64,000 bases of DNA from a virus: IMG/VR virus record IMGVR_UViG_3300020469_003050, positions 1-64,000 of that record; one strand, written 5' to 3'. The notes below the pieces were generated by a model. That model did not search any database. It saw only the letters and a list, made by a program, of their open reading frames with translations, and had not been told where the DNA came from. The translations under genes and the position numbers were made by a program. How positions within the stretch are numbered: position 1 is the stretch's first letter; every line of letters begins with the position of its first letter. Positions 1 to 64,000 of the stretch are shown piece by piece.

Positions 1-192
1 GCACAAGAAGAAGCTGAACGTACATTCGAAGCATTTATGTTGTGGACAAAACGTACATGTCTTGCATTTGGTTTATTTGGTGCAGTAGTTGTTGTAGGTT
101 GTAATAGTGGCGTTGAAACTGGACCTAATGCAACTGGTTCTAAATACAATGGCGAACAGTATAATCCAAGTAATATAAAGGTAGAAAAGTAA
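1..192 (+). CDS. 3' end of an ORF entering the window; possibly a 51-aa lipoprotein if it starts at ATG 37
   Basis: Frame 1 is open from base 1 to TAA 190-192. From Met at 37 it reads MLWTKRTCLAFGLFGAVVVVGC: basic N-terminus, hydrophobic core, lipobox-like VVGC. Stop overlaps the next start (TAATG). Confidence 0.4.
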   Translation, partial: AQEEAERTFEAFMLWTKRTCLAFGLFGAVVVVGCNSGVETGPNATGSKYNGEQYNPSNIKVEK

Positions 193-512
193 TGTTAAAA
201 TATGTATTTGTATTTCTACTAATATCAACATCTGCTAATGCTAAGAATTTTATTGTAGAAAAATGTTTTGCAGAATTTGAAAAGTATTCGGATGTTGCTT
301 ATTGTATAGATAGCACTAGAAATGAAAATATAAGAAAAGCAAATGTAGAACAATGGGAGTTTTTGAAGAAGAACCCTCGTTACCGTTTTCCAGGCCAAAG
401 TTTAAACAAGTGTTTTGGTCTTCCAAGAGAATCTAAAATTCATCGTGTAGAATCTACAAATGATAGAACGGTTCTGTATTATAAGAGTTCAATTAAGCCG
501 TGTATACGTTAA
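192..512 (+). CDS. small exported protein, unknown function
   Basis: ORF track 106 aa. N-terminal signal peptide MLKYVFVFLLISTSANA. Followed by a hairpin. Confidence 0.65.
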   Translation: MLKYVFVFLLISTSANAKNFIVEKCFAEFEKYSDVAYCIDSTRNENIRKANVEQWEFLKKNPRYRFPGQSLNKCFGLPRESKIHRVESTNDRTVLYYKSSIKPCIR

Positions 513-513
513 G

Positions 514-535
514 AGTCGGGGCGTAAACCCCGACT
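514..535. terminator. hairpin between convergent genes (possible bidirectional terminator)
   Basis: AGTCGGGG-cgtaaa-CCCCGACT, 8-bp GC-rich stem between the stops at 512 (+) and 541 (-). U-tracts are weak on both sides. Confidence 0.5.
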
Positions 536-540
536 AATAA

Positions 541-1050
541 TTAGTTTGCAAGTGGATTGTCTAACGCCCTTTGTAGACGTTTATTCAATCTAGTTTCAAG
601 TTCTTTAAGTTTTAAATCAGTACTAGTACGTAAGCTATCTGCTTTCTGTTCATAGTCTGTAAGTAACTGGTCACGTTTGTTTTCAAAACGTTGGTCAGCT
701 AAATCAATCTGTTCACGTACATTGTCTTCTACTTTGTTAACATCATCTTCTATTGAATCAACAATACGTTCTAATCTAACGATATCATCACGTAATCCGT
801 TTTTAATATCTTTAGAATAGTCTAGTGCTTCATCAAGTTTTGTGTTAACTACTTGTAGGTCTGCTTTAATTCCGCTTAGGTCAGGTGCCTGATAACTTAT
901 TATCTTGGCTTTCATATTTCTATAATCATTATAAAATTCAAAGCCTCCCCATGCGGCGCCACCTAGTGTACTCAGAATTGTTATAACTAAAAATAACTTT
1001 CCGCCAGTGAATTTAACTCCACCTACTTCTACTGTTGTTTTGTCACTCAT
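541..1050 (-). CDS. membrane-anchored coiled-coil protein, unknown function
   Basis: 169 aa. One N-terminal TM segment (LFLVITILSTLGGAAWGGF), then a long heptad-like charged helical region. Confidence 0.7.
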   Translation of the reverse strand: MSDKTTVEVGGVKFTGGKLFLVITILSTLGGAAWGGFEFYNDYRNMKAKIISYQAPDLSGIKADLQVVNTKLDEALDYSKDIKNGLRDDIVRLERIVDSIEDDVNKVEDNVREQIDLADQRFENKRDQLLTDYEQKADSLRTSTDLKLKELETRLNKRLQRALDNPLAN

Positions 1051-1059
1051 AAGTTGCTC

Positions 1060-1389
1060 CTATTTTAATTCAAACTGTATGCCAAATACGACACCAGCCC
1101 TCTCCTCATCTTCAACTGTTGGCATAACGAATAAGTTTTTATATCTTAATCTAGCCATTGGTACAACATCATAGTCGTATCCAGTAGCAATGCCAAGGTC
1201 TAATGACAGATCCTCATCAAGACTATATTTATATGCCCCAATAAGACTCCATCGGTCTAAACTATTATAATAAGTTCCTACAATAGTCTTTTCGGTTTCG
1301 CACATTGCATATGGGTGAAGATTATTGTATTTTCCTTCTAATCCCATATGTGCCGAAAGTGCCAAACCTAATACTATACAATTTAACAT
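1060..1389 (-). CDS. small beta-rich protein with hydrophobic N-terminus, unknown function
   Basis: 109 aa. Start overlaps the stop of the upstream 941-aa gene (shared base 1389). Alternating hydrophobic pattern with a C-terminal aromatic (FGIQFELK), reminiscent of small outer-membrane beta proteins. Confidence 0.6.
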   Translation of the reverse strand: MLNCIVLGLALSAHMGLEGKYNNLHPYAMCETEKTIVGTYYNSLDRWSLIGAYKYSLDEDLSLDLGIATGYDYDVVPMARLRYKNLFVMPTVEDEERAGVVFGIQFELK

Positions 1390-4214
1390 TATTCCATCCC
1401 CTCGTATTGCATATCAACCATTTTCTCATGCAATATCTCATTTGCGAGACCGTTTCTTAGGCCTCTTTGGTTTTCAGGTATCTTTTTATCTTTATAGATT
1501 TCTTCATATTGATAAAATTCTACACCTGGTATATAATACTCCCCATATGCTTTAAAACCTGGTACATAATTTATAAGTGCAGTTATTTGGGCTTGTAATG
1601 CCTGTTGTTGTTCTAATGAAACGGCTTTGCCCATAACATCTGCTAACTCTTTCAATTTGTTTTTGATGATTTCTTTCATCTTTTTTAATTTTGCTTTTCT
1701 TTTTTCTTCTTTAGTCATTTTCTTTTTTGTAGATTTATTTGAAGTAGTTTCTTCTTTATCGGAAGATTTTTCATCTTTCTTATCATCTTTCTTTTCTTCT
1801 TTCTTTTCTTTTTTATCTGACTTTTCTTCCTTTTCTTCTTCTTCTTTTTCTTCTACTTCTTCTTCTGACTCTTCCTCACTTTCTTCATTCTCAGATTCAT
1901 CAGTATTTTCCTCAGATTCATTTTCTTCGTCACTACCTTCATCCTCAGTTGATTCTTCTTCTGTATTTTCTTCTTCTGTGGATTCTTCTTCTGTACTTTC
2001 TTCTGTAGTTTCATTTTCTGTACTTTCATTTTCACTTTCTACTTCAATATCTTCTATTGACTCTGACTCACTTTCTTCTGTCTCTACTTCTACTTCCATT
2101 GTATCATCAGATGTATCTTGTGTTGGAATTTCTATATCGATTTCCATTTCTGCTTCAATTTCCATCTCTAGTTCCATCTCAATTTCTAATTCAAGTTGTT
2201 CTGTAACATCTGGAACAGGAACTTCTATTACTTCTGGTTCTACTGGTGTAATATCTGGTATTTCAACTTCTATTTCTGGTACTGTAATAATTTCTACTCC
2301 GGGTATATTACCAGGAATAGTAACTTCTGGTGCCTCAATAATATTATCAACAACTGAATCACCAGTACCTGTACCATCATCAATAATATCATCTATATCT
2401 GTTTCTACTACAGGTGCAACATAACCTGGACACATTTCATCATATTGTGGGTTTTGTTGACATTGTTGATTGAAGTATGCATCTTGATATCCTGTACATT
2501 GAAAGTTATAAAGTGGATCTAAATCACATTGCTGATTAAAATATGCATCAGCATATCCTGTACAACTTTCATCATACAATGGATTTTGCTCACATTGATA
2601 TGTTAAGAAAGCCGCCGCATATCCAGTACATGAACTATCATATAATGGATTAGATTCACATTGAAGTGTTAAATATGCCGCATCATAACCTGTACATTCT
2701 GAATCATATAAAGGATTGGCAGTACATGCCTGATTGAATATATATGTTGCATATGCTTCTGCATAACCTGTACACATTTGATTGAATAGTGTATTTGAAT
2801 CGCATTGTGTTGTCATGTATGAAGTTTTAAAAAATCTATAAGTCTTACCATTGTCTGGTTGAACAGTATTTCCACTTGCATTTTTTGTATATAAGAACAT
2901 ATGAGTTCCAGTTCCACTACCTTGAACCGAAACACTACTGATAGTTCCATAATCATCAGTACAATTCGTACCTGTACATTCCCATTTCCAGCCACCTGCG
3001 TTTATTTCTGCTTGGTTATAATATAATATCCAATAAAGTGTTGGGTCATTTGCTTTAGTTACTTCAACAAAGTCACTGCCTGCTCCTGCAACGTTTGTAC
3101 CATTGCTTGTTAATTCTGTAATTGCACTACTATAACCTGTACATGAACTATCGTAATGTGCATCTAAGCCACATTGTTGTGCTAAGTAGGCCGCGGCATA
3201 ACCCGTACACCCACTATCATAAAGAGGATTAGCAGTACATTGTTGAGTATAGATTGCTTCTGCATATCCCGGACAAGCCGCATCGTGTGTTGCATCTAAA
3301 CTACATTGTTGATTAAAATAAGCAGTAGCATAACCAGGACAACCTGAATCGTATAAAGCATCAGCGGCACAATTTTGGTCATATTGTTGGGCCGCATATG
3401 CAGTAGCATATCCTGGACAACTTGGATCATATAGTGCAGTATCATTACAAGGATTTGCTCTATAAGTAAACCAAGTTTTTATATCTTTTACGATAGGTCC
3501 GTAGTACCCGTCCCAATTACCTTTATCGTAACCATTAATTCTAAAACGAACATCACCTACTGAATTTGGTGTACGTATTGTTCCTACTTTATCTATGTGA
3601 TTGTAAATTTCTATATTGTCTTCGTGTATCTGCCAGACAGTTGTACCTTCTGCGACTTCATTAGTACTGTGGCTATTACTTGAATTCCATTGATACCATG
3701 TATCCATTGTCCAAGTTTTTGTTTCAACTACATTACCACTAGAATCTGTGACTTCTACAACTACAACTAATTCGTCCCAATATGTATCATCGGTGACTTC
3801 ACCTGTTGTAGTGTTTGCTCTATTGCTGATATTGGCACTACAAAAGTTACCAGGTGTATTGAAACAGTGAATATACTTCCATTGATAGTGAACTTTATCT
3901 ATGCTTACGCCTGTGCCTTGTAGTGCTTGATTGATTGCATAAGAAATAGCAAATGTATTTTGGCACTCTCCCCACCTTATAGTACTTCCAGATCCATAAA
4001 CATATGCGGCAGAAGTGCCTGCAGGACAATTACCAAATGGTTGGCCTATTGTACCATCATCTAAATCTAAGGTATTTGGACTAGTAGTTGTTGGGTTAGT
4101 TGGTGCAGTGGTATCTGATGCGAATACTGTGCTACAGAACGAAAGCCAGAACAGCAAGAATACCGCCGATAGTAAGCCCTTCGACCATTCCTTCTTTAGC
4201 AAGTTTTTTCTCAT
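1389..4214 (-). CDS. large exported protein: signal peptide, globular N-domain, two blocks of 22-aa Cys-pair repeats, P/E/I/V-rich spacer, poly-acidic then poly-Lys tract, C-terminal domain
   Basis: 941-aa ORF. N-terminus MRKNLLKKEWSKGLLSAVFLLFWLSFCSTVFA-SD is a signal peptide. About 11 repeats of C-x3-[ND]-P-L-Y-D-x2-C-[TP]-G-Y-x2-A-Y-x3-Q. Confidence 0.85.
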   Translation of the reverse strand: MRKNLLKKEWSKGLLSAVFLLFWLSFCSTVFASDTTAPTNPTTTSPNTLDLDDGTIGQPFGNCPAGTSAAYVYGSGSTIRWGECQNTFAISYAINQALQGTGVSIDKVHYQWKYIHCFNTPGNFCSANISNRANTTTGEVTDDTYWDELVVVVEVTDSSGNVVETKTWTMDTWYQWNSSNSHSTNEVAEGTTVWQIHEDNIEIYNHIDKVGTIRTPNSVGDVRFRINGYDKGNWDGYYGPIVKDIKTWFTYRANPCNDTALYDPSCPGYATAYAAQQYDQNCAADALYDSGCPGYATAYFNQQCSLDATHDAACPGYAEAIYTQQCTANPLYDSGCTGYAAAYLAQQCGLDAHYDSSCTGYSSAITELTSNGTNVAGAGSDFVEVTKANDPTLYWILYYNQAEINAGGWKWECTGTNCTDDYGTISSVSVQGSGTGTHMFLYTKNASGNTVQPDNGKTYRFFKTSYMTTQCDSNTLFNQMCTGYAEAYATYIFNQACTANPLYDSECTGYDAAYLTLQCESNPLYDSSCTGYAAAFLTYQCEQNPLYDESCTGYADAYFNQQCDLDPLYNFQCTGYQDAYFNQQCQQNPQYDEMCPGYVAPVVETDIDDIIDDGTGTGDSVVDNIIEAPEVTIPGNIPGVEIITVPEIEVEIPDITPVEPEVIEVPVPDVTEQLELEIEMELEMEIEAEMEIDIEIPTQDTSDDTMEVEVETEESESESIEDIEVESENESTENETTEESTEEESTEEENTEEESTEDEGSDEENESEENTDESENEESEEESEEEVEEKEEEEKEEKSDKKEKKEEKKDDKKDEKSSDKEETTSNKSTKKKMTKEEKRKAKLKKMKEIIKNKLKELADVMGKAVSLEQQQALQAQITALINYVPGFKAYGEYYIPGVEFYQYEEIYKDKKIPENQRGLRNGLANEILHEKMVDMQYEGME
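1710..2414 (-). repeat. low-complexity coding tract (P/E/I/V-rich, then E/S/T/D-rich, then K/E-rich) inside the 941-aa gene
   Basis: Translation reads EIEVEIPDITPVEPEVIEVP..., ESESESIEDIEVESENESTENETTEESTEEESTEE..., EEKEEEEKEEKSDKKEKKEEKKDDKKDEK. Confidence 0.8.
2421..2804 (-). repeat. Cys-pair repeat block 2 (about 6 units of about 22 aa) in the 941-aa gene
   Basis: QCDSNTLFNQMCTGYAEAY / ACTANPLYDSECTGYDAAY / QCESNPLYDSSCTGYAAAF / QCEQNPLYDESCTGYADAY / QCDLDPLYNFQCTGYQDAY / QCQQNPQYDEMCPGY. Confidence 0.85.
3129..3449 (-). repeat. Cys-pair repeat block 1 (about 5 units) in the 941-aa gene
   Basis: PCNDTALYDPSCPGYATAY / NCAADALYDSGCPGYATAY / QCSLDATHDAACPGYAEAI / QCTANPLYDSGCTGYAAAY / QCGLDAHYDSSCTGYSSA. 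Confidence 0.85.
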
Positions 4215-4722
4215 TATCTACATCAACCTTTTTAGGCATCTTTTGTGGATTCTTTTTCCACAATTCGTATGCTTCTTCGCCAATTTTACCATTGTACGGA
4301 CAGGGTGTCCCTGCCATAGCCATAGCATCAAAAACTCTTCGGTCTTGACACATTACTGATACCGCCGCAACCTTCATGCCCATATCGTATAGTGTTTTGG
4401 AAAGTTTAAGTCTTTCACAATTGGCATCCCTGTAGGTTTGACCTGTAGATACTCCTAAAATCTGCGTTTGTACTGCGCCACTAACACCAACAGTACATAA
4501 ATCAGAATTACTTCCACTAATAGAAGGCGATATAGCACTAGGTGGTGGGCTTTTTACAGTTGTATCAGTATCCGTATCAGACTTGACTGTACTATTACTA
4601 GTAGAATCTGTAACGATAGGATCTGCCGCAATCGCAGATGTAGTTAACATGATTCCCAAAAGTAACGCAATGAAAAAGGTCAAAGCGGTAGAGTGGGAAA
4701 GATATTTCCTTTTTAGGCTCAT
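4132..4722 (-). CDS. exported protein with C-terminal TM anchor, unknown function
   Basis: ORF track gives 4132..4752. I prefer Met-11 (ATG at 4722) because GAGGAG lies 6 nt upstream. It has a signal-like ALTFFIALLLGIMLTTSAIA-AD, a Cys-containing middle and a C-terminal TM (LTIGGILAVLAFVL). The last 83 nt overlap the start of the 941-aa gene. Confidence 0.65.
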   Translation of the reverse strand: MSLKRKYLSHSTALTFFIALLLGIMLTTSAIAADPIVTDSTSNSTVKSDTDTDTTVKSPPPSAISPSISGSNSDLCTVGVSGAVQTQILGVSTGQTYRDANCERLKLSKTLYDMGMKVAAVSVMCQDRRVFDAMAMAGTPCPYNGKIGEEAYELWKKNPQKMPKKVDVDNEKKLAKEGMVEGLTIGGILAVLAFVL

Positions 4723-4863
4723 AAGTGTCTCCTCTAAGCCTGACTGCATCATAGAATTTCTTCAAACCTTACAGTCAGTAACAAAACCATATATATAATT
4801 TTAAAAATAATTATACTCAATGTTAATATTTATCTAAATGGTTCAAAAATTTGACAATAGGTA

Positions 4864-4892
4864 TTGACTTTTTGGCTTAAATCGTTTATATT
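4864..4892 (+). promoter_or_regulatory. sigma70-type promoter upstream of tRNA-Trp and gene 5080
   Basis: TTGACT (4864-4869), 17-nt spacer, TATATT (4887-4892). Confidence 0.55.
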
Positions 4893-4956
4893 TGTATGAA
4901 GTAAATTTGACAGTGATTCTATTCAAAAAATTGACACCGTCAAAAAGTTGTTGCGA

Positions 4957-5034
4957 GGGGGTGCCGTGAAGTTGGAGTTTCACACTGGTCTCCAAAACCA
5001 GTATTAGTAGGTTCGAATCCTATCACCTCTGCCA
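4957..5034 (+). tRNA. trnW: tRNA-Trp (anticodon CCA)
   Basis: Acceptor GGGGGTG/CACCTCT (two G-U pairs). Anticodon arm CTGGT-CTCCAAA-ACCAG. T arm GTAGG-TTCGAAT-CCTAT. Discriminator G plus encoded CCA. The D arm is atypical (3-bp stem, long loop). Confidence 0.8.
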
Positions 5035-5079
5035 ACAAATACCCATTTTGTATAAATACGACTATAATGGGAGACTCAA

Positions 5080-5508
5080 ATGAATGACCTTAACTCACTA
5101 AGCATGGAATTATCTGATTTTCTTTTACCCTGGATTGGTGTCTTAATATCTTTGGTTGTTGCTATTTGGTTTAAAGATTTTGCTACAGGATTAGCAAAAG
5201 GCTTAAAATTCAAAATGGATCCAGCATTTAATGAAGGCGATGAGGTTCTACTTGATGGCGAACTAGCAATGATTGTAAAGATTGGTGCAAGACAGACAGT
5301 ATTTGGTGTATATTCTGAGAGAGGATATACGTGGAGATATGTTCCAAATGAAAGAATTCCAGTACTAAAACTAGAAAAAGTTATCAAAAAAGACTTACAC
5401 GTTGACACTGATGAGGAAAAAGCACAAAAGATGAAGTCACTTATCGATAAAGTACAAGATGATAAGATAGCCGCTAATTCGCAAGAAATACAAAAATTGA
5501 AGAAATAA
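5080..5508 (+). CDS. small membrane protein; possible mini MscS-like (one TM plus beta-domain)
   Basis: 142 aa. TM WIGVLISLVVAIWF, then FATGLAKGL..FNEGDEVLLDGELAMIVKIGARQTVF....RYVPNERI. This resembles the MscS pore-helix/beta-domain signature (..F..GD.i...g..G.V..I....T......iPN). Call by motif only. Confidence 0.45.
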   Translation: MNDLNSLSMELSDFLLPWIGVLISLVVAIWFKDFATGLAKGLKFKMDPAFNEGDEVLLDGELAMIVKIGARQTVFGVYSERGYTWRYVPNERIPVLKLEKVIKKDLHVDTDEEKAQKMKSLIDKVQDDKIAANSQEIQKLKK

Positions 5509-5511
5509 CAC

Positions 5512-5540
5512 TTGACACCGAGTTTGTTTAATGTTATTAT
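5512..5540 (+). promoter_or_regulatory. sigma70-type promoter with extended -10
   Basis: TTGACA (5512-5517), 17 nt, TATTAT (5535-5540) preceded by TGt. AGGAG RBS and ATG 5568 lie downstream. Confidence 0.65.
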
Positions 5541-5567
5541 TATCTATATAACTCATAGGAGAAACTT

Positions 5568-5780
5568 ATGGATTTAGGTATAAACCCAGGATACATTGCC
5601 GTTTTTTTCGGTTTAGTGTTATTTTATATGGGATATTTAAAAGGTAAAGACGTAGGACGAGAGCAAGGTGCTGGAGGTATGATTGATATGCTTCATCATA
5701 ACGGATATCTCAAAGTAAAAGGTCATACGATTGACGAAAAAGGAAAACCACAAATAGAATTTGCAAAAATAGACGAATAG
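5568..5780 (+). CDS. small membrane protein, unknown
   Basis: 70 aa. RBS AGGAGA 7 nt upstream. One TM (YIAVFFGLVLFYMGYL). Confidence 0.6.
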   Translation: MDLGINPGYIAVFFGLVLFYMGYLKGKDVGREQGAGGMIDMLHHNGYLKVKGHTIDEKGKPQIEFAKIDE

Positions 5781-5788
5781 GAAACAAC

Positions 5789-5986
5789 ATGTCTTTTGAA
5801 ATTATTTACACACCGAGAGTTGAAAATGAAGTAGTAGTTGCTAGATTCGAAACATTAGAAGAGGCAAATGCACATTTAGAAACAATTAGAGAAACAAGAC
5901 CTAATGCATATCGACATCACAGAATTGAAGAAGTCAGAGAGCAAGAGTGGTTAGGTCAAGACAGTGGAATAGAAAATTTCGTATGA
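5789..5986 (+). CDS. hypothetical protein
   Basis: 65-aa ORF, tightly packed. Stop overlaps the next start (ATGA). Confidence 0.55.
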   Translation: MSFEIIYTPRVENEVVVARFETLEEANAHLETIRETRPNAYRHHRIEEVREQEWLGQDSGIENFV

Positions 5987-6402
5987 GTGAAAACAAAGAG
6001 TCTGAGAACTTAGATGCTCTCTTTGAGAGAATGGATAAGTTCTCAAAACAATTCGATTATATCAAACCTTTCGGAAAAGATATCAAAATATATTATTTCA
6101 AACACAGAGAACGTTTGAAAATGACAGTACGTGTTACTGATAACTTTGCTATGACATATTATTGGGATAAAGCAGAGTTTGATGATATGATTGAAAACTG
6201 GCAAAATGAATGGGTTGGAAAAGCAAAGGGTGTTGAAATGTTCATTGGTCCTAAGAATAGAGAAGGACAAAGATTCGTAAGAATATCAGCCGCAGGTAGG
6301 GCATGTCATGAACATAGAGTTCCATTTCGTGCAATGATTCAACTAAAGAAAGAATATTATCATCAACTTAATAATCCAATGCCATGGGACAAAGAGGAAT
6401 AG
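5983..6402 (+). CDS. hypothetical protein
   Basis: ORF track gives 5947..6402. I prefer ATG 5983 (MSENKESENL), which forms an ATGA overlap with the upstream stop. Confidence 0.65.
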   Translation: MSENKESENLDALFERMDKFSKQFDYIKPFGKDIKIYYFKHRERLKMTVRVTDNFAMTYYWDKAEFDDMIENWQNEWVGKAKGVEMFIGPKNREGQRFVRISAAGRACHEHRVPFRAMIQLKKEYYHQLNNPMPWDKEE

Positions 6403-6591
6403 GTGTTGACAAAGTTTACAAAAGGACTTAAAATAAATGAAGTTTTAAAAGAAGCGAAATTCCAAAAGGATATCGTATGGCAACCGCCTTTGACAGAAGA
6501 TGAAACTTTAAATGGTAAAGCAAAAGATTTTATAAAAGAAAACGGAGTTGAACTTGAAAGAATTATGGGTAGAAAAATACAGACCAAGTAG
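6403..6591 (+). CDS. doubtful small ORF (GTG start)
   Basis: 62-aa ORF with a GTG start directly after the upstream stop. It contains a good promoter (6406-6434) and overlaps the clamp-loader start, so the region may be promoter plus 5' UTR rather than coding. Confidence 0.25.
   Translation: MLTKFTKGLKINEVLKEAKFQKDIVWQPPLTEDETLNGKAKDFIKENGVELERIMGRKIQTK
6406..6434 (+). promoter_or_regulatory. sigma70-type promoter upstream of the clamp-loader gene
   Basis: TTGACA (6406-6411), 17 nt, TAAAAT (6429-6434). Confidence 0.5.
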
Positions 6592-7480
6592 TATAGGTCA
6601 GTATGTTTTTAGGGACGATAAACAGAAACATCAAGTACAAAGTTGGGTAGAAAGTGGTGCTATACCACATCTATTATTTTCGGGTTCAGCAGGAACAGGT
6701 AAAACTACATTAGCAAAAGTTCTTCTAAAAGAATTACAAGTTGATGATGGTGATGTAATGTTCATCAATGCATCAAGTGAAAATAACGTAGACACAATGC
6801 GTACAAAGATTAATGGATTTGCTAGTTCACTTCCTTTTTCAGGTGATTTTAAATATGTCTTACTAGATGAGGCAGATTATCTATCTCAAAATGCACAAGC
6901 AATTCTACGTAATATGATGGAGACGTATTCTTCAACATGTAGATTTATTCTAACATGTAATTATCCAAACAAAGTTATTCCAGCAATTCATTCACGTTGT
7001 CAAGGTTATCATATTGAAAAACTAGATACGAATGAGTTCACAGCCCGTGTTGCTGAAATTCTTATTACAGAAAACATTCAACCAGATTTAGAAATACTTG
7101 ACGTTTATGTTAGGTCAGCATATCCTGATTTACGTAAATGTATCAATATGGTTCAACAAAATATTGTTGATGGTGCTTTGCAACAACCTGGTCAAGGTGA
7201 AAGTGGTGAGAGTGATTGGATACTTGAATATGTGGCATTGTTTCAGTTAGGTAAAGTAGCAGAGGCACGTAAATTGATTGTATCAAAAGCACGTGCAGAA
7301 GAATATGAAGGAGTGTATCGTAAACTATATGAGAATTTAGATTGGTTTGGCGATGATGAAATGAAAAGAGGTAAAGCATTGATGTGTATACGTGATGGTT
7401 TAGTAAATCATTCACTAGTTGCTGATCCTGAGATTAATCTAAGTGCGACATTATTAGAGTTACAATACATAGCAAAGTAA
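6548..7480 (+). CDS. sliding-clamp loader AAA+ ATPase (T4 gp44 / RFC small-subunit-like)
   Basis: RFC boxes are present: WVEKYRP, Walker A GSAGTGKTT, Walker B LLDEAD, sensor-1 LTCN, and SRC motif HSRC. No in-frame ATG exists. Candidate starts are TTG 6548 or TTG 6554; the latter lies 6 nt after GGAG. Confidence 0.9.
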   Translation: MNLKELWVEKYRPSSIGQYVFRDDKQKHQVQSWVESGAIPHLLFSGSAGTGKTTLAKVLLKELQVDDGDVMFINASSENNVDTMRTKINGFASSLPFSGDFKYVLLDEADYLSQNAQAILRNMMETYSSTCRFILTCNYPNKVIPAIHSRCQGYHIEKLDTNEFTARVAEILITENIQPDLEILDVYVRSAYPDLRKCINMVQQNIVDGALQQPGQGESGESDWILEYVALFQLGKVAEARKLIVSKARAEEYEGVYRKLYENLDWFGDDEMKRGKALMCIRDGLVNHSLVADPEINLSATLLELQYIAK

Positions 7481-7884
7481 TGTACACACCCAAGGTAATT
7501 ATTCCGGAAGGAATACAATCTCAATATAAGTTAATGTTATACAGAATAATCATTGCATTATGTGAGGACAAACAGCCGGTTAATCCGTTTAAGTCTTTAT
7601 ATGATACAGTTGATGGGTTAAGAATAGCATTGAATACAACTAATGATTTGCCCGGTGCTATAAAACATTGGGATACAGAAATATCAGAAGGCAAATACAA
7701 TTACATAATCTTAGGAGATCCCAATCCATCAGGTTATAAAGAAAGTGTTTTACAAAAAGTTATGAATGAATGTTCAAATCCAAGCAGTAGCCTTATCAAT
7801 GATGAGTGGTTTCTAGCAATGATAAATATTACTAATAAAAATAAGTTAGTAGTTAATAAAGACTTAAAGATTACGATAGAATAA
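7480..7884 (+). CDS. hypothetical protein (position of a clamp-loader small subunit, but no recognisable similarity)
   Basis: 134-aa ORF. Start overlaps the upstream stop (TAATG). Confidence 0.6.
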   Translation: MYTPKVIIPEGIQSQYKLMLYRIIIALCEDKQPVNPFKSLYDTVDGLRIALNTTNDLPGAIKHWDTEISEGKYNYIILGDPNPSGYKESVLQKVMNECSNPSSSLINDEWFLAMINITNKNKLVVNKDLKITIE

Positions 7885-8222
7885 TGGCAAAGAAAGCATA
7901 TATAGTTTTAGCCCACACGTTTAGACCCGCTGATGGAGAGAATACCTCCATGAAAGATTTTGGTAAAAAGGGAAAATGGACAATGATGGAAGATTGCTAT
8001 TTCGTTACAAGATTACGTAAACGTTATTGGGATCATTCCACAACAATTATCAATCTTACAGATGCTAAGATTGAAAAGAACTCCGCTGAAACAAAAGACT
8101 ATAATAAGATAGTTCAACATGTTATGATTAAGTACCCACAACACTTCAATGCGTTTGTAAAAGAGTGCAAAGAGGGTGGATTAATTAATAAGGGAGCATC
8201 AGAGGAACAACCTACAGAGTAA
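7884..8222 (+). CDS. hypothetical protein
   Basis: 112-aa ORF. TAATG overlap with the upstream gene. Confidence 0.65.
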   Translation: MAKKAYIVLAHTFRPADGENTSMKDFGKKGKWTMMEDCYFVTRLRKRYWDHSTTIINLTDAKIEKNSAETKDYNKIVQHVMIKYPQHFNAFVKECKEGGLINKGASEEQPTE

Positions 8223-8225
8223 TAC

Positions 8226-8669
8226 ATGGCTATTATACATATATATGACTATGAAGACGGCATTCAAGACTTCATCGGTAATATGTTACCGTACGAATAC
8301 AAAACATTTGATTGGGACAAAGACGGGTTCTTTCAATTCGACAAATTAAACTCAGGTGATTACAATATAGTTTGCTTAACTAAGCCATATGATTGTTTAC
8401 AGAATGGTACTAACAAAGGTAAGTATAATGCAGAATCTCCTAAGGAAATGAAGATATGGAGCAGGAGAAACTGGAGATATAACACACAAGATATCAATGA
8501 TGAAATATATAAGTTTTTAACTAAACTAGAAGGCAACTATATTTGTATTCATCCTGATATGATTGAAGAAAAAGTCACAGACCTTTGTGCATATTTAATG
8601 ACTAACCAAGTAAATTTTAAAAAAAGAGAATACAACAAGTTTTATAAAGAACAGATTAATATAAAATGA
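8226..8669 (+). CDS. hypothetical protein
   Basis: 147-aa ORF, co-directional and tightly packed. Confidence 0.65.
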   Translation: MAIIHIYDYEDGIQDFIGNMLPYEYKTFDWDKDGFFQFDKLNSGDYNIVCLTKPYDCLQNGTNKGKYNAESPKEMKIWSRRNWRYNTQDINDEIYKFLTKLEGNYICIHPDMIEEKVTDLCAYLMTNQVNFKKREYNKFYKEQINIK

Positions 8670-9106
8670 GTAAAATAATAAGAGATAAGTTTAATGCAGA
8701 ACATAAGATGCCTACAACACAAATTATGGGCACCATATCAGATGCTATTGCTCTCAAAATTAATCAAATGGTTGTTTCAGGTGATACAAGCGAAGCAAAG
8801 ACGATTGTAGACCACCTCAACCAAATACTAAAGACCGATATATCTGATATTAATGCAGATACTTTCCCAGAACCTTTTCAAACTGAATCTAAGATGAATG
8901 TAGATTACACAAATCCAACAGGTTTGTTCTTTCTAGTTACATCAGGTTCAGCAGAAATAAGAGTAGAGGGAAAAAGTTTTCAATTAAATCGTAAAAAGAT
9001 ATTCTTTGTTAACGAAAGATTACCGTATGTTATCTTATCACCAGATAGTAGCAGACTAAATATGATGTCTGCCAAGTTTATGTGGGATAAGAATCTTCAT
9101 GCATAA
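8666..9106 (+). CDS. hypothetical protein
   Basis: 146-aa ORF. ATGA overlap with the upstream gene. Confidence 0.65.
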   Translation: MSKIIRDKFNAEHKMPTTQIMGTISDAIALKINQMVVSGDTSEAKTIVDHLNQILKTDISDINADTFPEPFQTESKMNVDYTNPTGLFFLVTSGSAEIRVEGKSFQLNRKKIFFVNERLPYVILSPDSSRLNMMSAKFMWDKNLHA

Positions 9107-9335
9107 TAAAGTAGATTTACACGGACTTTTTGTTCATGAAGGTTGGAAACGTTTTCGTAAGTCAACACAAGAGGCATATTTATATGGTCATAAACAAATC
9201 ATCGTTATTGTCGGACATGGAGAAATGTCAAAAGAGTTTGAAAAATGGTGTGAAGCGGATCCTTACGTGAGAGAAACTAGAAGATTAGATAGAAACACAG
9301 GTGCATTCAGAGTAATATTAAAGAAGAAAAAGTAA
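9099..9335 (+). CDS. Smr (MutS2-related small nuclease) domain protein
   Basis: 78 aa. Smr signatures are VDLHGLFVHEG (DLHG) and IIVIVGHG (xGxG). Confidence 0.7.
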   Translation: MHNKVDLHGLFVHEGWKRFRKSTQEAYLYGHKQIIVIVGHGEMSKEFEKWCEADPYVRETRRLDRNTGAFRVILKKKK

Positions 9336-10687
9336 TGGCAGATTCAACTAAAACTTATTGCAAATATTTCTTCAATCACATTGCACTTTGGAATGGTAGA
9401 CTAGCAACTCCTTGTTGTAGGTATAGTACTAAACCTGGCTCAGAAACAAAAAGTTTTGCTCACCCATATGAATCTGTAAGAACTTTTAAAGAAACTTTAC
9501 TTTCAGATAAATGGGAGACATTAAGAAAAAACTCATTAGCTGGTATAAAGGATCCTGGTTGTTGGAAATGTTATGAGGAAGAAGAAAAGGGTATATACTC
9601 ATTACGTAATCAAGCAAATGAAGTAATGCTTGACCAGAAAGTTGAAGCAGGATTAACACATGATAGTCAAGGAGATTGGGCAGATGTATTAAAATACGTA
9701 CAATCAACTAAATTAACATATCTTGAAATGAATTTAGGTAACTATTGTAATTTGGCATGTAATATATGTAATTCATCGTTGAGTACGAAATGGGAAGAAG
9801 ATGATAGATGGTTAAAACAAGAAAAAGGTTTCGATAGGGGTGTATTTAAATCTGATACAAAATTAGAAATAGAATATGACAAAGCAGATTATGAACATGT
9901 TAATAGAATAAAGTTTGTTGGTGGTGAACCAATGCTACACCCAAAGTTTTTAAGCATCGTAGACTTTATTATTGAAACAGGCTATTCAAAAAATATAGAG
10001 TTACAAATTTTTACAAATGCAAGTTGGATACCTAAAGATAAAATCATTAGTAGACTATCACAATTTAAAAGAGTAAGAATTTCATTAAGTATTGACGGAA
10101 CCGAGGAAGTAAATGACTATACGAGACATTTAAGTTCTTGGGAAACTGTAAACGCAACCGCCAGAAGGTGGATGGAACTGTCAATGGAGCATGAAGGTAT
10201 CCAAGTAAAATGGGAACCTACTCTGAGTGTGTATAACGCCAATCACATTCCAGAAATGTTTCAGTGGTGGATTGACTTATGCCTAGAAATAAGAGGAGAG
10301 AATATTCAAAAGGCATTATTAATCGACAAGGGAACTGGTATAAACATTTATCTTAATAATGTATTAGACCCTAGTTATCTTCAACCAAAACTTTTTCCTC
10401 ATCATAATAATGGTGAAGGAGATAAAGATTTGTTTAGACGAATTGAGATATGGTTGAATGATATAAAAGATAAGCACTATGAACAAGGTAATCATTGGAA
10501 CATGAGTGCAATACGTATGTTAAAAGAAGTTGTACGTAAAGGTAAATCATTAATAGAGCAAGAGCCAAGCAAAAAAGATATACTTGACTTTCATAAGTAT
10601 TCTGTATTGTTAGACAAACGAAGAGGCAAAGACATTAAGACTGCATTGCCTGAAATGTGGCGCCTTGTAACTAGAGAAAAAGTGTGA
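9335..10687 (+). CDS. radical SAM enzyme with N-terminal Cys-rich module (paralog of 56062..57384)
   Basis: 450 aa. Contains the CxxxCxxC motif in NLGNYCNLACNICN, a GGEP motif (FVGGEPML), and N-terminal TPCC....DPGCWKCY. Confidence 0.8.
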   Translation: MADSTKTYCKYFFNHIALWNGRLATPCCRYSTKPGSETKSFAHPYESVRTFKETLLSDKWETLRKNSLAGIKDPGCWKCYEEEEKGIYSLRNQANEVMLDQKVEAGLTHDSQGDWADVLKYVQSTKLTYLEMNLGNYCNLACNICNSSLSTKWEEDDRWLKQEKGFDRGVFKSDTKLEIEYDKADYEHVNRIKFVGGEPMLHPKFLSIVDFIIETGYSKNIELQIFTNASWIPKDKIISRLSQFKRVRISLSIDGTEEVNDYTRHLSSWETVNATARRWMELSMEHEGIQVKWEPTLSVYNANHIPEMFQWWIDLCLEIRGENIQKALLIDKGTGINIYLNNVLDPSYLQPKLFPHHNNGEGDKDLFRRIEIWLNDIKDKHYEQGNHWNMSAIRMLKEVVRKGKSLIEQEPSKKDILDFHKYSVLLDKRRGKDIKTALPEMWRLVTREKV

Positions 10688-10693
10688 TTTTAC

Positions 10694-10722
10694 TTGACAA
10701 ATCATATAAGCAGTGCTATACT
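10694..10722 (+). promoter_or_regulatory. sigma70-type promoter with extended -10
   Basis: TTGACA (10694-10699), 17 nt, TATACT (10717-10722) preceded by TGc. Confidence 0.65.
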
Positions 10723-10754
10723 GTTTAAGTAATCAGAAAGAAAAGTAATCAAAC

Positions 10755-11330
10755 ATGAATAAAATTATTGTGACAGACTGTGACGGAGTCCTCCTCGATT
10801 GGGAAAACTCTTTCTATGAGTGGATGAAATCAAGAGGATATGATGCACATAATGTAGGTGTTTACGACATGGCAGATGTATTTGCTATGAAAAAGAAAGA
10901 AGTAAAAAAGCTGATTAAAGAATTTAATAATAGTTCATGGATGGCTACTCTGCCTGTTCTACGTGATGCAAGAAGTGGTGTTGCTAAACTTGTAGAAGCA
11001 GGATACGAATTTCATTGTGTAACTTCATTGAGTTTAGATGAAAACACAAAAGCATTAAGACAACAGAATTTAGATAATGTATTTGGAAAAGGTGCGTTTA
11101 CTAAACTAGTATGTTTAGATACTGGTGCAGATAAAGACGAAGGACTTGAGCCTTACACTGATACCGGTTATTACTGGATAGAAGATAAAACTGAGAATGC
11201 ACTTTGTGGACTAAAATATGGATTACAACCAATTCTTATTAGTCACCAACACAATTCAGAAATGACAAGTGATGGTATGATTCCAGTTGTTGATACTTGG
11301 GCTGAGATTGTAGATATTATTGTAAAATAA
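10755..11330 (+). CDS. HAD-superfamily phosphatase/hydrolase
   Basis: 191 aa. HAD motif I is at the N-terminus (IIVTDCDGVLLDW). VTS (motif II-like) and a late acidic motif (YWIEDK) are also present. Confidence 0.7.
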   Translation: MNKIIVTDCDGVLLDWENSFYEWMKSRGYDAHNVGVYDMADVFAMKKKEVKKLIKEFNNSSWMATLPVLRDARSGVAKLVEAGYEFHCVTSLSLDENTKALRQQNLDNVFGKGAFTKLVCLDTGADKDEGLEPYTDTGYYWIEDKTENALCGLKYGLQPILISHQHNSEMTSDGMIPVVDTWAEIVDIIVK

Positions 11331-11350
11331 TGAGGGAGCGAACTCCCTCA
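11331..11350. terminator. hairpin between convergent genes (bidirectional terminator candidate)
   Basis: TGAGGGAG-cgaa-CTCCCTCA, a perfect 8-bp stem between the stops at 11330 (+) and 11357 (-). Confidence 0.6.
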
Positions 11351-11356
11351 CCACTT

Positions 11357-12097
11357 TTAATCGTCTTCTCCGTAAATTTTTAGAACTTCTGTAACTGCAG
11401 GATGCCTCTCCACATCCATTAAATCAAATCTACTAATACTAATATGATTTAATTTTGCTTTTTCATAATTGTTCACAAGTTCTACAAAATCTGAAAGACC
11501 GTTTTCTGAAAATCCTCTGTCATGTTGCTTTAGGTCGCCGGTTACTATCATCTTTGTATTAACACCTATTCGGGTTAGTAACATCTTCATTTGAGATTTC
11601 GTTGCGTTTTGCATTTCGTCTGCAATGATCCACGAGTTTTCAAATGTACGACCACGCATATATGCTAATGGGGCTATCTCAATCAAATTTTCTGTGAGCA
11701 TCATTTCGATTTGTTGCATCGTAAAATGCTTCTCAAATATATCAAATATAGGCCTAGTCCATGGTGACATCTTTTCGTTTAAATCACCGGGTAAGAACCC
11801 ATGTTGCTCGTCAACTGATACTGCAGGACGAGTTATAACTATTTTTTTCACCTCTCTTTCCATGAATGCTTTTATTCCCATTTGCGTACACAGGAGTGTT
11901 TTACCTGTACCAGCAGGACCAATCGCAAATACAATATTATTATCTGGATTAGCTAACTGATATAGATAGTCTTCTTGTGATACGTTTCTGGGTAAAATAG
12001 TTGGAATTGTTTTTTTATGTAGCGGGATTACACCGTAATCGTTGCTACGGCTCTGTGCTTTGTTGTTATGTTTTTCAACACGTTTTTTTCGTGCCAT
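11357..12097 (-). CDS. phoH: PhoH-like ATPase
   Basis: 246 aa. Motifs: AIGPAGTGKT, ITRPAVSVDEQHGFLPGDLNEKMSPW, GRTFENSWIIADEMQN, VTGDLKQHD. Strong RBS AAGGAGG. Confidence 0.9.
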   Translation of the reverse strand: MARKKRVEKHNNKAQSRSNDYGVIPLHKKTIPTILPRNVSQEDYLYQLANPDNNIVFAIGPAGTGKTLLCTQMGIKAFMEREVKKIVITRPAVSVDEQHGFLPGDLNEKMSPWTRPIFDIFEKHFTMQQIEMMLTENLIEIAPLAYMRGRTFENSWIIADEMQNATKSQMKMLLTRIGVNTKMIVTGDLKQHDRGFSENGLSDFVELVNNYEKAKLNHISISRFDLMDVERHPAVTEVLKIYGEDD

Positions 12098-12165
12098 GTG
12101 TTTTCCTCCTTAAAGAGGGATTTTCAGAATGAGCATTACACTCAATATTACTTATCTTTTTTAGG

Positions 12166-12194
12166 TTGCAAATAACTAGCAATACTGCTAAAAT
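12166..12194 (+). promoter_or_regulatory. weak promoter candidate
   Basis: TTGCAA (12166-12171), 17 nt, TAAAAT (12189-12194), in the divergent phoH/12240 intergenic region. Confidence 0.3.
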
Positions 12195-12239
12195 AAGAAA
12201 ATAAATTTTCTTTGTTACAAAAAAGATAAATAGATATGT

Positions 12240-12770
12240 ATGAAGATTATGGAGAAAAGCATGTCAGATGTAAACTCAAATGATATTATTGACAATATAA
12301 GAAATGTCGATAAAAATGGCACATTGTTAGACGTTCTACTTGAATTTGAAAAAGTATTGGACGAAGTTGGCATGTATGCTTATAAGAATTGGTCTAAAGG
12401 TGAAATCGCTATGGGACCAAAGCTATCACGTTATTGGTTACACGTTAAAGTAATGTATCAATATGATGATATGCCTGACCCAAGAGCAGGATTAAGATTA
12501 ACTAAATTAGGCTGTGAAGTCAAATATGAACAAGCAGTACTAAAGACACCAATTACTCCAAAATCGCCAGAAGATTTAGATGGCAATGGTAAACCAAAAC
12601 TGAAATCTGACACAGTTTGGTTAATTGATATTTTAATGCCACGTAAGTTTGTAGATGAGTTTACAGACGAAGAAATGGCAGTTGGTGACATCAAAGTAGA
12701 TACAGAAGCATTAGGTAATGCAGAAGTACAAGGACTTGATGATGCTACCAATCAGCAACAGGATATTTAA
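12240..12770 (+). CDS. hypothetical acidic protein
   Basis: 176-aa ORF. The likelier start is ATG 12261 (MSDVNS), downstream of GGAG. Confidence 0.65.
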   Translation: MKIMEKSMSDVNSNDIIDNIRNVDKNGTLLDVLLEFEKVLDEVGMYAYKNWSKGEIAMGPKLSRYWLHVKVMYQYDDMPDPRAGLRLTKLGCEVKYEQAVLKTPITPKSPEDLDGNGKPKLKSDTVWLIDILMPRKFVDEFTDEEMAVGDIKVDTEALGNAEVQGLDDATNQQQDI

Positions 12771-12772
12771 TT

Positions 12773-13180
12773 ATGAAGTTTGAGCAAATTATAGAAGGCG
12801 TAGGACATAACGATTTGAAAGGTCTAGTATCAAATAGAATTTCAATAGCTGAGTTCGAACCTAAAACAGGAAACGAAGAAGATGTTATTGTTGTAGCATT
12901 CTATGTAAAAGATGATAAACCTGCTCAAGACCTAGCAACATTTATGGAAAAAGGTGTTGTTGATATTTTAGATACCGAAGTATCTCCGAATGCAGACGAT
13001 GATGGTCACTACTTAGTATTTGTTGAAATGAAGAATGAAAACATAATGAAAACTACTTTAGAACTATTAGATGATGTTGCTCGTATTTGCAGTTGTGATG
13101 ATTGGTCACTAGAATTTTATGGTGGCAAAACAGTATCAATAAAAGCAGATGAAATTGAAGGGTATCTAAAAAAGAATTAA
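12773..13180 (+). CDS. hypothetical acidic protein
   Basis: 135-aa ORF. N-terminus is MKFEQIIEG. Confidence 0.65.
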   Translation: MKFEQIIEGVGHNDLKGLVSNRISIAEFEPKTGNEEDVIVVAFYVKDDKPAQDLATFMEKGVVDILDTEVSPNADDDGHYLVFVEMKNENIMKTTLELLDDVARICSCDDWSLEFYGGKTVSIKADEIEGYLKKN

Positions 13181-13395
13181 TGGCCAGAGAACCCGCTATG
13201 GAATTTGAAGGTGATGTAGTAGATATCACTCCCGGATGTTTCAAGGTCAAATTAGATAACGGTCATATAATTGATGGTATGTTATCTGGAAAAATGAGAA
13301 AGAATAACATTAAGGTTATTCTGCATGATAGAGTTAAAATTGAAGTGACTCCTTATGATATAACAAAGGGTCGCATAACTTTTAGGTACAAATAA
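13180..13395 (+). CDS. infA: translation initiation factor IF-1 homolog
   Basis: 71 aa, full-length and collinear with bacterial IF-1. Examples: EFEGDVVDITPGCFKVKLDNGH, SGKMRKNNIKVILHDRVKIEVTPYDITKGRITFRYK (compare E. coli [34 protein letters not shown]). Confidence 0.9.
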   Translation: MAREPAMEFEGDVVDITPGCFKVKLDNGHIIDGMLSGKMRKNNIKVILHDRVKIEVTPYDITKGRITFRYK

Positions 13396-13396
13396 T

Positions 13397-13873
13397 ATGT
13401 TTTTTTATAGAATCAAAAAATATCTAATAATCGCAGGTATTCTAGCCGCGGTTGGATTTGGATTATTTAAGTATTATGAATATACACAGAATCAAATAAG
13501 AATATATGCCGAAAATGCCGCTAGAGCAGAAATGGCTCAACAAGAGACACAAGCCGCTTTAGAGAAAACAATGAAAGACCTAGAGTTAGTACAAGAAAAA
13601 TTTACTAAGGTTACTGAGCAATTTGCGGCGGCTAATGGTCGTGTAAAAGGCTTAGAAAATAAACTAAAAGAACATGATTTACCTTACTTGGCTGAACAAA
13701 AACCAGGATTAATCGATAAAATAGTTGACAAAGGTACTAAAGATATGTTAAGATGTTTAGAAATAGTAAGTGGTTCACCACTAACCGAGGAAGAAATAAA
13801 TGTTACTAAGAAAAGTAAAGCAAATACCACATGTCCTGATATTGCTAACCCTAACTACGTTCCTATTAACTAG
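13397..13873 (+). CDS. i-spanin candidate (N-terminal TM plus coiled coil)
   Basis: 158 aa. TM is YLIIAGILAAVGFGLF, then a helical charged region. Its 3' end is overlapped out of frame by a lipoprotein ORF. Confidence 0.5.
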   Translation: MFFYRIKKYLIIAGILAAVGFGLFKYYEYTQNQIRIYAENAARAEMAQQETQAALEKTMKDLELVQEKFTKVTEQFAAANGRVKGLENKLKEHDLPYLAEQKPGLIDKIVDKGTKDMLRCLEIVSGSPLTEEEINVTKKSKANTTCPDIANPNYVPIN

Positions 13874-14258
13874 TTGCGGGTCAGTTCCAAAATCAGTAAC
13901 ATATACGCCCAAACCAGTTGAGCGGCCTGAGTTAATTTTGCCTGAAACAAAAACATTGAATATGCGTAACGTTGACTTTATTGTAATGACAAGAGAAAAC
14001 GTTGAAGAAGAATTCGCTAAGTTAGAAAAAGACGGTAAAGCCATTGTTATTTTTGGGTTAGATGCAGAAGACTATGAAAAGTTATCATTCAACATAGCAG
14101 ACATTTTAGAATTATTAGACCAACAACAATCAGTCATAGTTGCGTATAGAGAATATTACGAAGAAGCAGATAAGACCCTTGAAGAAATCAATTCACAAAG
14201 CGAAGTAGAAATTGAAGTCGATAAGGAAGATGGCTTTCTTTCTAATTTTCTCAAATGA
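13800..14258 (+). CDS. o-spanin candidate (lipoprotein), overlapped architecture
   Basis: 152 aa. Signal plus lipobox: MLLRKVKQIPHVLILLTLTTFLLTS-C. The mature N-terminus is Pro-rich (PKSVTYTPKPVERPELILPE). RBS GAGGAAG. The start lies inside the upstream gene. It is longer than typical o-spanins. Confidence 0.5.
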   Translation: MLLRKVKQIPHVLILLTLTTFLLTSCGSVPKSVTYTPKPVERPELILPETKTLNMRNVDFIVMTRENVEEEFAKLEKDGKAIVIFGLDAEDYEKLSFNIADILELLDQQQSVIVAYREYYEEADKTLEEINSQSEVEIEVDKEDGFLSNFLK

Positions 14259-14641
14259 CAGACAATCCATACTCAGTTTTAAAAATCGATAAATATTCTA
14301 CAACAGATGATATCAGACAGTCTTACAAAAGGCTTATGAAGAAGCATCATCCTGACACTGGTGACGGTGACAGAGAAACATTTGATAAGGTACGACTTGC
14401 TTATATACAGTTAAAAGATAAAAAACCCGATAATGGTGTTGTAAGGACACTCAGCATAACAGTCCCTATAACAAAGCAAGACTTATCTTTAATCTTAGGC
14501 ACTAGACAAACATTCATGTGTCAGGATGTTCCTTTCGATGTAATGGTTCCTTATGAGACTAGAATTAATGATACTATTGTTGTTAAAAAAATACTAGGTG
14601 ACTTGTCACTTAAAATAAAATTCAAGGAAGACAATGAGTAA
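14255..14641 (+). CDS. J-domain (DnaJ-like) co-chaperone
   Basis: 128 aa. Canonical J-domain: NPYSVLKIDKYSTTDDIRQSYKRLMKKHHPDTGDGDRETFDKVRLAYIQL, with intact HPD. Confidence 0.8.
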   Translation: MTDNPYSVLKIDKYSTTDDIRQSYKRLMKKHHPDTGDGDRETFDKVRLAYIQLKDKKPDNGVVRTLSITVPITKQDLSLILGTRQTFMCQDVPFDVMVPYETRINDTIVVKKILGDLSLKIKFKEDNE

Positions 14642-16850
14642 AGCAGATAGAGTAAATGTTTCGATTGAACGTGCCGTACAACATGCAAATTCTTTAGCAC
14701 ATGAATATGTGACACTAGAACATCTTTTATATTCAATTATAGAAGAACAAGATGTTAGCGACATGCTTACGAAAATGAAATGTGACGTTAGATTTATTTT
14801 AGAAGAACTAGAAAAGTATCTAAATGAACGTGATGATATTACAAAAGGTGAAGATAATAGTGTACCTAGAAAAACTCTATCATTAGACCGTGTTTTCAAT
14901 CGTGCAGTAACACAGGTAATCTTTAGTGGTCGTTCTAAACTTCAAGTAAGAGATATATTTGTTTCTCTATTGAGTGAAAATGGTTCTACTGCTTATTACA
15001 TTCTAAAACAATCAGGTGTAACAAGAGATAAAGCAATCGATATTCTAAGAAAAGAATATTACGGTACGCAACAAGGTAGAGACATGGCAGGTCCTCCGGG
15101 TCAAGGAGCACCAGTAAGATTTGAAGACTATTGTTTAGATTTAAATCAACAAGCATTAGACGGAGTAATTGATCCAGTTATTGGACGGGAAGATGAGTTA
15201 ATTGAATTAACAGAGGTACTAGCAAGACGTAAAAAGAATAATGCTATTATTGTAGGTGAACCTGGAGTAGGTAAAACTGCAATAGCAGAAGGTCTTGCAT
15301 TGATGATTGGCGAAGGTCATGTACCAGAGATATTAAAAGACAAAACAGTTTATTCACTAGATGTTACATCGCTTGTAGCAGGTACAAAGTATCGTGGTGA
15401 ATTTGAAGAAAGAGCGAAAGCAGTATTTGACCAACTATCAAGTAAAGATAATGTAATATTATTCATTGATGAAATTCATATGATTATGGGTGCAGGTTCG
15501 GCAGGTGGGTCTAACATAGATATTGCAAACTTATTAAAACCACTGTTAGCAAGTGGTAAATTACATTGTATTGGTGCAACAACAAGTGAAGAATACAGAG
15601 AAAACTTTGAAAAAGATAGAGCATTACAAAGACGTTTTCAAAAACTAGTTATTGAACAACCAAACAAAGAAAATACAAAATTAATTTTGAAAGGCTTGAA
15701 ACAATATTACGAAGCATATCACGAAGTTGAATACACAAACGAGTCTATAGACTTAGCAGTTGAATTAGCAGAAAGATATATGCATGGTAAGTTCAATCCT
15801 GATAGAGCGATTGATGTCCTTGATGTAGCAGGTGCAAGAGCAAAGTTACACAAGCACAAGGGCAAAATTAATAAGGCAGAAATAGAACAAGCTATTTCAA
15901 AAATTACAAGAATTCCTTTAGAAATGATAGATGCAAAACAAAATGCAAACTATGAAAAACTAGAAGAAAATATTAAGACAAAACTATTTGGACAAGACAA
16001 AGCAGTTGGTTCATTAGTTGAATCTATACTCGTATCTAAATCAGGTATGAGAGCAAGAAATAAACCTATTGGTTCATTCTTGTTTGTAGGTCCAACAGGA
16101 ACAGGTAAAACTGAATTGTGTAGACAGTTAGCAGAAAATCTTGATGTTAAACTTAGAAAGTACGATATGTCAGAATACATGGAACAACATTCTGTATCTA
16201 AACTTATCGGTGCCCCTCCAGGGTACGTAGGACACGCCGACGGCGGGGCTGGTGCTGGACAACTAATCAGTGATGTAGATGAAACACCTAATTGTGTTGT
16301 TCTATTAGACGAAGTTGAGAAAGCCCACCCAAGTGTAATGAACCTCTTATTACAAGTTATGGACGATGGTCGTTTGACTAGTTCAACTGGTAAAACAGCA
16401 GACTTTAGCAATGTTATTCTTATAATGACTAGTAACTTAGGAGCGGCACAACAATCTAAGAGTGCTATAGGGTTCACGAATTCAAATGAAGGTGCTTCAT
16501 ACGAAGCAGTTAAGAAATTCTTTACACCAGAGTTTAGAAATAGACTTGACGCAATGGTTGAATTTGTTTCATTAGAACGTGAACATATAGACATGATTGT
16601 TACCAAAACAATCAAAGAAATTAATGAAATGTTATCAGATAAAAATGTAACTATTAAATTATCAGCAAAAGCAAAAACATGGCTGAGAAATAAAGGATAT
16701 CAACCTGATATGGGAGCGAGACCTTTACAACGTGTAGTCAACGATTACATTAAAAAGCCGTTATCAAAAGAAATATTATTTGGTAAACTTGTTGATGGTG
16801 GACTGGTAACTATCAAAATTGTAGATGATAGGATTGAGTTTGTATACTGA
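14634..16850 (+). CDS. clpA: ClpA-type double-ring AAA+ unfoldase
   Basis: 738 aa. Clp N-domain (HEYVTLEHLLYSII). D1 Walker A GEPGVGKTAIAEGLA and ILFIDEIH. D2 Walker A GPTGTGKTELCRQLA and VLLDEVEKAH. No ClpB middle domain. A ClpP-docking-type tripeptide is present (SAIGFTNS). Confidence 0.9.
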   Translation: MSKADRVNVSIERAVQHANSLAHEYVTLEHLLYSIIEEQDVSDMLTKMKCDVRFILEELEKYLNERDDITKGEDNSVPRKTLSLDRVFNRAVTQVIFSGRSKLQVRDIFVSLLSENGSTAYYILKQSGVTRDKAIDILRKEYYGTQQGRDMAGPPGQGAPVRFEDYCLDLNQQALDGVIDPVIGREDELIELTEVLARRKKNNAIIVGEPGVGKTAIAEGLALMIGEGHVPEILKDKTVYSLDVTSLVAGTKYRGEFEERAKAVFDQLSSKDNVILFIDEIHMIMGAGSAGGSNIDIANLLKPLLASGKLHCIGATTSEEYRENFEKDRALQRRFQKLVIEQPNKENTKLILKGLKQYYEAYHEVEYTNESIDLAVELAERYMHGKFNPDRAIDVLDVAGARAKLHKHKGKINKAEIEQAISKITRIPLEMIDAKQNANYEKLEENIKTKLFGQDKAVGSLVESILVSKSGMRARNKPIGSFLFVGPTGTGKTELCRQLAENLDVKLRKYDMSEYMEQHSVSKLIGAPPGYVGHADGGAGAGQLISDVDETPNCVVLLDEVEKAHPSVMNLLLQVMDDGRLTSSTGKTADFSNVILIMTSNLGAAQQSKSAIGFTNSNEGASYEAVKKFFTPEFRNRLDAMVEFVSLEREHIDMIVTKTIKEINEMLSDKNVTIKLSAKAKTWLRNKGYQPDMGARPLQRVVNDYIKKPLSKEILFGKLVDGGLVTIKIVDDRIEFVY

Positions 16851-17538
16851 GAAAGTAGCTAAATTATTTTATGGAACACACCCGTACAAAATAACATACA
16901 AAAGACTCTACGGATTTCCAGACAAAGACAGTTTGTTTTTCAAAAGACATTTTGAAAGCAATCCAAACGCAATCAATGAATGGTGGTTTGACATGCCATC
17001 AACAGATGAAGAAAAATCTGTTAGAGTTAATTGTTATAATTTCTTAAGAAAATTTAAAGACATAAAATTCAATAATGGTGCTCATACACATGCTTATTTT
17101 AAGTATAAATCAGACTACGAAGAAGCTAGAAATAGATATGTAGATTTACACAAATCTTACGCTGAACCACTAGTTGAAAATCTCAAAGAAGTATTGGATA
17201 GTTTTGACCGTAGAGTAGAACTAAAAAATAATCTATGGTTCAAAACATACAAATATAAGATAGTATTCAAACCTAACAGAGATTTCATTGACCATACAGG
17301 GCATGATTTATATAAAATGTACGCACATAATACAAATTATAGACTCAACTCTAATATGAAACGATATGACCCTGTCTATTTACGAACACATCAAAAGAAA
17401 AGACATATTCATCACCAATATCAGCTATATGCTATATATTGCCTAGATAAAATCGATGCAGACTTGCTAACTTTCGTTGCAAGTGAGTGTATTGGTACCA
17501 TAACAAAAGCCGTGCTATTAAGTGATTTAGATAAATAA
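16825..17538 (+). CDS. hypothetical protein
   Basis: 237-aa ORF. Its start overlaps the clpA 3' end. Confidence 0.6.
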   Translation: MIGLSLYTEKVAKLFYGTHPYKITYKRLYGFPDKDSLFFKRHFESNPNAINEWWFDMPSTDEEKSVRVNCYNFLRKFKDIKFNNGAHTHAYFKYKSDYEEARNRYVDLHKSYAEPLVENLKEVLDSFDRRVELKNNLWFKTYKYKIVFKPNRDFIDHTGHDLYKMYAHNTNYRLNSNMKRYDPVYLRTHQKKRHIHHQYQLYAIYCLDKIDADLLTFVASECIGTITKAVLLSDLDK

Positions 17539-17593
17539 GTATAGTTATTATTGAACAAACTATACAGGTTAATTACGAAGGGTTGAAGAATAT

Positions 17594-17965
17594 ATGGCAC
17601 GTAAAACAGTTACACTTTTACCACAAACAGGTAGTCTTGAATTAGATACTACTGGAAATGCAGTCCCTGGTGATAGCTATTACGGTTATACAGATGGGAT
17701 ACATACAGTAGCTATTTACGGACAAGCATTATCGGGAAGAGTTAAAATACAAGGAACATTGGCAACTAATCCAACAGAAGATGATTGGTTTGACATACTT
17801 TTTAGCGGATTACCATATAAAGACTACACAAATTTCACAGGAGTTGAAGGCTTCACATTCGTGGCTAACTTAGTTTATTTAAGAGCATCTTTAGATAGAA
17901 CTTCATTGGGTATATCAGATTTTACTCAAGCAGGTTATATAGAGAAAATCTTTTTGAATTACTAA
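17594..17965 (+). CDS. hypothetical protein, first gene of the fibre block
   Basis: 123-aa ORF immediately upstream of the giant fibre genes. Confidence 0.6.
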   Translation: MARKTVTLLPQTGSLELDTTGNAVPGDSYYGYTDGIHTVAIYGQALSGRVKIQGTLATNPTEDDWFDILFSGLPYKDYTNFTGVEGFTFVANLVYLRASLDRTSLGISDFTQAGYIEKIFLNY

Positions 17966-17977
17966 AGGAACACAGAT

Positions 17978-20900
17978 ATGAGCATTAACGCACAACCATT
18001 TAGTCCTACATTTAAACTAGTTGGCAATTTGTCGGATAGCCAAATTTTAGTTTATGATGCTAGTGAAAATGCGTTTGTAAACGCAACTAATACGGGTGCA
18101 ACTGGAGGCGCTGGTTTAACTACTGTACTTAATACAGGTACTGGAGTTGGATTAGGACAGGCTACAGGCACAGCCCTAGAATTAAAAAGTATTATAGCCG
18201 GCACGAATTTAACTATTACAGACAACGGTACTGCATTAGTACTTGATGTAGCAGGAGCCTCACAATCAGGATTAACAGACGGTACAAACTTAGGTACTGG
18301 TCTAGGACTTATAAAAGGCAACAATACAGCAGGAACTACACTTGAAACAAAGAGTATTACAGTTGGAACTGGCCTTTCTATCTCAGAAGCAAATGATACT
18401 CTAACTATTGACTTAACAGCAAATGTCAATGGCATGTTAGAGATTGCAAATAATTTATCCGATGTAGCCGACACTACAACAGCAAGAACAAACTTAGACG
18501 TATATTCAAAAGCAGAAACAGATTCAAAATATATCAGATTAGATGCTCATAGTATTCCTACTGTTGATAATACTTTTGATATAGGTTCTTCATTAAAAAG
18601 ATTTAACGATATTTACGCTGAAACATTCCAAGGTACAGCCTTACTAGCAGACAATCTTACTATTGTAGGTTCTGCACAAGGCGAAGTATTAACATGGAAT
18701 GGTTCAACATGGGTTGCTTCACAACCAACAGGTGGTGGAGGCGGTGGAGGCGCAGGCGTCCCACAAACTCTTTCTTTATTAGGTCAATCACTTACAATAT
18801 CAGGTGGTAACACAATTACATTACCATCATATAATGATGATGACCCATTCGTAAGATTAGACCAATCAACTGTTCCGACAGTAACAAATACATTTGATAT
18901 TGGTTCTGCAACATTCAAATTTAACGACATTTACGCTGAAACTTTTCAAGGTACTGCGGTAGCGGCTGATACTCTTACAGTAACAGGTAACGCAGGACAA
19001 GTTTTAACATATAACGGTAGTCAATGGTTAGCGGCTGACCCACAAGGTGCAGGAGGTGGAGGAAGTTCTACACCACAAACACTTGCATTAAACGGTACAC
19101 AGATAGCAATTTCTTCTGGTAACTCAGTTGACATAGGTTCACTTATCAGTACTGATTATAATAATCTATCTAATAAGCCTACAATACCAGCAGACGTATC
19201 AGACTTAACAGATACAAGTAGTTTACTAGCAGGCACACCACAGAGTTTAACATTAGCTGGAACACAACTTACGATATCAAGTGGTAACACAGTTGATTTC
19301 GCAGGTATGTTTACAGACACAGATAATCAAACATTATCTTTTAATACAGGCACAAACATATTAACAATCGCTAATGGTAATACTGTAGATTTATCAACTC
19401 TAGCAGGCGGTGGCGGTGCATCACAATTAGCTGATTTATCAGATGTAGATGCAGGTGGCGTTGGCGGAATGATGGCTAATGTCCCGCAAAACGGTGAAGT
19501 ATTAACTTGGTCACAAATTAATAGTCAATGGGAACCACAACCTGCTAATTCGGCTGTAACAAGTTCAGATTTAGATATGGGTGGCAATAAAGTTTTATTT
19601 GCTAACGTTTATGCTACATTAGGTGATTTACCAAGTGCAACTACATACCACGGTATGTTTGCTCATGTTCACGCAACCGGCAAAGGATATTTTGCTCATG
19701 CAGGTAACTGGGTACCATTAGCTAATGAAGCCAATATACCGGCAGATGTTTCAGATTTGACAGACACAAATAGTTTACTAGGTGGAGGTTCACAAACTCT
19801 AGCATTAAGCGGAACGCAGTTAACAATTTCAGGACAAAATACAGTTGATTTTGCTGGTATGTTTACAGATACAGATAATCAAACTTTATCATTTAATACT
19901 TCAACCAATATATTAACTATAGCAAATGGTAACACTGTAGACTTATCAAATTTAGCTGGTTCATCAAATGTTCAAACTATTGATGATTTAAGTGACGTTA
20001 CAGTAACAGGCACAACAGATGGTCAGTTCTTAGTATATAATAATACATCAGGTGATTGGGAAAATCAGACAGTAAATATACCTACATCTAACCAAGCACT
20101 TTCTACTACAGATAATGTACAGTTTGCAGGTATTCAATCGACAGGAACAGTTCAGGCTCAAGCATTTGAAGGTAACATATACGATACTAACGGCAATGTT
20201 CTACTTGATAATACAAGTGGCTCAGCAGGGTTCGGTGGTAATATCTCATCAAACGGATCTTCATCATTCTCAGGTACAGTAGATTTCAATGGTGCAACAA
20301 TTCAAAATTTAGATATATCACTAGGTGATTTATCAAACGTAAGTACAGCTACACCAACTACTGGTCATGTTTTAAAATGGACAGGTACAGAATGGTCACC
20401 GGCGGCAGACTCAACTGCTACAGGTGGTGCAGGTATATCTCTAACAGATTTAAGTGCAGGCGTTGGTTTACAATACAATAATACTTTAGGTTTATTCACA
20501 TTAAATGCGGCGATGACTGACTTACTGGATGTAGACACATCAGGTATTACTAACGGTCAAGTTCTAAAATGGAATTCATCAGCAAGTCAATTTGAACCAG
20601 AAAATGAATTTTCAATATCAACAACAGATGATGTAGCAGAAGGTTCTTCAAATTATTACTATACTACAGCAAGATTTGATTCAAATTTCAATTCTAAATC
20701 TACAGATGATTTACCGGGTGGTGCAACAAATCTTTATTACACAGATGCATTAGTAGATAATAGAGTAAACGTATTACTACAAGCTGGTCCAGGTATTAAT
20801 ATTCTACCATCACCGACACCAGGTGCTCCAATTACGATTGAGAACACAAATGTAGGTACTACTTATACAGATGCAGATGCCAGAAACGCAATTTCAGTTT

Positions 20901-22435
20901 CAACAGGCGCGGCATCAGGTAGTGGTGGATTAGCTTACAATAGTTCTACAGGTGCATTTACATTTGCTCCAGCAGATTTATCAAGCTACAGCACATTCAG
21001 TGGTGATTACGATGACTTGACTAATAAACCAAGTATTGTAACATTGAATGCATTAAGTGTTTCAAATGGTACAGCAAATGGCGGTGGGTCATTAGCTTAT
21101 AATAGTGCATCAGGACAATTCACATTTACTCCACCGGATCTTTCAACGTATAGTACATTCGATGGCGACTATAATAACTTAACTAATACACCTTCGTTAT
21201 TCGATGGAGCATATTCATCTTTAACAGGTGCACCTACTATACCAAGTGCATTAAGTGATTTAACTATGCCTTCAGGTACTACTGGTCAAGTTCTTACAAC
21301 TGACGGTTCTGGTAACTTTAGTTTCTCTACTGTATCAGGTGGCGGATCATCATATGGTGACTCAGATGTTGAAACATACATGGGTCAATTTGATTTTCAT
21401 ATCTTACCAGATACAAATGCTACATATGATATTGGTAGTGCAAGTAACAAAATTAGACACTTATTCTTAAGTGATAACTCATTATACATTGGTGACAACA
21501 CTCTTAATACAACAGGTTCAAACTTGATGTTTAACAGCCAAGATGTAATGGACTACACAAATATTAAGAATAAACCAACTATTCCTACAGATGTTGATGA
21601 CTTAACAGATGCAGGTAACTTACTAGGTGGTACATCTTATACAGCAGGTACAGGTTTACAATTAAACACTAACACATTCTCTTTGAATGCAAATATTGGT
21701 GATTTACAAAATGTTTCTGCAACAGCACCAAGTTCAGGTCAAGTTCTATCTTGGACAGGATCAGAGTGGGCACCGGCGGCGGCAGGTGGAACACCAAACT
21801 TATCAAGTTCTTCTGTTGGAGACTTAAACGATGTTAACATTTCAGGTATCTCAGCAGGTCAATACTTAGAATGGGATGGTACTAAATTTGTAGCGGCTTC
21901 GGCAAGTGCGGCAGATTTAACAAGTGAATCAATTACAGAATTATCAGATGTTTCTACAGATACACCAAACAATGGTGATGTATTAACATGGAACAGCGGA
22001 AGCTCATCATATGCACCAGCGGCGCCGTCAGGCGGTGGCGGAGGTGGAGGTGGAACTTCTACTGAACGATTTAAGTTAAACTATGCAACTAATGGTAGCT
22101 TGAGTTCAATCTCAAATGCTTCAACTGGTGTGAGTGCAACAATTTTATCAACTACAGGCGGTGACGTAGAGATTACTTTCTCAGGTCATAGTTATCCGCC
22201 AGCTAATATATTAATATATGGATATGCAAGAGCATCTAACCAATATGTTATCATGCCACTGAACAAAGATATTTCAACTCGTACAGTAGCAGGTGGTGGG
22301 GTAGCTGGTTCTCCGACAGCGTTCGGTTCACTAGGCTCATCAGTAGTAACATTAAAACTTAGAGAAGCAGACACAGGCGCTTCTCGTTCATTTGGTACTG
22401 ATACTCATGCATGGATCATGTTTACAATGATGTAA
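17978..22435 (+). CDS. giant fibre-like structural protein (tail fibre or similar)
   Basis: 1485 aa, G/T/S/N-rich. Gly runs act as linkers. Recurring fibre motifs: FDIGS....FNDIYAE, Y..L.NKPTIP.DV.DLTD, and L[ST]DV.......G[QE]VL.W......W.P. Confidence 0.8.
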   Translation: MSINAQPFSPTFKLVGNLSDSQILVYDASENAFVNATNTGATGGAGLTTVLNTGTGVGLGQATGTALELKSIIAGTNLTITDNGTALVLDVAGASQSGLTDGTNLGTGLGLIKGNNTAGTTLETKSITVGTGLSISEANDTLTIDLTANVNGMLEIANNLSDVADTTTARTNLDVYSKAETDSKYIRLDAHSIPTVDNTFDIGSSLKRFNDIYAETFQGTALLADNLTIVGSAQGEVLTWNGSTWVASQPTGGGGGGGAGVPQTLSLLGQSLTISGGNTITLPSYNDDDPFVRLDQSTVPTVTNTFDIGSATFKFNDIYAETFQGTAVAADTLTVTGNAGQVLTYNGSQWLAADPQGAGGGGSSTPQTLALNGTQIAISSGNSVDIGSLISTDYNNLSNKPTIPADVSDLTDTSSLLAGTPQSLTLAGTQLTISSGNTVDFAGMFTDTDNQTLSFNTGTNILTIANGNTVDLSTLAGGGGASQLADLSDVDAGGVGGMMANVPQNGEVLTWSQINSQWEPQPANSAVTSSDLDMGGNKVLFANVYATLGDLPSATTYHGMFAHVHATGKGYFAHAGNWVPLANEANIPADVSDLTDTNSLLGGGSQTLALSGTQLTISGQNTVDFAGMFTDTDNQTLSFNTSTNILTIANGNTVDLSNLAGSSNVQTIDDLSDVTVTGTTDGQFLVYNNTSGDWENQTVNIPTSNQALSTTDNVQFAGIQSTGTVQAQAFEGNIYDTNGNVLLDNTSGSAGFGGNISSNGSSSFSGTVDFNGATIQNLDISLGDLSNVSTATPTTGHVLKWTGTEWSPAADSTATGGAGISLTDLSAGVGLQYNNTLGLFTLNAAMTDLLDVDTSGITNGQVLKWNSSASQFEPENEFSISTTDDVAEGSSNYYYTTARFDSNFNSKSTDDLPGGATNLYYTDALVDNRVNVLLQAGPGINILPSPTPGAPITIENTNVGTTYTDADARNAISVSTGAASGSGGLAYNSSTGAFTFAPADLSSYSTFSGDYDDLTNKPSIVTLNALSVSNGTANGGGSLAYNSASGQFTFTPPDLSTYSTFDGDYNNLTNTPSLFDGAYSSLTGAPTIPSALSDLTMPSGTTGQVLTTDGSGNFSFSTVSGGGSSYGDSDVETYMGQFDFHILPDTNATYDIGSASNKIRHLFLSDNSLYIGDNTLNTTGSNLMFNSQDVMDYTNIKNKPTIPTDVDDLTDAGNLLGGTSYTAGTGLQLNTNTFSLNANIGDLQNVSATAPSSGQVLSWTGSEWAPAAAGGTPNLSSSSVGDLNDVNISGISAGQYLEWDGTKFVAASASAADLTSESITELSDVSTDTPNNGDVLTWNSGSSSYAPAAPSGGGGGGGGTSTERFKLNYATNGSLSSISNASTGVSATILSTTGGDVEITFSGHSYPPANILIYGYARASNQYVIMPLNKDISTRTVAGGGVAGSPTAFGSLGSSVVTLKLREADTGASRSFGTDTHAWIMFTMM
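19184..19408 (+). repeat. 75-aa internal duplication, copy 1
   Basis: IPADVSDLTDTSSLLAGTPQSLTLAGTQLTISSGNTVDFAGMFTDTDNQTLSFNTGTNILTIANGNTVDLSTLAG. Confidence 0.9.
19736..19960 (+). repeat. 75-aa internal duplication, copy 2
   Basis: IPADVSDLTDTNSLLGGGSQTLALSGTQLTISGQNTVDFAGMFTDTDNQTLSFNTSTNILTIANGNTVDLSNLAG. 64 of 75 residues are identical to copy 1 by hand alignment, with many synonymous codon differences. Confidence 0.9.
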
Positions 22436-22452
22436 GAATAGGAATACTTTGA

Positions 22453-24498
22453 ATGGCGATTAATTATAAGACTAGTGCAATCGACCTAAACGTCCCGGCT
22501 AAAGTTCTTCCCTGCAACGTCTTAACAGCAACTCCCTTAGCAAATTGGGAGTACGATGATGGTAAAGGCGACCCATGGTGGGGCGGTGGCGGAAACGCTA
22601 AAGCCTATAGATGGGAAATTAATATGACTGTAACAACAATACAGCATGGTTCTCATTTAACTAGAACAGCAAGACAGTTTAACGGTTATGATATCGTAGT
22701 AGGTGATTTTATCGCAGGTGCGACTGATGGTCGTGCATTACAAATTGTAAGTATTTCTGAAAAAACAGCATTCACAGTAAAATGTCAAGTAGAAGATAGA
22801 CTCAGATACAATACATTCAGAAGTGCATCAGGTACAGGTATATTTAACGTACCAGGTGGTGCAGTAGTATTTCAAATTAATGAAGAAGGTGATCCTATGT
22901 TGGATCCACTACCAACTGGTATCGTTTCAAGTGACTTCTATGCAAACGTAAATTCACGTTTCAAATATTTAAATCCTCAAATGAATTATGTTCTTGAACA
23001 AACAGCTAATGGCTTTGAAGAAGGTGATGTTATTTGTATGGATGCAACAACAGGTGCATTTGAATTAGCGGCACCAGATAATATTGAAAGATTAGTAGGT
23101 ACAGTAACACACCCAGGTCCGGGACCAAATAGATTTTTATTAAGACCAGCTAATGGTGTTATTGATTTCGTTCCAGGTTTACCAGGAAACAAAGGTGACT
23201 TTGTTTATCCTGCAATCGACGGTTCAGGAGATTTAACTTTAACAGATACGGGTGTTGCTATTTTCTTAAAATTAGTAGATGAAGTTCCTAGTACTACACG
23301 TGGAACAGTTATTAATGGTCAAGCAACAGCAGGCGACACCATGAATATTAACGGTGAAGATATTGTTTTTATAACAAGTAGTTTAGGTGTTGTAAGTGTA
23401 CAAAACGCAGTCACAGATATTAATGCAAAAACAGCCGACCATAAAGTAACAGCATCGGCAAGTCCAGCACCAAATGAAATAACATCAGATATTGCAACTT
23501 ATGGTTCAGCATACGGTCTTATTGGTGGGTTTGCACCGTTCTCAGCTTCAATCAATGGTTCAGTAGTAAACTTTAGTACGACAGCGGCAGGACAAGCCGC
23601 ATATGGTATGGCAGTTGCTATTGCAGACGATATGGCCGCAGATATTAATGCGGCAGGTATTACTGATATTACAGCATCAGTAAATGCAGGTAACTTAGTT
23701 ATAAGTCAAGCACAAGGTAGTGCTATAACTATCGTTAATACATCACCAGATGCAAACAATAATAACTTTGCTGGTATGAATTCATGTGCATCGTTAGGAC
23801 TAACTTATGCAGGTAGTTCTAATGTTTTTGTTCTTCAATTAGAAAGAACAGATGGTGGTGAAATTATTCTACAAGATGCAGTTGGTTCAGCAACTAATGA
23901 TTTTGGTATCTTAAGTGGACATACAGGTTCATATGCTGTTGGTCTTAATGTTGAGCAAGGTGTTCGTAAAGCAGGAACTACAGTTGTTTCTAATATAGCG
24001 GCCCGTGATGCTATTCCAGTTAAATTAGCAGGTGATAGTGTTTATATTCTTGATACTGGACAAGGTGAATGGGCTATGCATGTATGGGATGGTACACAAT
24101 GGAATATCGTTGCTACACAAGATAGTGCTTCTACAGATGCAAACTCTTTATCACACACATATACAATGCCAAGTGCATCATTTGGTACTACAGAAGTTGT
24201 AACTCTAGGTCGTATATCAGATAACTCTAGGGTTGTAAGTGTTCTTGTAGAAGTTGTTACACCGTTATCAGGTTATGCGGGTGGTCCTAATAATTTAGTA
24301 CCGTCATTAGAAATAGGTACTGTAGCAGATCCTAGTAGATTTATGACAGAAGACCAAAATGATGTTGAAGGTCAAGGATCATATACAACAACTCCAGACT
24401 TTCATTATGAAGGTACAACTGAACTAGAGATTAAATGTTCACTAGAACATCTAAATGCAAATGCTGGTGAAGTTAAAGTCACAGTAACATACGTATAA
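22453..24498 (+). CDS. structural protein of the fibre block, unknown role
   Basis: 681-aa ORF between the two giant fibre genes, with similar G/T/A/S/V-rich composition. Confidence 0.65.
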   Translation: MAINYKTSAIDLNVPAKVLPCNVLTATPLANWEYDDGKGDPWWGGGGNAKAYRWEINMTVTTIQHGSHLTRTARQFNGYDIVVGDFIAGATDGRALQIVSISEKTAFTVKCQVEDRLRYNTFRSASGTGIFNVPGGAVVFQINEEGDPMLDPLPTGIVSSDFYANVNSRFKYLNPQMNYVLEQTANGFEEGDVICMDATTGAFELAAPDNIERLVGTVTHPGPGPNRFLLRPANGVIDFVPGLPGNKGDFVYPAIDGSGDLTLTDTGVAIFLKLVDEVPSTTRGTVINGQATAGDTMNINGEDIVFITSSLGVVSVQNAVTDINAKTADHKVTASASPAPNEITSDIATYGSAYGLIGGFAPFSASINGSVVNFSTTAAGQAAYGMAVAIADDMAADINAAGITDITASVNAGNLVISQAQGSAITIVNTSPDANNNNFAGMNSCASLGLTYAGSSNVFVLQLERTDGGEIILQDAVGSATNDFGILSGHTGSYAVGLNVEQGVRKAGTTVVSNIAARDAIPVKLAGDSVYILDTGQGEWAMHVWDGTQWNIVATQDSASTDANSLSHTYTMPSASFGTTEVVTLGRISDNSRVVSVLVEVVTPLSGYAGGPNNLVPSLEIGTVADPSRFMTEDQNDVEGQGSYTTTPDFHYEGTTELEIKCSLEHLNANAGEVKVTVTYV

Positions 24499-24713
24499 AC
24501 TACGTATAAAACATAATTAATCTAACAGCTAAATACAATCAGTAAGAGTTTTACCGGGCTTCATGCCTGATGTTCTTAATCTCTTATCATTACTGATGTT
24601 TCTTCCGGTAATTACATTTCAAATAAAATTGAGAAAATATAGATGGGCGTATTGTATATTCAATATTATATGTCTTAACCTTAATAGCTATTAAATTCTA
24701 AGGAGAAACTAAA

Positions 24714-27700
24714 ATGGCTGACATTAAAAACTTTGGTATCCGTGGTATTGGTGCTGATGTTCAGTTCGGTAAGTCGGGCGGTCGTGTTGTTTATGATTCA
24801 GGTAATTCCCTGTTCAAAGTAACAACTGACGGTACTACACTTGGCAACATGAACGTAGCAACTCCTACAGCGGACAACCATGCGGCAAACAAAAGCTATG
24901 TTGATTCAGTAGCACAAGGTCTTGATGTAAAAGACTCAGTGCGTGTTGCTTCAACTGGTACTGTCAATATCGGCACTCCAGCATCGTCAATGGACGGTGT
25001 TAACTTGAATGCTGGTGACAGAATCCTTCTAAAGGATCAAACAACTCAAACCGAAAACGGTATCTACGAATATGATTCAGGTGGTCTTACAAGAGCATCC
25101 GACATGGACGCGGCTGGCGAATTCGTCGGTGCATTCTTCTTTGTTGAAGAAGGTACTGTAAACTCAGACCAAGGTTACGTAATGACTACTGATGGACCAA
25201 TTACAGTTGGATCATCAAACATTGTGTTTACTAAATTTACTGGTACAGGTCAAATCACTGCTGGTGACGCCTTATCAAAATCAGGTAATACTCTAAACGT
25301 AAACGTTGATGGTACTTACATTATGGTTGATGGTTCAGACGAACTAACAATCAAAGGTACAACAACAACTGGTCAAGCACTATTATCAGATGGTTCAGGC
25401 GGCGTGGCTTATGGCGCAGTTAACCTAACATCATCAGATGCAGTGTCAGGTGCTCTAGGCTTAGCCAACGGTGGCTTAGGTGTAGATGCATCACAAACAT
25501 CAGGTAAAGGTACTGCAAGAACAAACTTGGGTCTTGGAACAATTTCAACTCAAGATGCTAACGCAGTAGCAATCACTGGTGGTACTGTAGACCTATCAGG
25601 TGGAACTTTAACTCTAGCAAACGACCAATTATCAGGTGATGTTATCTCTGGTGGTACAATCGACGGTGCTAACCTACAAGGTGGTGCTGGTGTATCTATC
25701 TCTCAGTATGACATAACTGTTGGTGCTGGTAAAACACTAGACGTTGACGGTACACTAGACGTAGACGGTGCGGCTGGTTCTGCAATAGACAACGTAATCA
25801 TCGGTGCAACTACATCGGCGGCAGGTACATTCTCAACAATGACAACTGATGCGGCTGATATTAACGGTGGTAACATTGATGCAACAGTTATTGGTGCTAC
25901 AACGGCGGCTAATGCCACTTTTGCAGATGCTAACGTAACTGGTAAATTATATGTTGACGAAATCGAAGCATACACTACTAATGGCGACATTACTTTCAAC
26001 TCACTAATCGTTACAACTCAAGGTATTAACGTTGCTGGTGCAGGCATCTCAGGTGCAGGTTCTACAACAACTGATACTCTAGTAGTTGATACAATCAGTG
26101 AAAAAACTGTAGGTAACGGCGTAGTAATTGATGGTGTAACGCTAAAAGATGCCGGTGTTGCGGCAACGGGTGTTTCTACATTCGCTGACTTAACAGCAAC
26201 AACAGCCGATATCAATGCTGGTACAGTAGACAACACTGTAATAGGTGCTTCTACATCAGCGGCTGGTACGTTCTCAACTATGACTACAGCAGGTGCGGCA
26301 ATTTCAGGCGGCACAATCGCAGGTACGGCAATCGATATGACTGGTCAAACTTTGACTTTTGATAACGATGCTATTTCAGGCGACAAAATCGATGGCGGAA
26401 CAATTTCTGACTTCGCTTCAACAGGTATCGATGATAACGCAACTTCAACACAGATAACAGTTACAGATACTGCCGTAACAATGGCAGGGGACGCAATCGT
26501 TACAGGTGACTTGACAGTTAACGGTACATTGACATCTATCAACACAACTAATACTGAAATCACTGACAACTCAATCGTTTTAAACAACGGTGAAACAGCG
26601 GCAGGCGTAACAGCCGGTACAGCTGGTCTTGAGATTGACAGAGGTACAGCCGACAATGCGACATTCCAGTGGAATGAAACAGATGATAGATTTGAACTAA
26701 AAGTAGGCACTGCATTAGGTGACTTATTAATTGGTTCACAGGTCATGGACGCTATCTCAGTTGATACAATCAACGAGAAGACAAATGGCGCTGGCATCAC
26801 TTTCGCAGACGCAGTATCAGGATCAGATGCAACATTCTCTGGTTCAGTTTCAGTAGACACTATTAGTGAAAACTCCGTAGGTAACGGTGTTGCAATCGAT
26901 GGTGCATCTATTAAAGACGGTGTTCTAACTGGTGGCGTAACTCTAGGCGCGGCAGACACAGCAGATTTATCAGCTGGTACGCTAGTTCTAGCAAACGACC
27001 AAATCTCAGGTGACAAAATTGAAGGTGGTACAATTAATGCTATCACAATCAACACAATGACATCTGGTACAGTAGATATCGACGGCGGTGCAATCGACGG
27101 AACAACAATCGGTGGTGGTACATCAGCGGCTGGTACGTTCTCAACATTAACTTCTGACTCAGTTGACTTAAATGGTGGTGCTATTGACGGCGCAACAATT
27201 GGTGCAAACGCATCAGCGGCGGCAACTTTCACAACTATGGCAACAGACAGTGCAGATATCAACGGTGGCGCTATTGATGGTACAATTATCGGTGGTACAA
27301 CTCCAGCGGCAGTAACAGCTTCAACGCTAAATTCTGCTAACGCACAAATCACAGGTGGTGCAATTTCAGGTGCAAACTTGACTTCATCAGTTGTTGATTT
27401 CGATGGTGGTGCTATTGATGGGACAATTATCGGTGCGGCTACTTCGGCGGCTGGTACTTTCTCTACGCTAACATCAAATAACGTAACACTAACAGGTGGT
27501 ACAGCTTCATTGGCTACAGTAACAGCAACAGCCCTAAACTCAGGCAATGCTACAATTACTGGTGGTTCAATCGCAGGTACAGATGTTGACATGAGCGGTC
27601 AAACTCTAACATTAGATGCTGACTCAATCAATGGTGACAAAGTACATGGCGGTTCAATCTCAGCGGCTAACTTAGCTGGTACAACAGGTAATACTATCGG

Positions 27701-29495
27701 TGGTTTTGACATCACAGTTGGCGCAGGCAAAACATTAGACGTATCTTCAGGTACTCTAACTCTTGCGGCAGACCAAATCTCTGGTGACTCAATCGACGGT
27801 GGAACTATCTCTGACTTTGCTTCAACAGGTATTGATGATAATGCTACAGCAACTAAAATCACATTAGATGATACAGATGCTACATTCGGTGTTAACATTG
27901 ATGCAGGTACAAACACTCTTGATGCTGGTGCTTCAACTCTAGCTTCATTGACAGTTTCAGGCAATGCAGTTGTAAACGGTGACTTAACAGTTTCAGGTTC
28001 AGTAACTACTACTCTATCAGAAACAGTAAACATCGAAGACAACACTATTGTTCTAAACTCAAATGAAACTGGTGCTCCATCACAAGACGGTGGTATCGAA
28101 GTAAATCGTGGTACTTCTGACAACGCAACTGTTCTTTGGAACGAAACAACAGATGCTTTCGAAATGAAAGTAGGAACTGCGGCGGCTGATTTAACAGTCA
28201 ACGACTTAACAGTTTCAGAAATCACACTAACTAACGAACTTCCATTAGATATGGGTGGTACGCATACTGATACATCAGGTTTTGCGGCAGACTCATTAAT
28301 GGTTATGAGTGGTTCAGCAGGTGTATCTGAAATGGCTAAAGGCTCTAACTCAACAGTACTTAAAGTAAATGGTTCTGGTGCGTTAGGTTATGCTCAAGTT
28401 GATTTAACAGCAGACGTAACAGGAACTATGCCAATCGCTAACGGTGGTACAGGCTTAACTTCTGCAAGTTCAGACAACATGGTTATGACTTCTGACGGTT
28501 CTGCTTTTGCAATGGAATATGTGCAACAAGTAAGAAACTCATCAGGTGTTAAAGTTGTTGATGCGGCTAACGCCTCATCTGGAACTGCTGAATTCCTAGA
28601 CTTAACTAACGCGGCAGGCAAGTTAACACTTACAGCCAAAAACGCATCAGGTTCAGGCTCAGTAGATATGTATCTACAAGGTCAGAACGGTGGTGACGTT
28701 TACATCGTAGGTCAATCAGGTGAAGCCCTAATTCAGGGTGAGGCTGATGCTGACTTAACTGTATCAGGTGGTGATTCATCAGCTGGTGCGGCAGGTGACT
28801 TGGTACTTAAAGGTGGTAACGGTTCTGCTTCTGGTGATTCAGGCGCAGTTGTTATCAAAGGCGGTAACGGCGGCTCTGCTGACGGTAACGTTCAAATTAC
28901 AAGTGCAGATGACGAGGCTATCGCTACATTTACTGCTACAGCAAGTGCAGTTGATAACTTTGAATTCCACAATGGTACTGGCGGTGTAGAACTTCATTCA
29001 GAAGGTACTACAGCGGACATTAACATTACACTAGCACCAAAAGGTGACGGTCTTGTATTAGCTCCAAGTTCATACGACATGTCAGGTGGCGGAAACAAAG
29101 CATTCGCAACCAAAGACTATGTTGATGGTGCGGCGGCTGGTTCCGTTGACTTTGGTGTACGTAGAGTGGCATTCGCGGCGAACGGTTCTTCATCGTTTGC
29201 TATCGGTACTGTAGCTAACGTTTCAGGCAAAGCATACTACGTTTCTAGAATCACTGCTAAAGTGACTACAGCATTCGTAGGCGCAGATGAGTTAACTGTC
29301 TCAGACGGTACAAACTCACTAGTAGGTGTTAATGATGTGGATCTATCAGAAGGTGGTATCTACGTTATAGACCTAGGGTATGAAACAGCAACGGCAGGTG
29401 GTGCAACACTGACAGCTTCTATCGGTAACGGTGGATCTGCGGCGTCTCCATCAACTGGTAATGTTGTGGTAACAGCGGAGTACAAACAAATCTAA
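24714..29495 (+). CDS. giant fibre-like structural protein with periodic repeats
   Basis: 1593 aa. RBS AAGGAGA. N-terminus MADIKNFGIRGIG...DNHAANKSYVDS. It has 30-aa tandem repeats and a duplicated module of about 130 aa. A strong terminator follows. Confidence 0.8.
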   Translation: MADIKNFGIRGIGADVQFGKSGGRVVYDSGNSLFKVTTDGTTLGNMNVATPTADNHAANKSYVDSVAQGLDVKDSVRVASTGTVNIGTPASSMDGVNLNAGDRILLKDQTTQTENGIYEYDSGGLTRASDMDAAGEFVGAFFFVEEGTVNSDQGYVMTTDGPITVGSSNIVFTKFTGTGQITAGDALSKSGNTLNVNVDGTYIMVDGSDELTIKGTTTTGQALLSDGSGGVAYGAVNLTSSDAVSGALGLANGGLGVDASQTSGKGTARTNLGLGTISTQDANAVAITGGTVDLSGGTLTLANDQLSGDVISGGTIDGANLQGGAGVSISQYDITVGAGKTLDVDGTLDVDGAAGSAIDNVIIGATTSAAGTFSTMTTDAADINGGNIDATVIGATTAANATFADANVTGKLYVDEIEAYTTNGDITFNSLIVTTQGINVAGAGISGAGSTTTDTLVVDTISEKTVGNGVVIDGVTLKDAGVAATGVSTFADLTATTADINAGTVDNTVIGASTSAAGTFSTMTTAGAAISGGTIAGTAIDMTGQTLTFDNDAISGDKIDGGTISDFASTGIDDNATSTQITVTDTAVTMAGDAIVTGDLTVNGTLTSINTTNTEITDNSIVLNNGETAAGVTAGTAGLEIDRGTADNATFQWNETDDRFELKVGTALGDLLIGSQVMDAISVDTINEKTNGAGITFADAVSGSDATFSGSVSVDTISENSVGNGVAIDGASIKDGVLTGGVTLGAADTADLSAGTLVLANDQISGDKIEGGTINAITINTMTSGTVDIDGGAIDGTTIGGGTSAAGTFSTLTSDSVDLNGGAIDGATIGANASAAATFTTMATDSADINGGAIDGTIIGGTTPAAVTASTLNSANAQITGGAISGANLTSSVVDFDGGAIDGTIIGAATSAAGTFSTLTSNNVTLTGGTASLATVTATALNSGNATITGGSIAGTDVDMSGQTLTLDADSINGDKVHGGSISAANLAGTTGNTIGGFDITVGAGKTLDVSSGTLTLAADQISGDSIDGGTISDFASTGIDDNATATKITLDDTDATFGVNIDAGTNTLDAGASTLASLTVSGNAVVNGDLTVSGSVTTTLSETVNIEDNTIVLNSNETGAPSQDGGIEVNRGTSDNATVLWNETTDAFEMKVGTAAADLTVNDLTVSEITLTNELPLDMGGTHTDTSGFAADSLMVMSGSAGVSEMAKGSNSTVLKVNGSGALGYAQVDLTADVTGTMPIANGGTGLTSASSDNMVMTSDGSAFAMEYVQQVRNSSGVKVVDAANASSGTAEFLDLTNAAGKLTLTAKNASGSGSVDMYLQGQNGGDVYIVGQSGEALIQGEADADLTVSGGDSSAGAAGDLVLKGGNGSASGDSGAVVIKGGNGGSADGNVQITSADDEAIATFTATASAVDNFEFHNGTGGVELHSEGTTADINITLAPKGDGLVLAPSSYDMSGGGNKAFATKDYVDGAAAGSVDFGVRRVAFAANGSSSFAIGTVANVSGKAYYVSRITAKVTTAFVGADELTVSDGTNSLVGVNDVDLSEGGIYVIDLGYETATAGGATLTASIGNGGSAASPSTGNVVVTAEYKQI
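26346..26726 (+). repeat. duplicated fibre module, copy 1 (127 aa)
   Basis: QTLTFDNDAISGDKIDGGTISDFASTGIDDNATSTQITV...VTGDLTVNGTLTSINTTNTEITDNSIVLNNGE...GLEIDRGTADNATFQWNETDDRFELKVGTALGDL. Confidence 0.85.
27075..27485 (+). repeat. tandem 90-nt (30-aa) coding repeats
   Basis: DIDGGAIDGTTIGGGTSAAGTFSTLTSDSV / DLNGGAIDGATIGANASAAATFTTMATDSA / DINGGAIDGTIIGGTTPAAVTASTLNSANA / partial unit / DFDGGAIDGTIIGAATSAAGTFSTLTSNNV. Looser copies lie near 25.8 and 26.2 kb. Confidence 0.85.
27750..28193 (+). repeat. duplicated fibre module, copy 2 (148 aa, with an insertion)
   Basis: GTLTLAADQISGDSIDGGTISDFASTGIDDNATATKITL...VNGDLTVSGSVTTTLSETVNIEDNTIVLNSNE...GIEVNRGTSDNATVLWNETTDAFEMKVGTAAADL. Confidence 0.85.
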
Positions 29496-29525
29496 TTTGT
29501 TTAATACTTAATACACTTATAGAGG

Positions 29526-29552
29526 GAGCCGAGAAATCGGCTCTCTTTTTTT
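29526..29552 (+). terminator. rho-independent terminator after the 1593-aa gene
   Basis: GAGCCGA-gaaa-TCGGCTC stem followed by TCTTTTTTT. Confidence 0.8.
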
Positions 29553-29647
29553 ACCTCTACAGCATATTTTGATAAATAGATAAGTAACAATATAACTTAA
29601 CGACAGTGAGAAATCGCTGACTTTAAAAACAGAACGTTGAGGGAAAA

Positions 29648-30445
29648 ATGGCAGTAGTATTAAACGCAAAAGGTACCAGTGTACCTTACTTTAAGATAGG
29701 TAAAACAGGCATCACGCTCTTTCAGGGCGGTAACGATCCTCACGCTACTTTAGGATATCCAGTCGCAGAACATGATATCTGGATAGACACTAACGATAAA
29801 ACAGTAAAATTCAGAACAGGATCAGCTACCTGGGATCCAATAGCAGACAATTTAGACGATTTAACAGACGTAGATTTAACAGGTCTAGCTGATGGTAATT
29901 TTCTAAGATATAATTCATCAACATCAAATTGGGAAGTACACGAAGTAGCTGGCGGTCTTGCTAGTGATTGGGGAAGTATTGCACAAAATCCAATAACATT
30001 TGATGGATATACTGGTGATATTTGGACAGTTAATACAACATCTAATACAGCGGCCTTCAATGGTAACGTTTCTATGACTGGTGATTTATCAGTAACAGGT
30101 GATGCAACTATATCTGGTAATCTTACATTCGGTAATGCAGATACAGATACAGTGGCACTATCGGCAGAAATTATTTCAAACATTATTCCCGATGCTGATG
30201 CAACTTATGATTTAGGTTCAAGTACTAAAACTTGGAATGATGTTTATGCATCAGGTACAGTTGGTTCGTCGGCTACAGGCGCTTTGCAATTTCCAGTAGG
30301 AACAACCGCAGAAAGGCCTGGATCAGCAACATCAGGTATGGTTAGATTTAATTCAACTACTAGTAGATTTGAAGGCTATAACGGTAGTAATTGGATTAAT
30401 ATTGATATACCAGATGATTGGGGCTCAGTAGCGGATACTCCGTAA
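29648..30445 (+). CDS. short fibre-like structural protein
   Basis: 265 aa. It shares motifs with the 1485-aa gene: DDLTDVDLTGLADGNFLRYNSSTSNWE and ATYDLGSSTKTWNDVYAS. Confidence 0.7.
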   Translation: MAVVLNAKGTSVPYFKIGKTGITLFQGGNDPHATLGYPVAEHDIWIDTNDKTVKFRTGSATWDPIADNLDDLTDVDLTGLADGNFLRYNSSTSNWEVHEVAGGLASDWGSIAQNPITFDGYTGDIWTVNTTSNTAAFNGNVSMTGDLSVTGDATISGNLTFGNADTDTVALSAEIISNIIPDADATYDLGSSTKTWNDVYASGTVGSSATGALQFPVGTTAERPGSATSGMVRFNSTTSRFEGYNGSNWINIDIPDDWGSVADTP

Positions 30446-31041
30446 TGATTTATCCAGTAGTCTTTTGGCCTGGTTCTTATGGGAGTGTAGTTTGTCACTT
30501 TATAAATCTACACAAAAATTTCTATCAATTACCTCACGCCTTTACACCAACAGAATTCGGAATTGCAAGACAATTAGATGGTCCTTTTCATATAGGTAAA
30601 GACGGTAGTTTTTTAATTAATAAGAAAAGTAGAAGACCTTTAAATTCATATGTTAAAAGCATTATTGATACTTACGATATTGCAGTTAAAACTACCACTC
30701 CCCATGAAGTACTTGAACTAGATGATTTTTCAAATGTTAAACCTATAGTTGTTATTCCAAATTTAGCAAATCTGCAATGGCGTATAGAAGATAAAAACGA
30801 ACATCTTCATGCACCACTATCTATGCCGACAAGACATGAATATAAACAATGGTTAAAAGATATAGAAAGTTATGAACACTTTAAATTAAATATCGATGAT
30901 TTTTGGTCTTGGGCGGAGATGCGAGATGCTAAAAATTTAGATAAATCTTACTTAAAACTATGTGAATATATAGATAGCGAACCCAGACCCACAGTAGGTC
31001 TTGATATCTCAAGAATAGAGTGGTTCGTTGTCGGTGAATAG
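30445..31041 (+). CDS. hypothetical protein
   Basis: ORF track gives 30418..31041. I prefer ATG 30445 (MIYPVVFWPG), which forms a TAATG overlap with the upstream stop. Confidence 0.6.
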   Translation: MIYPVVFWPGSYGSVVCHFINLHKNFYQLPHAFTPTEFGIARQLDGPFHIGKDGSFLINKKSRRPLNSYVKSIIDTYDIAVKTTTPHEVLELDDFSNVKPIVVIPNLANLQWRIEDKNEHLHAPLSMPTRHEYKQWLKDIESYEHFKLNIDDFWSWAEMRDAKNLDKSYLKLCEYIDSEPRPTVGLDISRIEWFVVGE

Positions 31042-31291
31042 TAAAGATATATTTGAAATACTACAAGAGTGGTATAAAGAACGTAAACGTCATAAAGACA
31101 AATCCTTTAAACAATGGCTTAAACATGTAGGCGGTCTATGGGTGTCCAAAGAAGAATGGGCTAAATTAGGTCGTTGGGAAACATGGAAACAACCAGCAAA
31201 AGATACCGGAAAAGGCATCGGAAAGATGTTTTTAACTAAATTACTCACAGTAATAATCATTATAATTATCGCTACACTGTTCAATCTCTAA
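31028..31291 (+). CDS. small tail-anchored membrane protein
   Basis: 87 aa with a TTG start. Basic, Trp-rich N-part and a C-terminal TM (LLTVIIIIIIATLF). Confidence 0.45.
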   Translation: MSVNSKDIFEILQEWYKERKRHKDKSFKQWLKHVGGLWVSKEEWAKLGRWETWKQPAKDTGKGIGKMFLTKLLTVIIIIIIATLFNL

Positions 31292-31359
31292 CATTTCGCC
31301 TTCCTCAAATGATAAATACATATGATGAGAGTATTAACAACAAGGCGAGGAACATTATA

Positions 31360-31686
31360 ATGAATATAGAAAGAGTAATATGGCATGCGCCAGAGTATTT
31401 TAGCAGATGGAGATTGTTTCCTAGAGCATTTATTTCAATGTACATTTATCTTTTGTACGATGTTACGCAATGGTTTATGGCACTACCAGACCCAAATACT
31501 CAACAAGCAGGTCTTGTATCTGTAATCGTAGGTGCTGGAGCGGCATGGTTCGGTTTATACGTTAATTCAAGTTCAAGTAAATTTGAACAAGTTGAAGTAC
31601 GTAGTGGATCAACGACAGTAAAAGCATCAGATAGCAGAGATACAGTAAAAGAAAAAGCAGAGGCAAAAGGCCCTAAGGAATACTAG
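31360..31686 (+). CDS. two-TM small membrane protein, holin-like topology
   Basis: ORF track gives 31309..31686. ATG 31360 has GAGGA upstream. Two hydrophobic segments (FISMYIYLLYDVTQWFMAL; LVSVIVGAGAAWFGLYV) and a charged C-tail. No endolysin is recognisable nearby. Confidence 0.4.
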   Translation: MNIERVIWHAPEYFSRWRLFPRAFISMYIYLLYDVTQWFMALPDPNTQQAGLVSVIVGAGAAWFGLYVNSSSSKFEQVEVRSGSTTVKASDSRDTVKEKAEAKGPKEY

Positions 31687-31695
31687 GAAAAGATA

Positions 31696-32151
31696 ATGGC
31701 AAACTTTAAACATCACATAAGATTAATGATGAAAGAAGAATGGAACAAACACGATATTAAAGGTGTTATTACTGTTCTTAAGAAAGCTATTGCCAATATA
31801 TTTGAGCCAAGAGAAGATGGTACCGCAGTAGTCTATCATATGATGGACGATTTTCATGTATACGATTTTCGTATGAATAGAGCGGTAACAGAAGCCGAAG
31901 CAGAAGTGGTGCTAAAATTATTACAAAACTGGACTGATAAAGATTTTACTATGGAAATTACTACTAGTGAAAAATTTGACATTCCAGAGGGTGAGACCGA
32001 AATAGATTTATCTTCAATACGACACAATAGATGGGTTTCTAGTCGTGTTGCTGAAGGATGGAGATATGGTCTACGATTTGACGAAGAGGAAAAAACCGAT
32101 CCCAGATTACGACCGTATCATGAATTAACGGAAAAGCTGAAAAGTCTATGA
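31696..32151 (+). CDS. RyR-domain protein
   Basis: 151 aa. The C-terminal IRHNRWVSSRVAEGWRYGLRFDEEEKTDPRLRPYHELTEKLK matches the RyR-repeat signature (hE.W...r...GW.yG......k..P.l.py.eL.e). Confidence 0.65.
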   Translation: MANFKHHIRLMMKEEWNKHDIKGVITVLKKAIANIFEPREDGTAVVYHMMDDFHVYDFRMNRAVTEAEAEVVLKLLQNWTDKDFTMEITTSEKFDIPEGETEIDLSSIRHNRWVSSRVAEGWRYGLRFDEEEKTDPRLRPYHELTEKLKSL

Positions 32152-32160
32152 TTTTTCGAC

Positions 32161-32189
32161 TTGACTTTAGTTGAAAAATGATATATTAT
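32161..32189 (+). promoter_or_regulatory. sigma70-type promoter in front of the Fe-S cluster gene block
   Basis: TTGACT (32161-32166), 17 nt, TATTAT (32184-32189). A TGa-TATATT alternative lies 2 nt upstream. Confidence 0.55.
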
Positions 32190-32208
32190 TAGAGTATAGG
32201 TATATAAA

Positions 32209-32748
32209 ATGTCTGGAATAAAACGAATATATGGTCTTGAAGAAAAGAACTACTACAAGTTCTTTGGTATTGATGAAAAGCAAGGGATAAGTGTACGTAG
32301 TCTTACGACACATTATAAGAAGATTCTAACAATCCTTAAGAAGGATACATCATTTACAGGACAAGACAGATTAGCATTTGCCAACAGGGCTTTCGAAACC
32401 TTGGCAGATCCTATTGCCCGTGCAAGATATTTACTTGAATTAAAAGGTCATGAAAATGATTTCAGAGACGGTGTTAGACCTGATGATATGGTTTTCATTA
32501 ATCAACTAAAACATCAACTTGAGGAACAAACTACAAGCGAAGATGTTATCTCTTTTATTGAAGAATTAAAAGACCAAACTCAGTTTATTAAAGACCAAAT
32601 AGAACAAAGCATTGATACATATCAGAATTACAAAACTGCTAGTGGATTATTGAATAGATTTTACGAAATATCAGAAATTCACCAAGAAGCAAAATCGAAA
32701 CAAGAAAAGATTGAGGAGGGGATAACCTATGTTGTATTTAACAGATAA
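32209..32748 (+). CDS. hscB: HscB-like Fe-S co-chaperone with degenerate HPD motif
   Basis: 179 aa, collinear with HscB: NYYKFFGI..., ETLADPIARARYLLELKG (compare QTLRHPLMRAEYLLSLHG), then a helical C-domain. The HPD position reads KKD. Confidence 0.65.
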   Translation: MSGIKRIYGLEEKNYYKFFGIDEKQGISVRSLTTHYKKILTILKKDTSFTGQDRLAFANRAFETLADPIARARYLLELKGHENDFRDGVRPDDMVFINQLKHQLEEQTTSEDVISFIEELKDQTQFIKDQIEQSIDTYQNYKTASGLLNRFYEISEIHQEAKSKQEKIEEGITYVVFNR

Positions 32749-33058
32749 TTCCACAACAAGAATTAAAAAATGGTTATCTCAGAACCCAGGTAAAAAAGCA
32801 AGATTAAGTATAAAAACAGCCGGGTGTACTGGTTTCATGTATGAAGTTCTACTTGACGAAAAATTCAATATAGAAGATGACTTTGCTATTAAATACGATG
32901 ACTTTGACATTCTCGTAGAACATAAATATTTTCACACTATTGACGGAGCAACATTGGATTATGTTACTGATACTAAGAGTATGAGTTCGCATTTTGAACT
33001 TGTAAGTAATCCAAATGAAAAAGCACGTTGTGGATGTGGAGAGAGTTTTACGGTATGA
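32729..33058 (+). CDS. iscA: IscA/HesB-family Fe-S carrier
   Basis: 109 aa. The three conserved Cys are present: GCTGFMY and C-terminal CGCGESFTV. Confidence 0.85.
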   Translation: MLYLTDNSTTRIKKWLSQNPGKKARLSIKTAGCTGFMYEVLLDEKFNIEDDFAIKYDDFDILVEHKYFHTIDGATLDYVTDTKSMSSHFELVSNPNEKARCGCGESFTV

Positions 33059-33777
33059 ATGAGAGATTAAACATAGAAAAACACGCAATAAATCAAGCAC
33101 GTAGATGCCAAAGGAACTGGGACCTTTCTAAAGAAGTAGATGAAGAACACATAAATCATTGGATTTATCTAGCAACTACGGCACCATCAAAACAAGATGA
33201 AAGTTTTTTTGATTTATATGTAGTTACTGATAGAACAAAATTAGATTATCTCTACAAGGAACATTCATGGGGATTTACAATGTTGCCTGGTATGAAAGAT
33301 TGGGTCGGAAGAAACCCACAAATGGGAGCAAACTGTTTGTTTGTTTTCAATAGAAAGATGAATGAAGAAGAAATTCGTAATAACGAAAAAGATGGAAGTG
33401 TAAGAGATCCAAATGCTTCAAGTAGATGGGACAATGCATTTACATCGATTGGTATAGCAAGTGGCATAGTAGCCTTTAGTGCAAGTATGATGGGTTATGT
33501 TACTGGTTATGGTAAGAATTTTGGTTACATTGAAGAACCAAAACACAGTCAAGATGTATGGGGTGAAGTTCTCGGCATTAAGAAAGAAGATAACAACTTG
33601 ACATATAGTTTGGGAATTGGTTACCCAGATGAAAGCCTTCAATGGTATCAAAGTAAAGATAATAACGAATATCTAACAGGAGGGCCTGTTAACTATTCAA
33701 TCCAGTCTACTGATACTGATTTAAAATATTCAACATATTCTAAATTAGCCAGAGACATAAAGGTGTGGCGAGTATGA
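33055..33777 (+). CDS. nitroreductase-family flavoprotein (tentative)
   Basis: ORF track gives 33028..33777. ATG 33055 forms an ATGA overlap. The N-terminal RRCQRNWDLSKEVDEEHINHWIYLATTAPSKQDESFFDLYVVTD fits the nitroreductase signature (R.S.R.f......l..i...a..APS..n.q......v). Confidence 0.55.
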   Translation: MNERLNIEKHAINQARRCQRNWDLSKEVDEEHINHWIYLATTAPSKQDESFFDLYVVTDRTKLDYLYKEHSWGFTMLPGMKDWVGRNPQMGANCLFVFNRKMNEEEIRNNEKDGSVRDPNASSRWDNAFTSIGIASGIVAFSASMMGYVTGYGKNFGYIEEPKHSQDVWGEVLGIKKEDNNLTYSLGIGYPDESLQWYQSKDNNEYLTGGPVNYSIQSTDTDLKYSTYSKLARDIKVWRV

Positions 33778-34097
33778 TTTTTACAGAAAAAGCGGCTACG
33801 AGAGTAGAAGAAATTATAAAAGAACAGGGTGAATCTTCTGGTACGGCATTAAGAGTGTTCGTAGAAGGAGGAGGTTGCCATGGGTTCAGTTACGGTTTTG
33901 GTTTTGAAAAAGACCTTAAAGATGATGATAGTATCTATGAAACTAATGGCGTGAAGTTAGTAGTAGATAGTATGTCAATCATGTATCTAGCAGATGCAAA
34001 AGTAGATTATATCTCTAGCCTACAAGGCGACAGATTTGTAATCGATAACCCAGGAGCACAAACTACATGTGGATGTGGTTCTAGCTTCTCAGTATAA
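33774..34097 (+). CDS. IscA/ErpA-type A-type Fe-S carrier
   Basis: MIFTEKAATRVEEII..., LRVFVEGGGCHGFSYGF, C-terminal CGCGSSFSV. ATG 33774 forms an ATGA overlap (track start 33765 is GTG). Confidence 0.9.
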   Translation: MIFTEKAATRVEEIIKEQGESSGTALRVFVEGGGCHGFSYGFGFEKDLKDDDSIYETNGVKLVVDSMSIMYLADAKVDYISSLQGDRFVIDNPGAQTTCGCGSSFSV

Positions 34098-34123
34098 TCA
34101 ACCAGAGGACGAAAGAAAAAATA

Positions 34124-34363
34124 ATGGAAGTAAAAGATAAAGTGTATGAAATAACTGCACGAAAAATGAAACGGCAGGTCTCTGACTTGAATGATGATAC
34201 CAATCTAAAGAAAGATTTGGGTGCTGATAGTATCGATACAGTTGAAATTGTATTTGAAGTAGAAGAATTCTATAAAATTGCTATTCCAGATGAATACGCA
34301 GAAACTATCAATACTATTGGTGATGCAGTCAAGTGTGTAGAGGATATGCTAAAAAATCAATAG
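34124..34363 (+). CDS. acyl carrier protein
   Basis: 79 aa. Phosphopantetheine-attachment motif LGADSIDTVEIVFEVEEFY (compare AcpP LGADSLDTVELVMALEEEF). Confidence 0.85.
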   Translation: MEVKDKVYEITARKMKRQVSDLNDDTNLKKDLGADSIDTVEIVFEVEEFYKIAIPDEYAETINTIGDAVKCVEDMLKNQ

Positions 34364-34372
34364 GATGATATT

Positions 34373-34825
34373 ATGTCGAAAACTCTAAGGTGGTGGTTGT
34401 TCTTTTGTATATCACTAACAATCATGGGAATATCTCATTATTTCGGATTGTTTTATGAATTATATGAAAAGGACGTAACTAAGATTAGCTTTGGTATCAT
34501 AGGCTTGTATATATTTACAAGTTTGTATATCGGTAAGTTAACGATGGATTATAAAGAAGGTGAAAACATCGATTCCGGATTAGGTGTCGGTTGGTTCATA
34601 TCAGAAAGTATGTTGGCGTTAGGTATGATAGGTACCGTAGCAGGATTTATTCTGATGTTAGGTTCAAGTTTTGAAGGATTAGATGTAGATGATACTGCAA
34701 GTCTAAAAGAAACTCTAACAGATATGGCTATGGGTATGAGTACTGCATTGTATACGACACTTACGGGTCTTATATTCAGTCAGTTTACTAAGATACAGTT
34801 AGTCAACCTTGAGAGTCGTGACTGA
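34373..34825 (+). CDS. MotA/TolQ/ExbB-family proton-channel protein (minimal, 150 aa)
   Basis: Three TM segments. Family signatures: LGMIGTVAGFILM and MSTALYTTLTGLIFSQF. Confidence 0.7.
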   Translation: MSKTLRWWLFFCISLTIMGISHYFGLFYELYEKDVTKISFGIIGLYIFTSLYIGKLTMDYKEGENIDSGLGVGWFISESMLALGMIGTVAGFILMLGSSFEGLDVDDTASLKETLTDMAMGMSTALYTTLTGLIFSQFTKIQLVNLESRD

Positions 34826-35460
34826 TGAACAAAAACAAATACAAAAGCACAGTAGGATTTACAGACTTACTATTCAATCTATTAGTAGGTTTCGTATTTT
34901 TATTCATAATCGCTTTTATATTAATCAATCCAATAACTAAAAAAGCAGATGTACCTAAAAAAGCAGAGTACATGATTGTAATTGAATGGCCTACAGTAGT
35001 AACGGATGATATTGACTTATGGGTTAAAGATCCTGCAGGCAATACAGTTTCTTTTATAAAGAAAGAAAATGGTTTTATGAATCTTGAAAAAGATGATTTG
35101 GGACATTCAAATGATACGACTGTAGATGAATACGGTAATAGAAAAGTAATTTATATCAATAGAGAAGTAATCACATTACGTGGTATTATAAAAGGAAGAT
35201 ATCAAGTAGCCGCTCACGTATATGCAATGAGACCTTGGGAAGTAAAAAAGAATATTGAAAAGAAAGATTTGATAATTAAAGTAAAAGTTATTAAAATAAA
35301 TCCTTATAGAGAAGTATACATTGGTGAGAAAAACTACGAATTTAAAGGTCAACAAATACCATTAGTTAACTTTTGGCTAGACAAAGATGGGAAATTTGTT
35401 AAATACAATACGTTAGATAATAATATCATAACGAGAAAGGCAAGTAGCGGCGGACTTTAA
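34825..35460 (+). CDS. single-TM protein in the ExbD/TolR position, with a beta-rich periplasmic domain
   Basis: 211 aa. The N-terminal GFTDLLFNLLVGFVFLFIIAFIL resembles the ExbD/TolR TM. The ectodomain contains DIDLWVKDPAGNTVSF. ATGA-type coupling (TGATG) to the channel gene. Confidence 0.45.
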   Translation: MNKNKYKSTVGFTDLLFNLLVGFVFLFIIAFILINPITKKADVPKKAEYMIVIEWPTVVTDDIDLWVKDPAGNTVSFIKKENGFMNLEKDDLGHSNDTTVDEYGNRKVIYINREVITLRGIIKGRYQVAAHVYAMRPWEVKKNIEKKDLIIKVKVIKINPYREVYIGEKNYEFKGQQIPLVNFWLDKDGKFVKYNTLDNNIITRKASSGGL

Positions 35461-35484
35461 TCCGCTCATACATGGAGACGTTAA

Positions 35485-36186
35485 ATGTTATATTCAGTAG
35501 AGTTAGCACCATTATTCATTTCGATGTTCTTTTTGGCATGTGTTATTCTTTGGTTTGCAATAAAAAATCACAGAAACGCATTACTACTAGGACTGGTTAT
35601 ACCTTTAACACTGGCAACTGTAGTTATTAGCTACATGTCGGTAGATAGAATACTAGGTTATCCTATCAATGCAAATATAAAGCCAGACTCAGTTTATCTT
35701 TCTCACTTAGAATCACCTGACAGTAAAAGTATATATGTATGGATAGTTGAACCAGGAAGTGACAAACCACGTGCAGTAACTATACCAAATACCAAAAATA
35801 ATAAAAAACAAATGCAAGATGCTAAAAATAAAACAGAAGAAGGCATCAAGCAACAAATGGCACCAGTATCTGAAATTTTAAATGAAGCTGAAATGAAAGG
35901 TAGAGGTATGACAAAAGGTGGTGAGTTTGCTACATATGATTTTAGAATAGGTGGTGGAAGTTTAAAAGGTATTAATCCTAGATTAGGTCTCCCTCCAGAA
36001 GAAGATCCTGATGAAGAACAAAAACAAAACCCTCCTCCAAATGTAAGTGCATTAGATTTTGAAACTGATGAATCAGTTGCAATGGCCCAGCCAGTAGTTC
36101 CTTATTCAGACTTACCAGAAATGCCTGTCGATACAGATGATGCGACAAATATTGACCACTCAGTAGATGAACATACTGATTTTTAG
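35485..36186 (+). CDS. two-TM membrane protein with acidic C-terminal tail
   Basis: 233 aa. TMs near residues 8-27 and 34-53. The C-terminus is Pro/Asp/Glu-rich. Confidence 0.6.
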   Translation: MLYSVELAPLFISMFFLACVILWFAIKNHRNALLLGLVIPLTLATVVISYMSVDRILGYPINANIKPDSVYLSHLESPDSKSIYVWIVEPGSDKPRAVTIPNTKNNKKQMQDAKNKTEEGIKQQMAPVSEILNEAEMKGRGMTKGGEFATYDFRIGGGSLKGINPRLGLPPEEDPDEEQKQNPPPNVSALDFETDESVAMAQPVVPYSDLPEMPVDTDDATNIDHSVDEHTDF

Positions 36187-36188
36187 CA

Positions 36189-36217
36189 TTGACACTGCAA
36201 CGAATCTGTGTTATTAT
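36189..36217 (+). promoter_or_regulatory. sigma70-type promoter with extended -10
   Basis: TTGACA (36189-36194), 17 nt, TATTAT (36212-36217) preceded by TGt. The spacer contains CGAATCTGTG, as in the 48.2/48.9 kb promoters. Confidence 0.6.
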
Positions 36218-36255
36218 TATTAACAATGAGAAAACATTTTACGAGGCGTTCAGGT

Positions 36256-36411
36256 ATGTATCAACTAAACTTAAAAGAACTTTCAGTAAAAGAATTACTA
36301 AAAGAATTTTACAGAATACGACATAAAGGTTCACCTTCACACGAAGATTTAATGAAGTGGCTGGAAGTCTATTCCGAACTATCTTATCGGAAAATTAAAA
36401 TAGAAGAATAA
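36256..36411 (+). CDS. small hypothetical protein
   Basis: ORF track start 36208 lies inside the promoter. ATG 36256 (MYQLNLKEL) follows GAGG. ATG 36226 is also possible. Confidence 0.45.
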   Translation: MYQLNLKELSVKELLKEFYRIRHKGSPSHEDLMKWLEVYSELSYRKIKIEE

Positions 36412-36419
36412 ATATATGT

Positions 36420-36689
36420 ATGTTATACGTCATACTATTCTTTTGTGGAGTTTTAGTTGCTATGGTTATTAGTGCAGTTTGGATGCATGAAAAATCATAT
36501 AGTATACCTAAAATTGCACCTGATCCAATGGAACAAAGAGTAGCAGATATCAAAAATAGAATCGAAGCAGTACAAGAGAAATTCAAATCACCTACTTTAA
36601 AAGAAATAGAAAAACAATCTACGCAACAACATCGAAATGCAGAAATGGATGAAATGCGAAGAAAGTTAATGCCAAAAAGTGTTTCTTGA
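36420..36689 (+). CDS. small membrane-anchored protein
   Basis: 89 aa. N-terminal TM (VILFFCGVLVAMVISAVW). Confidence 0.6.
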   Translation: MLYVILFFCGVLVAMVISAVWMHEKSYSIPKIAPDPMEQRVADIKNRIEAVQEKFKSPTLKEIEKQSTQQHRNAEMDEMRRKLMPKSVS

Positions 36690-36799
36690 AATCTACGTTC
36701 AGTAATGAACATATAAGACAAGAGCGGGTTGTTACGAAATAAACACGTAAGGGGTCACGGTTAGCCCCTTAAGATAAATATACACGTAGTTAATAATGT

Positions 36800-36874
36800 G
36801 CTGATGTGGCTCAACGGTAGAGCAACTGATTTGTAATCAGTAGGTTGGAGGTTCGATTCCTTTCATCAGCACCA
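36800..36874 (+). tRNA. trnT: tRNA-Thr (anticodon UGU)
   Basis: Acceptor GCTGATG/CATCAGC. D arm GCTC-AACGGTA-GAGC. Anticodon arm ACTGA-TTTGTAA-TCAGT. T loop TTCGATT. Encoded ACCA. Confidence 0.9.
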
Positions 36875-36892
36875 CAACAAGAAAGGTAAATA

Positions 36893-37111
36893 ATGAAGCC
36901 AGGCGAAGCAATAATCCTAGCCGCACGTAAACAAGCGGAAGGTGAAATAGCGGTTCATCTAGCAAACATACAAGTCTATCAAACTATGCCAGCAGGTATT
37001 GGTGAACATTCAGATGTTACCGAGGCAGTGATTGAAGAACTTAATAAACTAGCGGCCGCTTATGACAGATTAGAAATGATTGAAAAATATTTCACAACTA
37101 AATCTGAATAA
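36893..37111 (+). CDS. hypothetical protein between two tRNA genes
   Basis: 72-aa ORF. RBS AAAGG upstream. Confidence 0.55.
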   Translation: MKPGEAIILAARKQAEGEIAVHLANIQVYQTMPAGIGEHSDVTEAVIEELNKLAAAYDRLEMIEKYFTTKSE

Positions 37112-37120
37112 CAAAATTTA

Positions 37121-37204
37121 GCCCATGTGGTGAAATTGGTAGACACGCAGGTTTTAGGTACCTGTTCTTACGGAGTGGGGGTTCAAGTCCCTCCATGGGC
37201 ACCA
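37121..37204 (+). tRNA. trnL: tRNA-Leu (anticodon UAG), long variable arm
   Basis: Acceptor GCCCATG/CATGGGC. Anticodon arm CAGGT-TTTAGGT-ACCTG. Long variable arm. T arm GGGGG-TTCAAGT-CCCTC. Encoded ACCA. Confidence 0.9.
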
Positions 37205-37238
37205 TCTTTAGACTTAACTTAATATAAGGAAAAACTAA

Positions 37239-37703
37239 ATGAAACTTAATACACTTACCACCGGATTAATATATCCTGCATTATATTTTGCTATGTTTAT
37301 AGCATTGTTTGTAGTGCCTGCATTCGCAGATGATATGACTATCGAAATGTTGAACAAACGTGACGATGGTGCTAAGATGGTTTACAGTGAGGATATCGCA
37401 AACATTGACGTAGGCGATACAATTACTTGGGTACCAACATCAAAAGGTCATAATGTACAATTCATTGCTGGACCAGATGGTTGGGATATTCCAAAGAAAT
37501 CAAAAAACAACAAAGAAGTTGCAATCACTTTTGACGTACCAGGCGTATATCTATATCAGTGTACACCACATGCAACAATGGGTATGATTGCTATTGTAAT
37601 GGTAGCAGAAGGTGGCGAAGTCCCACTAAATGATATCAGCAAAGCAAAGGTCAGAGGCAAGAGCAAAAAGAAACTAAAAGAATTGCTTGATGAACTATCT
37701 TAA
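37239..37703 (+). CDS. pseudoazurin-like type-1 blue copper protein
   Basis: 154 aa. Signal peptide ...FVVPAFA-DD. Cupredoxin ligand pattern: GHNV (His) and YQCTPHATMGMIAIVMV (Cys-x2-His-x4-Met, pseudoazurin spacing). Confidence 0.8.
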   Translation: MKLNTLTTGLIYPALYFAMFIALFVVPAFADDMTIEMLNKRDDGAKMVYSEDIANIDVGDTITWVPTSKGHNVQFIAGPDGWDIPKKSKNNKEVAITFDVPGVYLYQCTPHATMGMIAIVMVAEGGEVPLNDISKAKVRGKSKKKLKELLDELS

Positions 37704-38103
37704 ACGCATAAGTGAAAAACTACCGGAGTTCTGTTTGTCTCATTGGCTATACAGAATTCCCTTAGCCATTGTGTTTATTCAACAAGGTCTAAGTAAGTTT
37801 CCAGTAACATTGGAAGGGGCTGAGTCTTTTGACTTGCCCTACATTGTTTGGTGGGTTGTTGCTTATGGGGAACTAGGCGCAGGTCTAGGTCTACTCGTAG
37901 GCGGAGCATTCAACACAGATTATATACGTTGGATAGGAGACCTAATTACACGTTTCTCAGGTATTACAATCTGTTGTATAATGACAGGTGTTATCTGGGT
38001 AGGCGAACCTGAAAGTCTACTAGACGTAATTCTATATGATAACTTTCACGTATTTCTATGGGTAGGTGGGTTATTCTTTGCACTAAGAGGTAATAGAGGC
38101 TAA
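37690..38103 (+). CDS. DoxX-like integral membrane protein (tentative)
   Basis: 137 aa, four hydrophobic segments. The N-terminal LYRIPLAIVFIQQGLSKF resembles the DoxX signature. Confidence 0.45.
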   Translation: MNYLKRISEKLPEFCLSHWLYRIPLAIVFIQQGLSKFPVTLEGAESFDLPYIVWWVVAYGELGAGLGLLVGGAFNTDYIRWIGDLITRFSGITICCIMTGVIWVGEPESLLDVILYDNFHVFLWVGGLFFALRGNRG

Positions 38104-38112
38104 ATAGAATGT

Positions 38113-38403
38113 ATGGCGAGAATTGGACGTAAACGGGTCCTGCAATGGATCAAAGAAGACTACAACACTAACCCGATAAGATTTACTACAGAGGTTAGTG
38201 GGATGACCTTAAACTTAATGGCCGCAATAATATTAATGTGGTACAGCCCAAATCCTCCAATGTTTTGGGCTTACATTTTCTTCATACTAGCTAGTGGATT
38301 ATTAATGGTGGCGGCTTTTAGTCGTAAATCATTTGGATTTACTTTTATGTATATCGTTTATTTGATGATAGATGGTATAGGTTTTCTAAAAACTCTAATT
38401 TGA
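38113..38403 (+). CDS. small membrane protein
   Basis: 96 aa, three hydrophobic segments. Last gene of the + strand block; its stop abuts the stop of a minus-strand ORF. Confidence 0.6.
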   Translation: MARIGRKRVLQWIKEDYNTNPIRFTTEVSGMTLNLMAAIILMWYSPNPPMFWAYIFFILASGLLMVAAFSRKSFGFTFMYIVYLMIDGIGFLKTLI

Positions 38404-38574
38404 TTATTTTTTCTTAGCGACTGAACCCTTGTTCCGTCCTTTTTTTATAACGTAGTCTTGTGTGCCATTTGCACCGGTCTCTACTTCTTTTCTTAAAAAT
38501 CTTGCAAGTAATTTTTCTTTTGTATCACGTAATACTTTAGCAGTGTATCCTGTAAGTGATTTAGTATCTCTCAT
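38404..38574 (-). CDS. small basic protein (56 aa), not in the ORF track
   Basis: ATG at 38574 (minus) preceded by AAGGA. Reads MRDTKSLTGYTAKVLRDTKEKLLARFLRKEVETGANGTQDYVIKKGRNKGSVAKKK, stop at 38404-38406. It fills the gap at the 3' end of the minus operon. Confidence 0.45.
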   Translation of the reverse strand: MRDTKSLTGYTAKVLRDTKEKLLARFLRKEVETGANGTQDYVIKKGRNKGSVAKKK

Positions 38575-38586
38575 AAATTCCTTGTA

Positions 38587-38856
38587 TTAATCTTCATCGT
38601 ATGTGGTAACACCTGAACGATTAGCACCACTAGTATCTCTTTCATTAATATCAGACATTTCTTGTCTAAACGCAACACAGTCTGCCTCTGTTGCAAAAGA
38701 GATTTTAGTGTACTCTCCGCCTAGACTTGATAAAATATCTCTTTCTAGTATTTTACCTTCATCTACATAACGGTCATAAATTACCTGTGCTTCATCTGAG
38801 CATTGGTTACCGTTCTCGTTAGTACCTTCATTTTTAAATCTTAGTATATGTGGCAT
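38587..38856 (-). CDS. hypothetical acidic protein
   Basis: 89-aa ORF. RBS AGGGAG upstream. Confidence 0.6.
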   Translation of the reverse strand: MPHILRFKNEGTNENGNQCSDEAQVIYDRYVDEGKILERDILSSLGGEYTKISFATEADCVAFRQEMSDINERDTSGANRSGVTTYDED

Positions 38857-38890
38857 CTTTATCTCCCTAATATACTACTATTTATCTATT

Positions 38891-39310
38891 TTATGCTACA
38901 GTGATAGCAAAACGCCAATCTGTAATATTTCTTACTGTATGATGTGTGTTTACTGACAGTTTATACCATTCTTCTTTAGGTAAAATGACAGTATCTATTG
39001 GATTTTGTGAAGTTTTTTCTTCAAACCAGCATGTCTCAACATTATCTCCTCCTGGAGATATGATATAGTTTATTGCAAAATCTCTGCCTCTATCGATATG
39101 CACTGGTATATCTTCTGTTAATGTTTGATATCTAAACTTAGTACAATCGGGGAATAAGGGTTGTAGATATTCTCTTAACTCAGATTGACATTCATGTATT
39201 GTATAATTCTTACTTTTACCACCAAATATATTTTCAAGTTTTAATACTTCATACATTGGTAATATTAAATTATCTGGTACCTTTGGTAAGTCTAATTTGG
39301 TGTAGTTCAT
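38891..39310 (-). CDS. cupin / 2OG-Fe(II)-oxygenase-like protein (tentative)
   Basis: 139 aa. HxD...H pattern: IPVHIDRGRDFAINY ... NTHHTVRNI. Overlaps the upstream gene by 4 nt. Confidence 0.4.
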   Translation of the reverse strand: MNYTKLDLPKVPDNLILPMYEVLKLENIFGGKSKNYTIHECQSELREYLQPLFPDCTKFRYQTLTEDIPVHIDRGRDFAINYIISPGGDNVETCWFEEKTSQNPIDTVILPKEEWYKLSVNTHHTVRNITDWRFAITVA

Positions 39311-39987
39311 AATAGTAACTCTTTCAACGTTGGTATACTATCAGTGCTTAATGAAATAAAAAATTGATATACGTTATCACCGATAGAACTTGCATCATGT
39401 ATTACATGTGTATCTGTTATATATAATCTACCTGCTTCTATATCTTTTTCTCTTACTAAATCATATGATAGATTACCCTCTGCCACTTCTCTTGGACTGG
39501 CTGTTTTTCTATCTTTATCAAATTGAAATATCATATTATCTGGATCATTGGTTCCCCATAGTCTAATAATATCACTAGGTATTTTAGTATCTGTATGTGG
39601 TTTAAAATGTCCAGTAGTATGCCACTTTAATATAGCACTTCTATACATAAAAGGTTTAATTGGTTCAAGAGGATCAAAGCATGATTCTGATAACATTGGA
39701 GTAGGTGAAGTACATTTCGGGTCACGTACTTTATCTTCTTCTTTCTTTCCTTCGTTCCATTGATTTAATGGATAACATATAGGTTCTGGATTGTTGAACA
39801 TATCTCCGTTTAAATTAACGAGAGGAGCTCCATATCTTGGATATTCAGTGTGTTTAGTACCCCAACGTCTAAATGCATATCTGTATTCATGCATTTGTTC
39901 TTCAAACAAATTTACATCAATTTTCATATCAAGAGGTTGTAATACAGTTGGATGAAACTTATTATATTCTTCTAGTCCTAATGACAT
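39307..39987 (-). CDS. cupin / Asp-Asn-beta-hydroxylase-like 2OG oxygenase (tentative)
   Basis: 226 aa. HFKPHTDTK ... LYITDTHVIHDASS fits the H-x-D ... H facial triad spacing of the family. Confidence 0.4.
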   Translation of the reverse strand: MSLGLEEYNKFHPTVLQPLDMKIDVNLFEEQMHEYRYAFRRWGTKHTEYPRYGAPLVNLNGDMFNNPEPICYPLNQWNEGKKEEDKVRDPKCTSPTPMLSESCFDPLEPIKPFMYRSAILKWHTTGHFKPHTDTKIPSDIIRLWGTNDPDNMIFQFDKDRKTASPREVAEGNLSYDLVREKDIEAGRLYITDTHVIHDASSIGDNVYQFFISLSTDSIPTLKELLL

Positions 39988-40002
39988 TTCGTGTCCTTTA
40001 CA

Positions 40003-40590
40003 TTAATAGTAACCGAAAGCCCAATACTTCTCTTTACACCACCAACATTCTTTACATGGTCTAGGCAGACTTTCACTTTCACAACTGATAGTTAAGTTTG
40101 CTAGGTCTTGTAAATTATGTTCGTTATATAATTCTGCTACCGTTTGTTTAGTACTATTTATAAACGGACGATAATGATATACCCCATGTGATGAGATTAC
40201 TCTAATTTCTCGCTTTTTGTCTCTACTTTCATCACGTCCTTCTGTCATTAATTCAGAGGGATTAAGTGTCATACCAGTTAAGATACCTGATGCTTGATGT
40301 TTATTAATAAGTCTATCTCTAGTTTTGGTTCTGTTGTTTCGTGCTTCATTTCTGTCTTTATAGTATCCAATATAATGTTCTTCAATTCTGTTTGGAAATC
40401 TTGCATGTAACCAATTCGTAATTGCTATTACATTAAATAGATTATAGTAATTTAAAGATTGATGACATACACTACTTAAGACCAGCTTTGTATTTGGTAA
40501 CTCTTTTAGAACTAGATAAGAGAGCAACGCACTATCAAGTCCGCCACTCAACATCATTACATATGTTCCAGAGTTAGGTATGTCTTTCAT
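40003..40590 (-). CDS. PP-loop ATP pyrophosphatase, QueC-like
   Basis: 195 aa. N-terminal PP-loop VMMLSGGLDSALLSY. C-terminal Cys cluster SCESESLPRPCKECWWCKEK, similar to the QueC zinc site. Confidence 0.7.
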   Translation of the reverse strand: MKDIPNSGTYVMMLSGGLDSALLSYLVLKELPNTKLVLSSVCHQSLNYYNLFNVIAITNWLHARFPNRIEEHYIGYYKDRNEARNNRTKTRDRLINKHQASGILTGMTLNPSELMTEGRDESRDKKREIRVISSHGVYHYRPFINSTKQTVAELYNEHNLQDLANLTISCESESLPRPCKECWWCKEKYWAFGYY

Positions 40591-41291
40591 TATTTTATAC
40601 CAGTAAAACTACGATGTACTGTGTTATCCAGAACTTTTTTATAATCTTTGTTCTTAGTTAAATCTTTCAATTTAGAATCTTGTGAAATTAATTCTTCTTC
40701 ACTTCTAAATTCAGATGGTAGACCAAGTTTTTCAAACACTTCATATATTGATAGTTGTTGTAAATCAAAGAAGTTTTCTATATTTGTATTTTCTATATTA
40801 ATTTGTTTAATCATACGTGCATCATTTTCGTACCAATCATAATGTGGATACGATATATCCCAACCACCTACTTTGTTTCTCCACCAATCAAAACAAAAAT
40901 CAGATGGCATATACACAGCCATAATCTTTGATTTTGGAAATAAGTCTTGTAGTAAAGGAAGATGATATGCAAACCAATGACTTTTTATTATCTTAACACC
41001 ATAGTTAAAATCTTTATATGGCTTTTTGAATTCTTTTATAATTTCATCTTTTGTCATATCTTGTAGATTATCAAATCTTTGACCTTGATTATGATATGGA
41101 CCCCAATAAGCACCTCGATGCCAACCATACTGTTTTGTTTTACCATTAGGTGTAACATAGTCTCTGGCGTATTCTAGTTCGCTTCTTTCATCACTAATAT
41201 TAATATTTGGATTAGTACTAATAGCACGTAAGGTGCCACTCCATCTACTTCCAGGAGCACCCGTTGCCAATATTAAATCTTGTCCGTCCAT
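40590..41291 (-). CDS. P-loop / sulfotransferase-fold protein, paralog A
   Basis: 233 aa. ATGAPGSRWS near the N-terminus. IIKSHWFAYHLPLLQDLFPKSKIMAVYMPSDFCFDWW fits the sulfotransferase pattern (sH....l...fP.aKiI...R.P.d...S). Confidence 0.5.
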   Translation of the reverse strand: MDGQDLILATGAPGSRWSGTLRAISTNPNINISDERSELEYARDYVTPNGKTKQYGWHRGAYWGPYHNQGQRFDNLQDMTKDEIIKEFKKPYKDFNYGVKIIKSHWFAYHLPLLQDLFPKSKIMAVYMPSDFCFDWWRNKVGGWDISYPHYDWYENDARMIKQINIENTNIENFFDLQQLSIYEVFEKLGLPSEFRSEEELISQDSKLKDLTKNKDYKKVLDNTVHRSFTGIK

Positions 41292-42364
41292 AATTTTTCT
41301 CTGCTATTGTGTGATAGAACTTTTTTAAGTGCTAGTTTAGAACTTATACCATCGAATTGTAAATTGCAGTGGTCGTTCCCATAGCATATTGTATCTTCTG
41401 GTAATCTCCATAAGAAGTCTATTGCATTTTGATAACTCTGTTTACTTGTCTTTAGTAAGTTACTTGGTATTCTTTTTAATGCTCCGTCCCACCATATTAT
41501 TCCTTGTCCATTAGTATCAATAGAACTAATATCTTTTATATTCATTCTATGCCACTTATGATTTAAACTTTTGTATTTGTTCCAGTGTTCTTGCCATTTG
41601 TCTCCAAAATGATTCTGTACATCTTCCCATACGACTTTCCATTTTCTATCTTCACTAGTAAATTTCTTTCTATTCCAAAGTGACATACTAGGAAATTTAT
41701 TGTTAAGATGTTCTATCCATGATTCAAAATCATTTCCATCCCAATTTTCAATAGTATACTTGTGAACATGAAGACTTATCTTTGAGATATCGACATGATG
41801 TATTACAGACTTCTCATTAAACCCATGATGGTCTAATATACAGTTAATGAAAAATCCACTACTTACTGTTATTGCCCAATCAACTGGCTTAGTTACATTT
41901 CCGTAATTTGGTATTTCATTGTGCATTAGATATGTAATATTACTATCATCAATTAAACTTGTTAAAATGATATCATGGCTATTATAAAATTCTTCTGCAC
42001 TATCTGTGTTTAACTTGTGAATAAACTTTGCTTTTACATGGGTTGTACCTTCGCCCAATGGTTTATGAAACCAAACATCATCACTAAAATGTATATACTC
42101 ATGCTTTGATGCTTCTATCATTTCTTTATAATGATGTTCATATGCACCCCACAAGAATATAGTTCCAGCATTAACAACCATAACAATATCATAGTCATGT
42201 AAGTAAGTGTAACTGTCCATTACATAATAATCAACTTGATTTTCTGTTGGTAATCTATTACATTCTTGATAATCTAAACTTAATTGTGTGTAATTTAGAG
42301 CAATCTTATCGTGGTGTTCATTTCCATTTTTAAGTACAACGATTGCATATTTTAGTTTTGTCAT
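41273..42364 (-). CDS. hypothetical enzyme-sized protein
   Basis: 363-aa ORF inside the operon, His/Trp-rich. No motif I can name. Confidence 0.6.
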   Translation of the reverse strand: MTKLKYAIVVLKNGNEHHDKIALNYTQLSLDYQECNRLPTENQVDYYVMDSYTYLHDYDIVMVVNAGTIFLWGAYEHHYKEMIEASKHEYIHFSDDVWFHKPLGEGTTHVKAKFIHKLNTDSAEEFYNSHDIILTSLIDDSNITYLMHNEIPNYGNVTKPVDWAITVSSGFFINCILDHHGFNEKSVIHHVDISKISLHVHKYTIENWDGNDFESWIEHLNNKFPSMSLWNRKKFTSEDRKWKVVWEDVQNHFGDKWQEHWNKYKSLNHKWHRMNIKDISSIDTNGQGIIWWDGALKRIPSNLLKTSKQSYQNAIDFLWRLPEDTICYGNDHCNLQFDGISSKLALKKVLSHNSREKLWTDKI

Positions 42365-43077
42365 TATAATCTTTCATCTATCCTATCAAAGTTATAATAA
42401 GCAATATGAGTGTCTAACGTAACGTCCCTACTAGGATCATTCTTTTCGAAGAAATAACCTTCTATACTTTTTATAAATCTATTCTCACTATCAGTTATAT
42501 CCCAATAGTCTTTCCAATGTTTACTTGTTGCAGTATGTACTGTTAAGTTTCTGTTAAATATCCATTGTCTAGCATCTTTAGTTTCTTCTTTAATATATTC
42601 ACGTGCAGTTTCTTCATCTTTGTAATGATTATGATACTTTGGATAAGTTATATCGAAGCCCCCTGCTCCGAACCAACCTCTGTAACAACTTTCAATTGGT
42701 CTGAATACAATCATTATTTTACTTTTAGGAAAAGTCTCTGCAATGAAATCTAAATTGTTAGATATCATATGTGATTTTACAATTCTATATTCAGTTGGCT
42801 TTTCTTCTTTCCAGGCTTTGTCTATTTCATTTAAGATTTCTTGTTTTGTAAACTTATTAATCTCATGCCAGCCTTCACCTAGTTCCATACCTGTACCGAA
42901 ATAACTTCCTAAGTGTTGTGCCTTATTAAACTTAGTTGGGTGAGTATATTCTCTATCTGCATTTCTATCAGTAGTATTGATGTTAATCTTTTTTGTCATA
43001 GACAATACATTACTGACTGCACTCCATTTACTTCCAGGAGCACCTGTGAAAAATATCAATTTACTTTCATCTACCAT
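42364..43077 (-). CDS. P-loop / sulfotransferase-fold protein, paralog B
   Basis: 237 aa. FTGAPGSKWS; IVKSHMISNNLDFIAETFPKSKIMIVFRPIESCYRGWF; GGFDITYPKY. Clearly homologous to 40590..41291. Confidence 0.5.
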   Translation of the reverse strand: MVDESKLIFFTGAPGSKWSAVSNVLSMTKKININTTDRNADREYTHPTKFNKAQHLGSYFGTGMELGEGWHEINKFTKQEILNEIDKAWKEEKPTEYRIVKSHMISNNLDFIAETFPKSKIMIVFRPIESCYRGWFGAGGFDITYPKYHNHYKDEETAREYIKEETKDARQWIFNRNLTVHTATSKHWKDYWDITDSENRFIKSIEGYFFEKNDPSRDVTLDTHIAYYNFDRIDERL

Positions 43078-43864
43078 CTAAAAATCTCTTTATTCTTCGC
43101 CATTTACTATATCTATTTGGCGAAATAGTTAATACGTTATCATGGCTATAAGATTCTCTATCCCAACTTCTTTCTGCAATAGGAGAGTATACATGTTCCC
43201 AATATTCATCATCGTATTTGTCCATGTACTTTGTTTTATATTTATCCCACGCCCATATATCTCTTACAGTAAAATCAGAACCTAACTCTTTTGATATAGT
43301 TTGCAGTTTTTTACCGTATACAGTATTCTCTCCTCCTACCCATTTCATTTTAACATGACCTGGGAATAGTGCAGTAGTTTCTGTATATCTTGAGGCGATA
43401 GTATAATCATCACCTATTAGATTTATTATCTTTGCTTTAGGAAATCTTTTATTTAATTTAATCGGGTGTTCATGTGTACAGAAAACTAATCTATTCTTCT
43501 TCATTAATTCTCGACCACCCATCTTTTCAAAACGTGGATAGAAGAATCTATTGTAATAATATTCTTCATCAGGTATAAAATCTTTTACGTAATCATGTAG
43601 TGGAGGTAAAGCACCTTTTGGTACTAATCTATCATAGTGATATTTACTTGCATATCTTTGTCTGATATCTGTATGTTTGAAATGAATGTTCCAAGGATTA
43701 ATTCCATTATCTTTATGACTATACCAATGTATATCAGGTAGACAAGATATTACACGACCTACTCTGTGTCCTTTGTTTCCTTGTTCAAATGATATGAATA
43801 TTAATCTACTACCGTCTAACACTCTTTCTTCCCATATAATAATAGTGACCATCTTCTTTTGCAA
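43067..43864 (-). CDS. divergent third member of the sulfotransferase-fold family
   Basis: 265 aa. LIFISFEQGNKGHRVG at the P-loop position. THEHPIKLNKRFPKAKIINLIGD aligns with the KSH...FPKSKI block of the two paralogs. Confidence 0.45.
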   Translation of the reverse strand: MQKKMVTIIIWEERVLDGSRLIFISFEQGNKGHRVGRVISCLPDIHWYSHKDNGINPWNIHFKHTDIRQRYASKYHYDRLVPKGALPPLHDYVKDFIPDEEYYYNRFFYPRFEKMGGRELMKKNRLVFCTHEHPIKLNKRFPKAKIINLIGDDYTIASRYTETTALFPGHVKMKWVGGENTVYGKKLQTISKELGSDFTVRDIWAWDKYKTKYMDKYDDEYWEHVYSPIAERSWDRESYSHDNVLTISPNRYSKWRRIKRFLDGR

Positions 43865-44519
43865 CTATGTCGCCTGTAGCAAACCAATCGTCATAAACAC
43901 ATATGTCACCTTTTACATATAGTTCACCATCGACAATCTTTGTATCACAATGAGTTTCACTACCCATTATTGTTTCTGTTGTCTGTACTTTTATACCAGG
44001 CACAAATGTTCTATTGATTGCAACTGGACCAACTTCTGTCATACCCCAATTAACAATAAAGATTGCACCTCTATCAATAAAGTTTTGTATAATGCCACTT
44101 TGTACTCTGTCACTGCCACACATAATGATTTTATCTTCTAAGTTTAGACTATCGAAACTCTTTGTCTTCATTATCGCTCTTGCCATATCAGGTGTTAAGT
44201 GACTGTGCGTAAAATCTTTTATCTTTCTTACCCAAGAAAATGCATTAAACTTTTCTACTTCAATTTCTGCATTGACTTCATAACCTGGTAATGTTTGTGC
44301 CAGTAATCCACCTGCATGTTTTAATGTACATACGGTTAATATCTTACTGTCCTTATCTATGCCTTGCACTTCTCTAGCAATAGCATTCGCATATCTTAAC
44401 TTTTCTGGTGGCTGAAAGATATTCTTAGGAGTACCTGTTGAACCACTACTTTGTAGTATACAGCCCTCCATAATCATATCATCAAATTCGTTTTTAGTTA
44501 TACTGTCTTCTAATTTCAT
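43809..44519 (-). CDS. minimal adenylate-forming (ANL superfamily) enzyme core
   Basis: 236 aa. Motifs in order: A3 SSGSTGTPKNI, A5 NWGMTEVGP, A7/A8 WFATGDIVAKEDGHYYYMGRKS. It lacks the usual N-terminal region of about 150 aa and the C-terminal subdomain. Confidence 0.75.
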   Translation of the reverse strand: MKLEDSITKNEFDDMIMEGCILQSSGSTGTPKNIFQPPEKLRYANAIAREVQGIDKDSKILTVCTLKHAGGLLAQTLPGYEVNAEIEVEKFNAFSWVRKIKDFTHSHLTPDMARAIMKTKSFDSLNLEDKIIMCGSDRVQSGIIQNFIDRGAIFIVNWGMTEVGPVAINRTFVPGIKVQTTETIMGSETHCDTKIVDGELYVKGDICVYDDWFATGDIVAKEDGHYYYMGRKSVRR

Positions 44520-45042
44520 TATATTTTTCTACGTTTAATATCCATGTGTTTTGATTAACACTAAAAATTTCACTTACACCTAAGTTCTTAACTAGGTCTA
44601 TCTTTTCTAAATGATAAAATGTTTTATCAATTCTATTCATCTTTCCACTTGCATCATGTTCAGTATTTGTAGTGATATAAATGAATAGGTTATCTAAATC
44701 TGTTTCTTTACTTGATGCATAATCTATTTGATATGGTAGCTGACTATGAAAGCAATAACTTTGCATGTGATGTCTATTCAACCCTATCTTTTTACTTTCA
44801 GTCTGTACACCTCTAAACAATGCTCTCCACCCATTAGCCCATGGATGTATTCCGCTGACACTAACCATACGTTCATCAACGTAGGTTGCATGCCACATAC
44901 CACCTTGTTCTAAACACCAATCAAACTTCATATCTTCCAATGTGCTATTATTGTTGAAGCCTTTTGCTTCACATGTTTTTAGAAAGTTTTCAAGTTCGGG
45001 TGTTACTATATGTAGTTCCTTAGTAATAATCATGCTTGACAA
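44494..45042 (-). CDS. hypothetical protein, first gene of the minus-strand operon
   Basis: 182-aa ORF. No motif I can name; acyltransferase-like size only. Confidence 0.6.
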   Translation of the reverse strand: MSSMIITKELHIVTPELENFLKTCEAKGFNNNSTLEDMKFDWCLEQGGMWHATYVDERMVSVSGIHPWANGWRALFRGVQTESKKIGLNRHHMQSYCFHSQLPYQIDYASSKETDLDNLFIYITTNTEHDASGKMNRIDKTFYHLEKIDLVKNLGVSEIFSVNQNTWILNVEKYNEIRRQYN

Positions 45043-45064
45043 TATATTTATATACTGATATTAT
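45036..45064 (+). promoter_or_regulatory. sigma70-type promoter with extended -10, driving tRNA-Gly/Ala
   Basis: TTGACA (45036-45041, overlapping the ATG of the minus-strand gene), 17 nt, TATTAT (45059-45064) preceded by TGa. Confidence 0.6.
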
Positions 45065-45088
45065 ACATGATAAATAATACGAAGTCAA
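45060..45088 (-). promoter_or_regulatory. sigma70-type promoter for the minus-strand operon
   Basis: On the minus strand: TTGACT (45088-45083), 17 nt, TATAAT (45065-45060). The -10 hexamers of the two divergent promoters share the palindromic TATTATA. Confidence 0.5.
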
Positions 45089-45095
45089 TAGAAAA

Positions 45096-45170
45096 GCGGG
45101 CGTAACTCAGTGGTAGAGTCCCTCGTTGCCAACGAGGTTGTCGTGAGTTCGAATCTCATCGCCCGCTCCA
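45096..45170 (+). tRNA. trnG: tRNA-Gly (anticodon GCC)
   Basis: Acceptor GCGGGCG/CGCCCGC. D arm ACTC-AGTGGTA-GAGT. Anticodon arm CCTCG-TTGCCAA-CGAGG. T loop TTCGAAT. Encoded TCCA. Confidence 0.9.
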
Positions 45171-45177
45171 TTTCTAA

Positions 45178-45253
45178 GGGGCATTAGCTCAGTTGGGAGA
45201 GCGCCTGATTTGCATTCAGGAGGTCGTGGGTTCGACTCCCTCATGCTCCACCA
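45178..45253 (+). tRNA. trnA: tRNA-Ala (anticodon UGC)
   Basis: Acceptor GGGGCAT/ATGCTCC with the G3:U70 Ala identity pair. Anticodon arm CCTGA-TTTGCAT-TCAGG. T loop TTCGACT. Encoded ACCA. Confidence 0.9.
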
Positions 45254-45273
45254 TAACATAAAAGGAGAGGAAT

Positions 45274-45468
45274 ATGGTATGGATACTCATATGGTTACAA
45301 TTAGCAGGAAATCAAAACATGGACTATTATCACATAGACACGTTTGATACATTAGATGCCTGTGTAGAAGAATTATCAACGGCCTCAGTCTTAGTTACTC
45401 ACAAAAATGCAACAATAGACTGTATTCCCGTAAAAACAACAAGAGAAGTAGAAATTCAAGTCAAATAA
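45274..45468 (+). CDS. small hypothetical protein between tRNA genes
   Basis: 64 aa. Strong RBS AAAGGAGAGG. Confidence 0.6.
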   Translation: MVWILIWLQLAGNQNMDYYHIDTFDTLDACVEELSTASVLVTHKNATIDCIPVKTTREVEIQVK

Positions 45469-45471
45469 GTA

Positions 45472-45501
45472 TTGACTTTTACTACTAAAGTATGATATAA
45501 T
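45472..45501 (+). promoter_or_regulatory. sigma70-type promoter with consensus extended -10
   Basis: TTGACT (45472-45477), 18 nt, TGaTATAAT (45493-45501). tRNA-Asp starts 27 nt downstream. Confidence 0.7.
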
Positions 45502-45527
45502 TTACTCTTAATAATCATTAGATTATT

Positions 45528-45604
45528 GGGGGTGTAGTTCAGTTGGTTAGAACGCTTGCCTGTCACGCAAGAGGCCGAGGGTTCGAGTCCCTTCACTCCC
45601 GCCA
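45528..45604 (+). tRNA. trnD: tRNA-Asp (anticodon GUC)
   Basis: Acceptor GGGGGTG/CACTCCC. D arm with GTTCAGTTGGTTAGAAC. Anticodon arm CTTGC-CTGTCAC-GCAAG. T arm GAGGG-TTCGAGT-CCCTT. Encoded GCCA. Confidence 0.9.
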
Positions 45605-45637
45605 AAAAATATAAGAAATGTCTAAGGAGGACAATTT

Positions 45638-47125
45638 ATGAACATAACATTAATGCTACTATTCATTGTAGCCGTAGGATTTGTAGCCTACAAGTCTAAA
45701 GGGGATAATTACTTTCTGACAACATCAGATAGCAATATGAACCTTGGGCTTTCTTATGGAGCAACGTTAATTTCAACGTCTGCTATCATAGGCTTTGGAG
45801 GTCTAGCTGGTTGGATTGGATTTTCTATTCCACTCACAATGATTATTCCATTTGTGGGTCTTATATATCTTGCGACTGTTTATATAGGTCCAAAGGTATA
45901 CAAAGCTAACAAGAAAATTAAAGCCAAAACGTATATTGAAATGATTGGTAAACATTATAACACACCAATGATTTCAAAATTACTAGCACTCATTACTGTG
46001 GGATTAATTCCATTCTATTGTGTTGCAGTTCTTATAGGTGTCGGTAAATTTATTACTGCATTTACAGGAATTGACTTTACTTTAGCAGTAGTTGGTTTTA
46101 GTATTCTAGTTTTTGGAACTATCGCATACGGTGGAATGAGTTCTGTACTTAAAAATGATATGGTACAAGGTGTCATTGTCATTGCAGGGTCACTTGTCGT
46201 ATTAGCAATCACAGTATTCGTGCATATGCAGGCTCCCGGTTTTTGGGATAACTTATCAGATGCATGGTTACTAGTACCAGAAGATGATGGATTGCGTAAA
46301 CTTAGTTTTACAGGATTTACTAGCTGGCCAGAGTTTTGGTCTAGAGGCTGGTTAATGATTACTACATTATTAGTATTCACTATTCCAGTAGGACTTATCA
46401 CTTTGCCTCAACTACAAACACGTTGGATGATGGCTAAAGATGAAAAGAGTTTTAAAACTATTGCAAATTGGGGTGTTATTATCCCAGGTCTAGCAATCAT
46501 AACGTTTATGTTAGCGGCAATCTCTGCCAACTCATATACGTTTGCTACAGAAGGTATGACAGTTGCACAAGCGGCTGGAGGAACTGCTAGTATTGTTCCT
46601 TATTGGATTAAGACAGGGTTCCCAGCATGGGTTTCTAGTGCTTTATTCTTAACTATTTTGGCGGCGGCGTTTACAACTCTTAATAGTTTGATGCATTTGT
46701 TATCAACAACAATAGCCAATGATATTATATCTACAAAGACACCAAGTCTTAAAGTAGCATATGGTTCGATGGTTGCAGTTATTTTACTAGCACTTTGGAT
46801 GACAATTCAATTCAATGGGCAAATGGCAATTATTGCACGTGCTACTGCATTATACTTTGGTATCATTGGTGCAAGTATGTTACCACTAGTCATTGGAATG
46901 GCAAGAGGACTATCTAATGGTCGTCATGCACTTGCAAGTTTTATTGGTGGTGCAGTAACAAGTATCGGTTGGGTACTATTCGTACACTTCAAAGAATCAA
47001 AGTTGTTCACTGGTATCACATATGATATTGGTGTGTATAACTTTGTTGAACCAATCGTTCCTGGTTTAATTGTATCTGGTGTAATCTTTATTGCACTAAC
47101 ATATATTAGACCAACAATCAAATAA
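45638..47125 (+). CDS. sodium:solute symporter (SSF) family-like polytopic transporter
   Basis: 495 aa, about 13 hydrophobic segments. The N-terminal region YFLTTSDSNMNLGLSYGATLISTSAIIGFGGLAGWIG resembles the SSF signature. RBS AAGGAGG. Confidence 0.7.
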   Translation: MNITLMLLFIVAVGFVAYKSKGDNYFLTTSDSNMNLGLSYGATLISTSAIIGFGGLAGWIGFSIPLTMIIPFVGLIYLATVYIGPKVYKANKKIKAKTYIEMIGKHYNTPMISKLLALITVGLIPFYCVAVLIGVGKFITAFTGIDFTLAVVGFSILVFGTIAYGGMSSVLKNDMVQGVIVIAGSLVVLAITVFVHMQAPGFWDNLSDAWLLVPEDDGLRKLSFTGFTSWPEFWSRGWLMITTLLVFTIPVGLITLPQLQTRWMMAKDEKSFKTIANWGVIIPGLAIITFMLAAISANSYTFATEGMTVAQAAGGTASIVPYWIKTGFPAWVSSALFLTILAAAFTTLNSLMHLLSTTIANDIISTKTPSLKVAYGSMVAVILLALWMTIQFNGQMAIIARATALYFGIIGASMLPLVIGMARGLSNGRHALASFIGGAVTSIGWVLFVHFKESKLFTGITYDIGVYNFVEPIVPGLIVSGVIFIALTYIRPTIK

Positions 47126-47132
47126 AGAAATG

Positions 47133-47160
47133 ATGCTCTCCTAGAAATAGGGGAGCATTT
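47133..47160 (+). terminator. hairpin terminator candidate after the transporter gene
   Basis: ATGCTCTCCTA-gaaa-TAGGGGAGCAT (11-bp stem with one G-U) followed by TT. Confidence 0.55.
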
Positions 47161-47197
47161 CCATATAAATACTATATTATCACTACACATAAAAGAT

Positions 47198-47578
47198 ATG
47201 GCATACAGTAAAAAAGTAATGGACCATTATAACAATCCACGTAATGTAGGTCGTTTCGATCCCAGTGTAGATAAAGTTGGAACTGGGATGGTAGGAGCGC
47301 CGGCATGTGGTGACGTAATGCGTTTACAGATACAAGTTGAAGACGGAGTTATAAAAGATGCTAAATTTAAAACTTATGGTTGCGGAAGTGCAATAGCAAG
47401 TTCAAGTTTAGTAACTGAAATGGTTAAGGGTAAGACATTGAAAGAGGCTCAAGAAATTAAAAACATGGACATAGTAGATGAGTTATCTTTACCTCCAGTA
47501 AAAATACATTGCAGTGTTTTAGCCGAAGATGCGATTAAATCCGCAATAGAAGATTTTAAAAGAAAGTACCACAGATAA
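47198..47578 (+). CDS. iscU: IscU Fe-S cluster scaffold
   Basis: 126 aa, collinear with bacterial IscU: VMDHYNNPRNVG, GAPACGDVMRLQI, KTYGCGSAIASSS, LPPVKIHCSVLAEDAIK. All three ligand Cys and the LPPVK HscA-binding motif are present. Confidence 0.95.
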   Translation: MAYSKKVMDHYNNPRNVGRFDPSVDKVGTGMVGAPACGDVMRLQIQVEDGVIKDAKFKTYGCGSAIASSSLVTEMVKGKTLKEAQEIKNMDIVDELSLPPVKIHCSVLAEDAIKSAIEDFKRKYHR

Positions 47579-48144
47579 TGTATATAAAGTATTATGAGAA
47601 CCCGTTCCCCCATGCAATTATAGATAACTTTTTACCTCAAGAGTTATACGATAGAATTAAGACAAACATGGAAACTTACCCAGGTGGTTTATCTGGGCTA
47701 CCAGAAACAGATGAAATAAGAAAACATTTTGGTAATGAGTTAGAAAAGATACGTAATACTTTACTTGAACAAGTACCAAATGCATCAGCAAAAGAAATGA
47801 CACCTAATGATTATATCATATGGGCAAATAGACAGTATCCACATGCTGAATATAAGAATCATAATGATTCTCCTTGGAAACGATTATCAACAGTATTATA
47901 TGTTGGTAAGTTCAATCAAGGTACAGTATTCCACGAAAGTAGTGATCCAAAAGCAAGAATTGTTGGAAACGTAGAATGGAAAGAAAATAGAGCAATGTCA
48001 TTTGTTCCATCTACATCTAGTCACCATTCATATGCAAATAAACGCAAACATTTCAGAGATACAGTACTAATAAACATGGGTTCTGTAAAAGACATAAAAA
48101 GAGAGAAAAATAGCAAGCCTTTTAGCACTATTTTGAACAAATAA
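47578..48144 (+). CDS. 2OG-Fe(II) oxygenase-family protein (tentative)
   Basis: 188 aa. The N-terminal ENPFPHAIIDNFLPQELYDRI is typical of this family. HND (HxD) is followed by a distal His (SSHHSY). Confidence 0.55.
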   Translation: MYIKYYENPFPHAIIDNFLPQELYDRIKTNMETYPGGLSGLPETDEIRKHFGNELEKIRNTLLEQVPNASAKEMTPNDYIIWANRQYPHAEYKNHNDSPWKRLSTVLYVGKFNQGTVFHESSDPKARIVGNVEWKENRAMSFVPSTSSHHSYANKRKHFRDTVLINMGSVKDIKREKNSKPFSTILNK

Positions 48145-48159
48145 ATCATACCTAAAAAC

Positions 48160-48187
48160 TTGACATATCTCCGAATCGTGTTATATT
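48160..48187 (+). promoter_or_regulatory. sigma70-type promoter with extended -10 (twin of 48882)
   Basis: AAAACTTGACATATCTCCGAATCGTGTTATATTA: TTGACA, 16 nt, TGtTATATT. Confidence 0.65.
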
Positions 48188-48211
48188 ATATACATGATGA
48201 AGGAGAAAGTT

Positions 48212-48682
48212 ATGAACAAATATGTTATCGAAACTGCTATCCGTGAAAACTATGCCGCTCATAATTCAGATTGGGACGGTGAGAGTTCTTATTGGAAGAA
48301 CAAAGGTGGTAGCACCTATGTTGTCGAAGCCAGCAGTTATGATGAGGCTTCATCTGTTATAGATTTAGTTACATCTTCAAACAATGCATACGAAGAAAAC
48401 TTCTTTGATTGTTATCAAGTTGATGGTAACTTTGAGTCAGAATTTGTAAAATCACAAAAAGAGTACGACCCAAAAGGTTGGGAAACATTATACCTTGATA
48501 ATGTTATTCGTAAGAATAGCAAAGGCGATTGGTATATGAAACGTGGTTATATCGTTGGTGGATTCCAGGAAGGAACAGAATATGAACATCTTATTGGTAA
48601 GTTTGTTGGTAATGTTGATAACCTTAGTACAGGCGAATGCGTCCTTAAAATTGAAGGCGATACCCGTACAAGTCTAGTTTAA
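48212..48682 (+). CDS. hypothetical protein
   Basis: ORF track start 48194 lies at the predicted transcription start. ATG 48212 follows AAGGAGA at proper spacing (MNKYVIETAI). Confidence 0.65.
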   Translation: MNKYVIETAIRENYAAHNSDWDGESSYWKNKGGSTYVVEASSYDEASSVIDLVTSSNNAYEENFFDCYQVDGNFESEFVKSQKEYDPKGWETLYLDNVIRKNSKGDWYMKRGYIVGGFQEGTEYEHLIGKFVGNVDNLSTGECVLKIEGDTRTSLV

Positions 48683-48695
48683 TATAGGAGATATA

Positions 48696-48878
48696 ATGAT
48701 TACATTTACGTTTAAAGCATATGGTAAGACTTTCAAAGCAAAAGCAGAGAAAGGTCTTGATGTTATGGAGAAAGCAAATAAAGAATTGCTTTGGTCTAAT
48801 CCTGTTTCAAAAGACGGTGCTTGGTTCGAAGAAGGCACGACAGGATATAAGTGGGTAGAAGGTAATTTTTTCGACTAA
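48696..48878 (+). CDS. small hypothetical protein
   Basis: 60 aa. RBS TAGGAG upstream. Confidence 0.55.
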   Translation: MITFTFKAYGKTFKAKAEKGLDVMEKANKELLWSNPVSKDGAWFEEGTTGYKWVEGNFFD

Positions 48879-48881
48879 AAC

Positions 48882-48909
48882 TTGACAATATCACGAATCG
48901 TGCTATATT
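48882..48909 (+). promoter_or_regulatory. sigma70-type promoter with extended -10 (twin of 48160)
   Basis: AAAACTTGACAATATCACGAATCGTGCTATATTA: TTGACA, 16 nt, TGcTATATT. Confidence 0.65.
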
Positions 48910-48941
48910 AGTTAAGTAATCAAGAGAAGGAGAGAATCATT

Positions 48942-49337
48942 ATGACACAGTTTGACAAAGAAAAATTTCATTATCACGGTGGATACTTAATGTATCACGG
49001 TACATATGAAGGTCAGCCTTCATATGAAGAAGTTTATGGCAAAGATAAAATTCATCCTTCACGTATTGGAATGCCAGTAGAACTATTCATTGCTCGTTTC
49101 AAGTACGTATTTTTTCAAGGTGCTTTTAAGAACTTCCTAGTTAAAAACTTCACAGTTGAAGAATTTGCTGAAGGTTACAAAGCTGGTAAGTCACCATTAG
49201 ACATGCTAGAGGCAAAAGGTTTTATGACTCCTCAAGCAAAGAAATTGTGTAAGCAAAACGGTATGAAGCCTACACAAGAGAACTATAAAATTTGCATTCG
49301 TGCTATGTCAGAAAAATATATAAACGAGGCCGCATAA
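48942..49337 (+). CDS. hypothetical protein
   Basis: 131 aa. RBS AAGGAGAG. Confidence 0.65.
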   Translation: MTQFDKEKFHYHGGYLMYHGTYEGQPSYEEVYGKDKIHPSRIGMPVELFIARFKYVFFQGAFKNFLVKNFTVEEFAEGYKAGKSPLDMLEAKGFMTPQAKKLCKQNGMKPTQENYKICIRAMSEKYINEAA

Positions 49338-49534
49338 TGATTAGAATTTTTAATAGTGCTTATTATAGCGATACTGGTGAAGAACGTCTAATACCAATGG
49401 ACGAGGCTAGTATCATAGAACAGAAAATAGATGCAAAGGGTCGTCCTTTTATATTCTTTGAGCATAAAGATTATCCGTTAGGTGGTCTACGTGCTTGGTT
49501 TGACGGCACTTATTGGCAGTGTGATTTAGACTAG
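49337..49534 (+). CDS. small hypothetical protein
   Basis: ORF track gives 49292..49534. ATG 49337 (MIRIFNSAY) forms a TAATG overlap with the upstream stop. Confidence 0.55.
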   Translation: MIRIFNSAYYSDTGEERLIPMDEASIIEQKIDAKGRPFIFFEHKDYPLGGLRAWFDGTYWQCDLD

Positions 49535-49542
49535 GAGGCGAT

Positions 49543-49671
49543 ATGCAACATCCAAATAACATAAAATTTACTAAAAGTACTATCTTTGGCCTATTACTTA
49601 CAGGTCTTATGATTTCAGCGAATATATACTATTTCTTTAATCCAACTCTGAAAGTTACTGAATTCTTTTAA
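49543..49671 (+). CDS. 42-aa membrane peptide, not in the ORF track
   Basis: RBS TAGGAGG 5 nt before the ATG. Reads MQHPNNIKFTKSTIFGLLLTGLMISANIYYFFNPTLKVTEFF with one TM. A strong terminator follows. Confidence 0.5.
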   Translation: MQHPNNIKFTKSTIFGLLLTGLMISANIYYFFNPTLKVTEFF

Positions 49672-49703
49672 TAGCTTGTTTTGATTCCTTTCAAGCACAA
49701 CTT

Positions 49704-49730
49704 GGCCCACTCCGTGTGGGTCTTTTTTTT
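49704..49730 (+). terminator. rho-independent terminator
   Basis: GGCCCAC-tccg-GTGGGTC followed by T9. Confidence 0.8.
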
Positions 49731-49775
49731 AATTTAAAGATAAATACACATAGCAGTTAATTATAGGAACAAAAC

Positions 49776-50894
49776 ATGAGACTATACGACTTATTTGAGA
49801 ACGAAAATACTAATCTTGTTGTGATTTATCCAGGAAGATTTCACCCATTTCACATTGGGCACGGGAAAGTATTCAAGTATCTAAAGCAAAAATACAAAGG
49901 CGCACAGGTGTTTATAGCATCTTCTGATAAAACAGATAATCATAAGTCACCTTTTACATTCCAAGAGAAGAAAAAGATGATGCAATTAGCTGGAGTAGAC
50001 CCTAATTCTATCGTTCAGTGTAAAGTTCCTTATGTTGCTACAGAGATTACAGATAGATTTGACCCAGATAAAACAGTAATAGTTTATGCAGTATCAGAGA
50101 AAGATATGGCAGAAGACCCTAGATTTAACTTTCCAGACGTTGGTATGGCTCTATTAACTAGAGGTGCTAAGAAAGGTCAACCTGCTCACATGCAGAAATG
50201 GCCAGGTATGAAGAATGCAAAACCATTACGTGACCATTCATATATTACTACAGTTCCTACATTTAAGTTTACACTTAGAGGAAAAGCAATCAATAGTGCT
50301 ACACAAATTCGTGACATGATTGCTAAAGCAGACGAGTCACAATTAGAACAGATTTTACAAGATTTATATGGCAATCCTAATATTCCAAAAGACGTAATGC
50401 AGTTGTTTCAAAACAAATTACAAAGCGGTATTACAAGTGAAAATTGGGAAGAGCCATCATTATACGAAGCGATAATGGAAGCCCAACTTACACACGATGT
50501 TGAAGAAAAGATTACTAAGAGAACACCAATGGGTGATGTAGTAAAAGATTTCTACAAAAGTGATGCTCCCCAATTTAAGGGTAAGAGCAAAGCAAAACGT
50601 AGACAGATGGCTATAGCGGCCAAACTATCTAAAATGGATGAAAAGGAAGATGATGCAGATTTACTAAAAGGGTTCGACCCAAAAACTGCAAGAGCATTGG
50701 TTCATTTAAAAACTAAATATCCACAAGCAGACAATGTGTTATCAGCCTTACTAGCAGATGTAGAAAAGAACGAAAGAGACGGTGATAAGACCGACTTCAA
50801 ACACGAACAAGAATTATCAAAACTAACAAAAGCGATAGAAGTATTGCAAAAAGAAATAAAAGTTTTGAAAAACACACAAGGAAAAATAAAATGA
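49776..50894 (+). CDS. cytidylyltransferase-fold nucleotidyltransferase (NMNAT-like) with long K/E-rich C-terminal extension
   Basis: 372 aa. The (H/T)xGH motif is in VVIYPGRFHPFHIGHGKVF (compare NMNAT GRFQPFHxGH). A later SATQIR may be ISSTxxR-like. N-terminal leader is MRLYDLFENE. Confidence 0.6.
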   Translation: MRLYDLFENENTNLVVIYPGRFHPFHIGHGKVFKYLKQKYKGAQVFIASSDKTDNHKSPFTFQEKKKMMQLAGVDPNSIVQCKVPYVATEITDRFDPDKTVIVYAVSEKDMAEDPRFNFPDVGMALLTRGAKKGQPAHMQKWPGMKNAKPLRDHSYITTVPTFKFTLRGKAINSATQIRDMIAKADESQLEQILQDLYGNPNIPKDVMQLFQNKLQSGITSENWEEPSLYEAIMEAQLTHDVEEKITKRTPMGDVVKDFYKSDAPQFKGKSKAKRRQMAIAAKLSKMDEKEDDADLLKGFDPKTARALVHLKTKYPQADNVLSALLADVEKNERDGDKTDFKHEQELSKLTKAIEVLQKEIKVLKNTQGKIK

Positions 50895-52399
50895 GATTAG
50901 ATGAAGTAGAACAACCGATAACTAATGCTCAGTTAAATGCTTTAGAGAAAGCACTAGACAAATTATTCGCTAGTCTTAATATCGATGTAGAATTTACTAG
51001 GCATTTTATTGATAGAGCAAATGATGACCGTAATGGTAATCCAATTACAATGTCAGAATTAGTAAACATGTTTAGAAAAGAATACAGACGTTGGGGCAAA
51101 CCTATTGCACAAATGGGCCCTGATGCTGAGGCAGTAATGAAAGACTTAGAAAGCGATATCAATATTCCTTTTGTATTGAAGTGGGACAGAGACAACGAAG
51201 AATTAGACTTAGTTGCTAAAACTGTTATGCGTAAAAAGAATTTTAAAACATCTAATAAAGAATTTCCTGTAGAGTCTAAAACATATAATACTATGTCAAA
51301 TGTAGGCAAAGCAAAGTATGTTGTAAACTTTCATGATGGAGAGAAAACACATAAAGATGGTTCTCGTTTCTATGACATGAGTACTTTTAAGAATGCAAAA
51401 GACTTAGAAAGTTTTGAGAAACAATTAAAATCAAAAGGGTATGTAAAAGAAACAAAAGTAGAAGAAATGCCAATACCAAAATCTACAATGTACGGACTTG
51501 TTATTGATGGTGAGTATGTTGCTAAAGGCTCAAAAGAAAAAATGAGAAGTATGCAAAAACAAAAAGGTGGAACAGTTTATAATGCTCCTGGTAAAAAAGT
51601 GGGAGATAAAGAAGGTACTGTTAAAGAAGATGAAACACCTAAACCAATGAGAAGAATTTCTGATGAAGAAAAACTTGCAGTGTTCAATGAACTAAAAGCA
51701 GGTGATACTGTACATCTTTGGTATGACTCAGCATTTAAACGTGGTGAGAAGTATAAGCCATTTAAAATGGGTAGACGTACTAAGTCAGAGAAATATAATC
51801 TATCAAAATTTTCAATGCAACAAATCAGTGCAGAAGGTATTCCAGCAGGCGTTAAATTTTTCTTATACAAAAGAGGCGACAAAGTATCTCTAGCAATGGG
51901 TGATATGGCCGCTACTCTAGTTGATATGCAGACAGACTTAGGTGAATACAAAATCAGTAGCAATAAACCTCTATCTAGTTTAGGTGGTTATGGTAATAAG
52001 AAACTTGCTAAGAAACAACCAGCAGTAGGTGATGGTATGTCAGAAGATGAAGTTTCAGAAGATGATTTTTATTTAATCGTAGAATATGAAAAAGGTAAGC
52101 CTGTTAAACAATCTGATCCTTTAAGAGTATTAGATAACTTAGCCGCACGTAATGACAATATGCCTTTCCCAATTAAGTTTAAAGATGGTGGAGACATTAA
52201 AGTTACACCTGAACTTGCAAAAAGATTTACAATGGCGTATCATGATATAGCAAGACCAGAACAAAAAGAAATGATTAAACAATATCTAAGAACTAAAGAA
52301 GGTTTCATGAAAATTGTAAAACAAATGCAATTAAAAAAGCCTGACTTTGGCAAAAATGCAGGCGCAAATATGGCCAGCTTAGATAGAAATGTTGCATAA
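50891..52399 (+). CDS. hypothetical large K/E-rich protein
   Basis: 502 aa. ATGA overlap with the upstream gene. N-terminal leader is MRLDEVEQ. Confidence 0.7.
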   Translation: MRLDEVEQPITNAQLNALEKALDKLFASLNIDVEFTRHFIDRANDDRNGNPITMSELVNMFRKEYRRWGKPIAQMGPDAEAVMKDLESDINIPFVLKWDRDNEELDLVAKTVMRKKNFKTSNKEFPVESKTYNTMSNVGKAKYVVNFHDGEKTHKDGSRFYDMSTFKNAKDLESFEKQLKSKGYVKETKVEEMPIPKSTMYGLVIDGEYVAKGSKEKMRSMQKQKGGTVYNAPGKKVGDKEGTVKEDETPKPMRRISDEEKLAVFNELKAGDTVHLWYDSAFKRGEKYKPFKMGRRTKSEKYNLSKFSMQQISAEGIPAGVKFFLYKRGDKVSLAMGDMAATLVDMQTDLGEYKISSNKPLSSLGGYGNKKLAKKQPAVGDGMSEDEVSEDDFYLIVEYEKGKPVKQSDPLRVLDNLAARNDNMPFPIKFKDGGDIKVTPELAKRFTMAYHDIARPEQKEMIKQYLRTKEGFMKIVKQMQLKKPDFGKNAGANMASLDRNVA

Positions 52400-52414
52400 T
52401 TAGGATTGTTTTAA

Positions 52415-55400
52415 ATGCGATTGCACGAATTTAAAATAGAAAAGCCCAAACCAGAAGATACTATGGGTATCACTAGAGACAAAATGCCTCAAGTGAAATC
52501 TACAGATTATGATGCATATAAATCTTATCTTAAAAAGAATGGTGTCACATTAAGACCACAAGTAGTACATGCAAAAGATTTAAAACCAGTACAATCAGAA
52601 TTTTCAGACCAAGGCGTTGAAAGACAATTAAACAAGAATAGAGAAAATGATGGACAGAACCCAAAACCTCTACTAGCAAGTAGTGACGATTGGATTATAG
52701 ATGGTCATCATAGATGGTTAGCCGCTTTAAACTCAAATAGAAACGTAAGTATTTTACGTGCAAATGTTGATGTGCATGAACTTTTATCCTTGACTTTAAA
52801 ATTTCCTAGTGTATACTTCAAAGATATCTACACAGAAGAGGAAGAGTCAATGGACGTGATTCAAAAAGCAGAGAAGTTTGCACAAGAGGCACACAAAGAC
52901 CATCAGAGAAAGTACACTGGTGATCCTTATTATGTCCATTTAGATGAAGTTAGAAACATAGTAAAACAAGCAGGCGGTACTGTAGAACAACAAGCGGCCG
53001 CTTTATTACATGATACAGTTGAAGATACAAGTGTTACACCAGTAGATGTAACAAGAGAATTTGGTCCTAAGATTGCTAAACTAGTTGTTGAACTTACTGA
53101 TGTAAGTAAACCAGAAGACGGTAATAGAAAAACACGTAAAGCAATCGATAGAGATAAACTAGCAGGTGTTAGTGCAGAAGCACAAACAGTTAAGTATGCA
53201 GACTTGATAAGCAATGGCAGAGACATAGGTAAAAATGACCCTAAGTTTGCTAAAGTGTATCATGCTGAAAAGGCAGATTTGCTAAGAGTTATGACAAAGG
53301 GTAATCAGAATTTAAGAAAACAAGCTATCGCATTATTACCTGATGAATTAAAATCAGTAGTAGGTGAGGCGTTTGGCAGAGCAAACTTTAACAAGCAATT
53401 AAAAAGAAAAGGCATCGATGTAGATAAGATGCATTCAGATAATGTTAAAGATGCTGAGGCATCTAAGAAAAGAAGTAAAGATGCAGAAGATGATTTAAAA
53501 GCATTTAGAAAAAAGCATGGCATAAAAGAAGAAACACCTTTCGGTTTACTTTCTCGTAAGATGAGTCATGTAATTAATAAAAAAGCATATATGAATATGG
53601 CACAGATGATGCATAAGATACTTACAAGAAAGTATAAAGAAACTAATGGTAAGTTAAGACATTCACTTGCCTATTATGCACAAATGTTAGCAATGCAAAC
53701 AAACAACAAAATAAACTATCGTGAACTTGAAAAAGAATACCTTGATATGTTTGGTAACGCAATGTTTGAAAACTCAGTTAAAGAGTCTTTAAACGAAGAA
53801 GCACTAAATGTTAAATCTATTATTACTCCTGCTATTCGTAAACTAGATAAAGTATTTAAAAAGAATAAACACGAAGTAAGAATTGTTGGTGGTGCAGTAA
53901 GAGATATCGCATTAGGTAAAGAGCCAAAAGATATTGACTTTGCCACAGATGCTACACCAGATGAAATGATTGCTATGCTTGATAAAGAAGGCATAAGACA
54001 TATTCCTACAGGTATAGAACATGGTACAATAACTGCGGTTATTGATGGAGAAGATTTTGAAATAACAACTTTACGTGCAGATACAAATACAGATGGTAGA
54101 CATGCTGATGTAGAATTTGTACGTTCATGGGAAGAAGATGCTAAACGTAGAGATTTAACATATAACGCAATGTCAATGGACATGGACGGTACAGTACATG
54201 ATTACAATGGTGGTATGGACGATTTACAAGATAAAGTAAGTAGGTTCGTAGGGGATCCAGAAGAAAGAATTAAAGAAGATTATTTGCGTATCTTAAGATA
54301 CTTTAGATTTCAATCTAAGTTAGATAGTCCAAAGTGGGACGATACTACATTAAATGCAATCAAAGATAATGCAGACGGTATGACAGGTTTATCTGTTGAA
54401 AGAATTTGGCAAGAAATGGGCAAATTGTTAATGGGTTCAAGTGCCAAAGAAGCACTTGAGTGGATGAACAAGACAGGCGTATCAAGTAAGATTGGACTTG
54501 AAGGTATCAATCCAGCTAAACTAGGTGAGCCTACAGGACCTATTATTGCACTTGCAAGAATGCTAGACAGTAGTGGTATTGCAAGAGATTGGAAGATGAG
54601 CAATTACGATAGAGAAATGTTTGACTTCTTAATCAAGCACAAAGGTGAAAACATAAATTCAAAACAAGCACAAGATATGATTATCAATGGTGCATCACAA
54701 GACCATTTACTTGCATGGGCAAACATGCATGGTAAGAATGATGTATATGATGCAGTACACGGATTTGAACAACCAGACTTCCCAATCAATGGTAAAGACT
54801 TACTAGCAAGAGGTTATGTAGCTGGTCCTAATCTTGGTAAGATGATTGCTGATTTAAAAGATGAGTGGATGAAATCTAACTATAAACTAAGCAAAGAACA
54901 ACTACTAAGCAAAGTTCCAGTTAGAGAAAATGCACTATTCGAAGCGGTTGCTAGATTTATGACAGGACATGGTATTACTTACAAAGGTAAGAAGTATGAT
55001 GAAATGAATGTAGAAGTAGTAGGTGTTGATAATGAAAAGAGACAATATCAAGTAATGATATTTGATCCAGAAGAATTACGTGGTGTAAATGTTATGATGA
55101 GTGCAAGATTTATGCACAGAGGCCCATGGGTTAAGACAAAGATACCTGATTACATGGGAGCAATAGAAAAAGGTTTAGATAAAGATAAGACAGATGAATG
55201 GATAGTTCCTGTTGGACAAGCAATAGCACATGGCGCCAGAATGGCGGCACCTCATGTAGCGAAGTTTCTGAGAAATGACCCTGCACCTAAGATAGCAGGT
55301 GGAGTTACATCAACAGGTGCGGCATATAATTGGGCAAAAAATAAGTACGATAGTTTTAAGAATAAGAAAAGTACAAAGCCAACAACGACAACAGAAGCAG

Positions 55401-56065
55401 AGACATCTACACCAGATGTATATGTTGATATGGACGGTGTGTTAGTTGATTTCTTCAATGAATGGGCTAGACTAGTTGGCGTTAAGTCATACAGAGATAT
55501 ACCAAAGAAAGATATAGGCAAAGCATTAAAGAAGATTGTTAGTACTCCAAACTTCTGGGAAGACTTGCCAACATTAGCAGGTTACAAAGATTTGCTACAA
55601 ACAATTAAGGCTGTAAAAGGCAAATACAAAATATTGAGTTCCCCTCTAGCAAATGATCCTAACGTAGATCCTGGCAAAAGAGAGTGGGTGAGAAAACATT
55701 TAAACTTCTTTAAACCAGAGCAAGTTATCATTGACCATAATAAATCAAAATATGCAAAGAAACAAGACGGTAGTCCGAACTTGTTAATTGATGATTTTGG
55801 TAAGAATGTCGATGCATGGCAATCAGCTGGTGGTATCGCAATTAAACATCACACAACAACTACTGCAAATACAGTACAAGCAATTAAGAAAGTATTCAGT
55901 ATAAAAGATGTTAAAGAAGCGGCTGGCGTAGGTAGAGTTATACCTGGCATAAATACCACAGTTGACGTAGGTCCCAACGAAATTACTAAACAAGCTAAAA
56001 AGTTTGGTAATGATGTAGATAAAGATGGGAAACCTAAGAAGCTACTGCGTACAAAGAAAAAATGA
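52415..56065 (+). CDS. four-domain fusion: ParB-like nuclease domain / RelA-SpoT-type HD (p)ppGpp-hydrolase-like domain / class II CCA-adding tRNA nucleotidyltransferase / HAD 5'(3')-deoxyribonucleotidase-like domain
   Basis: 1216 aa. (1) aa about 50-135: LKPVQSEF...DDWIIDGHHRWLAAL. (2) aa about 145-300: AHKDHQRKYTGDPYYVHLDEV...AALLHDTVEDT...FGPKIAKLVVELTD. (3) aa about 470-835: IVGGAVRDIALGKEPKDIDFAT...GIEHGT...AKRRDLTYNAMS...EDYLRILRYFRF. (4) aa about 1000-1170: VYVDMDGVLVDFFNEW...LLIDDF. Confidence 0.85.
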   Translation: MRLHEFKIEKPKPEDTMGITRDKMPQVKSTDYDAYKSYLKKNGVTLRPQVVHAKDLKPVQSEFSDQGVERQLNKNRENDGQNPKPLLASSDDWIIDGHHRWLAALNSNRNVSILRANVDVHELLSLTLKFPSVYFKDIYTEEEESMDVIQKAEKFAQEAHKDHQRKYTGDPYYVHLDEVRNIVKQAGGTVEQQAAALLHDTVEDTSVTPVDVTREFGPKIAKLVVELTDVSKPEDGNRKTRKAIDRDKLAGVSAEAQTVKYADLISNGRDIGKNDPKFAKVYHAEKADLLRVMTKGNQNLRKQAIALLPDELKSVVGEAFGRANFNKQLKRKGIDVDKMHSDNVKDAEASKKRSKDAEDDLKAFRKKHGIKEETPFGLLSRKMSHVINKKAYMNMAQMMHKILTRKYKETNGKLRHSLAYYAQMLAMQTNNKINYRELEKEYLDMFGNAMFENSVKESLNEEALNVKSIITPAIRKLDKVFKKNKHEVRIVGGAVRDIALGKEPKDIDFATDATPDEMIAMLDKEGIRHIPTGIEHGTITAVIDGEDFEITTLRADTNTDGRHADVEFVRSWEEDAKRRDLTYNAMSMDMDGTVHDYNGGMDDLQDKVSRFVGDPEERIKEDYLRILRYFRFQSKLDSPKWDDTTLNAIKDNADGMTGLSVERIWQEMGKLLMGSSAKEALEWMNKTGVSSKIGLEGINPAKLGEPTGPIIALARMLDSSGIARDWKMSNYDREMFDFLIKHKGENINSKQAQDMIINGASQDHLLAWANMHGKNDVYDAVHGFEQPDFPINGKDLLARGYVAGPNLGKMIADLKDEWMKSNYKLSKEQLLSKVPVRENALFEAVARFMTGHGITYKGKKYDEMNVEVVGVDNEKRQYQVMIFDPEELRGVNVMMSARFMHRGPWVKTKIPDYMGAIEKGLDKDKTDEWIVPVGQAIAHGARMAAPHVAKFLRNDPAPKIAGGVTSTGAAYNWAKNKYDSFKNKKSTKPTTTTEAETSTPDVYVDMDGVLVDFFNEWARLVGVKSYRDIPKKDIGKALKKIVSTPNFWEDLPTLAGYKDLLQTIKAVKGKYKILSSPLANDPNVDPGKREWVRKHLNFFKPEQVIIDHNKSKYAKKQDGSPNLLIDDFGKNVDAWQSAGGIAIKHHTTTTANTVQAIKKVFSIKDVKEAAGVGRVIPGINTTVDVGPNEITKQAKKFGNDVDKDGKPKKLLRTKKK

Positions 56066-57384
56066 ATGAAATAAATCCAAATCTTCATAATTTATATAAT
56101 ACGATGTGTTTCAAAAACTGGAACGACATTATTATATCCTTACCTCAAAGAACTGTTAAGTGGTGTTGTAAAACTCAATACACTAACAAACAAATGGAAG
56201 AACTTACGTTTGATTACAATACACTTACAGAAGATTTCTTATTCAATCACCCTATACTTCAAAAAAGAAAGTACGACTTAAGTGGAGGTACACGTAGTCC
56301 TGATTGCGTAGGTTGTTGGCGAACAGAAGATGCTGGTGGCAGTAGTGTAAGAACTGAATATAATAAGAATTTTGATTATCGTTTAAAAAGACAATATCAA
56401 AAAGCAGGTAATCACCCTAATTTAGCAAAACAGTTCCATAGAGATATGATGGAACATGATAACTTTAAATTCATTGAAATAGAACTAACAAACAAATGTA
56501 ATATGGCATGTGTTTATTGTTGGGGAGGTTCTAGTACTCGTTGGCAGAAAGAATTAGGTCAAAGATTTCCAGATACAGATGATGCAATGTTTGATAAGAC
56601 ACTAGAGATATTAAACGGATATTGGGATAAGAAACTTGTAGGTCAAGGTCATGTTAATTTTAGTTTGCTAGGTGGTGAGCCATTCTTTACTGACCATATG
56701 TTTAGATTTATTGAAAACTTTATGATGAATATTAACGACACACATAGGGAAGGACAGATAGTAGTAATTACAGTTACAACTAATTTAAACTTTCCTAAAA
56801 AGAAATTTGATAAATTTATTGAACTAGTAAATCGAACACCAAATATACGTTATGAAATGCAACTATCGGGTGAAGCATTACATAGACAGAGTGAGTTAAT
56901 TAGGTGGGGATTAGACTTTGCTAAATGGGACGAGAATTTAGATTTATTCTTTGAGAAATCAAAAGAAATAGATAATTTAGTATTGGGATTTGGTTGTGCC
57001 CATAACAGTTTAAGTCTTCCTTATTTTAAAGACTTCTTAGTATATCTTAATGACAAGATAAACAAATATGATTATGATAAGACAATATTAATGCATCAAA
57101 ATTGGGTAGATAATCCAGAGCATTTAGCGATAGATTCATTAGAGCCTCATCATGCAGATACAGTACAAGAACAAATAGAGTATTTTAAGAATATGTCTGG
57201 TAATTTTTATAAGAAACAAAGATATATTGGATTAATGAATACAATGAAAGACTTAGTAGCGAGTGAAGTACCAGAAAAGACTAAGTTACTTGCTCAAAAA
57301 CAGTTTAAAATGCTAGAGGATAGAAGAAAAATCTCATATTCAGAGCATTTCCCTCACTTCAATGAACTAGTAAATTTAAAATAA
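56062..57384 (+). CDS. radical SAM enzyme with N-terminal Cys-rich module (paralog of 9335..10687)
   Basis: 440 aa. CxxxCxxC in ELTNKCNMACVYCWGGSSTRW. LLGGEPFF. N-terminal KWCCKT...SPDCVGCW. ATGA overlap with the fusion gene. Confidence 0.8.
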   Translation: MNEINPNLHNLYNTMCFKNWNDIIISLPQRTVKWCCKTQYTNKQMEELTFDYNTLTEDFLFNHPILQKRKYDLSGGTRSPDCVGCWRTEDAGGSSVRTEYNKNFDYRLKRQYQKAGNHPNLAKQFHRDMMEHDNFKFIEIELTNKCNMACVYCWGGSSTRWQKELGQRFPDTDDAMFDKTLEILNGYWDKKLVGQGHVNFSLLGGEPFFTDHMFRFIENFMMNINDTHREGQIVVITVTTNLNFPKKKFDKFIELVNRTPNIRYEMQLSGEALHRQSELIRWGLDFAKWDENLDLFFEKSKEIDNLVLGFGCAHNSLSLPYFKDFLVYLNDKINKYDYDKTILMHQNWVDNPEHLAIDSLEPHHADTVQEQIEYFKNMSGNFYKKQRYIGLMNTMKDLVASEVPEKTKLLAQKQFKMLEDRRKISYSEHFPHFNELVNLK

Positions 57385-57408
57385 TTAATTAATTTGATAA
57401 ATAGTATT

Positions 57409-57645
57409 ATGAAAATAAACGAATTATTAGGTGAAAATTTTAGTGGTAGTTTCGCTAGTGTGGCATTTCCAATGACACCGGGAACGAAGGCTAAAGATGC
57501 CAGAAAGGCAGTAGATCCTTTTGGGTATCTAACACCTAAGAATAAAAAGAAACAAGAGAACTATAAGATGGGTTTTTCTGCCGATGTAGGTAACTTAGTT
57601 TATAATAAGCCTGTCAAGAGTCCAATGATTAAGAGAGCAAAATAA
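57409..57645 (+). CDS. small hypothetical protein
   Basis: ORF track start 57394 is TTG. The first ATG is 57409 (MKINELLGENF). Stop overlaps the next start (TAATG). Confidence 0.5.
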   Translation: MKINELLGENFSGSFASVAFPMTPGTKAKDARKAVDPFGYLTPKNKKKQENYKMGFSADVGNLVYNKPVKSPMIKRAK

Positions 57646-59525
57646 TGAAACTTACACAATTAACCGAGAGTTTTGTAATCAATAACGATGAGTTTGAAGA
57701 TTACTTAAACCGTGGTACGGAACAACTCAAAACAGAATTAGAAGGTGGCAAGAATGCCCGTGATGCAATACATGATATTGCACAGACATTTTCAAGCCAA
57801 CATAATAAATCATACGAAGCATATGAACGTATGTCAGATAGTCTAGCGGCTAGAATGCACACACTAGATTTAGGTGGTGGTGAAAGTCTTCCTGCAATGG
57901 CTCCTGAAGTTCCAGCAATGGATCCTGAAGCACCAAGTGATATGGACATGTCTCCAGAACAACCAGATATGGATGTGGCTCCAGAACAACCAGGTATGGA
58001 TATGGAAACACCAGATGCAGAAGAAATGCCAAACGATGAAGAAATGGCAGACTATGATGCGGTAATGGCGAATAAGCCTGATGATACAGAAGAAAGTATC
58101 GAAGAATCTTCAACTGCTCTTAAAAATAAAGAAGATTATATGGCTAAACGTAAAGCATTACAAGATATTCAGATGGACCCTGACACAAGTAAAAACGAAG
58201 AACTTAAAAAAGAATTAATGCGTAGAAAAGCAGAACTTGAAGACCAAGCAAAAGCAATGGGTATTAAAGAAGGCACTATGATTGGTGGCTTAATGAAATA
58301 TGATGGTCAACCAGAAGAAGAATATTCTGAGGCTGTTGCAAAATATAATGAGTTTATGTCTAAACCTCGTCCAGCGAGTGAAGAAACAAGTGACATGATT
58401 ATGGGATTTGTTTTTGATGATGAACTATTAGATGATATGTACGTTGCACAAGACGAAGGTAACAAAGATGTTAGACCTATGGTTGCTAAGAGAATGGAAG
58501 AACTTGGTCATGCAAATGAATCAGTTTCAGAAGCAGATGAAAAACCATACATTTGTGTACATGCTGATAAAGGCAAACACGAATGTCATGCGACTTCTTC
58601 ATACGGAGCGGCTAAAAAGGCGGCTGAACATTGGGGAATGAAATCAACTGCTGGTATCGATGCAAATTTGGCAGTAGAAGAATCAGCAATGATTGAAGAA
58701 GGTGCAATGGATACTCTAAAGAAAATTGTAGCAGACAAACAAAACATGCCTGTTAAATTTGATGATGGTCAGATGAAAGTAGATTTATTTACTGCATCGG
58801 CTGTTACACAAGTTTATGATAAAGTAAACGATGCTAACAGAGAAAAAATTGACAACATGCTAAAAACTAAAGCTGGTATGCTTAAGATTGCAGACTTTGC
58901 CTTAGGTTCTATGAAAGAAGGCAAACTAGATACTGCTATGAACGTAGCAAAGAAAGTAGGTCAAGTAGCTGGTAAAGTTAAACAAGGCGCTGACATGGCT
59001 AAGAAAGGTATTGATACTGCAAAAGCTATAGGTAAATCTGGTCCTGCTCAAGCGGCTGGTGGAATTATCGGTAAAGTAGCAAAAGCCGTTGGTGCTGGTA
59101 TACAAAATAAGGCATCAGATTTAACTGGTGGACAAATCAAAAAGTCTAAAGTAAAAGTATTCAATGCAGACGATGTAGCAGACAGAATTGTTAACAATTC
59201 GGCTAGAATTGCAATGTCAGAGTACAATGAATTCTACAAAGAACTAGATAAAGCGGCTAAGCAAGGTAAGAAAGCTGGTGACTCTATCTCAGTTGGTGGT
59301 AAGAACATCAAACTAAAATCTAATCCAAAGAAAATGTCAGACCTAACTGACTCAGACTTTGTAAAGATTGATGCACTTGCACAGAAAGTAAATGAATTGG
59401 CTCCATTAGCCCCATTAGCGGGTGCGGCGGCAAGAGCCATTGGTGGAAAAGTTATCAAAAAAGCGATTAAGGCAAGTCCAGGTGCAAAGTTTGTCAGTGC
59501 AATGACAGGCGGAAATAAAGAATAA
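57645..59525 (+). CDS. large hypothetical protein with acidic P/E/M/D repeats and a K/A/G-rich C-terminal third
   Basis: 626 aa. PEVPAMDPEAPSDMDMSPEQPDMDVAPEQPGMDMETPDAEEMPNDEEM (nt about 57888-58065). The C-terminal region is rich in GKVxxG / KKG / AKA amphipathic repeats (nt about 58905-59525). Leader is MKLTQLTE. Confidence 0.7.
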   Translation: MKLTQLTESFVINNDEFEDYLNRGTEQLKTELEGGKNARDAIHDIAQTFSSQHNKSYEAYERMSDSLAARMHTLDLGGGESLPAMAPEVPAMDPEAPSDMDMSPEQPDMDVAPEQPGMDMETPDAEEMPNDEEMADYDAVMANKPDDTEESIEESSTALKNKEDYMAKRKALQDIQMDPDTSKNEELKKELMRRKAELEDQAKAMGIKEGTMIGGLMKYDGQPEEEYSEAVAKYNEFMSKPRPASEETSDMIMGFVFDDELLDDMYVAQDEGNKDVRPMVAKRMEELGHANESVSEADEKPYICVHADKGKHECHATSSYGAAKKAAEHWGMKSTAGIDANLAVEESAMIEEGAMDTLKKIVADKQNMPVKFDDGQMKVDLFTASAVTQVYDKVNDANREKIDNMLKTKAGMLKIADFALGSMKEGKLDTAMNVAKKVGQVAGKVKQGADMAKKGIDTAKAIGKSGPAQAAGGIIGKVAKAVGAGIQNKASDLTGGQIKKSKVKVFNADDVADRIVNNSARIAMSEYNEFYKELDKAAKQGKKAGDSISVGGKNIKLKSNPKKMSDLTDSDFVKIDALAQKVNELAPLAPLAGAAARAIGGKVIKKAIKASPGAKFVSAMTGGNKE

Positions 59526-59539
59526 TTTCAAAATAACTA

Positions 59540-59568
59540 TTGACTTTCGTAGTCACTTAATGTATTAT
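59540..59568 (+). promoter_or_regulatory. sigma70-type promoter upstream of the DNA polymerase operon
   Basis: TTGACT (59540-59545), 17 nt, TATTAT (59563-59568) with TG immediately upstream. Confidence 0.6.
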
Positions 59569-59569
59569 T

Positions 59570-59602
59570 AAAGAGTGTTTCAGAAATGGGACACTCTTTT
59601 TT
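59570..59602 (+). terminator. rho-independent terminator overlapping the predicted transcription start of the preceding promoter
   Basis: AAAGAGTGT (59570-59578), 12-nt loop, ACACTCTTT (59591-59599), T-run to 59602. Confidence 0.7.
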
Positions 59603-59621
59603 AACCTAAGGAGGTGACTAT

Positions 59622-59882
59622 ATGTCAATAGATACATTAAGTACAGAAGACAAAGCTAAGTTAAAGCAATTAGTAGATGAGGGATGCTCAGTACTACAAG
59701 AAGTTGACGACCTAAAAGGTGGTCTACGTGATACAGTTAAAGCAATCGCTGATGAGTTTGATATCAAACCAGGTGTTCTAAATAAAGCGATTAGCCTAGC
59801 ACATAAGGCAAAACTAACAGAAGCAAAACAAGACTTTGCTGATGTTGAGGAAGTGTTAGAGACTGTAGGACGTACCCTATAA
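59622..59882 (+). CDS. small acidic helical protein
   Basis: 86 aa. RBS AAGGAGG. Immediately precedes and is coupled to the DNA polymerase gene. Faint resemblance to the GapR/DUF2312 helix pattern (not relied on). Confidence 0.65.
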   Translation: MSIDTLSTEDKAKLKQLVDEGCSVLQEVDDLKGGLRDTVKAIADEFDIKPGVLNKAISLAHKAKLTEAKQDFADVEEVLETVGRTL

Positions 59883-62672
59883 ATGAGTTATGTAGACGCC
59901 TATTACAACAGAGATAAAGACATTGTTCAAGTCATAGAACGTGTCAATGGAAAACGTGTCTATAACGACTTCCCTGCATGGCGTACATTTTATGTCAAAG
60001 ATCCTAGAGGACAACACACTAGTATTCATGGTGACAAAGTACGTGAGATTAAATGCAAACGATTAAAAGATTTACACAAAGAGCGAAGAATAAACTCAGG
60101 TAAATCACTATACGAAAGCGATATCAAACCAGAAGTAAGATGTTTAAGTGAGAACTACAACGGTGTAGATTCTCCAAAGCTACATGTTGCGTTTTTTGAT
60201 ATCGAGGTAGACTTTGATGCAGATAAGGGATTTGCTCCTCCAGAGGATCCCTTTATGCCTATCACTGCAATTACTGTTTATCTACAGTGGTTAGATAAAC
60301 TAGTTACGTTTGCTATCCCTCCTAAGCATATGCAAGAAGGAGAAGGTCTAGAGGAAGCAGAACGAATCTGTAAACAATTCGATGATACATTTTTATATCT
60401 TGACGAAGTAGATATGTTAAATGACTTCATTGCATTAATTGATGATGCAGATGTTGTATCTGGTTGGAACTCAGAAGGTTTTGATATCCCATATACAGTT
60501 AGACGTATTACTCGTATGATGAGTAAATCACATACACGTAAACTTTGTTTGTGGGATTTACTTCCACACGAAAGACGGGTAGTTAAGTATGGTAGAGAAC
60601 AAATCACATATGACTTGTCAGGTCGTATTCACTTAGACTATCTTGAACTTTATCGTAAGTATACATATCATGAAATGCATTCATATTCACTTGATGCTAT
60701 TGGTGAGTATGAACTTGGTGAAAACAAAGTTCCATATGATGGAACTCTTGACCAATTATACAACAGAGATTTTTACAAGTACATTGAATATAACAGACAA
60801 GACGTTGCACTACTAGGCAACTTAGATAAAAAATTACAATTCATTGACTTAGCAAATGAGATTGCACACGACAACACAGTTAATATCAAAACAACTATGG
60901 GTGCAGTTGCAGTTACAGAACAAGCGATTATTAATGAGGCACATCGTAGAGATATGGTCGTGCCTGATAGAAAAGCTAAAGATTGGGGAGAAGATGATAT
61001 CGAACCAACTGATGCAGAACTAGAAGAAGCAGAGAAACAAAAAGCCGCAGGTGCTTTTGTGGCAAATCCAAAGACAGGTATTCAACGATGGGTATCAGGT
61101 ATTGATATCAATTCACTTTATCCTTCAATCATTCGTGCATTGAATATGTCTCCAGAAACTATTGTTGCACAACTTGAGCCAACTCTAACAGAGAAGATGA
61201 TTGGTGATAGAATTGCACATGGTAGACGAAATGGTAGTAAAGGTTTCGGTGCGGCTCAGGCTTGGGAAGATACGTTTAGTGCAGAAGAATTCAGACTAGT
61301 CAATGAAAAAGATAAGACAGAAAAGATTAATCTTAAATTAGAGTCAGGCGAAGTAGCAGACATGACTGGTGCAGAGATACATAACTTAGTATTTCATAGC
61401 GACTTGCAATGGGCTATTACTGCCAATGGCACTGTTCTTAAACAAGACGTACAAGGTATCATTCCTAGTTTATTAGAACGTTGGTATGCTGAACGTAAGA
61501 TACTACAAACGAACAAGAAGAAAGCTATTGAAGAAGGTGATAAAGAAAAGATTGCGTTCTGGGATAAACGACAACTAGTTAAAAAGATTAACTTGAATAG
61601 TTTGTATGGTGCGATTCTAAATCCAGGGTGTCGTTTCTATGATAAACGTATTGGTCAGAGTACAACTCTATCTGGTCGTTGTATCACAAGACATATGGGT
61701 GCTAAAACTAATGAAGTAATTGCTGGTACTTATGACTACAAAGGCGAGTCCATCATCTATGGCGATACAGATAGTATCTATTATTCTATGTATCCTGTTT
61801 ACAAGGAAGACATTGATGAAGGTAAGATTGAATGGACTAGAGAAAAAGTTATTGAACTGTATGATGAGATTGCAAATCAAGTCAATGCAAGTTTCCCTGA
61901 CTTTATGAAAGACTTCTTTAATTCTCCACGTAAGCAAGGTGAAATTATTGCGGCAGGTCGAGAGAACTGTGCAAGTATGGGTATCTTTATTAAGAAGAAA
62001 CGTTATGCAATGCTTATTTTTGATGATGAGGGTGTAAGAAAAGACGTAGATGGTAAACCTGGTAAAGTAAAAGCTATGGGTCTCGACTTGAAACGTAGTG
62101 ATACTCCTGATTATATGCAGAACTTTTTGAGTGATGTTCTTGTTAAAATTTTAACAGACGGAACGGAACAAGACGTAATCGAAATGGTTAAAGAGTTTAA
62201 AAAAGAATTCAGAGCAAAGCCTGGTTGGGAAAAGGGTACTCCTAAACGTGTTAACAATCTTACTATGTATAGAAATAAAGTAAAAAAGATTGCAAAGCAA
62301 CAAGGCAAAGATTTCAAACTAGAAGGCGAAGATAATAAGAAAGATAAAATTCATTTGCCAGGTCATGTCAGTGCGGCTTTGAATTGGAATACATTACGTG
62401 AACTTCATGCAGACAAATACTCTATTGAGATTGTTGATGGTATGAAAACTATTGTATGTAAACTAAAACCTAATGCGTTAAAAATGACAAGTGTTGCATA
62501 TCCAATTGATGAAAAACGTATCCCTGAATGGTTTCAAGAACTTCCTTTTGATGATGAGTTAATGGAAGCAACAATCATTGATAAGAAACTAGATAATCTT
62601 ATTGGTGTTCTTAAGTGGGACCTAAGTGATGCTGATGCATCTGAACAATTTACAAATCTATTTGAGTTTTAA
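59883..62672 (+). CDS. family B DNA polymerase (T4 gp43-like) with 3'-5' exonuclease domain
   Basis: 929 aa. Exo I FFDIEV, Exo II GWNSEGFDIPY, Exo III YNRQDVALL. Pol motif A DINSLYPS, motif B KKINLNSLYG, motif C YGDTDS. Confidence 0.95.
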   Translation: MSYVDAYYNRDKDIVQVIERVNGKRVYNDFPAWRTFYVKDPRGQHTSIHGDKVREIKCKRLKDLHKERRINSGKSLYESDIKPEVRCLSENYNGVDSPKLHVAFFDIEVDFDADKGFAPPEDPFMPITAITVYLQWLDKLVTFAIPPKHMQEGEGLEEAERICKQFDDTFLYLDEVDMLNDFIALIDDADVVSGWNSEGFDIPYTVRRITRMMSKSHTRKLCLWDLLPHERRVVKYGREQITYDLSGRIHLDYLELYRKYTYHEMHSYSLDAIGEYELGENKVPYDGTLDQLYNRDFYKYIEYNRQDVALLGNLDKKLQFIDLANEIAHDNTVNIKTTMGAVAVTEQAIINEAHRRDMVVPDRKAKDWGEDDIEPTDAELEEAEKQKAAGAFVANPKTGIQRWVSGIDINSLYPSIIRALNMSPETIVAQLEPTLTEKMIGDRIAHGRRNGSKGFGAAQAWEDTFSAEEFRLVNEKDKTEKINLKLESGEVADMTGAEIHNLVFHSDLQWAITANGTVLKQDVQGIIPSLLERWYAERKILQTNKKKAIEEGDKEKIAFWDKRQLVKKINLNSLYGAILNPGCRFYDKRIGQSTTLSGRCITRHMGAKTNEVIAGTYDYKGESIIYGDTDSIYYSMYPVYKEDIDEGKIEWTREKVIELYDEIANQVNASFPDFMKDFFNSPRKQGEIIAAGRENCASMGIFIKKKRYAMLIFDDEGVRKDVDGKPGKVKAMGLDLKRSDTPDYMQNFLSDVLVKILTDGTEQDVIEMVKEFKKEFRAKPGWEKGTPKRVNNLTMYRNKVKKIAKQQGKDFKLEGEDNKKDKIHLPGHVSAALNWNTLRELHADKYSIEIVDGMKTIVCKLKPNALKMTSVAYPIDEKRIPEWFQELPFDDELMEATIIDKKLDNLIGVLKWDLSDADASEQFTNLFEF

Positions 62673-63455
62673 ATGTGTAAAGTAGGAATAGTCGGGTCTA
62701 GTTATAGTGTAGGCAGACATCATAATTATGAAACTAAAGAAAACAATTTAGCATTGCCTTTCGAAGAATGGCTAAATCAATACACAACTAATATAAAGTT
62801 TTTTAATTCTGCTTGTTCAAGCAAAGGTACAGAACTTTACCTAAATAAGATTGTGTACTTAAAAGAAAAACATGACATTGATATTTTATTAATGGAGTTA
62901 GTAAACAATAGGTCACAGTTGAACTTTAAATGTCTTAGTCAACCTTATAAAAGAATAGAAGAAGTAAGTGATATGTCTGTTATCGAAGATGATGTGTATA
63001 GAGATTCAGCATCTATGTATGAATTTATGAGAGCATTAACGCAAGATATGGAAGAAGACTGGTTTGCAAAAACTAAGAAGGCTTTTATGTATTGGAAAGA
63101 AACACAAGAACAAATGGCTGTAAGCAATATGTCATTAGAATTTTGGGGTATGTTAGATGTATATCAAGCAATCAAACTATGTAAACTATTGAATATAAAA
63201 GTTGTAACATGGCATAAGTCTTGGGACTTTTTTGTTCATCCAGGCTTTAAATCAATGTTGGGTGATTCACTGTATGTAGATTTTAATGGTAAGAATGCAC
63301 ACGATTATTACGCAGAAAAGTATGGTGAAGAAAAAATACTTTGTGATGAAACACACTTTAATGACTTTGCCAATGAAGAAATGGTAAGAGACTTTATTGC
63401 ACCTGTATTAGAAAGAGCAAAAAAGATTGTTAATGTTAACAGGATGTCAAGGTAA
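62673..63455 (+). CDS. hypothetical protein
   Basis: 260-aa ORF coupled to the polymerase gene (TAAATG). The N-terminal VGIVGSSYSVG is faintly SGNH/GDSL-like; not relied on. Confidence 0.6.
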   Translation: MCKVGIVGSSYSVGRHHNYETKENNLALPFEEWLNQYTTNIKFFNSACSSKGTELYLNKIVYLKEKHDIDILLMELVNNRSQLNFKCLSQPYKRIEEVSDMSVIEDDVYRDSASMYEFMRALTQDMEEDWFAKTKKAFMYWKETQEQMAVSNMSLEFWGMLDVYQAIKLCKLLNIKVVTWHKSWDFFVHPGFKSMLGDSLYVDFNGKNAHDYYAEKYGEEKILCDETHFNDFANEEMVRDFIAPVLERAKKIVNVNRMSR

Positions 63456-64000
63456 TGTCATACACTGAACTAATAAATCGTAGAGCAACTAATGAGTCTT
63501 CTGATGAATGTTACACTCCAGAAGACCAAGTTATGCCTTTACTCAAATACTTGGATAAGGAGAAAACTTATTATGAAGCGACTAGTGAAAGAAGTGGTAG
63601 CATTGTGTCGGGATTTCGAAAATTCGGTTATTCTATTGTGCCTTCTGGCTCTAGGGATTTCTTTGATTGTACACGGAGTGATGTCTTTGATGGCATTATA
63701 ACAAATCCACCGTATAGTAAGAAAGACCAGTTTTTAGAACACTGCTATTCTTTAGAAAAACCCTTTGCATTATTACTTCCTGTTACAAGTTTTCAGGGTG
63801 CGAAGCGAGGGAAGATGTTTATGGACAAGGGAATGTCTGCACTTGTGTATAACTATAGGATAGATTTTACTGGAAAAGGATCACCTACTTTTGGGAATGC
63901 TTGGTTTATATGGGGTTTTATGCCTCCTAATCAAATACATTGGGTAGATAATCCAGTAGCAGGAAAAGTTAAAAAGAGTATTGACATTGGTATTGATTAG
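63455..64000 (+). CDS. N6-adenine DNA methyltransferase-like protein
   Basis: 181 aa. DECYTP near the N-terminus and catalytic motif IV IITNPPYS. The stop TAG is the last three bases of the window. Confidence 0.6.
   Translation: MSYTELINRRATNESSDECYTPEDQVMPLLKYLDKEKTYYEATSERSGSIVSGFRKFGYSIVPSGSRDFFDCTRSDVFDGIITNPPYSKKDQFLEHCYSLEKPFALLLPVTSFQGAKRGKMFMDKGMSALVYNYRIDFTGKGSPTFGNAWFIWGFMPPNQIHWVDNPVAGKVKKSIDIGID

Follow-up and report, generated by a model that had tools for sequence, protein, structure and literature searches.

Among the nearest described counterparts of the locus analysed here is a sugar/amino-acid-modification cluster of the jumbo cyanophages S-SSM6a and P-SSM2, which comprises methyltransferases and 2OG/cupin-type hydroxylases, with a halogenase, a carbamoyltransferase and a HAD protein elsewhere, and is predicted to produce a secondary metabolite or to decorate a polysaccharide (Iyer, Anantharaman, Krishnan, Burroughs & Aravind 2021, PMC7824862, section 3.4.10). 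A tctA transporter gene was earlier recorded in SUP05 viruses, its role there being unknown (PMC4164917). The cyanophage cluster resembles the present locus in grouping tailoring enzymes, 8-12 of them, on a phage genome, and halogenase, carbamoyltransferase and HAD genes also neighbour some of the loci related to the present one. Unlike that cluster, the present locus has a core of mini-ANL, GNAT-like, three sulfotransferase (ST)-fold and PP-loop proteins and a transporter link, and no cyanophage match was obtained with its 11 products (tblastn against cultured phages). No described pathway matches this gene set, as the first-pass annotation of the DNA had said of phage pathways: among 50,697 phage records searched by tblastn, the gene cassette is absent from cultured phages, and the only matches were ST-like (in one uncultured marine virus) or pelagiphage homologs of the last gene.

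The window (the whole 64,000-nt stretch analysed) belongs to an uncultured marine phage of ~340 kb and contains a genuine 11-gene minus-strand operon, g1 to g11. Its open reading frames, all found where they had been annotated, run from 45042 to 38404 and overlap or are spaced by no more than 34 nt (successive junctions of -26, -56, -11, -1, -19, -1, +15, -4, +34 and +12 nt, with -56 becoming -14 or -44 if g3 starts later); start codons overlap the preceding stop codons, which suggests that translation is coupled. The sigma-70-type promoter previously proposed, TTGACT-N17-TATAAT (45060..45088, minus strand), can be read directly (TTGACT at 45088-45083, TATAAT at 45065-45060, 17-nt spacer) and is the highest-scoring promoter-like site in 37.5-46 kb (11/12), a region where such sites are not above chance in number (48 observed versus 43.3 +/- 6.8 in shuffles). 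In a comparison of two relatives, L002 and L003 (g1 82% and 94.5% identical), both hexamers are unchanged and the spacer is variable. A divergent plus-strand promoter-like site (45036-45064), directed toward a tRNA cluster, overlaps the operon promoter. At the opposite end, the TGA of the convergent plus-strand gene reaches to 38403, with the g11 stop directly next to it at 38404-38406, and no terminator-like site was found on the minus strand within the operon or at this junction; both the abutting stops and the missing terminator had been reported. Across 38-46 kb, GC skew and AT skew reverse sign, in keeping with the change of strand. Hydrophobic segments are absent from all 11 products (maximum KD19 1.45), which are predicted to be soluble.

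The first gene product, g1 (44494..45033, minus strand), is a divergent GNAT-fold protein. Its frame reaches TTG 45042, but the start is ATG 45033, since L002 has a 1-nt indel between these codons that puts the TTG out of frame; gene callers likewise give 179 aa, so that the former "182-aa unknown" is retained as a gene, shortened, and assigned a fold by its family profile (GNAT 3t9y, E 0.0024) and by PF00583 matches in 3 of 51 family members (best 2e-5). The g1 family, with 99 representatives found, is the constant partner of the mini-ANL protein encoded next, and g1-like and g3-like domains are fused in proteins P0185 and P0186.

That protein, g2 (43809..44519, minus strand, 236 aa), is an ANL (AMP-binding) adenylating core (PF00501, E 1.1e-13, model positions 167-378 of 384) that aligns with residues 166-355 of MenE (3ipl). 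It keeps only motifs A3-A8, including the SSGSTGTPK (A3), GMTE (A5), TGD (A7) and GR (start of A8) by which a minimal ANL core had been recognized; the first ~166 positions of the Pfam model and the entire C-terminal domain are missing. Compared with other ANL enzymes (acyl-CoA synthetases, NRPS A domains, luciferases), with which it shares A3, A5, A7 and the start of A8, it has ~230 aa instead of ~500, without the N-terminal subdomain and C-terminal domain, and the mini-ANL is always accompanied by a GNAT-like and an ST-like protein. The family comprises at least 424 clusters at 90% identity; the 120 homologs listed from these have 185-246 aa, nearly all 223-236. The A10 lysine in the C-terminal domain of ANL enzymes is normally needed for adenylation; since g2 has no such domain, and hence no A10 lysine, its adenylating activity is an assumption.

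Two ST-fold paralogs, g4 (42364..43077, minus strand, 237 aa) and g6 (40590..41291, minus strand, 233 aa), are 34% identical (E 9e-27) and form one cluster in the locus comparison. Both contain the previously noted P-loop (GAPGSKWS in g4, GAPGSRWS in g6) and KSH...FPKSKI block; in g4, His103 is invariant and Arg126 near-invariant. The sulfotransferase-like call holds: the AF2 model of g4 (pLDDT 96.8) matches a BFVD "Sulfotransferase family" entry (E 6e-20, TM 0.8) and, weakly (E 0.016, TM 0.36), the PDB folds TPST1/2, Cpz8, SgdX2 and Stf0, and PF13469 is matched by 34 of 113 g4 family members. The sulfotransferase assignment itself scores under the Pfam gathering threshold (19.9 versus 27 bits). 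The third protein, g3 (43067..43852, minus strand, ~251-261 aa, probably starting at ATG 43852 or GTG 43825), had been grouped with these as a paralog, but is only distantly related (a weak direct match to g4). It has a P-loop variant, G-x-x-G-H-x-x-x-R, a conserved CTH histidine and family-invariant H19, R23, H62, R65, H117 and R145, and is locally hypervariable (63% identical to its L003 counterpart, versus 93-99% for the flanking genes). The PAPS-dependent sulfotransferases (Sulfotransfer_3, TPST, Stf0) share with these proteins the overall P-loop-like fold, a conserved His (KSH) at the catalytic-base position after strand 3, and a conserved Arg in the FPKSKI...R block. Canonical PSB loops in SULT and TPST are, for example, PKSGTTW or GVPRSGTTL; those of the operon are non-canonical, GAPGS(K/R)WS, or GxxGHxxxR in g3, and three paralogs lie within a single operon. 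No PAPS-synthesis genes were found in the window. An APS-kinase gene lies ~10 kb from the cassette in one related locus.

The g5 product (41273..42364, minus strand, 363 aa, invariant motifs VSSGF and H-x-D-x-S), a genuine gene formerly without any assignment, has an N-terminal alpha/beta domain and a C-terminal class-I SAM-methyltransferase fold according to Foldseek; in its AF2 model (pLDDT 88.8) the fold is closest to the small-molecule N-methyltransferases NNMT and PNMT (E 5e-4, prob 0.99). The PP-loop ATPase g7 (40003..40590, minus strand, 195 aa, SGGLDS) is of QueC/AsnB type, matching PF06508 QueC (25.9 bits, residues 137-192), PF01171 (E 2.6e-5), the QueC-like phrog_1550 (E 3.8e-10) and, weakly, TilS_N, NadE and LarE. 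As annotated earlier, it has a QueC-like C-terminal four-Cys cluster (C-x9-C-x2-C-x2-C). It resembles QueC (7-cyano-7-deazaguanine synthase) in its SGGxDS PP-loop, Cys cluster and small size, but does not come near the QueC equivalog cut-off (22.9 versus 150.3 bits), and g7 homologs also score as Asn_synthase (that of L022). It is predicted to adenylate and amidate a carboxyl or carbonyl group.

Of the remaining minus-strand genes, g8 and g9 encode accessory proteins. The g8 protein (39307..39987, 226 aa, conserved PHTDTK...IHDA) has homologs in L003 (99%) and L023 (47%), and g9 (38891..39310, 139 aa, conserved H-x-D-R-G-R...H-T-V) has one within the L023 cassette (59%). Neither matched Pfam, even faintly, or PDB, and no relation was found between the two or to a neighbouring Asp/Arg hydroxylase, so that of their earlier assignment as cupin/2OG-oxygenases just the conserved HxD...H pattern is left. 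The acidic g10 (38587..38856, 89 aa, pI 4.4) is present in this lineage only (73% identical in L002/L003), and the basic g11 (38404..38574, 56 aa, pI 10.3), with homologs 47-63% identical in 18 Pelagibacter phage records, is probably outside the operon's chemistry. The first-pass interpretation is supported in part, its g8/g9 call so far not being borne out: packing and family assignments support one compact unit of modification-type enzymes, with its ANL, PP-loop and sulfotransferase-like members, matching no known pathway; the profile and structure searches it suggested added the GNAT and methyltransferase folds.

Gene-neighbourhood comparison, also suggested there, indicates that g1-g7 are a conserved enzyme cassette of uncultured marine phages. 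The cassette occurs in hundreds of large ocean phages, in most cases beside a transporter for nutrient uptake, with the order g1-(DUF6356)-g2-g3-g4-g5-PP-loop-g6 preserved on contigs of 158-472 kb and across lineages with only 35-66% protein identity. Counted over 10 compared loci, g1, g2, g3 and g4/g6 are present in all, and g5 and g7 in six, strictly together; g8-g11 are lineage-specific. So far, g1-g2-g3 has been seen on phage contigs only.

The divergent neighbour of the operon, beyond three tRNA genes whose adjacency is incidental, is an SSF sodium:solute symporter (45638..47125, plus strand, PF00474, E 9e-19), an arrangement preserved in L001-L006, L025 and L026; in this lineage, it may be the importer of the cassette's substrate. 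Where the window has this symporter, six of the 10 loci have a TctA permease and a signal-peptide-bearing protein of ~350 aa. TctA lies within the operon in L010 and L011 and beside it in L008, L013, L014, L023 and L024. Of the 12 weak PDB matches to the profile of the partner protein, four are Bug/TctC binding proteins, aligned on VVP..GG.T and singly non-significant (E 0.04-2.4). Compared with the tripartite tricarboxylate transporters (TctABC), the binding protein is missed by Pfam TctC, and the small DUF6356 proteins of the cassette loci are not TctB. A bacterial contig of 50% GC (L020) carries TctA and the binding protein (55-61% identical to the phage ones) with an ST-like protein, a methyltransferase and a 2OG-oxygenase; the set recurs on L021, and Tahibacter and Haliscomenobacter have ST-like genes paired with methyltransferase genes.

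Of the four targets first considered (small molecule, DNA base, peptide, glycan), this neighbourhood evidence favours the first. Because Bug/TctC proteins bind carboxylates, and ANL and QueC/AsnB enzymes activate them, we tentatively favour, at somewhat less than even confidence, a soluble cytoplasmic multi-enzyme pathway that tailors a small imported carboxylate. In the window itself, the candidate transporter link consists in adjacency seen in a single lineage, and the transporter belongs to another family. Near the cassettes of other loci there are arrays of radical-SAM genes, a halogenase, genes for sugar nucleotides and small ORFs, and peptide or glycan targets fit these neighbours equally well.

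Sulfation, methylation or acylation of a sugar, or of a glycan on the cell surface (LPS or capsule), is unlikely, but is the strongest alternative. Sulfotransferase-fold enzymes often act on glycans; GT8 and NAD-epimerase genes are directly upstream of the L010 cassette, and HAD, NTP_transferase, carbamoyltransferase and sugar-phosphate isomerase genes surround that of L024. Comparable clusters exist in jumbo cyanophages (Iyer et al. 2021, PMC7824862), but without homology to this one, and glycosyltransferase, flippase, polymerase and nucleotide-sugar genes were not found in the window operon, all products of which appear soluble, while most cassette loci have no sugar genes.

Modification of a peptide or protein, giving a RiPP-like product or a phage or host protein sulfated on tyrosine or hydroxy-amino acids, ranks next and is likewise doubtful. 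AsnB-like PP-loop enzymes make lasso peptides, radical-SAM gene arrays, some with SPASM domains, adjoin the cassette in six of 10 loci, an Asp/Arg hydroxylase adjoins the g8 homolog in L023, YcaO/TfuA is 7 kb from the bacterial module, and the operon ends in the small ORFs g10 and g11. Against this, no conserved precursor-like ORF was found (g10 and g11 being lineage-specific, and g11 also occurring in podophages without the cassette), leader peptidase and exporter are absent, the associated transporters are importers with a periplasmic binding protein, and, although no solved structures match g4 better than the tyrosylprotein sulfotransferases, these matches are weak.

Hypermodification of phage DNA or a nucleotide precursor (7-deazaguanine-like or thymidine-type) in evasion of host restriction is improbable. 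Very large phages, such as this one, often modify DNA; g7 is QueC-like, thymidylate-synthase, DHFR, ThyX and SHMT genes are near the cassette in some loci and PTPS/QueD near that of L022, and there is a very weak fold match to the SP10 5-hmdU DNA kinase (E 0.11). However, unlike phage 7-deazaguanine clusters, the operon and scanned window genes contain no detectable DpdA/TGT, QueD, QueE or FolE, nor a base hydroxymethylase, aGPT-Pplase or DNA-binding domain; g7 scores far from QueC, the g5 fold is nearer to small-molecule than to DNA methyltransferases, and the ST-like, methyltransferase and transporter module is also on non-phage bacterial contigs. A mosaic of co-located accessory genes without a common substrate is very improbable: g8-g11 are lineage-specific, g3 and g9-g11 diverge in mosaic fashion, and sub-modules occur apart (ST-like, methyltransferase and transporter in bacteria, g1-g2-g3 on phage contigs), but the conserved g1-g7 order, the g3-g1 fusion, the strict pairing of g5 with g7 and the overlapping reading frames all argue against it.

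For the imported-carboxylate pathway, we infer the substrates, step order, PAPS as donor, product and role as follows. The infected cell would import a small carboxylate through a phage-encoded transporter, which would be the SSF symporter in this phage and, for most other lineages, a tripartite transporter of TctA/TctC-like type. In complex with g1 and g3, g2 would adenylate its carboxyl group, and g1 would join the activated acyl group and an amine into an amide; g7 may adenylate and amidate a second carboxyl or carbonyl group, and g5 may methylate the molecule. The g4 and g6 enzymes would place sulfate, or less probably phosphate, on hydroxyl or amino groups; these groups might be created by g8 and g9, should the latter be oxygenases. 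If the cassette instead decorates glycans, superinfection would be blocked or adsorption altered, as has been proposed for the cyanophage sugar-modification clusters.

The eleven minus-strand open reading frames of the operon (g1 to g11, from 45042 to 38404) belong to a very large uncultured marine phage with a G+C content of approximately 0.34, whose T4-like family-B DNA polymerase is nearest (42-48% identity) to those of jumbo phages of the Atu_ph07, Rak2 and GAP32 type. The window also encodes tail-fibre, head-decoration, ClpB, Fe-S assembly and radical-SAM proteins and six tRNAs. Because a g2 protein identical to that of the window is encoded on contigs of up to 342,717 bp, the genome is about 340 kb in length. 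All eleven reading frames are confirmed, their junctions ranging from -56 to +34 nt and the GC and AT skews inverting across them, and the promoter TTGACT-N17-TATAAT assigned to them by the first-pass annotation can be read directly from the sequence (45088-45060, minus strand). It is the top scorer among 48 promoter-like sites in 8.5 kb, a number not in excess of chance (43.3 +/- 6.8), and both of its hexamers are invariant in two relatives, with substitutions in the spacer. The frame proposed for g1 stands, but its TTG start at 45042 gives way to ATG 45033 (179 aa, also the choice of gene callers), because the alignment with a relative has a 1-nt indel between the two codons. The 5' untranslated region is only about 27 nt long, and an Rfam search for riboswitches matched tRNAs alone in the window and nothing in seven related loci. 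The minus strand has no terminator-like hairpin inside the operon or, as had been described, at its junction with the convergent gene; the stop codons there occupy 38401-38403 and 38404-38406. None of the eleven products contains a hydrophobic segment. Back to back with the operon promoter, and overlapping it, is another promoter-like site that scores 11/12 (TTGACA-N17-TATTAT plus a TG, 45036-45064, plus strand); it faces a cluster of tRNA-Gly, tRNA-Ala and tRNA-Asp genes (45096-45604); the tRNA complement here and at 36800-37204 varies between close relatives, with Ser, Asn or Ala swapped.

Relatives at 93-99% identity retain the whole operon with its neighbours, and all eleven reading frames are conserved in relatives as proteins. 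Clustering of genes from ten loci of eight or nine lineages identified g1, g2, g3 and g4/g6 in every locus and g5 together with g7 in six, both being missing from the other four. The cassette genes are arranged, on contigs 70-472 kb long, as g1, a gene for a small membrane protein with DUF6356, g2, g3, g4, g5, the PP-loop gene and g6. No cultured phage carries the cassette, a near-identity DNA search of cultured phages returned nothing, and the literature searched, including that on marine jumbo phages and megaphages, gave no description of it, in agreement with the earlier remark that the genes match no described phage pathway. The cassette belongs to a known kind, the phage-borne tailoring or auxiliary metabolic cluster; its unusual elements are a conserved half-size ANL protein with obligate GNAT-like and sulfotransferase-like partners, and its repeated association with an importer. 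Among published concepts, a sugar/amino-acid-modification cluster of cyanophages (Iyer et al. 2021, PMC7824862) comes nearest, but the window operon is not homologous to it.

The product of g2 is indeed an ANL protein, as the first-pass annotation had it (PF00501, E 1.1e-13, 51.2 bits versus a cut-off of 29.9), with motifs A3, A5, A7 and A8, and it can also be aligned to MenE. A complete ANL enzyme consists of an N-terminal domain of about 400 aa and a C-terminal domain of about 110 aa that bears the A10 lysine. The PF00501 match on g2 covers model positions 167-378 of 384, beginning just before A3 and ending right after the GR of A8, and the protein terminates 7 residues later, so that the N-terminal subdomain and the whole C-terminal domain are absent; no AMP-binding_C match is recorded in any cassette locus. 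Homologs form at least 424 clusters, and the 120 listed are 185-246 aa long (nearly all 223-236 aa) and 56-97% identical to g2. Since the listed homologs share this size, the short g2 is not an artefact of truncation. The notion that g1 supplies the missing N-terminal subdomain of a split ANL enzyme was rejected, the g1 family profile matching GNAT and not ANL. One copy of g2 (97% identical) has been deposited in a metagenome-assembled genome labelled Gammaproteobacteria. About 4 kb from the operon, a gene for a 79-aa acyl/peptidyl carrier protein (34124-34363, plus strand; PF00550) with the phosphopantetheine-attachment motif DLGADSID is found amid IscA-like, nitroreductase and MotA/ExbB-like genes and is conserved in this lineage only; its product could be an acceptor for the half-size ANL protein.

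The GNAT match of the g1 family (profile of 51 members versus 3t9y, E 0.0024) spans only the N-terminal 77 positions; PF00583 is matched by three of the 51 members (best 2.1e-5), g1 itself has no Pfam match, and the canonical acyl-CoA loop R/Q-x-x-G-x-G/A is not seen in the family consensus. By pairwise BLASTP and motif alignment, g3 is a distant paralog of g4 and g6 with a loop of its own (G-x-x-G-H-x-x-x-R) and a conserved CTH histidine, and has no match to a sulfotransferase profile. In two metagenomic proteins the N-terminal part is g3-like and the C-terminal part g1-like, and these fusions argue for joint action of g1, g2 and g3. Between the window and its close relatives L003 and L002, g3 (43067-43852) is only 63% identical, versus 93-99% for g4-g8, 82-94% for g1 and g2, and 73-82% for g9-g11, a pattern that suggests allelic replacement, or else diversifying selection, acting locally on a single sulfotransferase-like gene.

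The predicted model of g4 is confident (pLDDT 96.8), and its nearest solved structures are sulfotransferases, namely tyrosylprotein sulfotransferases, Cpz8, SgdX2 and Stf0, all of them weak matches (E 0.016, TM 0.36) that are followed in the list by the P-loop kinases for shikimate and dephospho-CoA. In a viral structure library, g4 matches one uncharacterised protein of an uncultured phage that was automatically named 'Sulfotransferase family' (E 6e-20, TM 0.8). The g4 sequence falls below the Sulfotransfer_3 threshold (19.9 versus 27 bits), and 34 of 113 members of its family match that profile at E<0.01 (best 4.8e-6). The family keeps GAPGSKWS, an invariant His103 (KSH) and a near-invariant Arg126, and the loop at the PSB position reads GAPGS(K/R)WS in g4 and g6, versus GxxGHxxxR in g3. 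The g6 protein, which is clearly paralogous to g4 (34% identity, E 9e-27), does not itself match Sulfotransfer_3. Proteins of this type form 125 clusters in ocean metagenomes. An Actinomadura gene context with a sulfatase and a SARP regulator was set aside as too uncertain, the choice of reading frames being unreliable in high-GC DNA. No PAPS-synthesis gene is present within the window, which covers about 64 kb of the genome of about 340 kb. Another cassette locus, L023, has an APS-kinase-family gene (20588-20684; PF01583) adjoining a thymidylate synthase gene, downstream of the cassette at a distance of about 6 kb and about 10 kb from the half-size ANL gene, which is a possible phage-encoded source of PAPS.

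For g5, which has no Pfam match, the predicted model (pLDDT 88.8) consists of a C-terminal class I SAM-methyltransferase fold and an extra N-terminal domain. Foldseek matches it to NNMT, PNMT and AviRa (probability 0.97-0.99, E 5e-4), the closest folds being the small-molecule N-methyltransferases NNMT and PNMT (probability 0.99), and the family invariants T-V-S-S-G-F and H-x-D-x-S resemble motifs I and II; by its modelled fold, g5 is a putative class I SAM-dependent methyltransferase. The PP-loop and QueC-like cysteine cluster attributed to g7 were both recovered (SGGLDS at residues 15-20; C-x9-C-x2-C-x2-C at the C-terminus), along with a match to QueC (PF06508, residues 137-192, 25.9 versus 22 bits), but g7 lies far under the QueC equivalog threshold (TIGR00364, 22.9 versus 150.3 bits), and one homolog also scores as Asn_synthase. 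None of the QueC partners FolE, QueD, QueE and DpdA turned up in the window genes that were scanned. Searches of the PDB by sequence and by profile with g4, g5, g8 and g9 gave nothing useful.

Of the cupin/2OG-oxygenase call for g8 and g9, the HxD...H motif holds up, being conserved in three homologs of each, but fold support was not found: neither protein has even a faint Pfam match, a PDB match, a profile relation to the true Asp_Arg_Hydrox neighbour, or cupin/2OG support from pairwise searches. Both recur in one other lineage (L023), whereas g10 and g11 do not. The 56-aa basic protein g11 (38404-38574) is 47-63% identical to proteins in 18 Pelagibacter phage records, mostly HTVC and EXVC isolates, and in one uncultured Mediterranean phage, which hints at a SAR11-like host, despite the Gammaproteobacteria label of the metagenome-assembled genome with the 97%-identical g2 copy. 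Another HxD...H family, of 220-331 aa with the signature YWHLDAF...IPHGTAN, adjoins sulfotransferase-like genes on phage and bacterial contigs (L008, 10676-11470 and 14752-15720; L010, 10663-11658; L014, 10676-11482; L023, 15120-15782; L016, 1568-2182) and is absent from the window; perhaps this family is the module's real oxygenase partner. Three genes that are kept in relatives converge on the 3' end of the operon (37239-38403, plus strand): one for a copper protein of the plastocyanin/azurin type whose N-terminus is signal-like, and two for membrane proteins, namely DoxX and a protein of 96 aa.

Other neighbours in the window include Fe-S assembly genes (two IscA-like, IscU/NifU_N) and a nitroreductase-family gene (32729-34097 and 47198-47578). 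SufE, NifU and FeS_assembly_P genes are found in related loci (L015 and L022), and Fe-S, nitroreductase and radical-SAM genes recur near the cassette. In the related marine phage contigs L007 (2.6-19.2 kb) and L015 (13.9-20.7 kb), six to eight radical-SAM paralogs follow one another in a row, and one radical-SAM protein of about 370 aa is 74-82% identical in five otherwise divergent loci. A 1216-aa fusion protein of the window (52415-56065, plus strand) combines an HD phosphohydrolase, the head and RNA-binding domains of a CCA-adding/poly(A) polymerase, and a 5'(3')-deoxyribonucleotidase (NT5C).

Within or next to the cassette, six of the ten loci encode a TctA permease and a protein of about 350 aa with a signal peptide. 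A profile of eight of these partners gave twelve weak PDB matches, four of them Bug/TctC binding proteins of tripartite tricarboxylate transporters, all aligned on the N-terminal Bug motif VVP..GG.T. A bacterial contig of 50% GC (L020) carries TctA and the binding protein (55-61% identical to those of the phages), a sulfotransferase-like protein, a small methyltransferase and a 2OG-Fe(II) oxygenase; the TctA, binding protein and sulfotransferase-like set is also present on contig L021, and pairs of sulfotransferase-like and methyltransferase genes are found in Tahibacter aquaticus and a Haliscomenobacter metagenome-assembled genome. No homologs of g1, g2 or g3 were seen on these bacterial contigs. 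Within 8 kb of its module, L020 also has YcaO and TfuA genes as a pair and one for a B12-binding radical-SAM protein (17948-19944). The window lineage is without TctA, and a sodium:solute symporter gene (45638-47125, plus strand), whose product has no match in cultured phages or the PDB, stands divergently beside the operon. Three sub-modules emerge from gene content: the transporter with sulfotransferase-like g4/g6 and a methyltransferase, joined in some cases by an oxygenase, a set that bacteria share; the g1-g2-g3 triad, so far on phage contigs only; and the g5-g7 pair.

Bug/TctC proteins bind carboxylates, ANL and QueC/AsnB-type enzymes activate carboxyl groups with ATP, and the enzymes of the operon are all soluble. 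On these grounds we tentatively propose, as the simplest reading, that the operon tailors an imported small carboxylate in the cytoplasm. The observations extend to folds, conservation, the g3-g1 fusion and gene neighbourhood; from them we infer the substrates, the donors, the sequence of the steps and the product. The g2 protein, with g1 and g3, would adenylate the carboxylate and then form an amide; g7 would carry out amidation and g5 methylation, and g4 and g6 would transfer sulfo or phospho groups, possibly after hydroxylation by g8 and g9. Decoration of a glycan is an unlikely alternative; it draws support from the sugar genes that adjoin the cassette at two loci and from the published cyanophage clusters. 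Modification of a peptide or protein, which the tyrosylprotein sulfotransferase-like fold matches of g4 and the radical-SAM arrays near the cassette support, seems rather improbable. Hypermodification of DNA is very improbable: the QueC-like character of g7 supports it, but neither the operon nor the scanned window genes include DpdA/TGT, 5-hmdU DNA kinase, aGPT-Pplase or a base hydroxymethylase, no deazapurine partner is found among the window genes scanned, and the sulfotransferase-like/transporter module is also present on bacterial contigs. Modification of tRNA, suggested by the tRNA genes that flank the operon and by weak matches of the TilS type, was dropped because adjacency to tRNA genes is lineage-specific, cassette loci of other lineages having none within 10 kb.

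The tailoring of an imported carboxylate has a more specific and more doubtful form, in which large ocean phages would combine an uptake system of their own with a seven-enzyme pathway around a new split, adenylate-forming amide synthetase (a 230-aa ANL core with GNAT-fold and sulfotransferase-fold partners), making a novel sulfated or methylated amide from an environmental carboxylate inside the infected cell. If true, viruses would produce a new class of metabolite, whose role would be to trap nutrients, to act as a toxin or a signal, or to counter defence, and the minimal architecture of the ANL enzyme would be new as well. Auxiliary metabolic genes of phages are usually single enzymes from known host pathways, whereas here a multi-enzyme cassette without an assignable pathway is abundant in ocean metagenomes, strongly conserved and repeatedly tied to a dedicated importer. 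Because the genes are small and their products soluble, the cassette is directly testable. The identity of the product would reveal which compounds infecting large marine phages produce or scavenge, would define an ANL enzyme with half the usual catalytic domain, and would give a role to a sulfotransferase-fold family common to phages and bacteria.

Follow-up and report, generated by a model that had tools for sequence, protein, structure and literature searches.

Five of six consecutive genes in the window (the whole 64,000-nt stretch of marine jumbo-phage DNA analysed here) open with one short pattern, M-[RK]-[LI]-x-[DEQ]-[LVF] (Table 1), and we conclude that this leader is probably a portable virion-incorporation signal, specific to the jumbo phages of the T4 superfamily that form the Atu_ph07/Rak2-like clade and comparable in function with the T4 capsid targeting sequence (CTS). 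By analogy with these relatives, the window's own leader proteins are also likely to be packaged in the virion, and would lie inside the head; whether the leader is cleaved is close to an even question, and ejection of the proteins to counter host defences is a somewhat more tentative proposal. The initial annotation had given the five N-termini, and the radical-SAM gene without the pattern, exactly as we find them.

Clustering of the motif in the block exceeds chance. Of 82 ORFs in the window, the pattern in its initial form picks out five, which are contiguous and lie inside the block, and a class-based version opens 9 of the 406 N-terminal families counted over the window and 86 related loci, six of the nine being block families and the stand-alone CCA enzyme. 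A PSSM trained on MS-confirmed Atu_ph07 leaders alone, so that scoring of the window is out-of-sample, places four of the five named genes among the five best-scoring N-termini of the 77 in the window (median score -9.4; hypergeometric p ~1.8e-5), and 0.2% of internal Met 8-mers score >=4. Comparison with other N-termini thus bears out the enrichment that the initial annotation, with the caveat of a short motif, had proposed to test.

Table 1. Features of the block and its surroundings, with N-termini, the residue at which (L/I)xE ends, and PSSM scores (rank among 77 window N-termini).
Feature	Position	Strand	N-terminus	(L/I)xE end	PSSM (rank)	Remarks
Leader-like start	12773..13180	+	MKFEQIIE		5.9 (3)	phrog_13138, annotated virion structural protein
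Intrinsic terminator	49704..49730	+				hairpin GGCCCACTCCGTGTGGGTC then T8; closes upstream early-type genes, insulates block
T4-late-type promoter element	49739..49746	+				GATAAATA, 29 nt upstream of g1 ATG
g1	49776..50894	+	MRLYDLFENE	8	13.7 (1)	372-aa NMNAT-like nucleotidyltransferase (HxGH); leader MRLYDLFE; DUF6321-like segment, residues 236-285
g2	50891..52399	+	MRLDEVEQPI	5	-2.0 (13)	502-aa basic protein; leader MRLDEVEQP; phrog_23027 + phrog_14518
g3	52415..56065	+	MRLHEFKIEK	5	3.4 (top five, tied)	1216-aa polyvalent-type fusion; leader MRLHEF; Pfam + PHROG domains
g4	56062..57384	+	MNEINPNL			440-aa radical-SAM protein; Pfam Radical_SAM + Fer4_12; pI 6.5
Second promoter element	57396..57403	+				GATAAATA, 5 nt upstream of g5 ATG
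g5	57409..57645	+	MKINELLGEN	5 and 9	5.2 (top five)	78-aa basic protein, pI 10; leader MKINELLGE
g6	57645..59525	+	MKLTQLTESF	8	11.5 (2)	626-aa protein; leader MKLTQLTE
Sigma70-like promoter for dsbA	59540-59568					overlaps region of operon's end terminator
Operon-ending terminator	59572..59602	+				hairpin AGAGTGT...ACACTCT + T-run

Judged by its sequence signals, the block is a single operon, bounded by terminators and placed behind a T4-late-type promoter. In a 353-kb relative (ENA ERZ28548087, contig_20330) the stem letters of the upstream terminator have changed with pairing retained, and AGATAAATACACATAGCAGTTAATTATAGGA around the g1 promoter element is identical. Sites of the form [GT]ATAAATA are intergenic in 11 of 19 cases, though intergenic DNA makes up 6.4% of the window, and the GATAAATA promoter class shows a ~9-fold intergenic enrichment and is found before structural genes; the early-type neighbour genes have near-consensus sigma70 promoters. 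Because the class also lies upstream of tRNAs and non-structural operons, we infer, rather than read directly, the late timing of the block. The arrangement seen at g5 recurs as ctGATAAATAcagtt-ATG, conserved in four T4-like contigs ahead of a stand-alone CCA gene whose product starts MRINEV. In Atu_ph07, NATAAATA lies 19-33 nt before the leader genes, as at g1; it was not found upstream of the CCA, NadR and polymerase genes of that phage.

Among cultured relatives whose virion proteomes have been published, Agrobacterium phage Atu_ph07 is the closest (PMC6102473), and there the leader is strongly predictive of virion association. With the regex fixed earlier in the family-level count and applied unchanged to this genome, 23 of the 26 annotated proteins that carry the leader appear in the virion MS table against 108 of 688 others (Fisher p=3.4e-15), where ORFs are mapped to the table by calculated mass and gene order, not accession, and the table reports association with the particle, not location within it. 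Independent leader families (11/14 MS-positive where the background is 18%, p=1.7e-6) and dispersed leader genes (7/10 where the local background is 10%, p=1.2e-5) give the same picture. The consensus of the 23 MS-positive leaders is M-[RK]-[WLY]-x-[QDE]-[LI]-x-E; every one has L/I as residue 6 and 19 have E as residue 8. The MS-positive set includes enzymes (gp196, an amidoligase, and gp381, weakly ART-like). Since the virions were PEG-purified only, and one peptide sufficed to call some of the 131 proteins, including gp199, co-purification of abundant late proteins is conceivable. Orthologues of g1, g3, g5, and g6 were not found in Atu_ph07, and its CCA enzyme gp18, NadR (NMNAT) gp587, and NT5C-like protein carry no leader and are not in the virion list; for CCA and NMNAT this fits the logic of the leader, and it also means that enzymes of these exact types have yet to be seen in a virion.

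The head module of the clade carries the leader as well. A ~70-80-aa protein encoded directly 3′ of the portal gene opens with MKLTELF in Atu_ph07 (gp199, MS-positive), MKLVELF in Vibrio phage 2.275.O, MKINDII in Pseudomonas phage 30-3, and MRYNEFS in Phosso, and 41 of 50 distinct environmental variants have a leader start, mostly MRL.EFYNPE; this protein accounts for 71 of the 76 leader matches among 772 head-locus ORFs, and lies between portal and protease, the position of the T4 core protein gp67. T4 gp21-type prohead proteases are encoded by Atu_ph07, CBB, Vibrio phage 2.275.O, and marine loci, and the clade leader ends in (L/I)xE, the specificity of gp21. The clade thus supplies both the prohead protease and the leader-bearing head protein that the initial annotation had proposed to look for; in the window's lineage, no single contig was found to carry both the block and the small head protein. 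In T4, 10 N-terminal residues suffice as a CTS, residues 4 and 7 serving in targeting and residues 8 and 10 in processing, and the packaged proteins include an enzyme, Alt (PMC9026906). The clade PSSM gives T4 leaders negative scores, and the clade leader has a consensus of its own, which makes it an analogue of the T4 CTS and not an example of it; among T4 N-termini read directly, gp24 (MAKINELLRE) shares KINELL.E with g5. The initial suggestion of a T4-like capsid-targeting add-on therefore has strong, if indirect, support as to the type of element, from the tracking of the N-terminus (see below), the post-portal protein, the Atu_ph07 virion data, the prohead protease with the matching (L/I)xE, and the late-type promoter, but not as to its sequence.

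Particle association would also be expected if the leader were a docking or assembly peptide for another part of the particle or a late complex (tail whiskers or hairs, for example, or a scaffold outside the head), in which case the block proteins would be virion- or complex-associated and not ejected with the DNA. The MS data are silent on location, the largest Atu_ph07 leader family (gp53-63, gp408, and gp482) is a function-unassigned paralogue array whose cluster also holds a fibre-like protein, and Atu_ph07 and CBB-type phages bear unusual external appendages (PMC6102473, PMC5259590). We nonetheless consider this unlikely: i) the sole position-conserved leader protein sits in the head module, within the portal-protease interval; ii) the leader ends in a prohead-protease motif; iii) known tail, baseplate, and fibre proteins, and portal and MCP proteins too, carry no leader; and iv) amidoligase, NMNAT-like, and CCA cargo is implausible on an external appendage.

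Position at the N-terminus, rather than fold, governs where the motif occurs. It is found on unrelated domains, and some family members are without it: most of the 1278 members of the g2 family start MRLDEL, MRINEV, MKINEF, or MRLFEL, some have no leader, and a subfamily with an ~85-aa insert still has MKLSELLNI at the extreme N-terminus. Stand-alone CCA enzymes start MRINEV, and inside the g3 fusion the corresponding segment is without the motif; the gene of the stand-alone enzyme lies behind its own GATAAATA, flanked by the genes for tail sheath and tail tube. Leader codons change synonymously, and positions 2 and 4 vary freely with positions 3, 5, and 6 fixed; the leader is selected at the protein level. 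These observations weigh against a second alternative, that strongly translated late genes bear the motif as an N-terminal expression signature, perhaps tied to short or absent mRNA 5′ leaders behind GATAAATA, and that the Atu_ph07 proteins were listed as abundant late proteins co-purifying in the PEG preparation, with its 131 detected proteins. Late-type promoters do precede all leader genes, and the element lies 5-7 nt from the ATG at g5, the 12240 gene, and the stand-alone CCA gene, suggesting leaderless or near-leaderless mRNAs. But Shine-Dalgarno contexts are ordinary at g1, g2, g3, and g6, the motif is missing from the late proteins of highest abundance (MCP, sheath, portal, and scaffold), residue classes are retained as codons vary, the motif stays terminal across domain insertions, and the conserved Glu at position 8 has no obvious translational role, all of which make an expression signature rather improbable.

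Met-basic-hydrophobic motifs at the N-terminus form one class of signals recognised by ClpX, and the leader might be a recognition tag or degron for phage Clp-type AAA+ machinery, timing protein unfolding or degradation. Atu_ph07 encodes ClpA-like, ClpX, ClpP, and ClpS-like adaptor proteins, and shares with the window (14255-16850) a gene pair for a conserved double-AAA+ ATPase (phrog_4871; 738 aa in the window) and a DnaJ-like (J-domain) protein; this explanation is nevertheless very improbable, as it leaves the particle-associated Atu_ph07 leader proteins and the tagged head-module protein unexplained, and acidic positions 5 and 8 are atypical of known Clp N-motifs. Coincidence, with a short K/E/L/I-rich pattern recurring in an AT-rich proteome and each N-terminus part of its own fold, could draw on the brevity of the motif, the similar clamp-loader string MNLKELWVEKYRP, and a g3 start (MRLHEFKIEKP) that could alternatively be the first strand of the ParB-like domain, but is scarcely credible given the few, contiguous window matches, the few matching families, the out-of-sample ranking (p ~2e-5), the rarity of high-scoring internal 8-mers, and leader presence or absence independent of domain.

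If the leader is a virion-incorporation signal, the block would be transcribed late as one operon from the T4-late-type promoter, and the short amphipathic acidic leader, with hydrophobic positions 3 and 6, would dock the proteins on the assembling prohead core, where the conserved small core-position protein encoded after the portal bears the same leader. The gp21-type protease would then probably remove the leader at (L/I)-x-E, and the mature NMNAT-like enzyme, ParB-HD-CCA-NT5C polyvalent enzyme, small basic protein, and two function-unassigned proteins would be retained in the particle and plausibly enter the next host along with the DNA. NAD re-synthesis and tRNA 3′-end repair could in that case act ahead of any phage gene expression.

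The individual genes fit this scheme unevenly. In g1, which matches NadM-type phage proteins and a cyanophage DUF6321 segment (72% identical), Pfam CTP_transf_like covers residues 17-111, confirming that the leader lies before the nucleotidyltransferase fold. The g2 leader is followed by a conserved ~115-aa domain without assigned function (residues 10-125), the C-terminal part of the protein being variable, and g2 is probably a distant homologue of the MS-positive virion protein gp561 of Atu_ph07, the link being modest (hhalign E=1.5e-4, probability 51%). The g3 fusion comprises a ParB-like DGHHR region, HD_4, CCA-adding tRNA nucleotidyltransferase, and NT5C nucleotidase; its residues 1-6 match the MRL.EF of the small head protein, relatives start MRLDEF, MRLAEF, MKLSEF, or MKIKEL, and orthologues in a ~54%-identical lineage retain MKIKELKIDKP. 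Neither g2 nor g3 has L-x-E at residues 6-8, and their PSSM scores are low and moderate, respectively. The radical-SAM gene g4 lies inside the operon yet has no leader, which counts against the scheme. Mechanical ORF calling begins g5 at TTG 57394, and relatives conserve ATG 57409 and the GATAAATA before it; g5 has no Pfam or PHROG match. The N-terminal two thirds of g6 are acidic and Pro/Glu/Asp-rich and the tail basic and Ala/Gly/Lys-rich, and residues 346-424 match Melnitz gp30, which adjoins gp31, a homologue of the g2 domain.

Two further leader-like starts named in the initial annotation fared differently. We reject that at 6548, where the protein is a clamp loader and MNLKELWVEKYRP forms the RFC box of its fold, with a PSSM score of -0.5. 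The start at 12773, in a family whose N-termini differ in other phages, stands: homologues are jumbo-phage virion proteins including 121Q gp63 and the MS-positive Atu_ph07 gp305.

The five N-termini singled out in the initial annotation are all present in the window at the starts of g1, g2, g3, g5, and g6, the radical SAM gene g4 of the same block lacks the pattern as claimed, and among all window N-termini the original expression M-[RK]-[LI]-x-[DEQ]-[LVF] matches 5/82 ORFs, all five in the block. As that expression had been framed post hoc, we relaxed it to classes of residues, M-[KR]-φ-x-[DEQN]-φ, and counted families rather than genes over the window and 86 related loci; the class-based motif is found in 9/406 N-terminal families, six of which are g1, g2, g3, g5, g6, and a stand-alone CCA enzyme. 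In close relatives (71-95% identity) the leader codons vary synonymously (AGA/CGA/CGC; CTA/TTA/TTG), and residues 2 and 4 vary while residues 3, 5, and 6 are held (MRLHEF/MKLSEF/MRLDEF/MRLAEF; MKINEL/MKLTEL/MKIRDI), so that the leader is constrained as protein and not as RNA.

Genes of the block, flanking signals, and other features discussed; positions are those of the window unless another genome or locus is named
Feature	Position	Length	Description
Terminator, strong	49704-49730		upstream of g1
GATAAATA	49739 (+)		T4-late-like element, 29 nt ahead of g1 ATG
g1	49776-50894	372 aa	NMNAT-like HxGH nucleotidyltransferase with DUF6321-like segment; Pfam match from residue 17
DUF6321-like segment of g1	50481-50630	50 residues	residues 236-285 (…TPMGDVVKDFYKSDAPQFKGKSKAKRRQMAIAAK…)
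g2	50891-52399	502 aa	conserved domain at residues 10-125, no function assigned
g3	52415-56065	1216 aa	fusion of ParB-like (DGHHR), HD_4, CCA-adding enzyme, and NT5C
g4	56062-57384	440 aa	radical SAM, without leader; Cys-rich N-terminal region
GATAAATA, second copy	57396 (+)		5 nt ahead of g5
g5	57409-57645	78 aa	basic, pI 10
g6	57645-59525	626 aa	acidic front; basic A/G/K-rich tail
Terminator	59572-59602		after g6
DNA polymerase, family B	59883-62672
[GT]ATAAATA, intergenic	5051, 12225, 29571, 36773, 45069, 47164, 49739, 57396 (+); 38886, 45052, 4834 (-)
tRNA genes	4957-5034, 36800-37204, 45096-45604		Trp, Thr, Leu, Gly, Ala, Asp in three small clusters
Radical SAM protein	9335-10687	450 aa	Cys-rich N-terminal region
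Virion-protein homologue	from 12773	135 aa	226-245 aa in relatives
Next ORF	13180-13395	71 aa
J-domain protein, then double-AAA+ protein	14255-16850	738 aa (AAA+)	ClpA/B-like, phrog_4871
Ten-gene operon	38404-45042 (-)		PP-loop ATPase-like, two P-loop proteins with GAPGS[KR]WS, others
L087 block region	10001-18574		g2, g3, and g6 called as several pieces
Atu_ph07 gp53-gp63, gp408, gp482	39484-50592, 304780-305556, 349666-350502		13-member leader-bearing virion family, phrog_12810
Atu_ph07 (MF403008.1) unannotated ORF	315248-315526 (-)	92 aa	perfect leader
Atu_ph07 (MF403008.1) unannotated ORF	22449-22868 (+)	139 aa	perfect leader
Melnitz gp31 (L059)	5905-6354		MKTFLQFEQ
Paraglaciecola GD1 gp42 (L060)	5962-6372		MKSFEQYIEE
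L034 protein	16674-17243	189 aa	MKTFKQYLTE
Melnitz gp27			MKNFKNHIAEE

The window is an AT-rich, ~34% GC fragment of a T4-superfamily jumbo myophage. Its family-B DNA polymerase has 42-48% identity with the polymerases of Sinorhizobium phage Phosso, the Agrobacterium jumbo phage Atu_ph07, and the Rak2-like phages CBB and GAP32, and the window has in common with these phages the gene order clamp loader, virion-protein pair, Clp-type AAA+ with J-domain protein, tail fibres, and dsbA plus polymerase. The pair of J-domain and double-AAA+ proteins is kept in Atu_ph07, CBB, and Ettore, and Atu_ph07 also encodes ClpX, ClpP, and a ClpS-like adaptor. A near-identity search of the block DNA against deposited phages gave no match, and in Atu_ph07 a DNA ligase gene lies upstream of dsbA, with no block orthologue there. 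In a 353-kb relative (L087; ENA ERZ28548087 contig_20330, 353,084 bp, long-read-derived) the break points that split g2, g3, and g6 overlap and are without start signals; the splits look like frameshift errors and not true gene splits.

The initial annotation saw the leader of the NMNAT-like protein as a likely add-on ahead of the fold, and domain matches do begin only at residue 17 in g1, residue 10 in g2, and residue 12 in g3. The leader is moreover separable from the mature fold, being present or absent within one family and terminal even after a domain insertion. Specifically, i) of the 1278 relatives retrieved by a deep search with g2 residues 1-135, several lie on 270-353 kb contigs, most start MRLDEL, MRINEV, MKINEF, MRIDEV, MKISDI, MRLFEL, or MKLFEV, and some begin directly at the domain (MAEITQAQL, MSQPVTKAQL); ii) a g2 subfamily with an extra insert of ~85 residues still has MKLSELLNI at its extreme N-terminus; iii) in phiM12 gp458 the g2 domain is C-terminal, with no leader ahead of the domain; and iv) MRINEVILHEE opens the stand-alone CCA(+NT5C) enzymes of T4-like marine contigs, and in the g3 fusion it is the new N-terminus, not the homologous internal segment (~455-470), that has the motif. 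An AlphaFold2 model of g2 residues 1-135 reached a pLDDT of 57.

By its motifs, GRFHPFHIGHG at residues 20-30 (HxGH after strand 1) and NSATQIRD further on (SxTxxR, C-terminal), g1 is a member of the NMNAT/cytidylyltransferase-like nucleotidyltransferases; it matches Pfam PF01467 at E=1.2e-9, and its phage matches are NadM-type. Its DUF6321-like segment has 72% identity with "DUF6321" proteins that stand alone in Synechococcus and Prochlorococcus myophages, and recurs at the C-terminus of the CCA protein of one related locus (L079), behaving as a mobile module. In g3, the ParB-like region is assigned by its DGHHR motif and a PHROG of unknown function (phrog_2859), and is accompanied by HD_4, PolyA_pol with its RNA-binding domain (a class II CCA enzyme), and NT5C; Pfam ParBc, MuF, and peptidase domains were sought at E<=0.01 and none matched. 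The neighbours of g3 include dsbA and the DNA polymerase; in its stand-alone form, CCA(+NT5C) is flanked by the tail sheath and tail tube genes.

Whether such leaders mark virion proteins can be judged from Atu_ph07, for which a virion table of 131 proteins was obtained by ESI-MS/MS; the particles were PEG-purified only, and MS shows association with the particle but no location (PMC6102473). We applied the class-based expression unchanged to 487 kb of assembled genome and paired leader ORFs with entries of the MS table on the basis of calculated mass and gene order. Of the annotated proteins with the leader, 23/26 are MS-positive in these PEG-purified particles, compared with 108/688 others (Fisher p=3.4e-15): gp43, gp46, gp47, gp53-63, gp196, gp199, gp381, gp408, gp482, gp487, gp548, gp561, and gp672. 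With paralogues collapsed, 11/14 leader families are MS-positive against a background of 18% (p=1.7e-6), and outside the big structural clusters the figure is 7 of 10 leader genes against 10% (p=1.2e-5). The consensus is M-[RK]-[WLY]-x-[QDE]-[LI]-x-E, with L/I at position 6 in 23/23 and E at position 8 in 19/23, and its end conforms to (L/I)xE, the specificity of the T4 prohead protease gp21. Among the MS-positive leader proteins, gp196 is an amidoligase (above the Pfam threshold), gp381 is weakly ART-like, and gp561 (MRLIDLLEDISAYDLKRIEKALDAF), detected by 7 peptides at 52% coverage, is probably a remote relative of the g2 domain (hhalign E=1.5e-4, probability 51%). The leader families of Atu_ph07 have homologues only in phages that lack MS-based annotation.

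A matrix built from the MS-positive Atu_ph07 leaders (positions 2-8, family-weighted) and applied to 77 window N-termini ranks g1 (13.7), g6 (11.5), the protein at 12773 (5.9), g5 (5.2), and g3 (3.4, tied) as the top five, against a median of -9.4, so that four of the five named genes fall within the top five (p=1.8e-5). The remaining one, g2, scores -2.0; g2 and g3 match the clade consensus less well than g1, g5, and g6. We had considered the "virion structural" family at 12773 as a positive control within the window and rejected it; its N-termini differ between phages (MKIVEGL, MKQYLREGL, MKKKLNEQGL), and it therefore lends weak support. The window copy is short relative to its relatives, and the next ORF may be a separate gene or part of a truncated or split member of this family.

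The initial annotation had pointed to head proteins and to a prohead protease as places to look for the same system. Atu_ph07, Phosso, CBB, Pseudomonas phage 30-3, and marine Vibrio phage 2.275.O share a head module of T4 order, namely portal, a 70-80-aa protein in the position of T4 gp67, a ~250-aa protein, a gp21-type protease, scaffold, and MCP, and the small post-portal protein carries the leader: MKLTELFNPL in Atu_ph07 gp199, MKLVELFEAN in 2.275.O, MKINDIITEG in 30-3, MRYNEFSKES in Phosso, and M-LDEIFEAK in CBB. Across the 557 database members of this family the leader is kept, in full or shortened by one residue. In 80 environmental head-module loci the full leader is found in 41/50 distinct small-protein N-termini, mostly as MRL[DNTVR]EFYNPE, with the same first six residues as in g3 orthologues (MRLDEF); of 76 leader matches among the 772 ORFs of these loci, 71 are the small post-portal protein, and portal, protease, scaffold, and MCP lack the leader there. 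The tail/baseplate/fibre cluster of CBB, one 50-kb region taken as negative control, has no leader-bearing gene. As for the protease, a gp21-type enzyme (Peptidase_S77) is encoded by Atu_ph07 (gp204), CBB (CBB_255), Vibrio phage 2.275.O, and marine head-module loci; the 64-kb window has none. Among the matches listed we found neither a prohead protease on a contig of the window's own lineage, nor the small head protein on a block-carrying contig by profile, single-sequence, or degenerate DNA searches, nor a copy of it on the 353-kb contig.

The block is flanked by terminators, has no sigma70-type promoter, and is headed by GATAAATA, one of 19 window sites for [GT]ATAAATA, which departs from the T4 late promoter TATAAATA in no more than one base; 11/19 sites lie in the intergenic 6.4% of the sequence, a strong enrichment. 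Such sites stand ahead of the virion-protein pair, a structural gene, two tRNAs, and a few further operons, and the tail-fibre operon has a copy 56 nt upstream, inside a gene. The clamp loader, dsbA, and the small ORFs immediately before the block have near-consensus sigma70 promoters. We infer from the T4-late-like element that the block would be expressed late, alongside head assembly. The 353-kb relative has the same promoter and 5′ region, with compensated changes in the terminator stem, and the stand-alone CCA gene with the start MRINEV has its own terminator and GATAAATA, kept in four contigs. Leader genes heading transcription units in Atu_ph07 have NATAAATA 19-33 nt upstream. The window sites fall into two spacing classes, 19-30 nt to a start codon or tRNA versus 2-7 nt to ATG (the 12240 gene, g5, and 45042(-)), the latter of which would give leaderless or near-leaderless mRNAs. 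Several of the six tRNA genes lie directly behind such a motif, and the ten-gene minus-strand operon has both sigma70-like and TATAAATA elements upstream.

The proposed likeness to the T4 capsid targeting sequence (CTS) stands in part. In T4 IPIII, prohead targeting needs no more than the first 10 residues, with residues 4 and 7 responsible for targeting and residues 8 and 10 for cleavage by gp21; Alt, a packaged enzyme, has a very short propeptide (PMC9026906). Like the gp21 propeptides of IPI-III, Alt, and gp24, the leader is an N-terminal add-on of about 6-10 residues on unrelated proteins, combines acidic residues with a pair of hydrophobic positions spaced three apart and a candidate (L/I)-x-E site, sits on putatively late genes (behind the T4-late-like promoter) in a T4-superfamily clade with a gp21-type protease, and would include enzymes among its cargo, as Alt is in T4. 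Positions 3 and 6 are hydrophobic without exception in the five block leaders and in 23/23 Atu_ph07 leaders, in a register shifted by one relative to T4. The candidate (L/I)-x-E site ends at residue 8 (g1, g6) or 9 (g5), and the sole such site of g2 and g3 at residue 5. Short add-on and hydrophobic spacing thus agree, but the T4 consensus MK[TS][YF].[EQ]F[IL].E does not, position 3 of the block leaders being L/I and position 5 acidic: M-[RK]-φ-x-[DEQ]-[LIVF]-x-E here compares with MKTYQEFIAE in T4, differing in both consensus and register. Since the consensus is unmatched, the T4 leaders score negative on the clade matrix (IPIII -6.9, gp24 -5.7, Alt -3.5), and only g5 comes near gp24 (MKINELLGE and MAKINELLRE, sharing KINELL.E), we regard the block leader as an analogue of the T4 CTS and not a member by sequence; g1 MRLYDLFENE also resembles Alt MELITELFDE. 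The cargo differs as well: T4 packages an ADP-ribosyltransferase and internal proteins that are small and basic, whereas the predicted cargo here is an NMNAT-like enzyme and a ParB-HD-CCA-NT5C fusion. Targeting, cleavage, and ejection are proven by experiment in T4 but only predicted from sequence here.

Two other systems bear comparison. Polyvalent proteins combine several effector-type catalytic domains in one chain, are predicted to be packaged and injected with DNA, and classically carry MuF, DdrB-type ParB, MPTase peptidase, or ArdC hubs beside packaging genes (PMC5512222); g3 likewise has at least two effector domains (ParB-like, SpoT-type HD, nucleotidyltransferase, and nucleotidase), but no head-anchor domain matched in it and it lies beside DNA polymerase, so that the leader of 6-8 residues would be its packaging address. 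The phiKZ-like phages and SPN3US have multiple head-internal or ejection proteins, including paralogues with conserved N-termini, which are prohead-targeted and trimmed by a T4-related protease (PMC5694885); their propeptides, in another jumbo group, are 20-130 residues long with [S/A/G]-x-E cleavage, unlike the short T4-like length here.

The leader is best explained as a clade-specific packaging signal of capsid-targeting type, a different consensus of a known principle. Phage NAD+ salvage and tRNA-repair enzymes (KVP40 NadV/NatV; CCA-adding enzymes) are ordinary intracellular early or middle enzymes in known cases, and g1 and g3 share their signatures, but here these signatures come with a packaging-type leader and a late-type promoter; the Atu_ph07 CCA enzyme, NadR, and NT5C-like protein are without leader and absent from the virion list, and the CCA, NadR, and polymerase genes there are without NATAAATA upstream. 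A RiPP-type reading, with g4 as radical SAM enzyme and g5 as small peptide, was rejected because the same leader stands on large enzymes; g4, inside the leader operon and beside g5, is one of two radical SAM proteins of the window with Cys-rich N-terminal regions. Returning to a packaging signal, we predict, with rather more confidence than doubt, that the five leader proteins of the window are virion cargo. Cleavage of the leader, argued from T4, falls just short of an even prospect, and injection with a counter-defence role, argued likewise, is somewhat more doubtful. Equally tentative is the wider proposal that an address of 6-8 residues is common to the jumbo clade and, placed on marine NAD-salvage and tRNA-repair/nucleotide enzymes, might make the virion a ready-made counter-defence kit against NAD-depleting and tRNA-cleaving immunity, ahead of phage gene expression. 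Among the accessible literature, the leader is not mentioned in the Atu_ph07 and CBB papers or in the jumbo-phage comparative overview.

We envisage that the block proteins would be made late and docked to the prohead core via the leader, which would be trimmed at (L/I)xE, leaving the mature proteins in the particle, and that by analogy they would probably be carried into the host along with the DNA. With several effector domains in one chain, g3 is built like the polyvalent proteins, for which injection is predicted (PMC5512222); g5 is similar to the internal proteins of T4, which are also small and basic; and NAD re-synthesis (g1) together with tRNA 3′-end repair and nucleotide processing (g3) would be useful at entry. 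A clade-wide address definable by sequence would make the packaged, possibly injected, proteome readable from the genome: if it is such an address, a sequence rule predicts particle proteins in Atu_ph07/Rak2-like and related marine jumbo phages, including some of the ~100 virion proteins of unknown function in Atu_ph07/Rak2-like phages, most of which have no other handle. If true, it would also extend the T4 capsid-targeting principle, under a different consensus, to a large and environmentally abundant phage group; provide a short tag with which foreign proteins could be loaded into jumbo capsids; and mean that NAD-synthesis and tRNA 3′-end-repair enzymes are delivered pre-made with the genome, a new phage route to pre-empt abortive-infection systems that destroy NAD+ or tRNAs.

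Several minor observations concern related phages. The 13-member phrog_12810 family of Atu_ph07 has the motifs YRGM..DTG, SFICTTS, and NEVW.SGNVLF, which recall R-S-E ADP-ribosyltransferases such as T4 Alt; it has no Pfam match, and we offer the resemblance as a lead only. The locus L034 was considered as carrier of a T4 head module and rejected, its PHROGs being those of tail tube, head closure, and TerL; replication genes come after its 639-aa "portal" candidate. Small proteins of marine T4-like phages of Kyanoviridae type, including Melnitz gp27, have starts very close to the T4 CTS (table), and these lineages may use a classical T4-type CTS. Finally, the two unannotated Atu_ph07 ORFs with perfect leaders, one starting MRLFDLFEKH, almost identical to g1 of the relative L001, and the other MRIIDLEYAE, may be missed genes for further packaged proteins.
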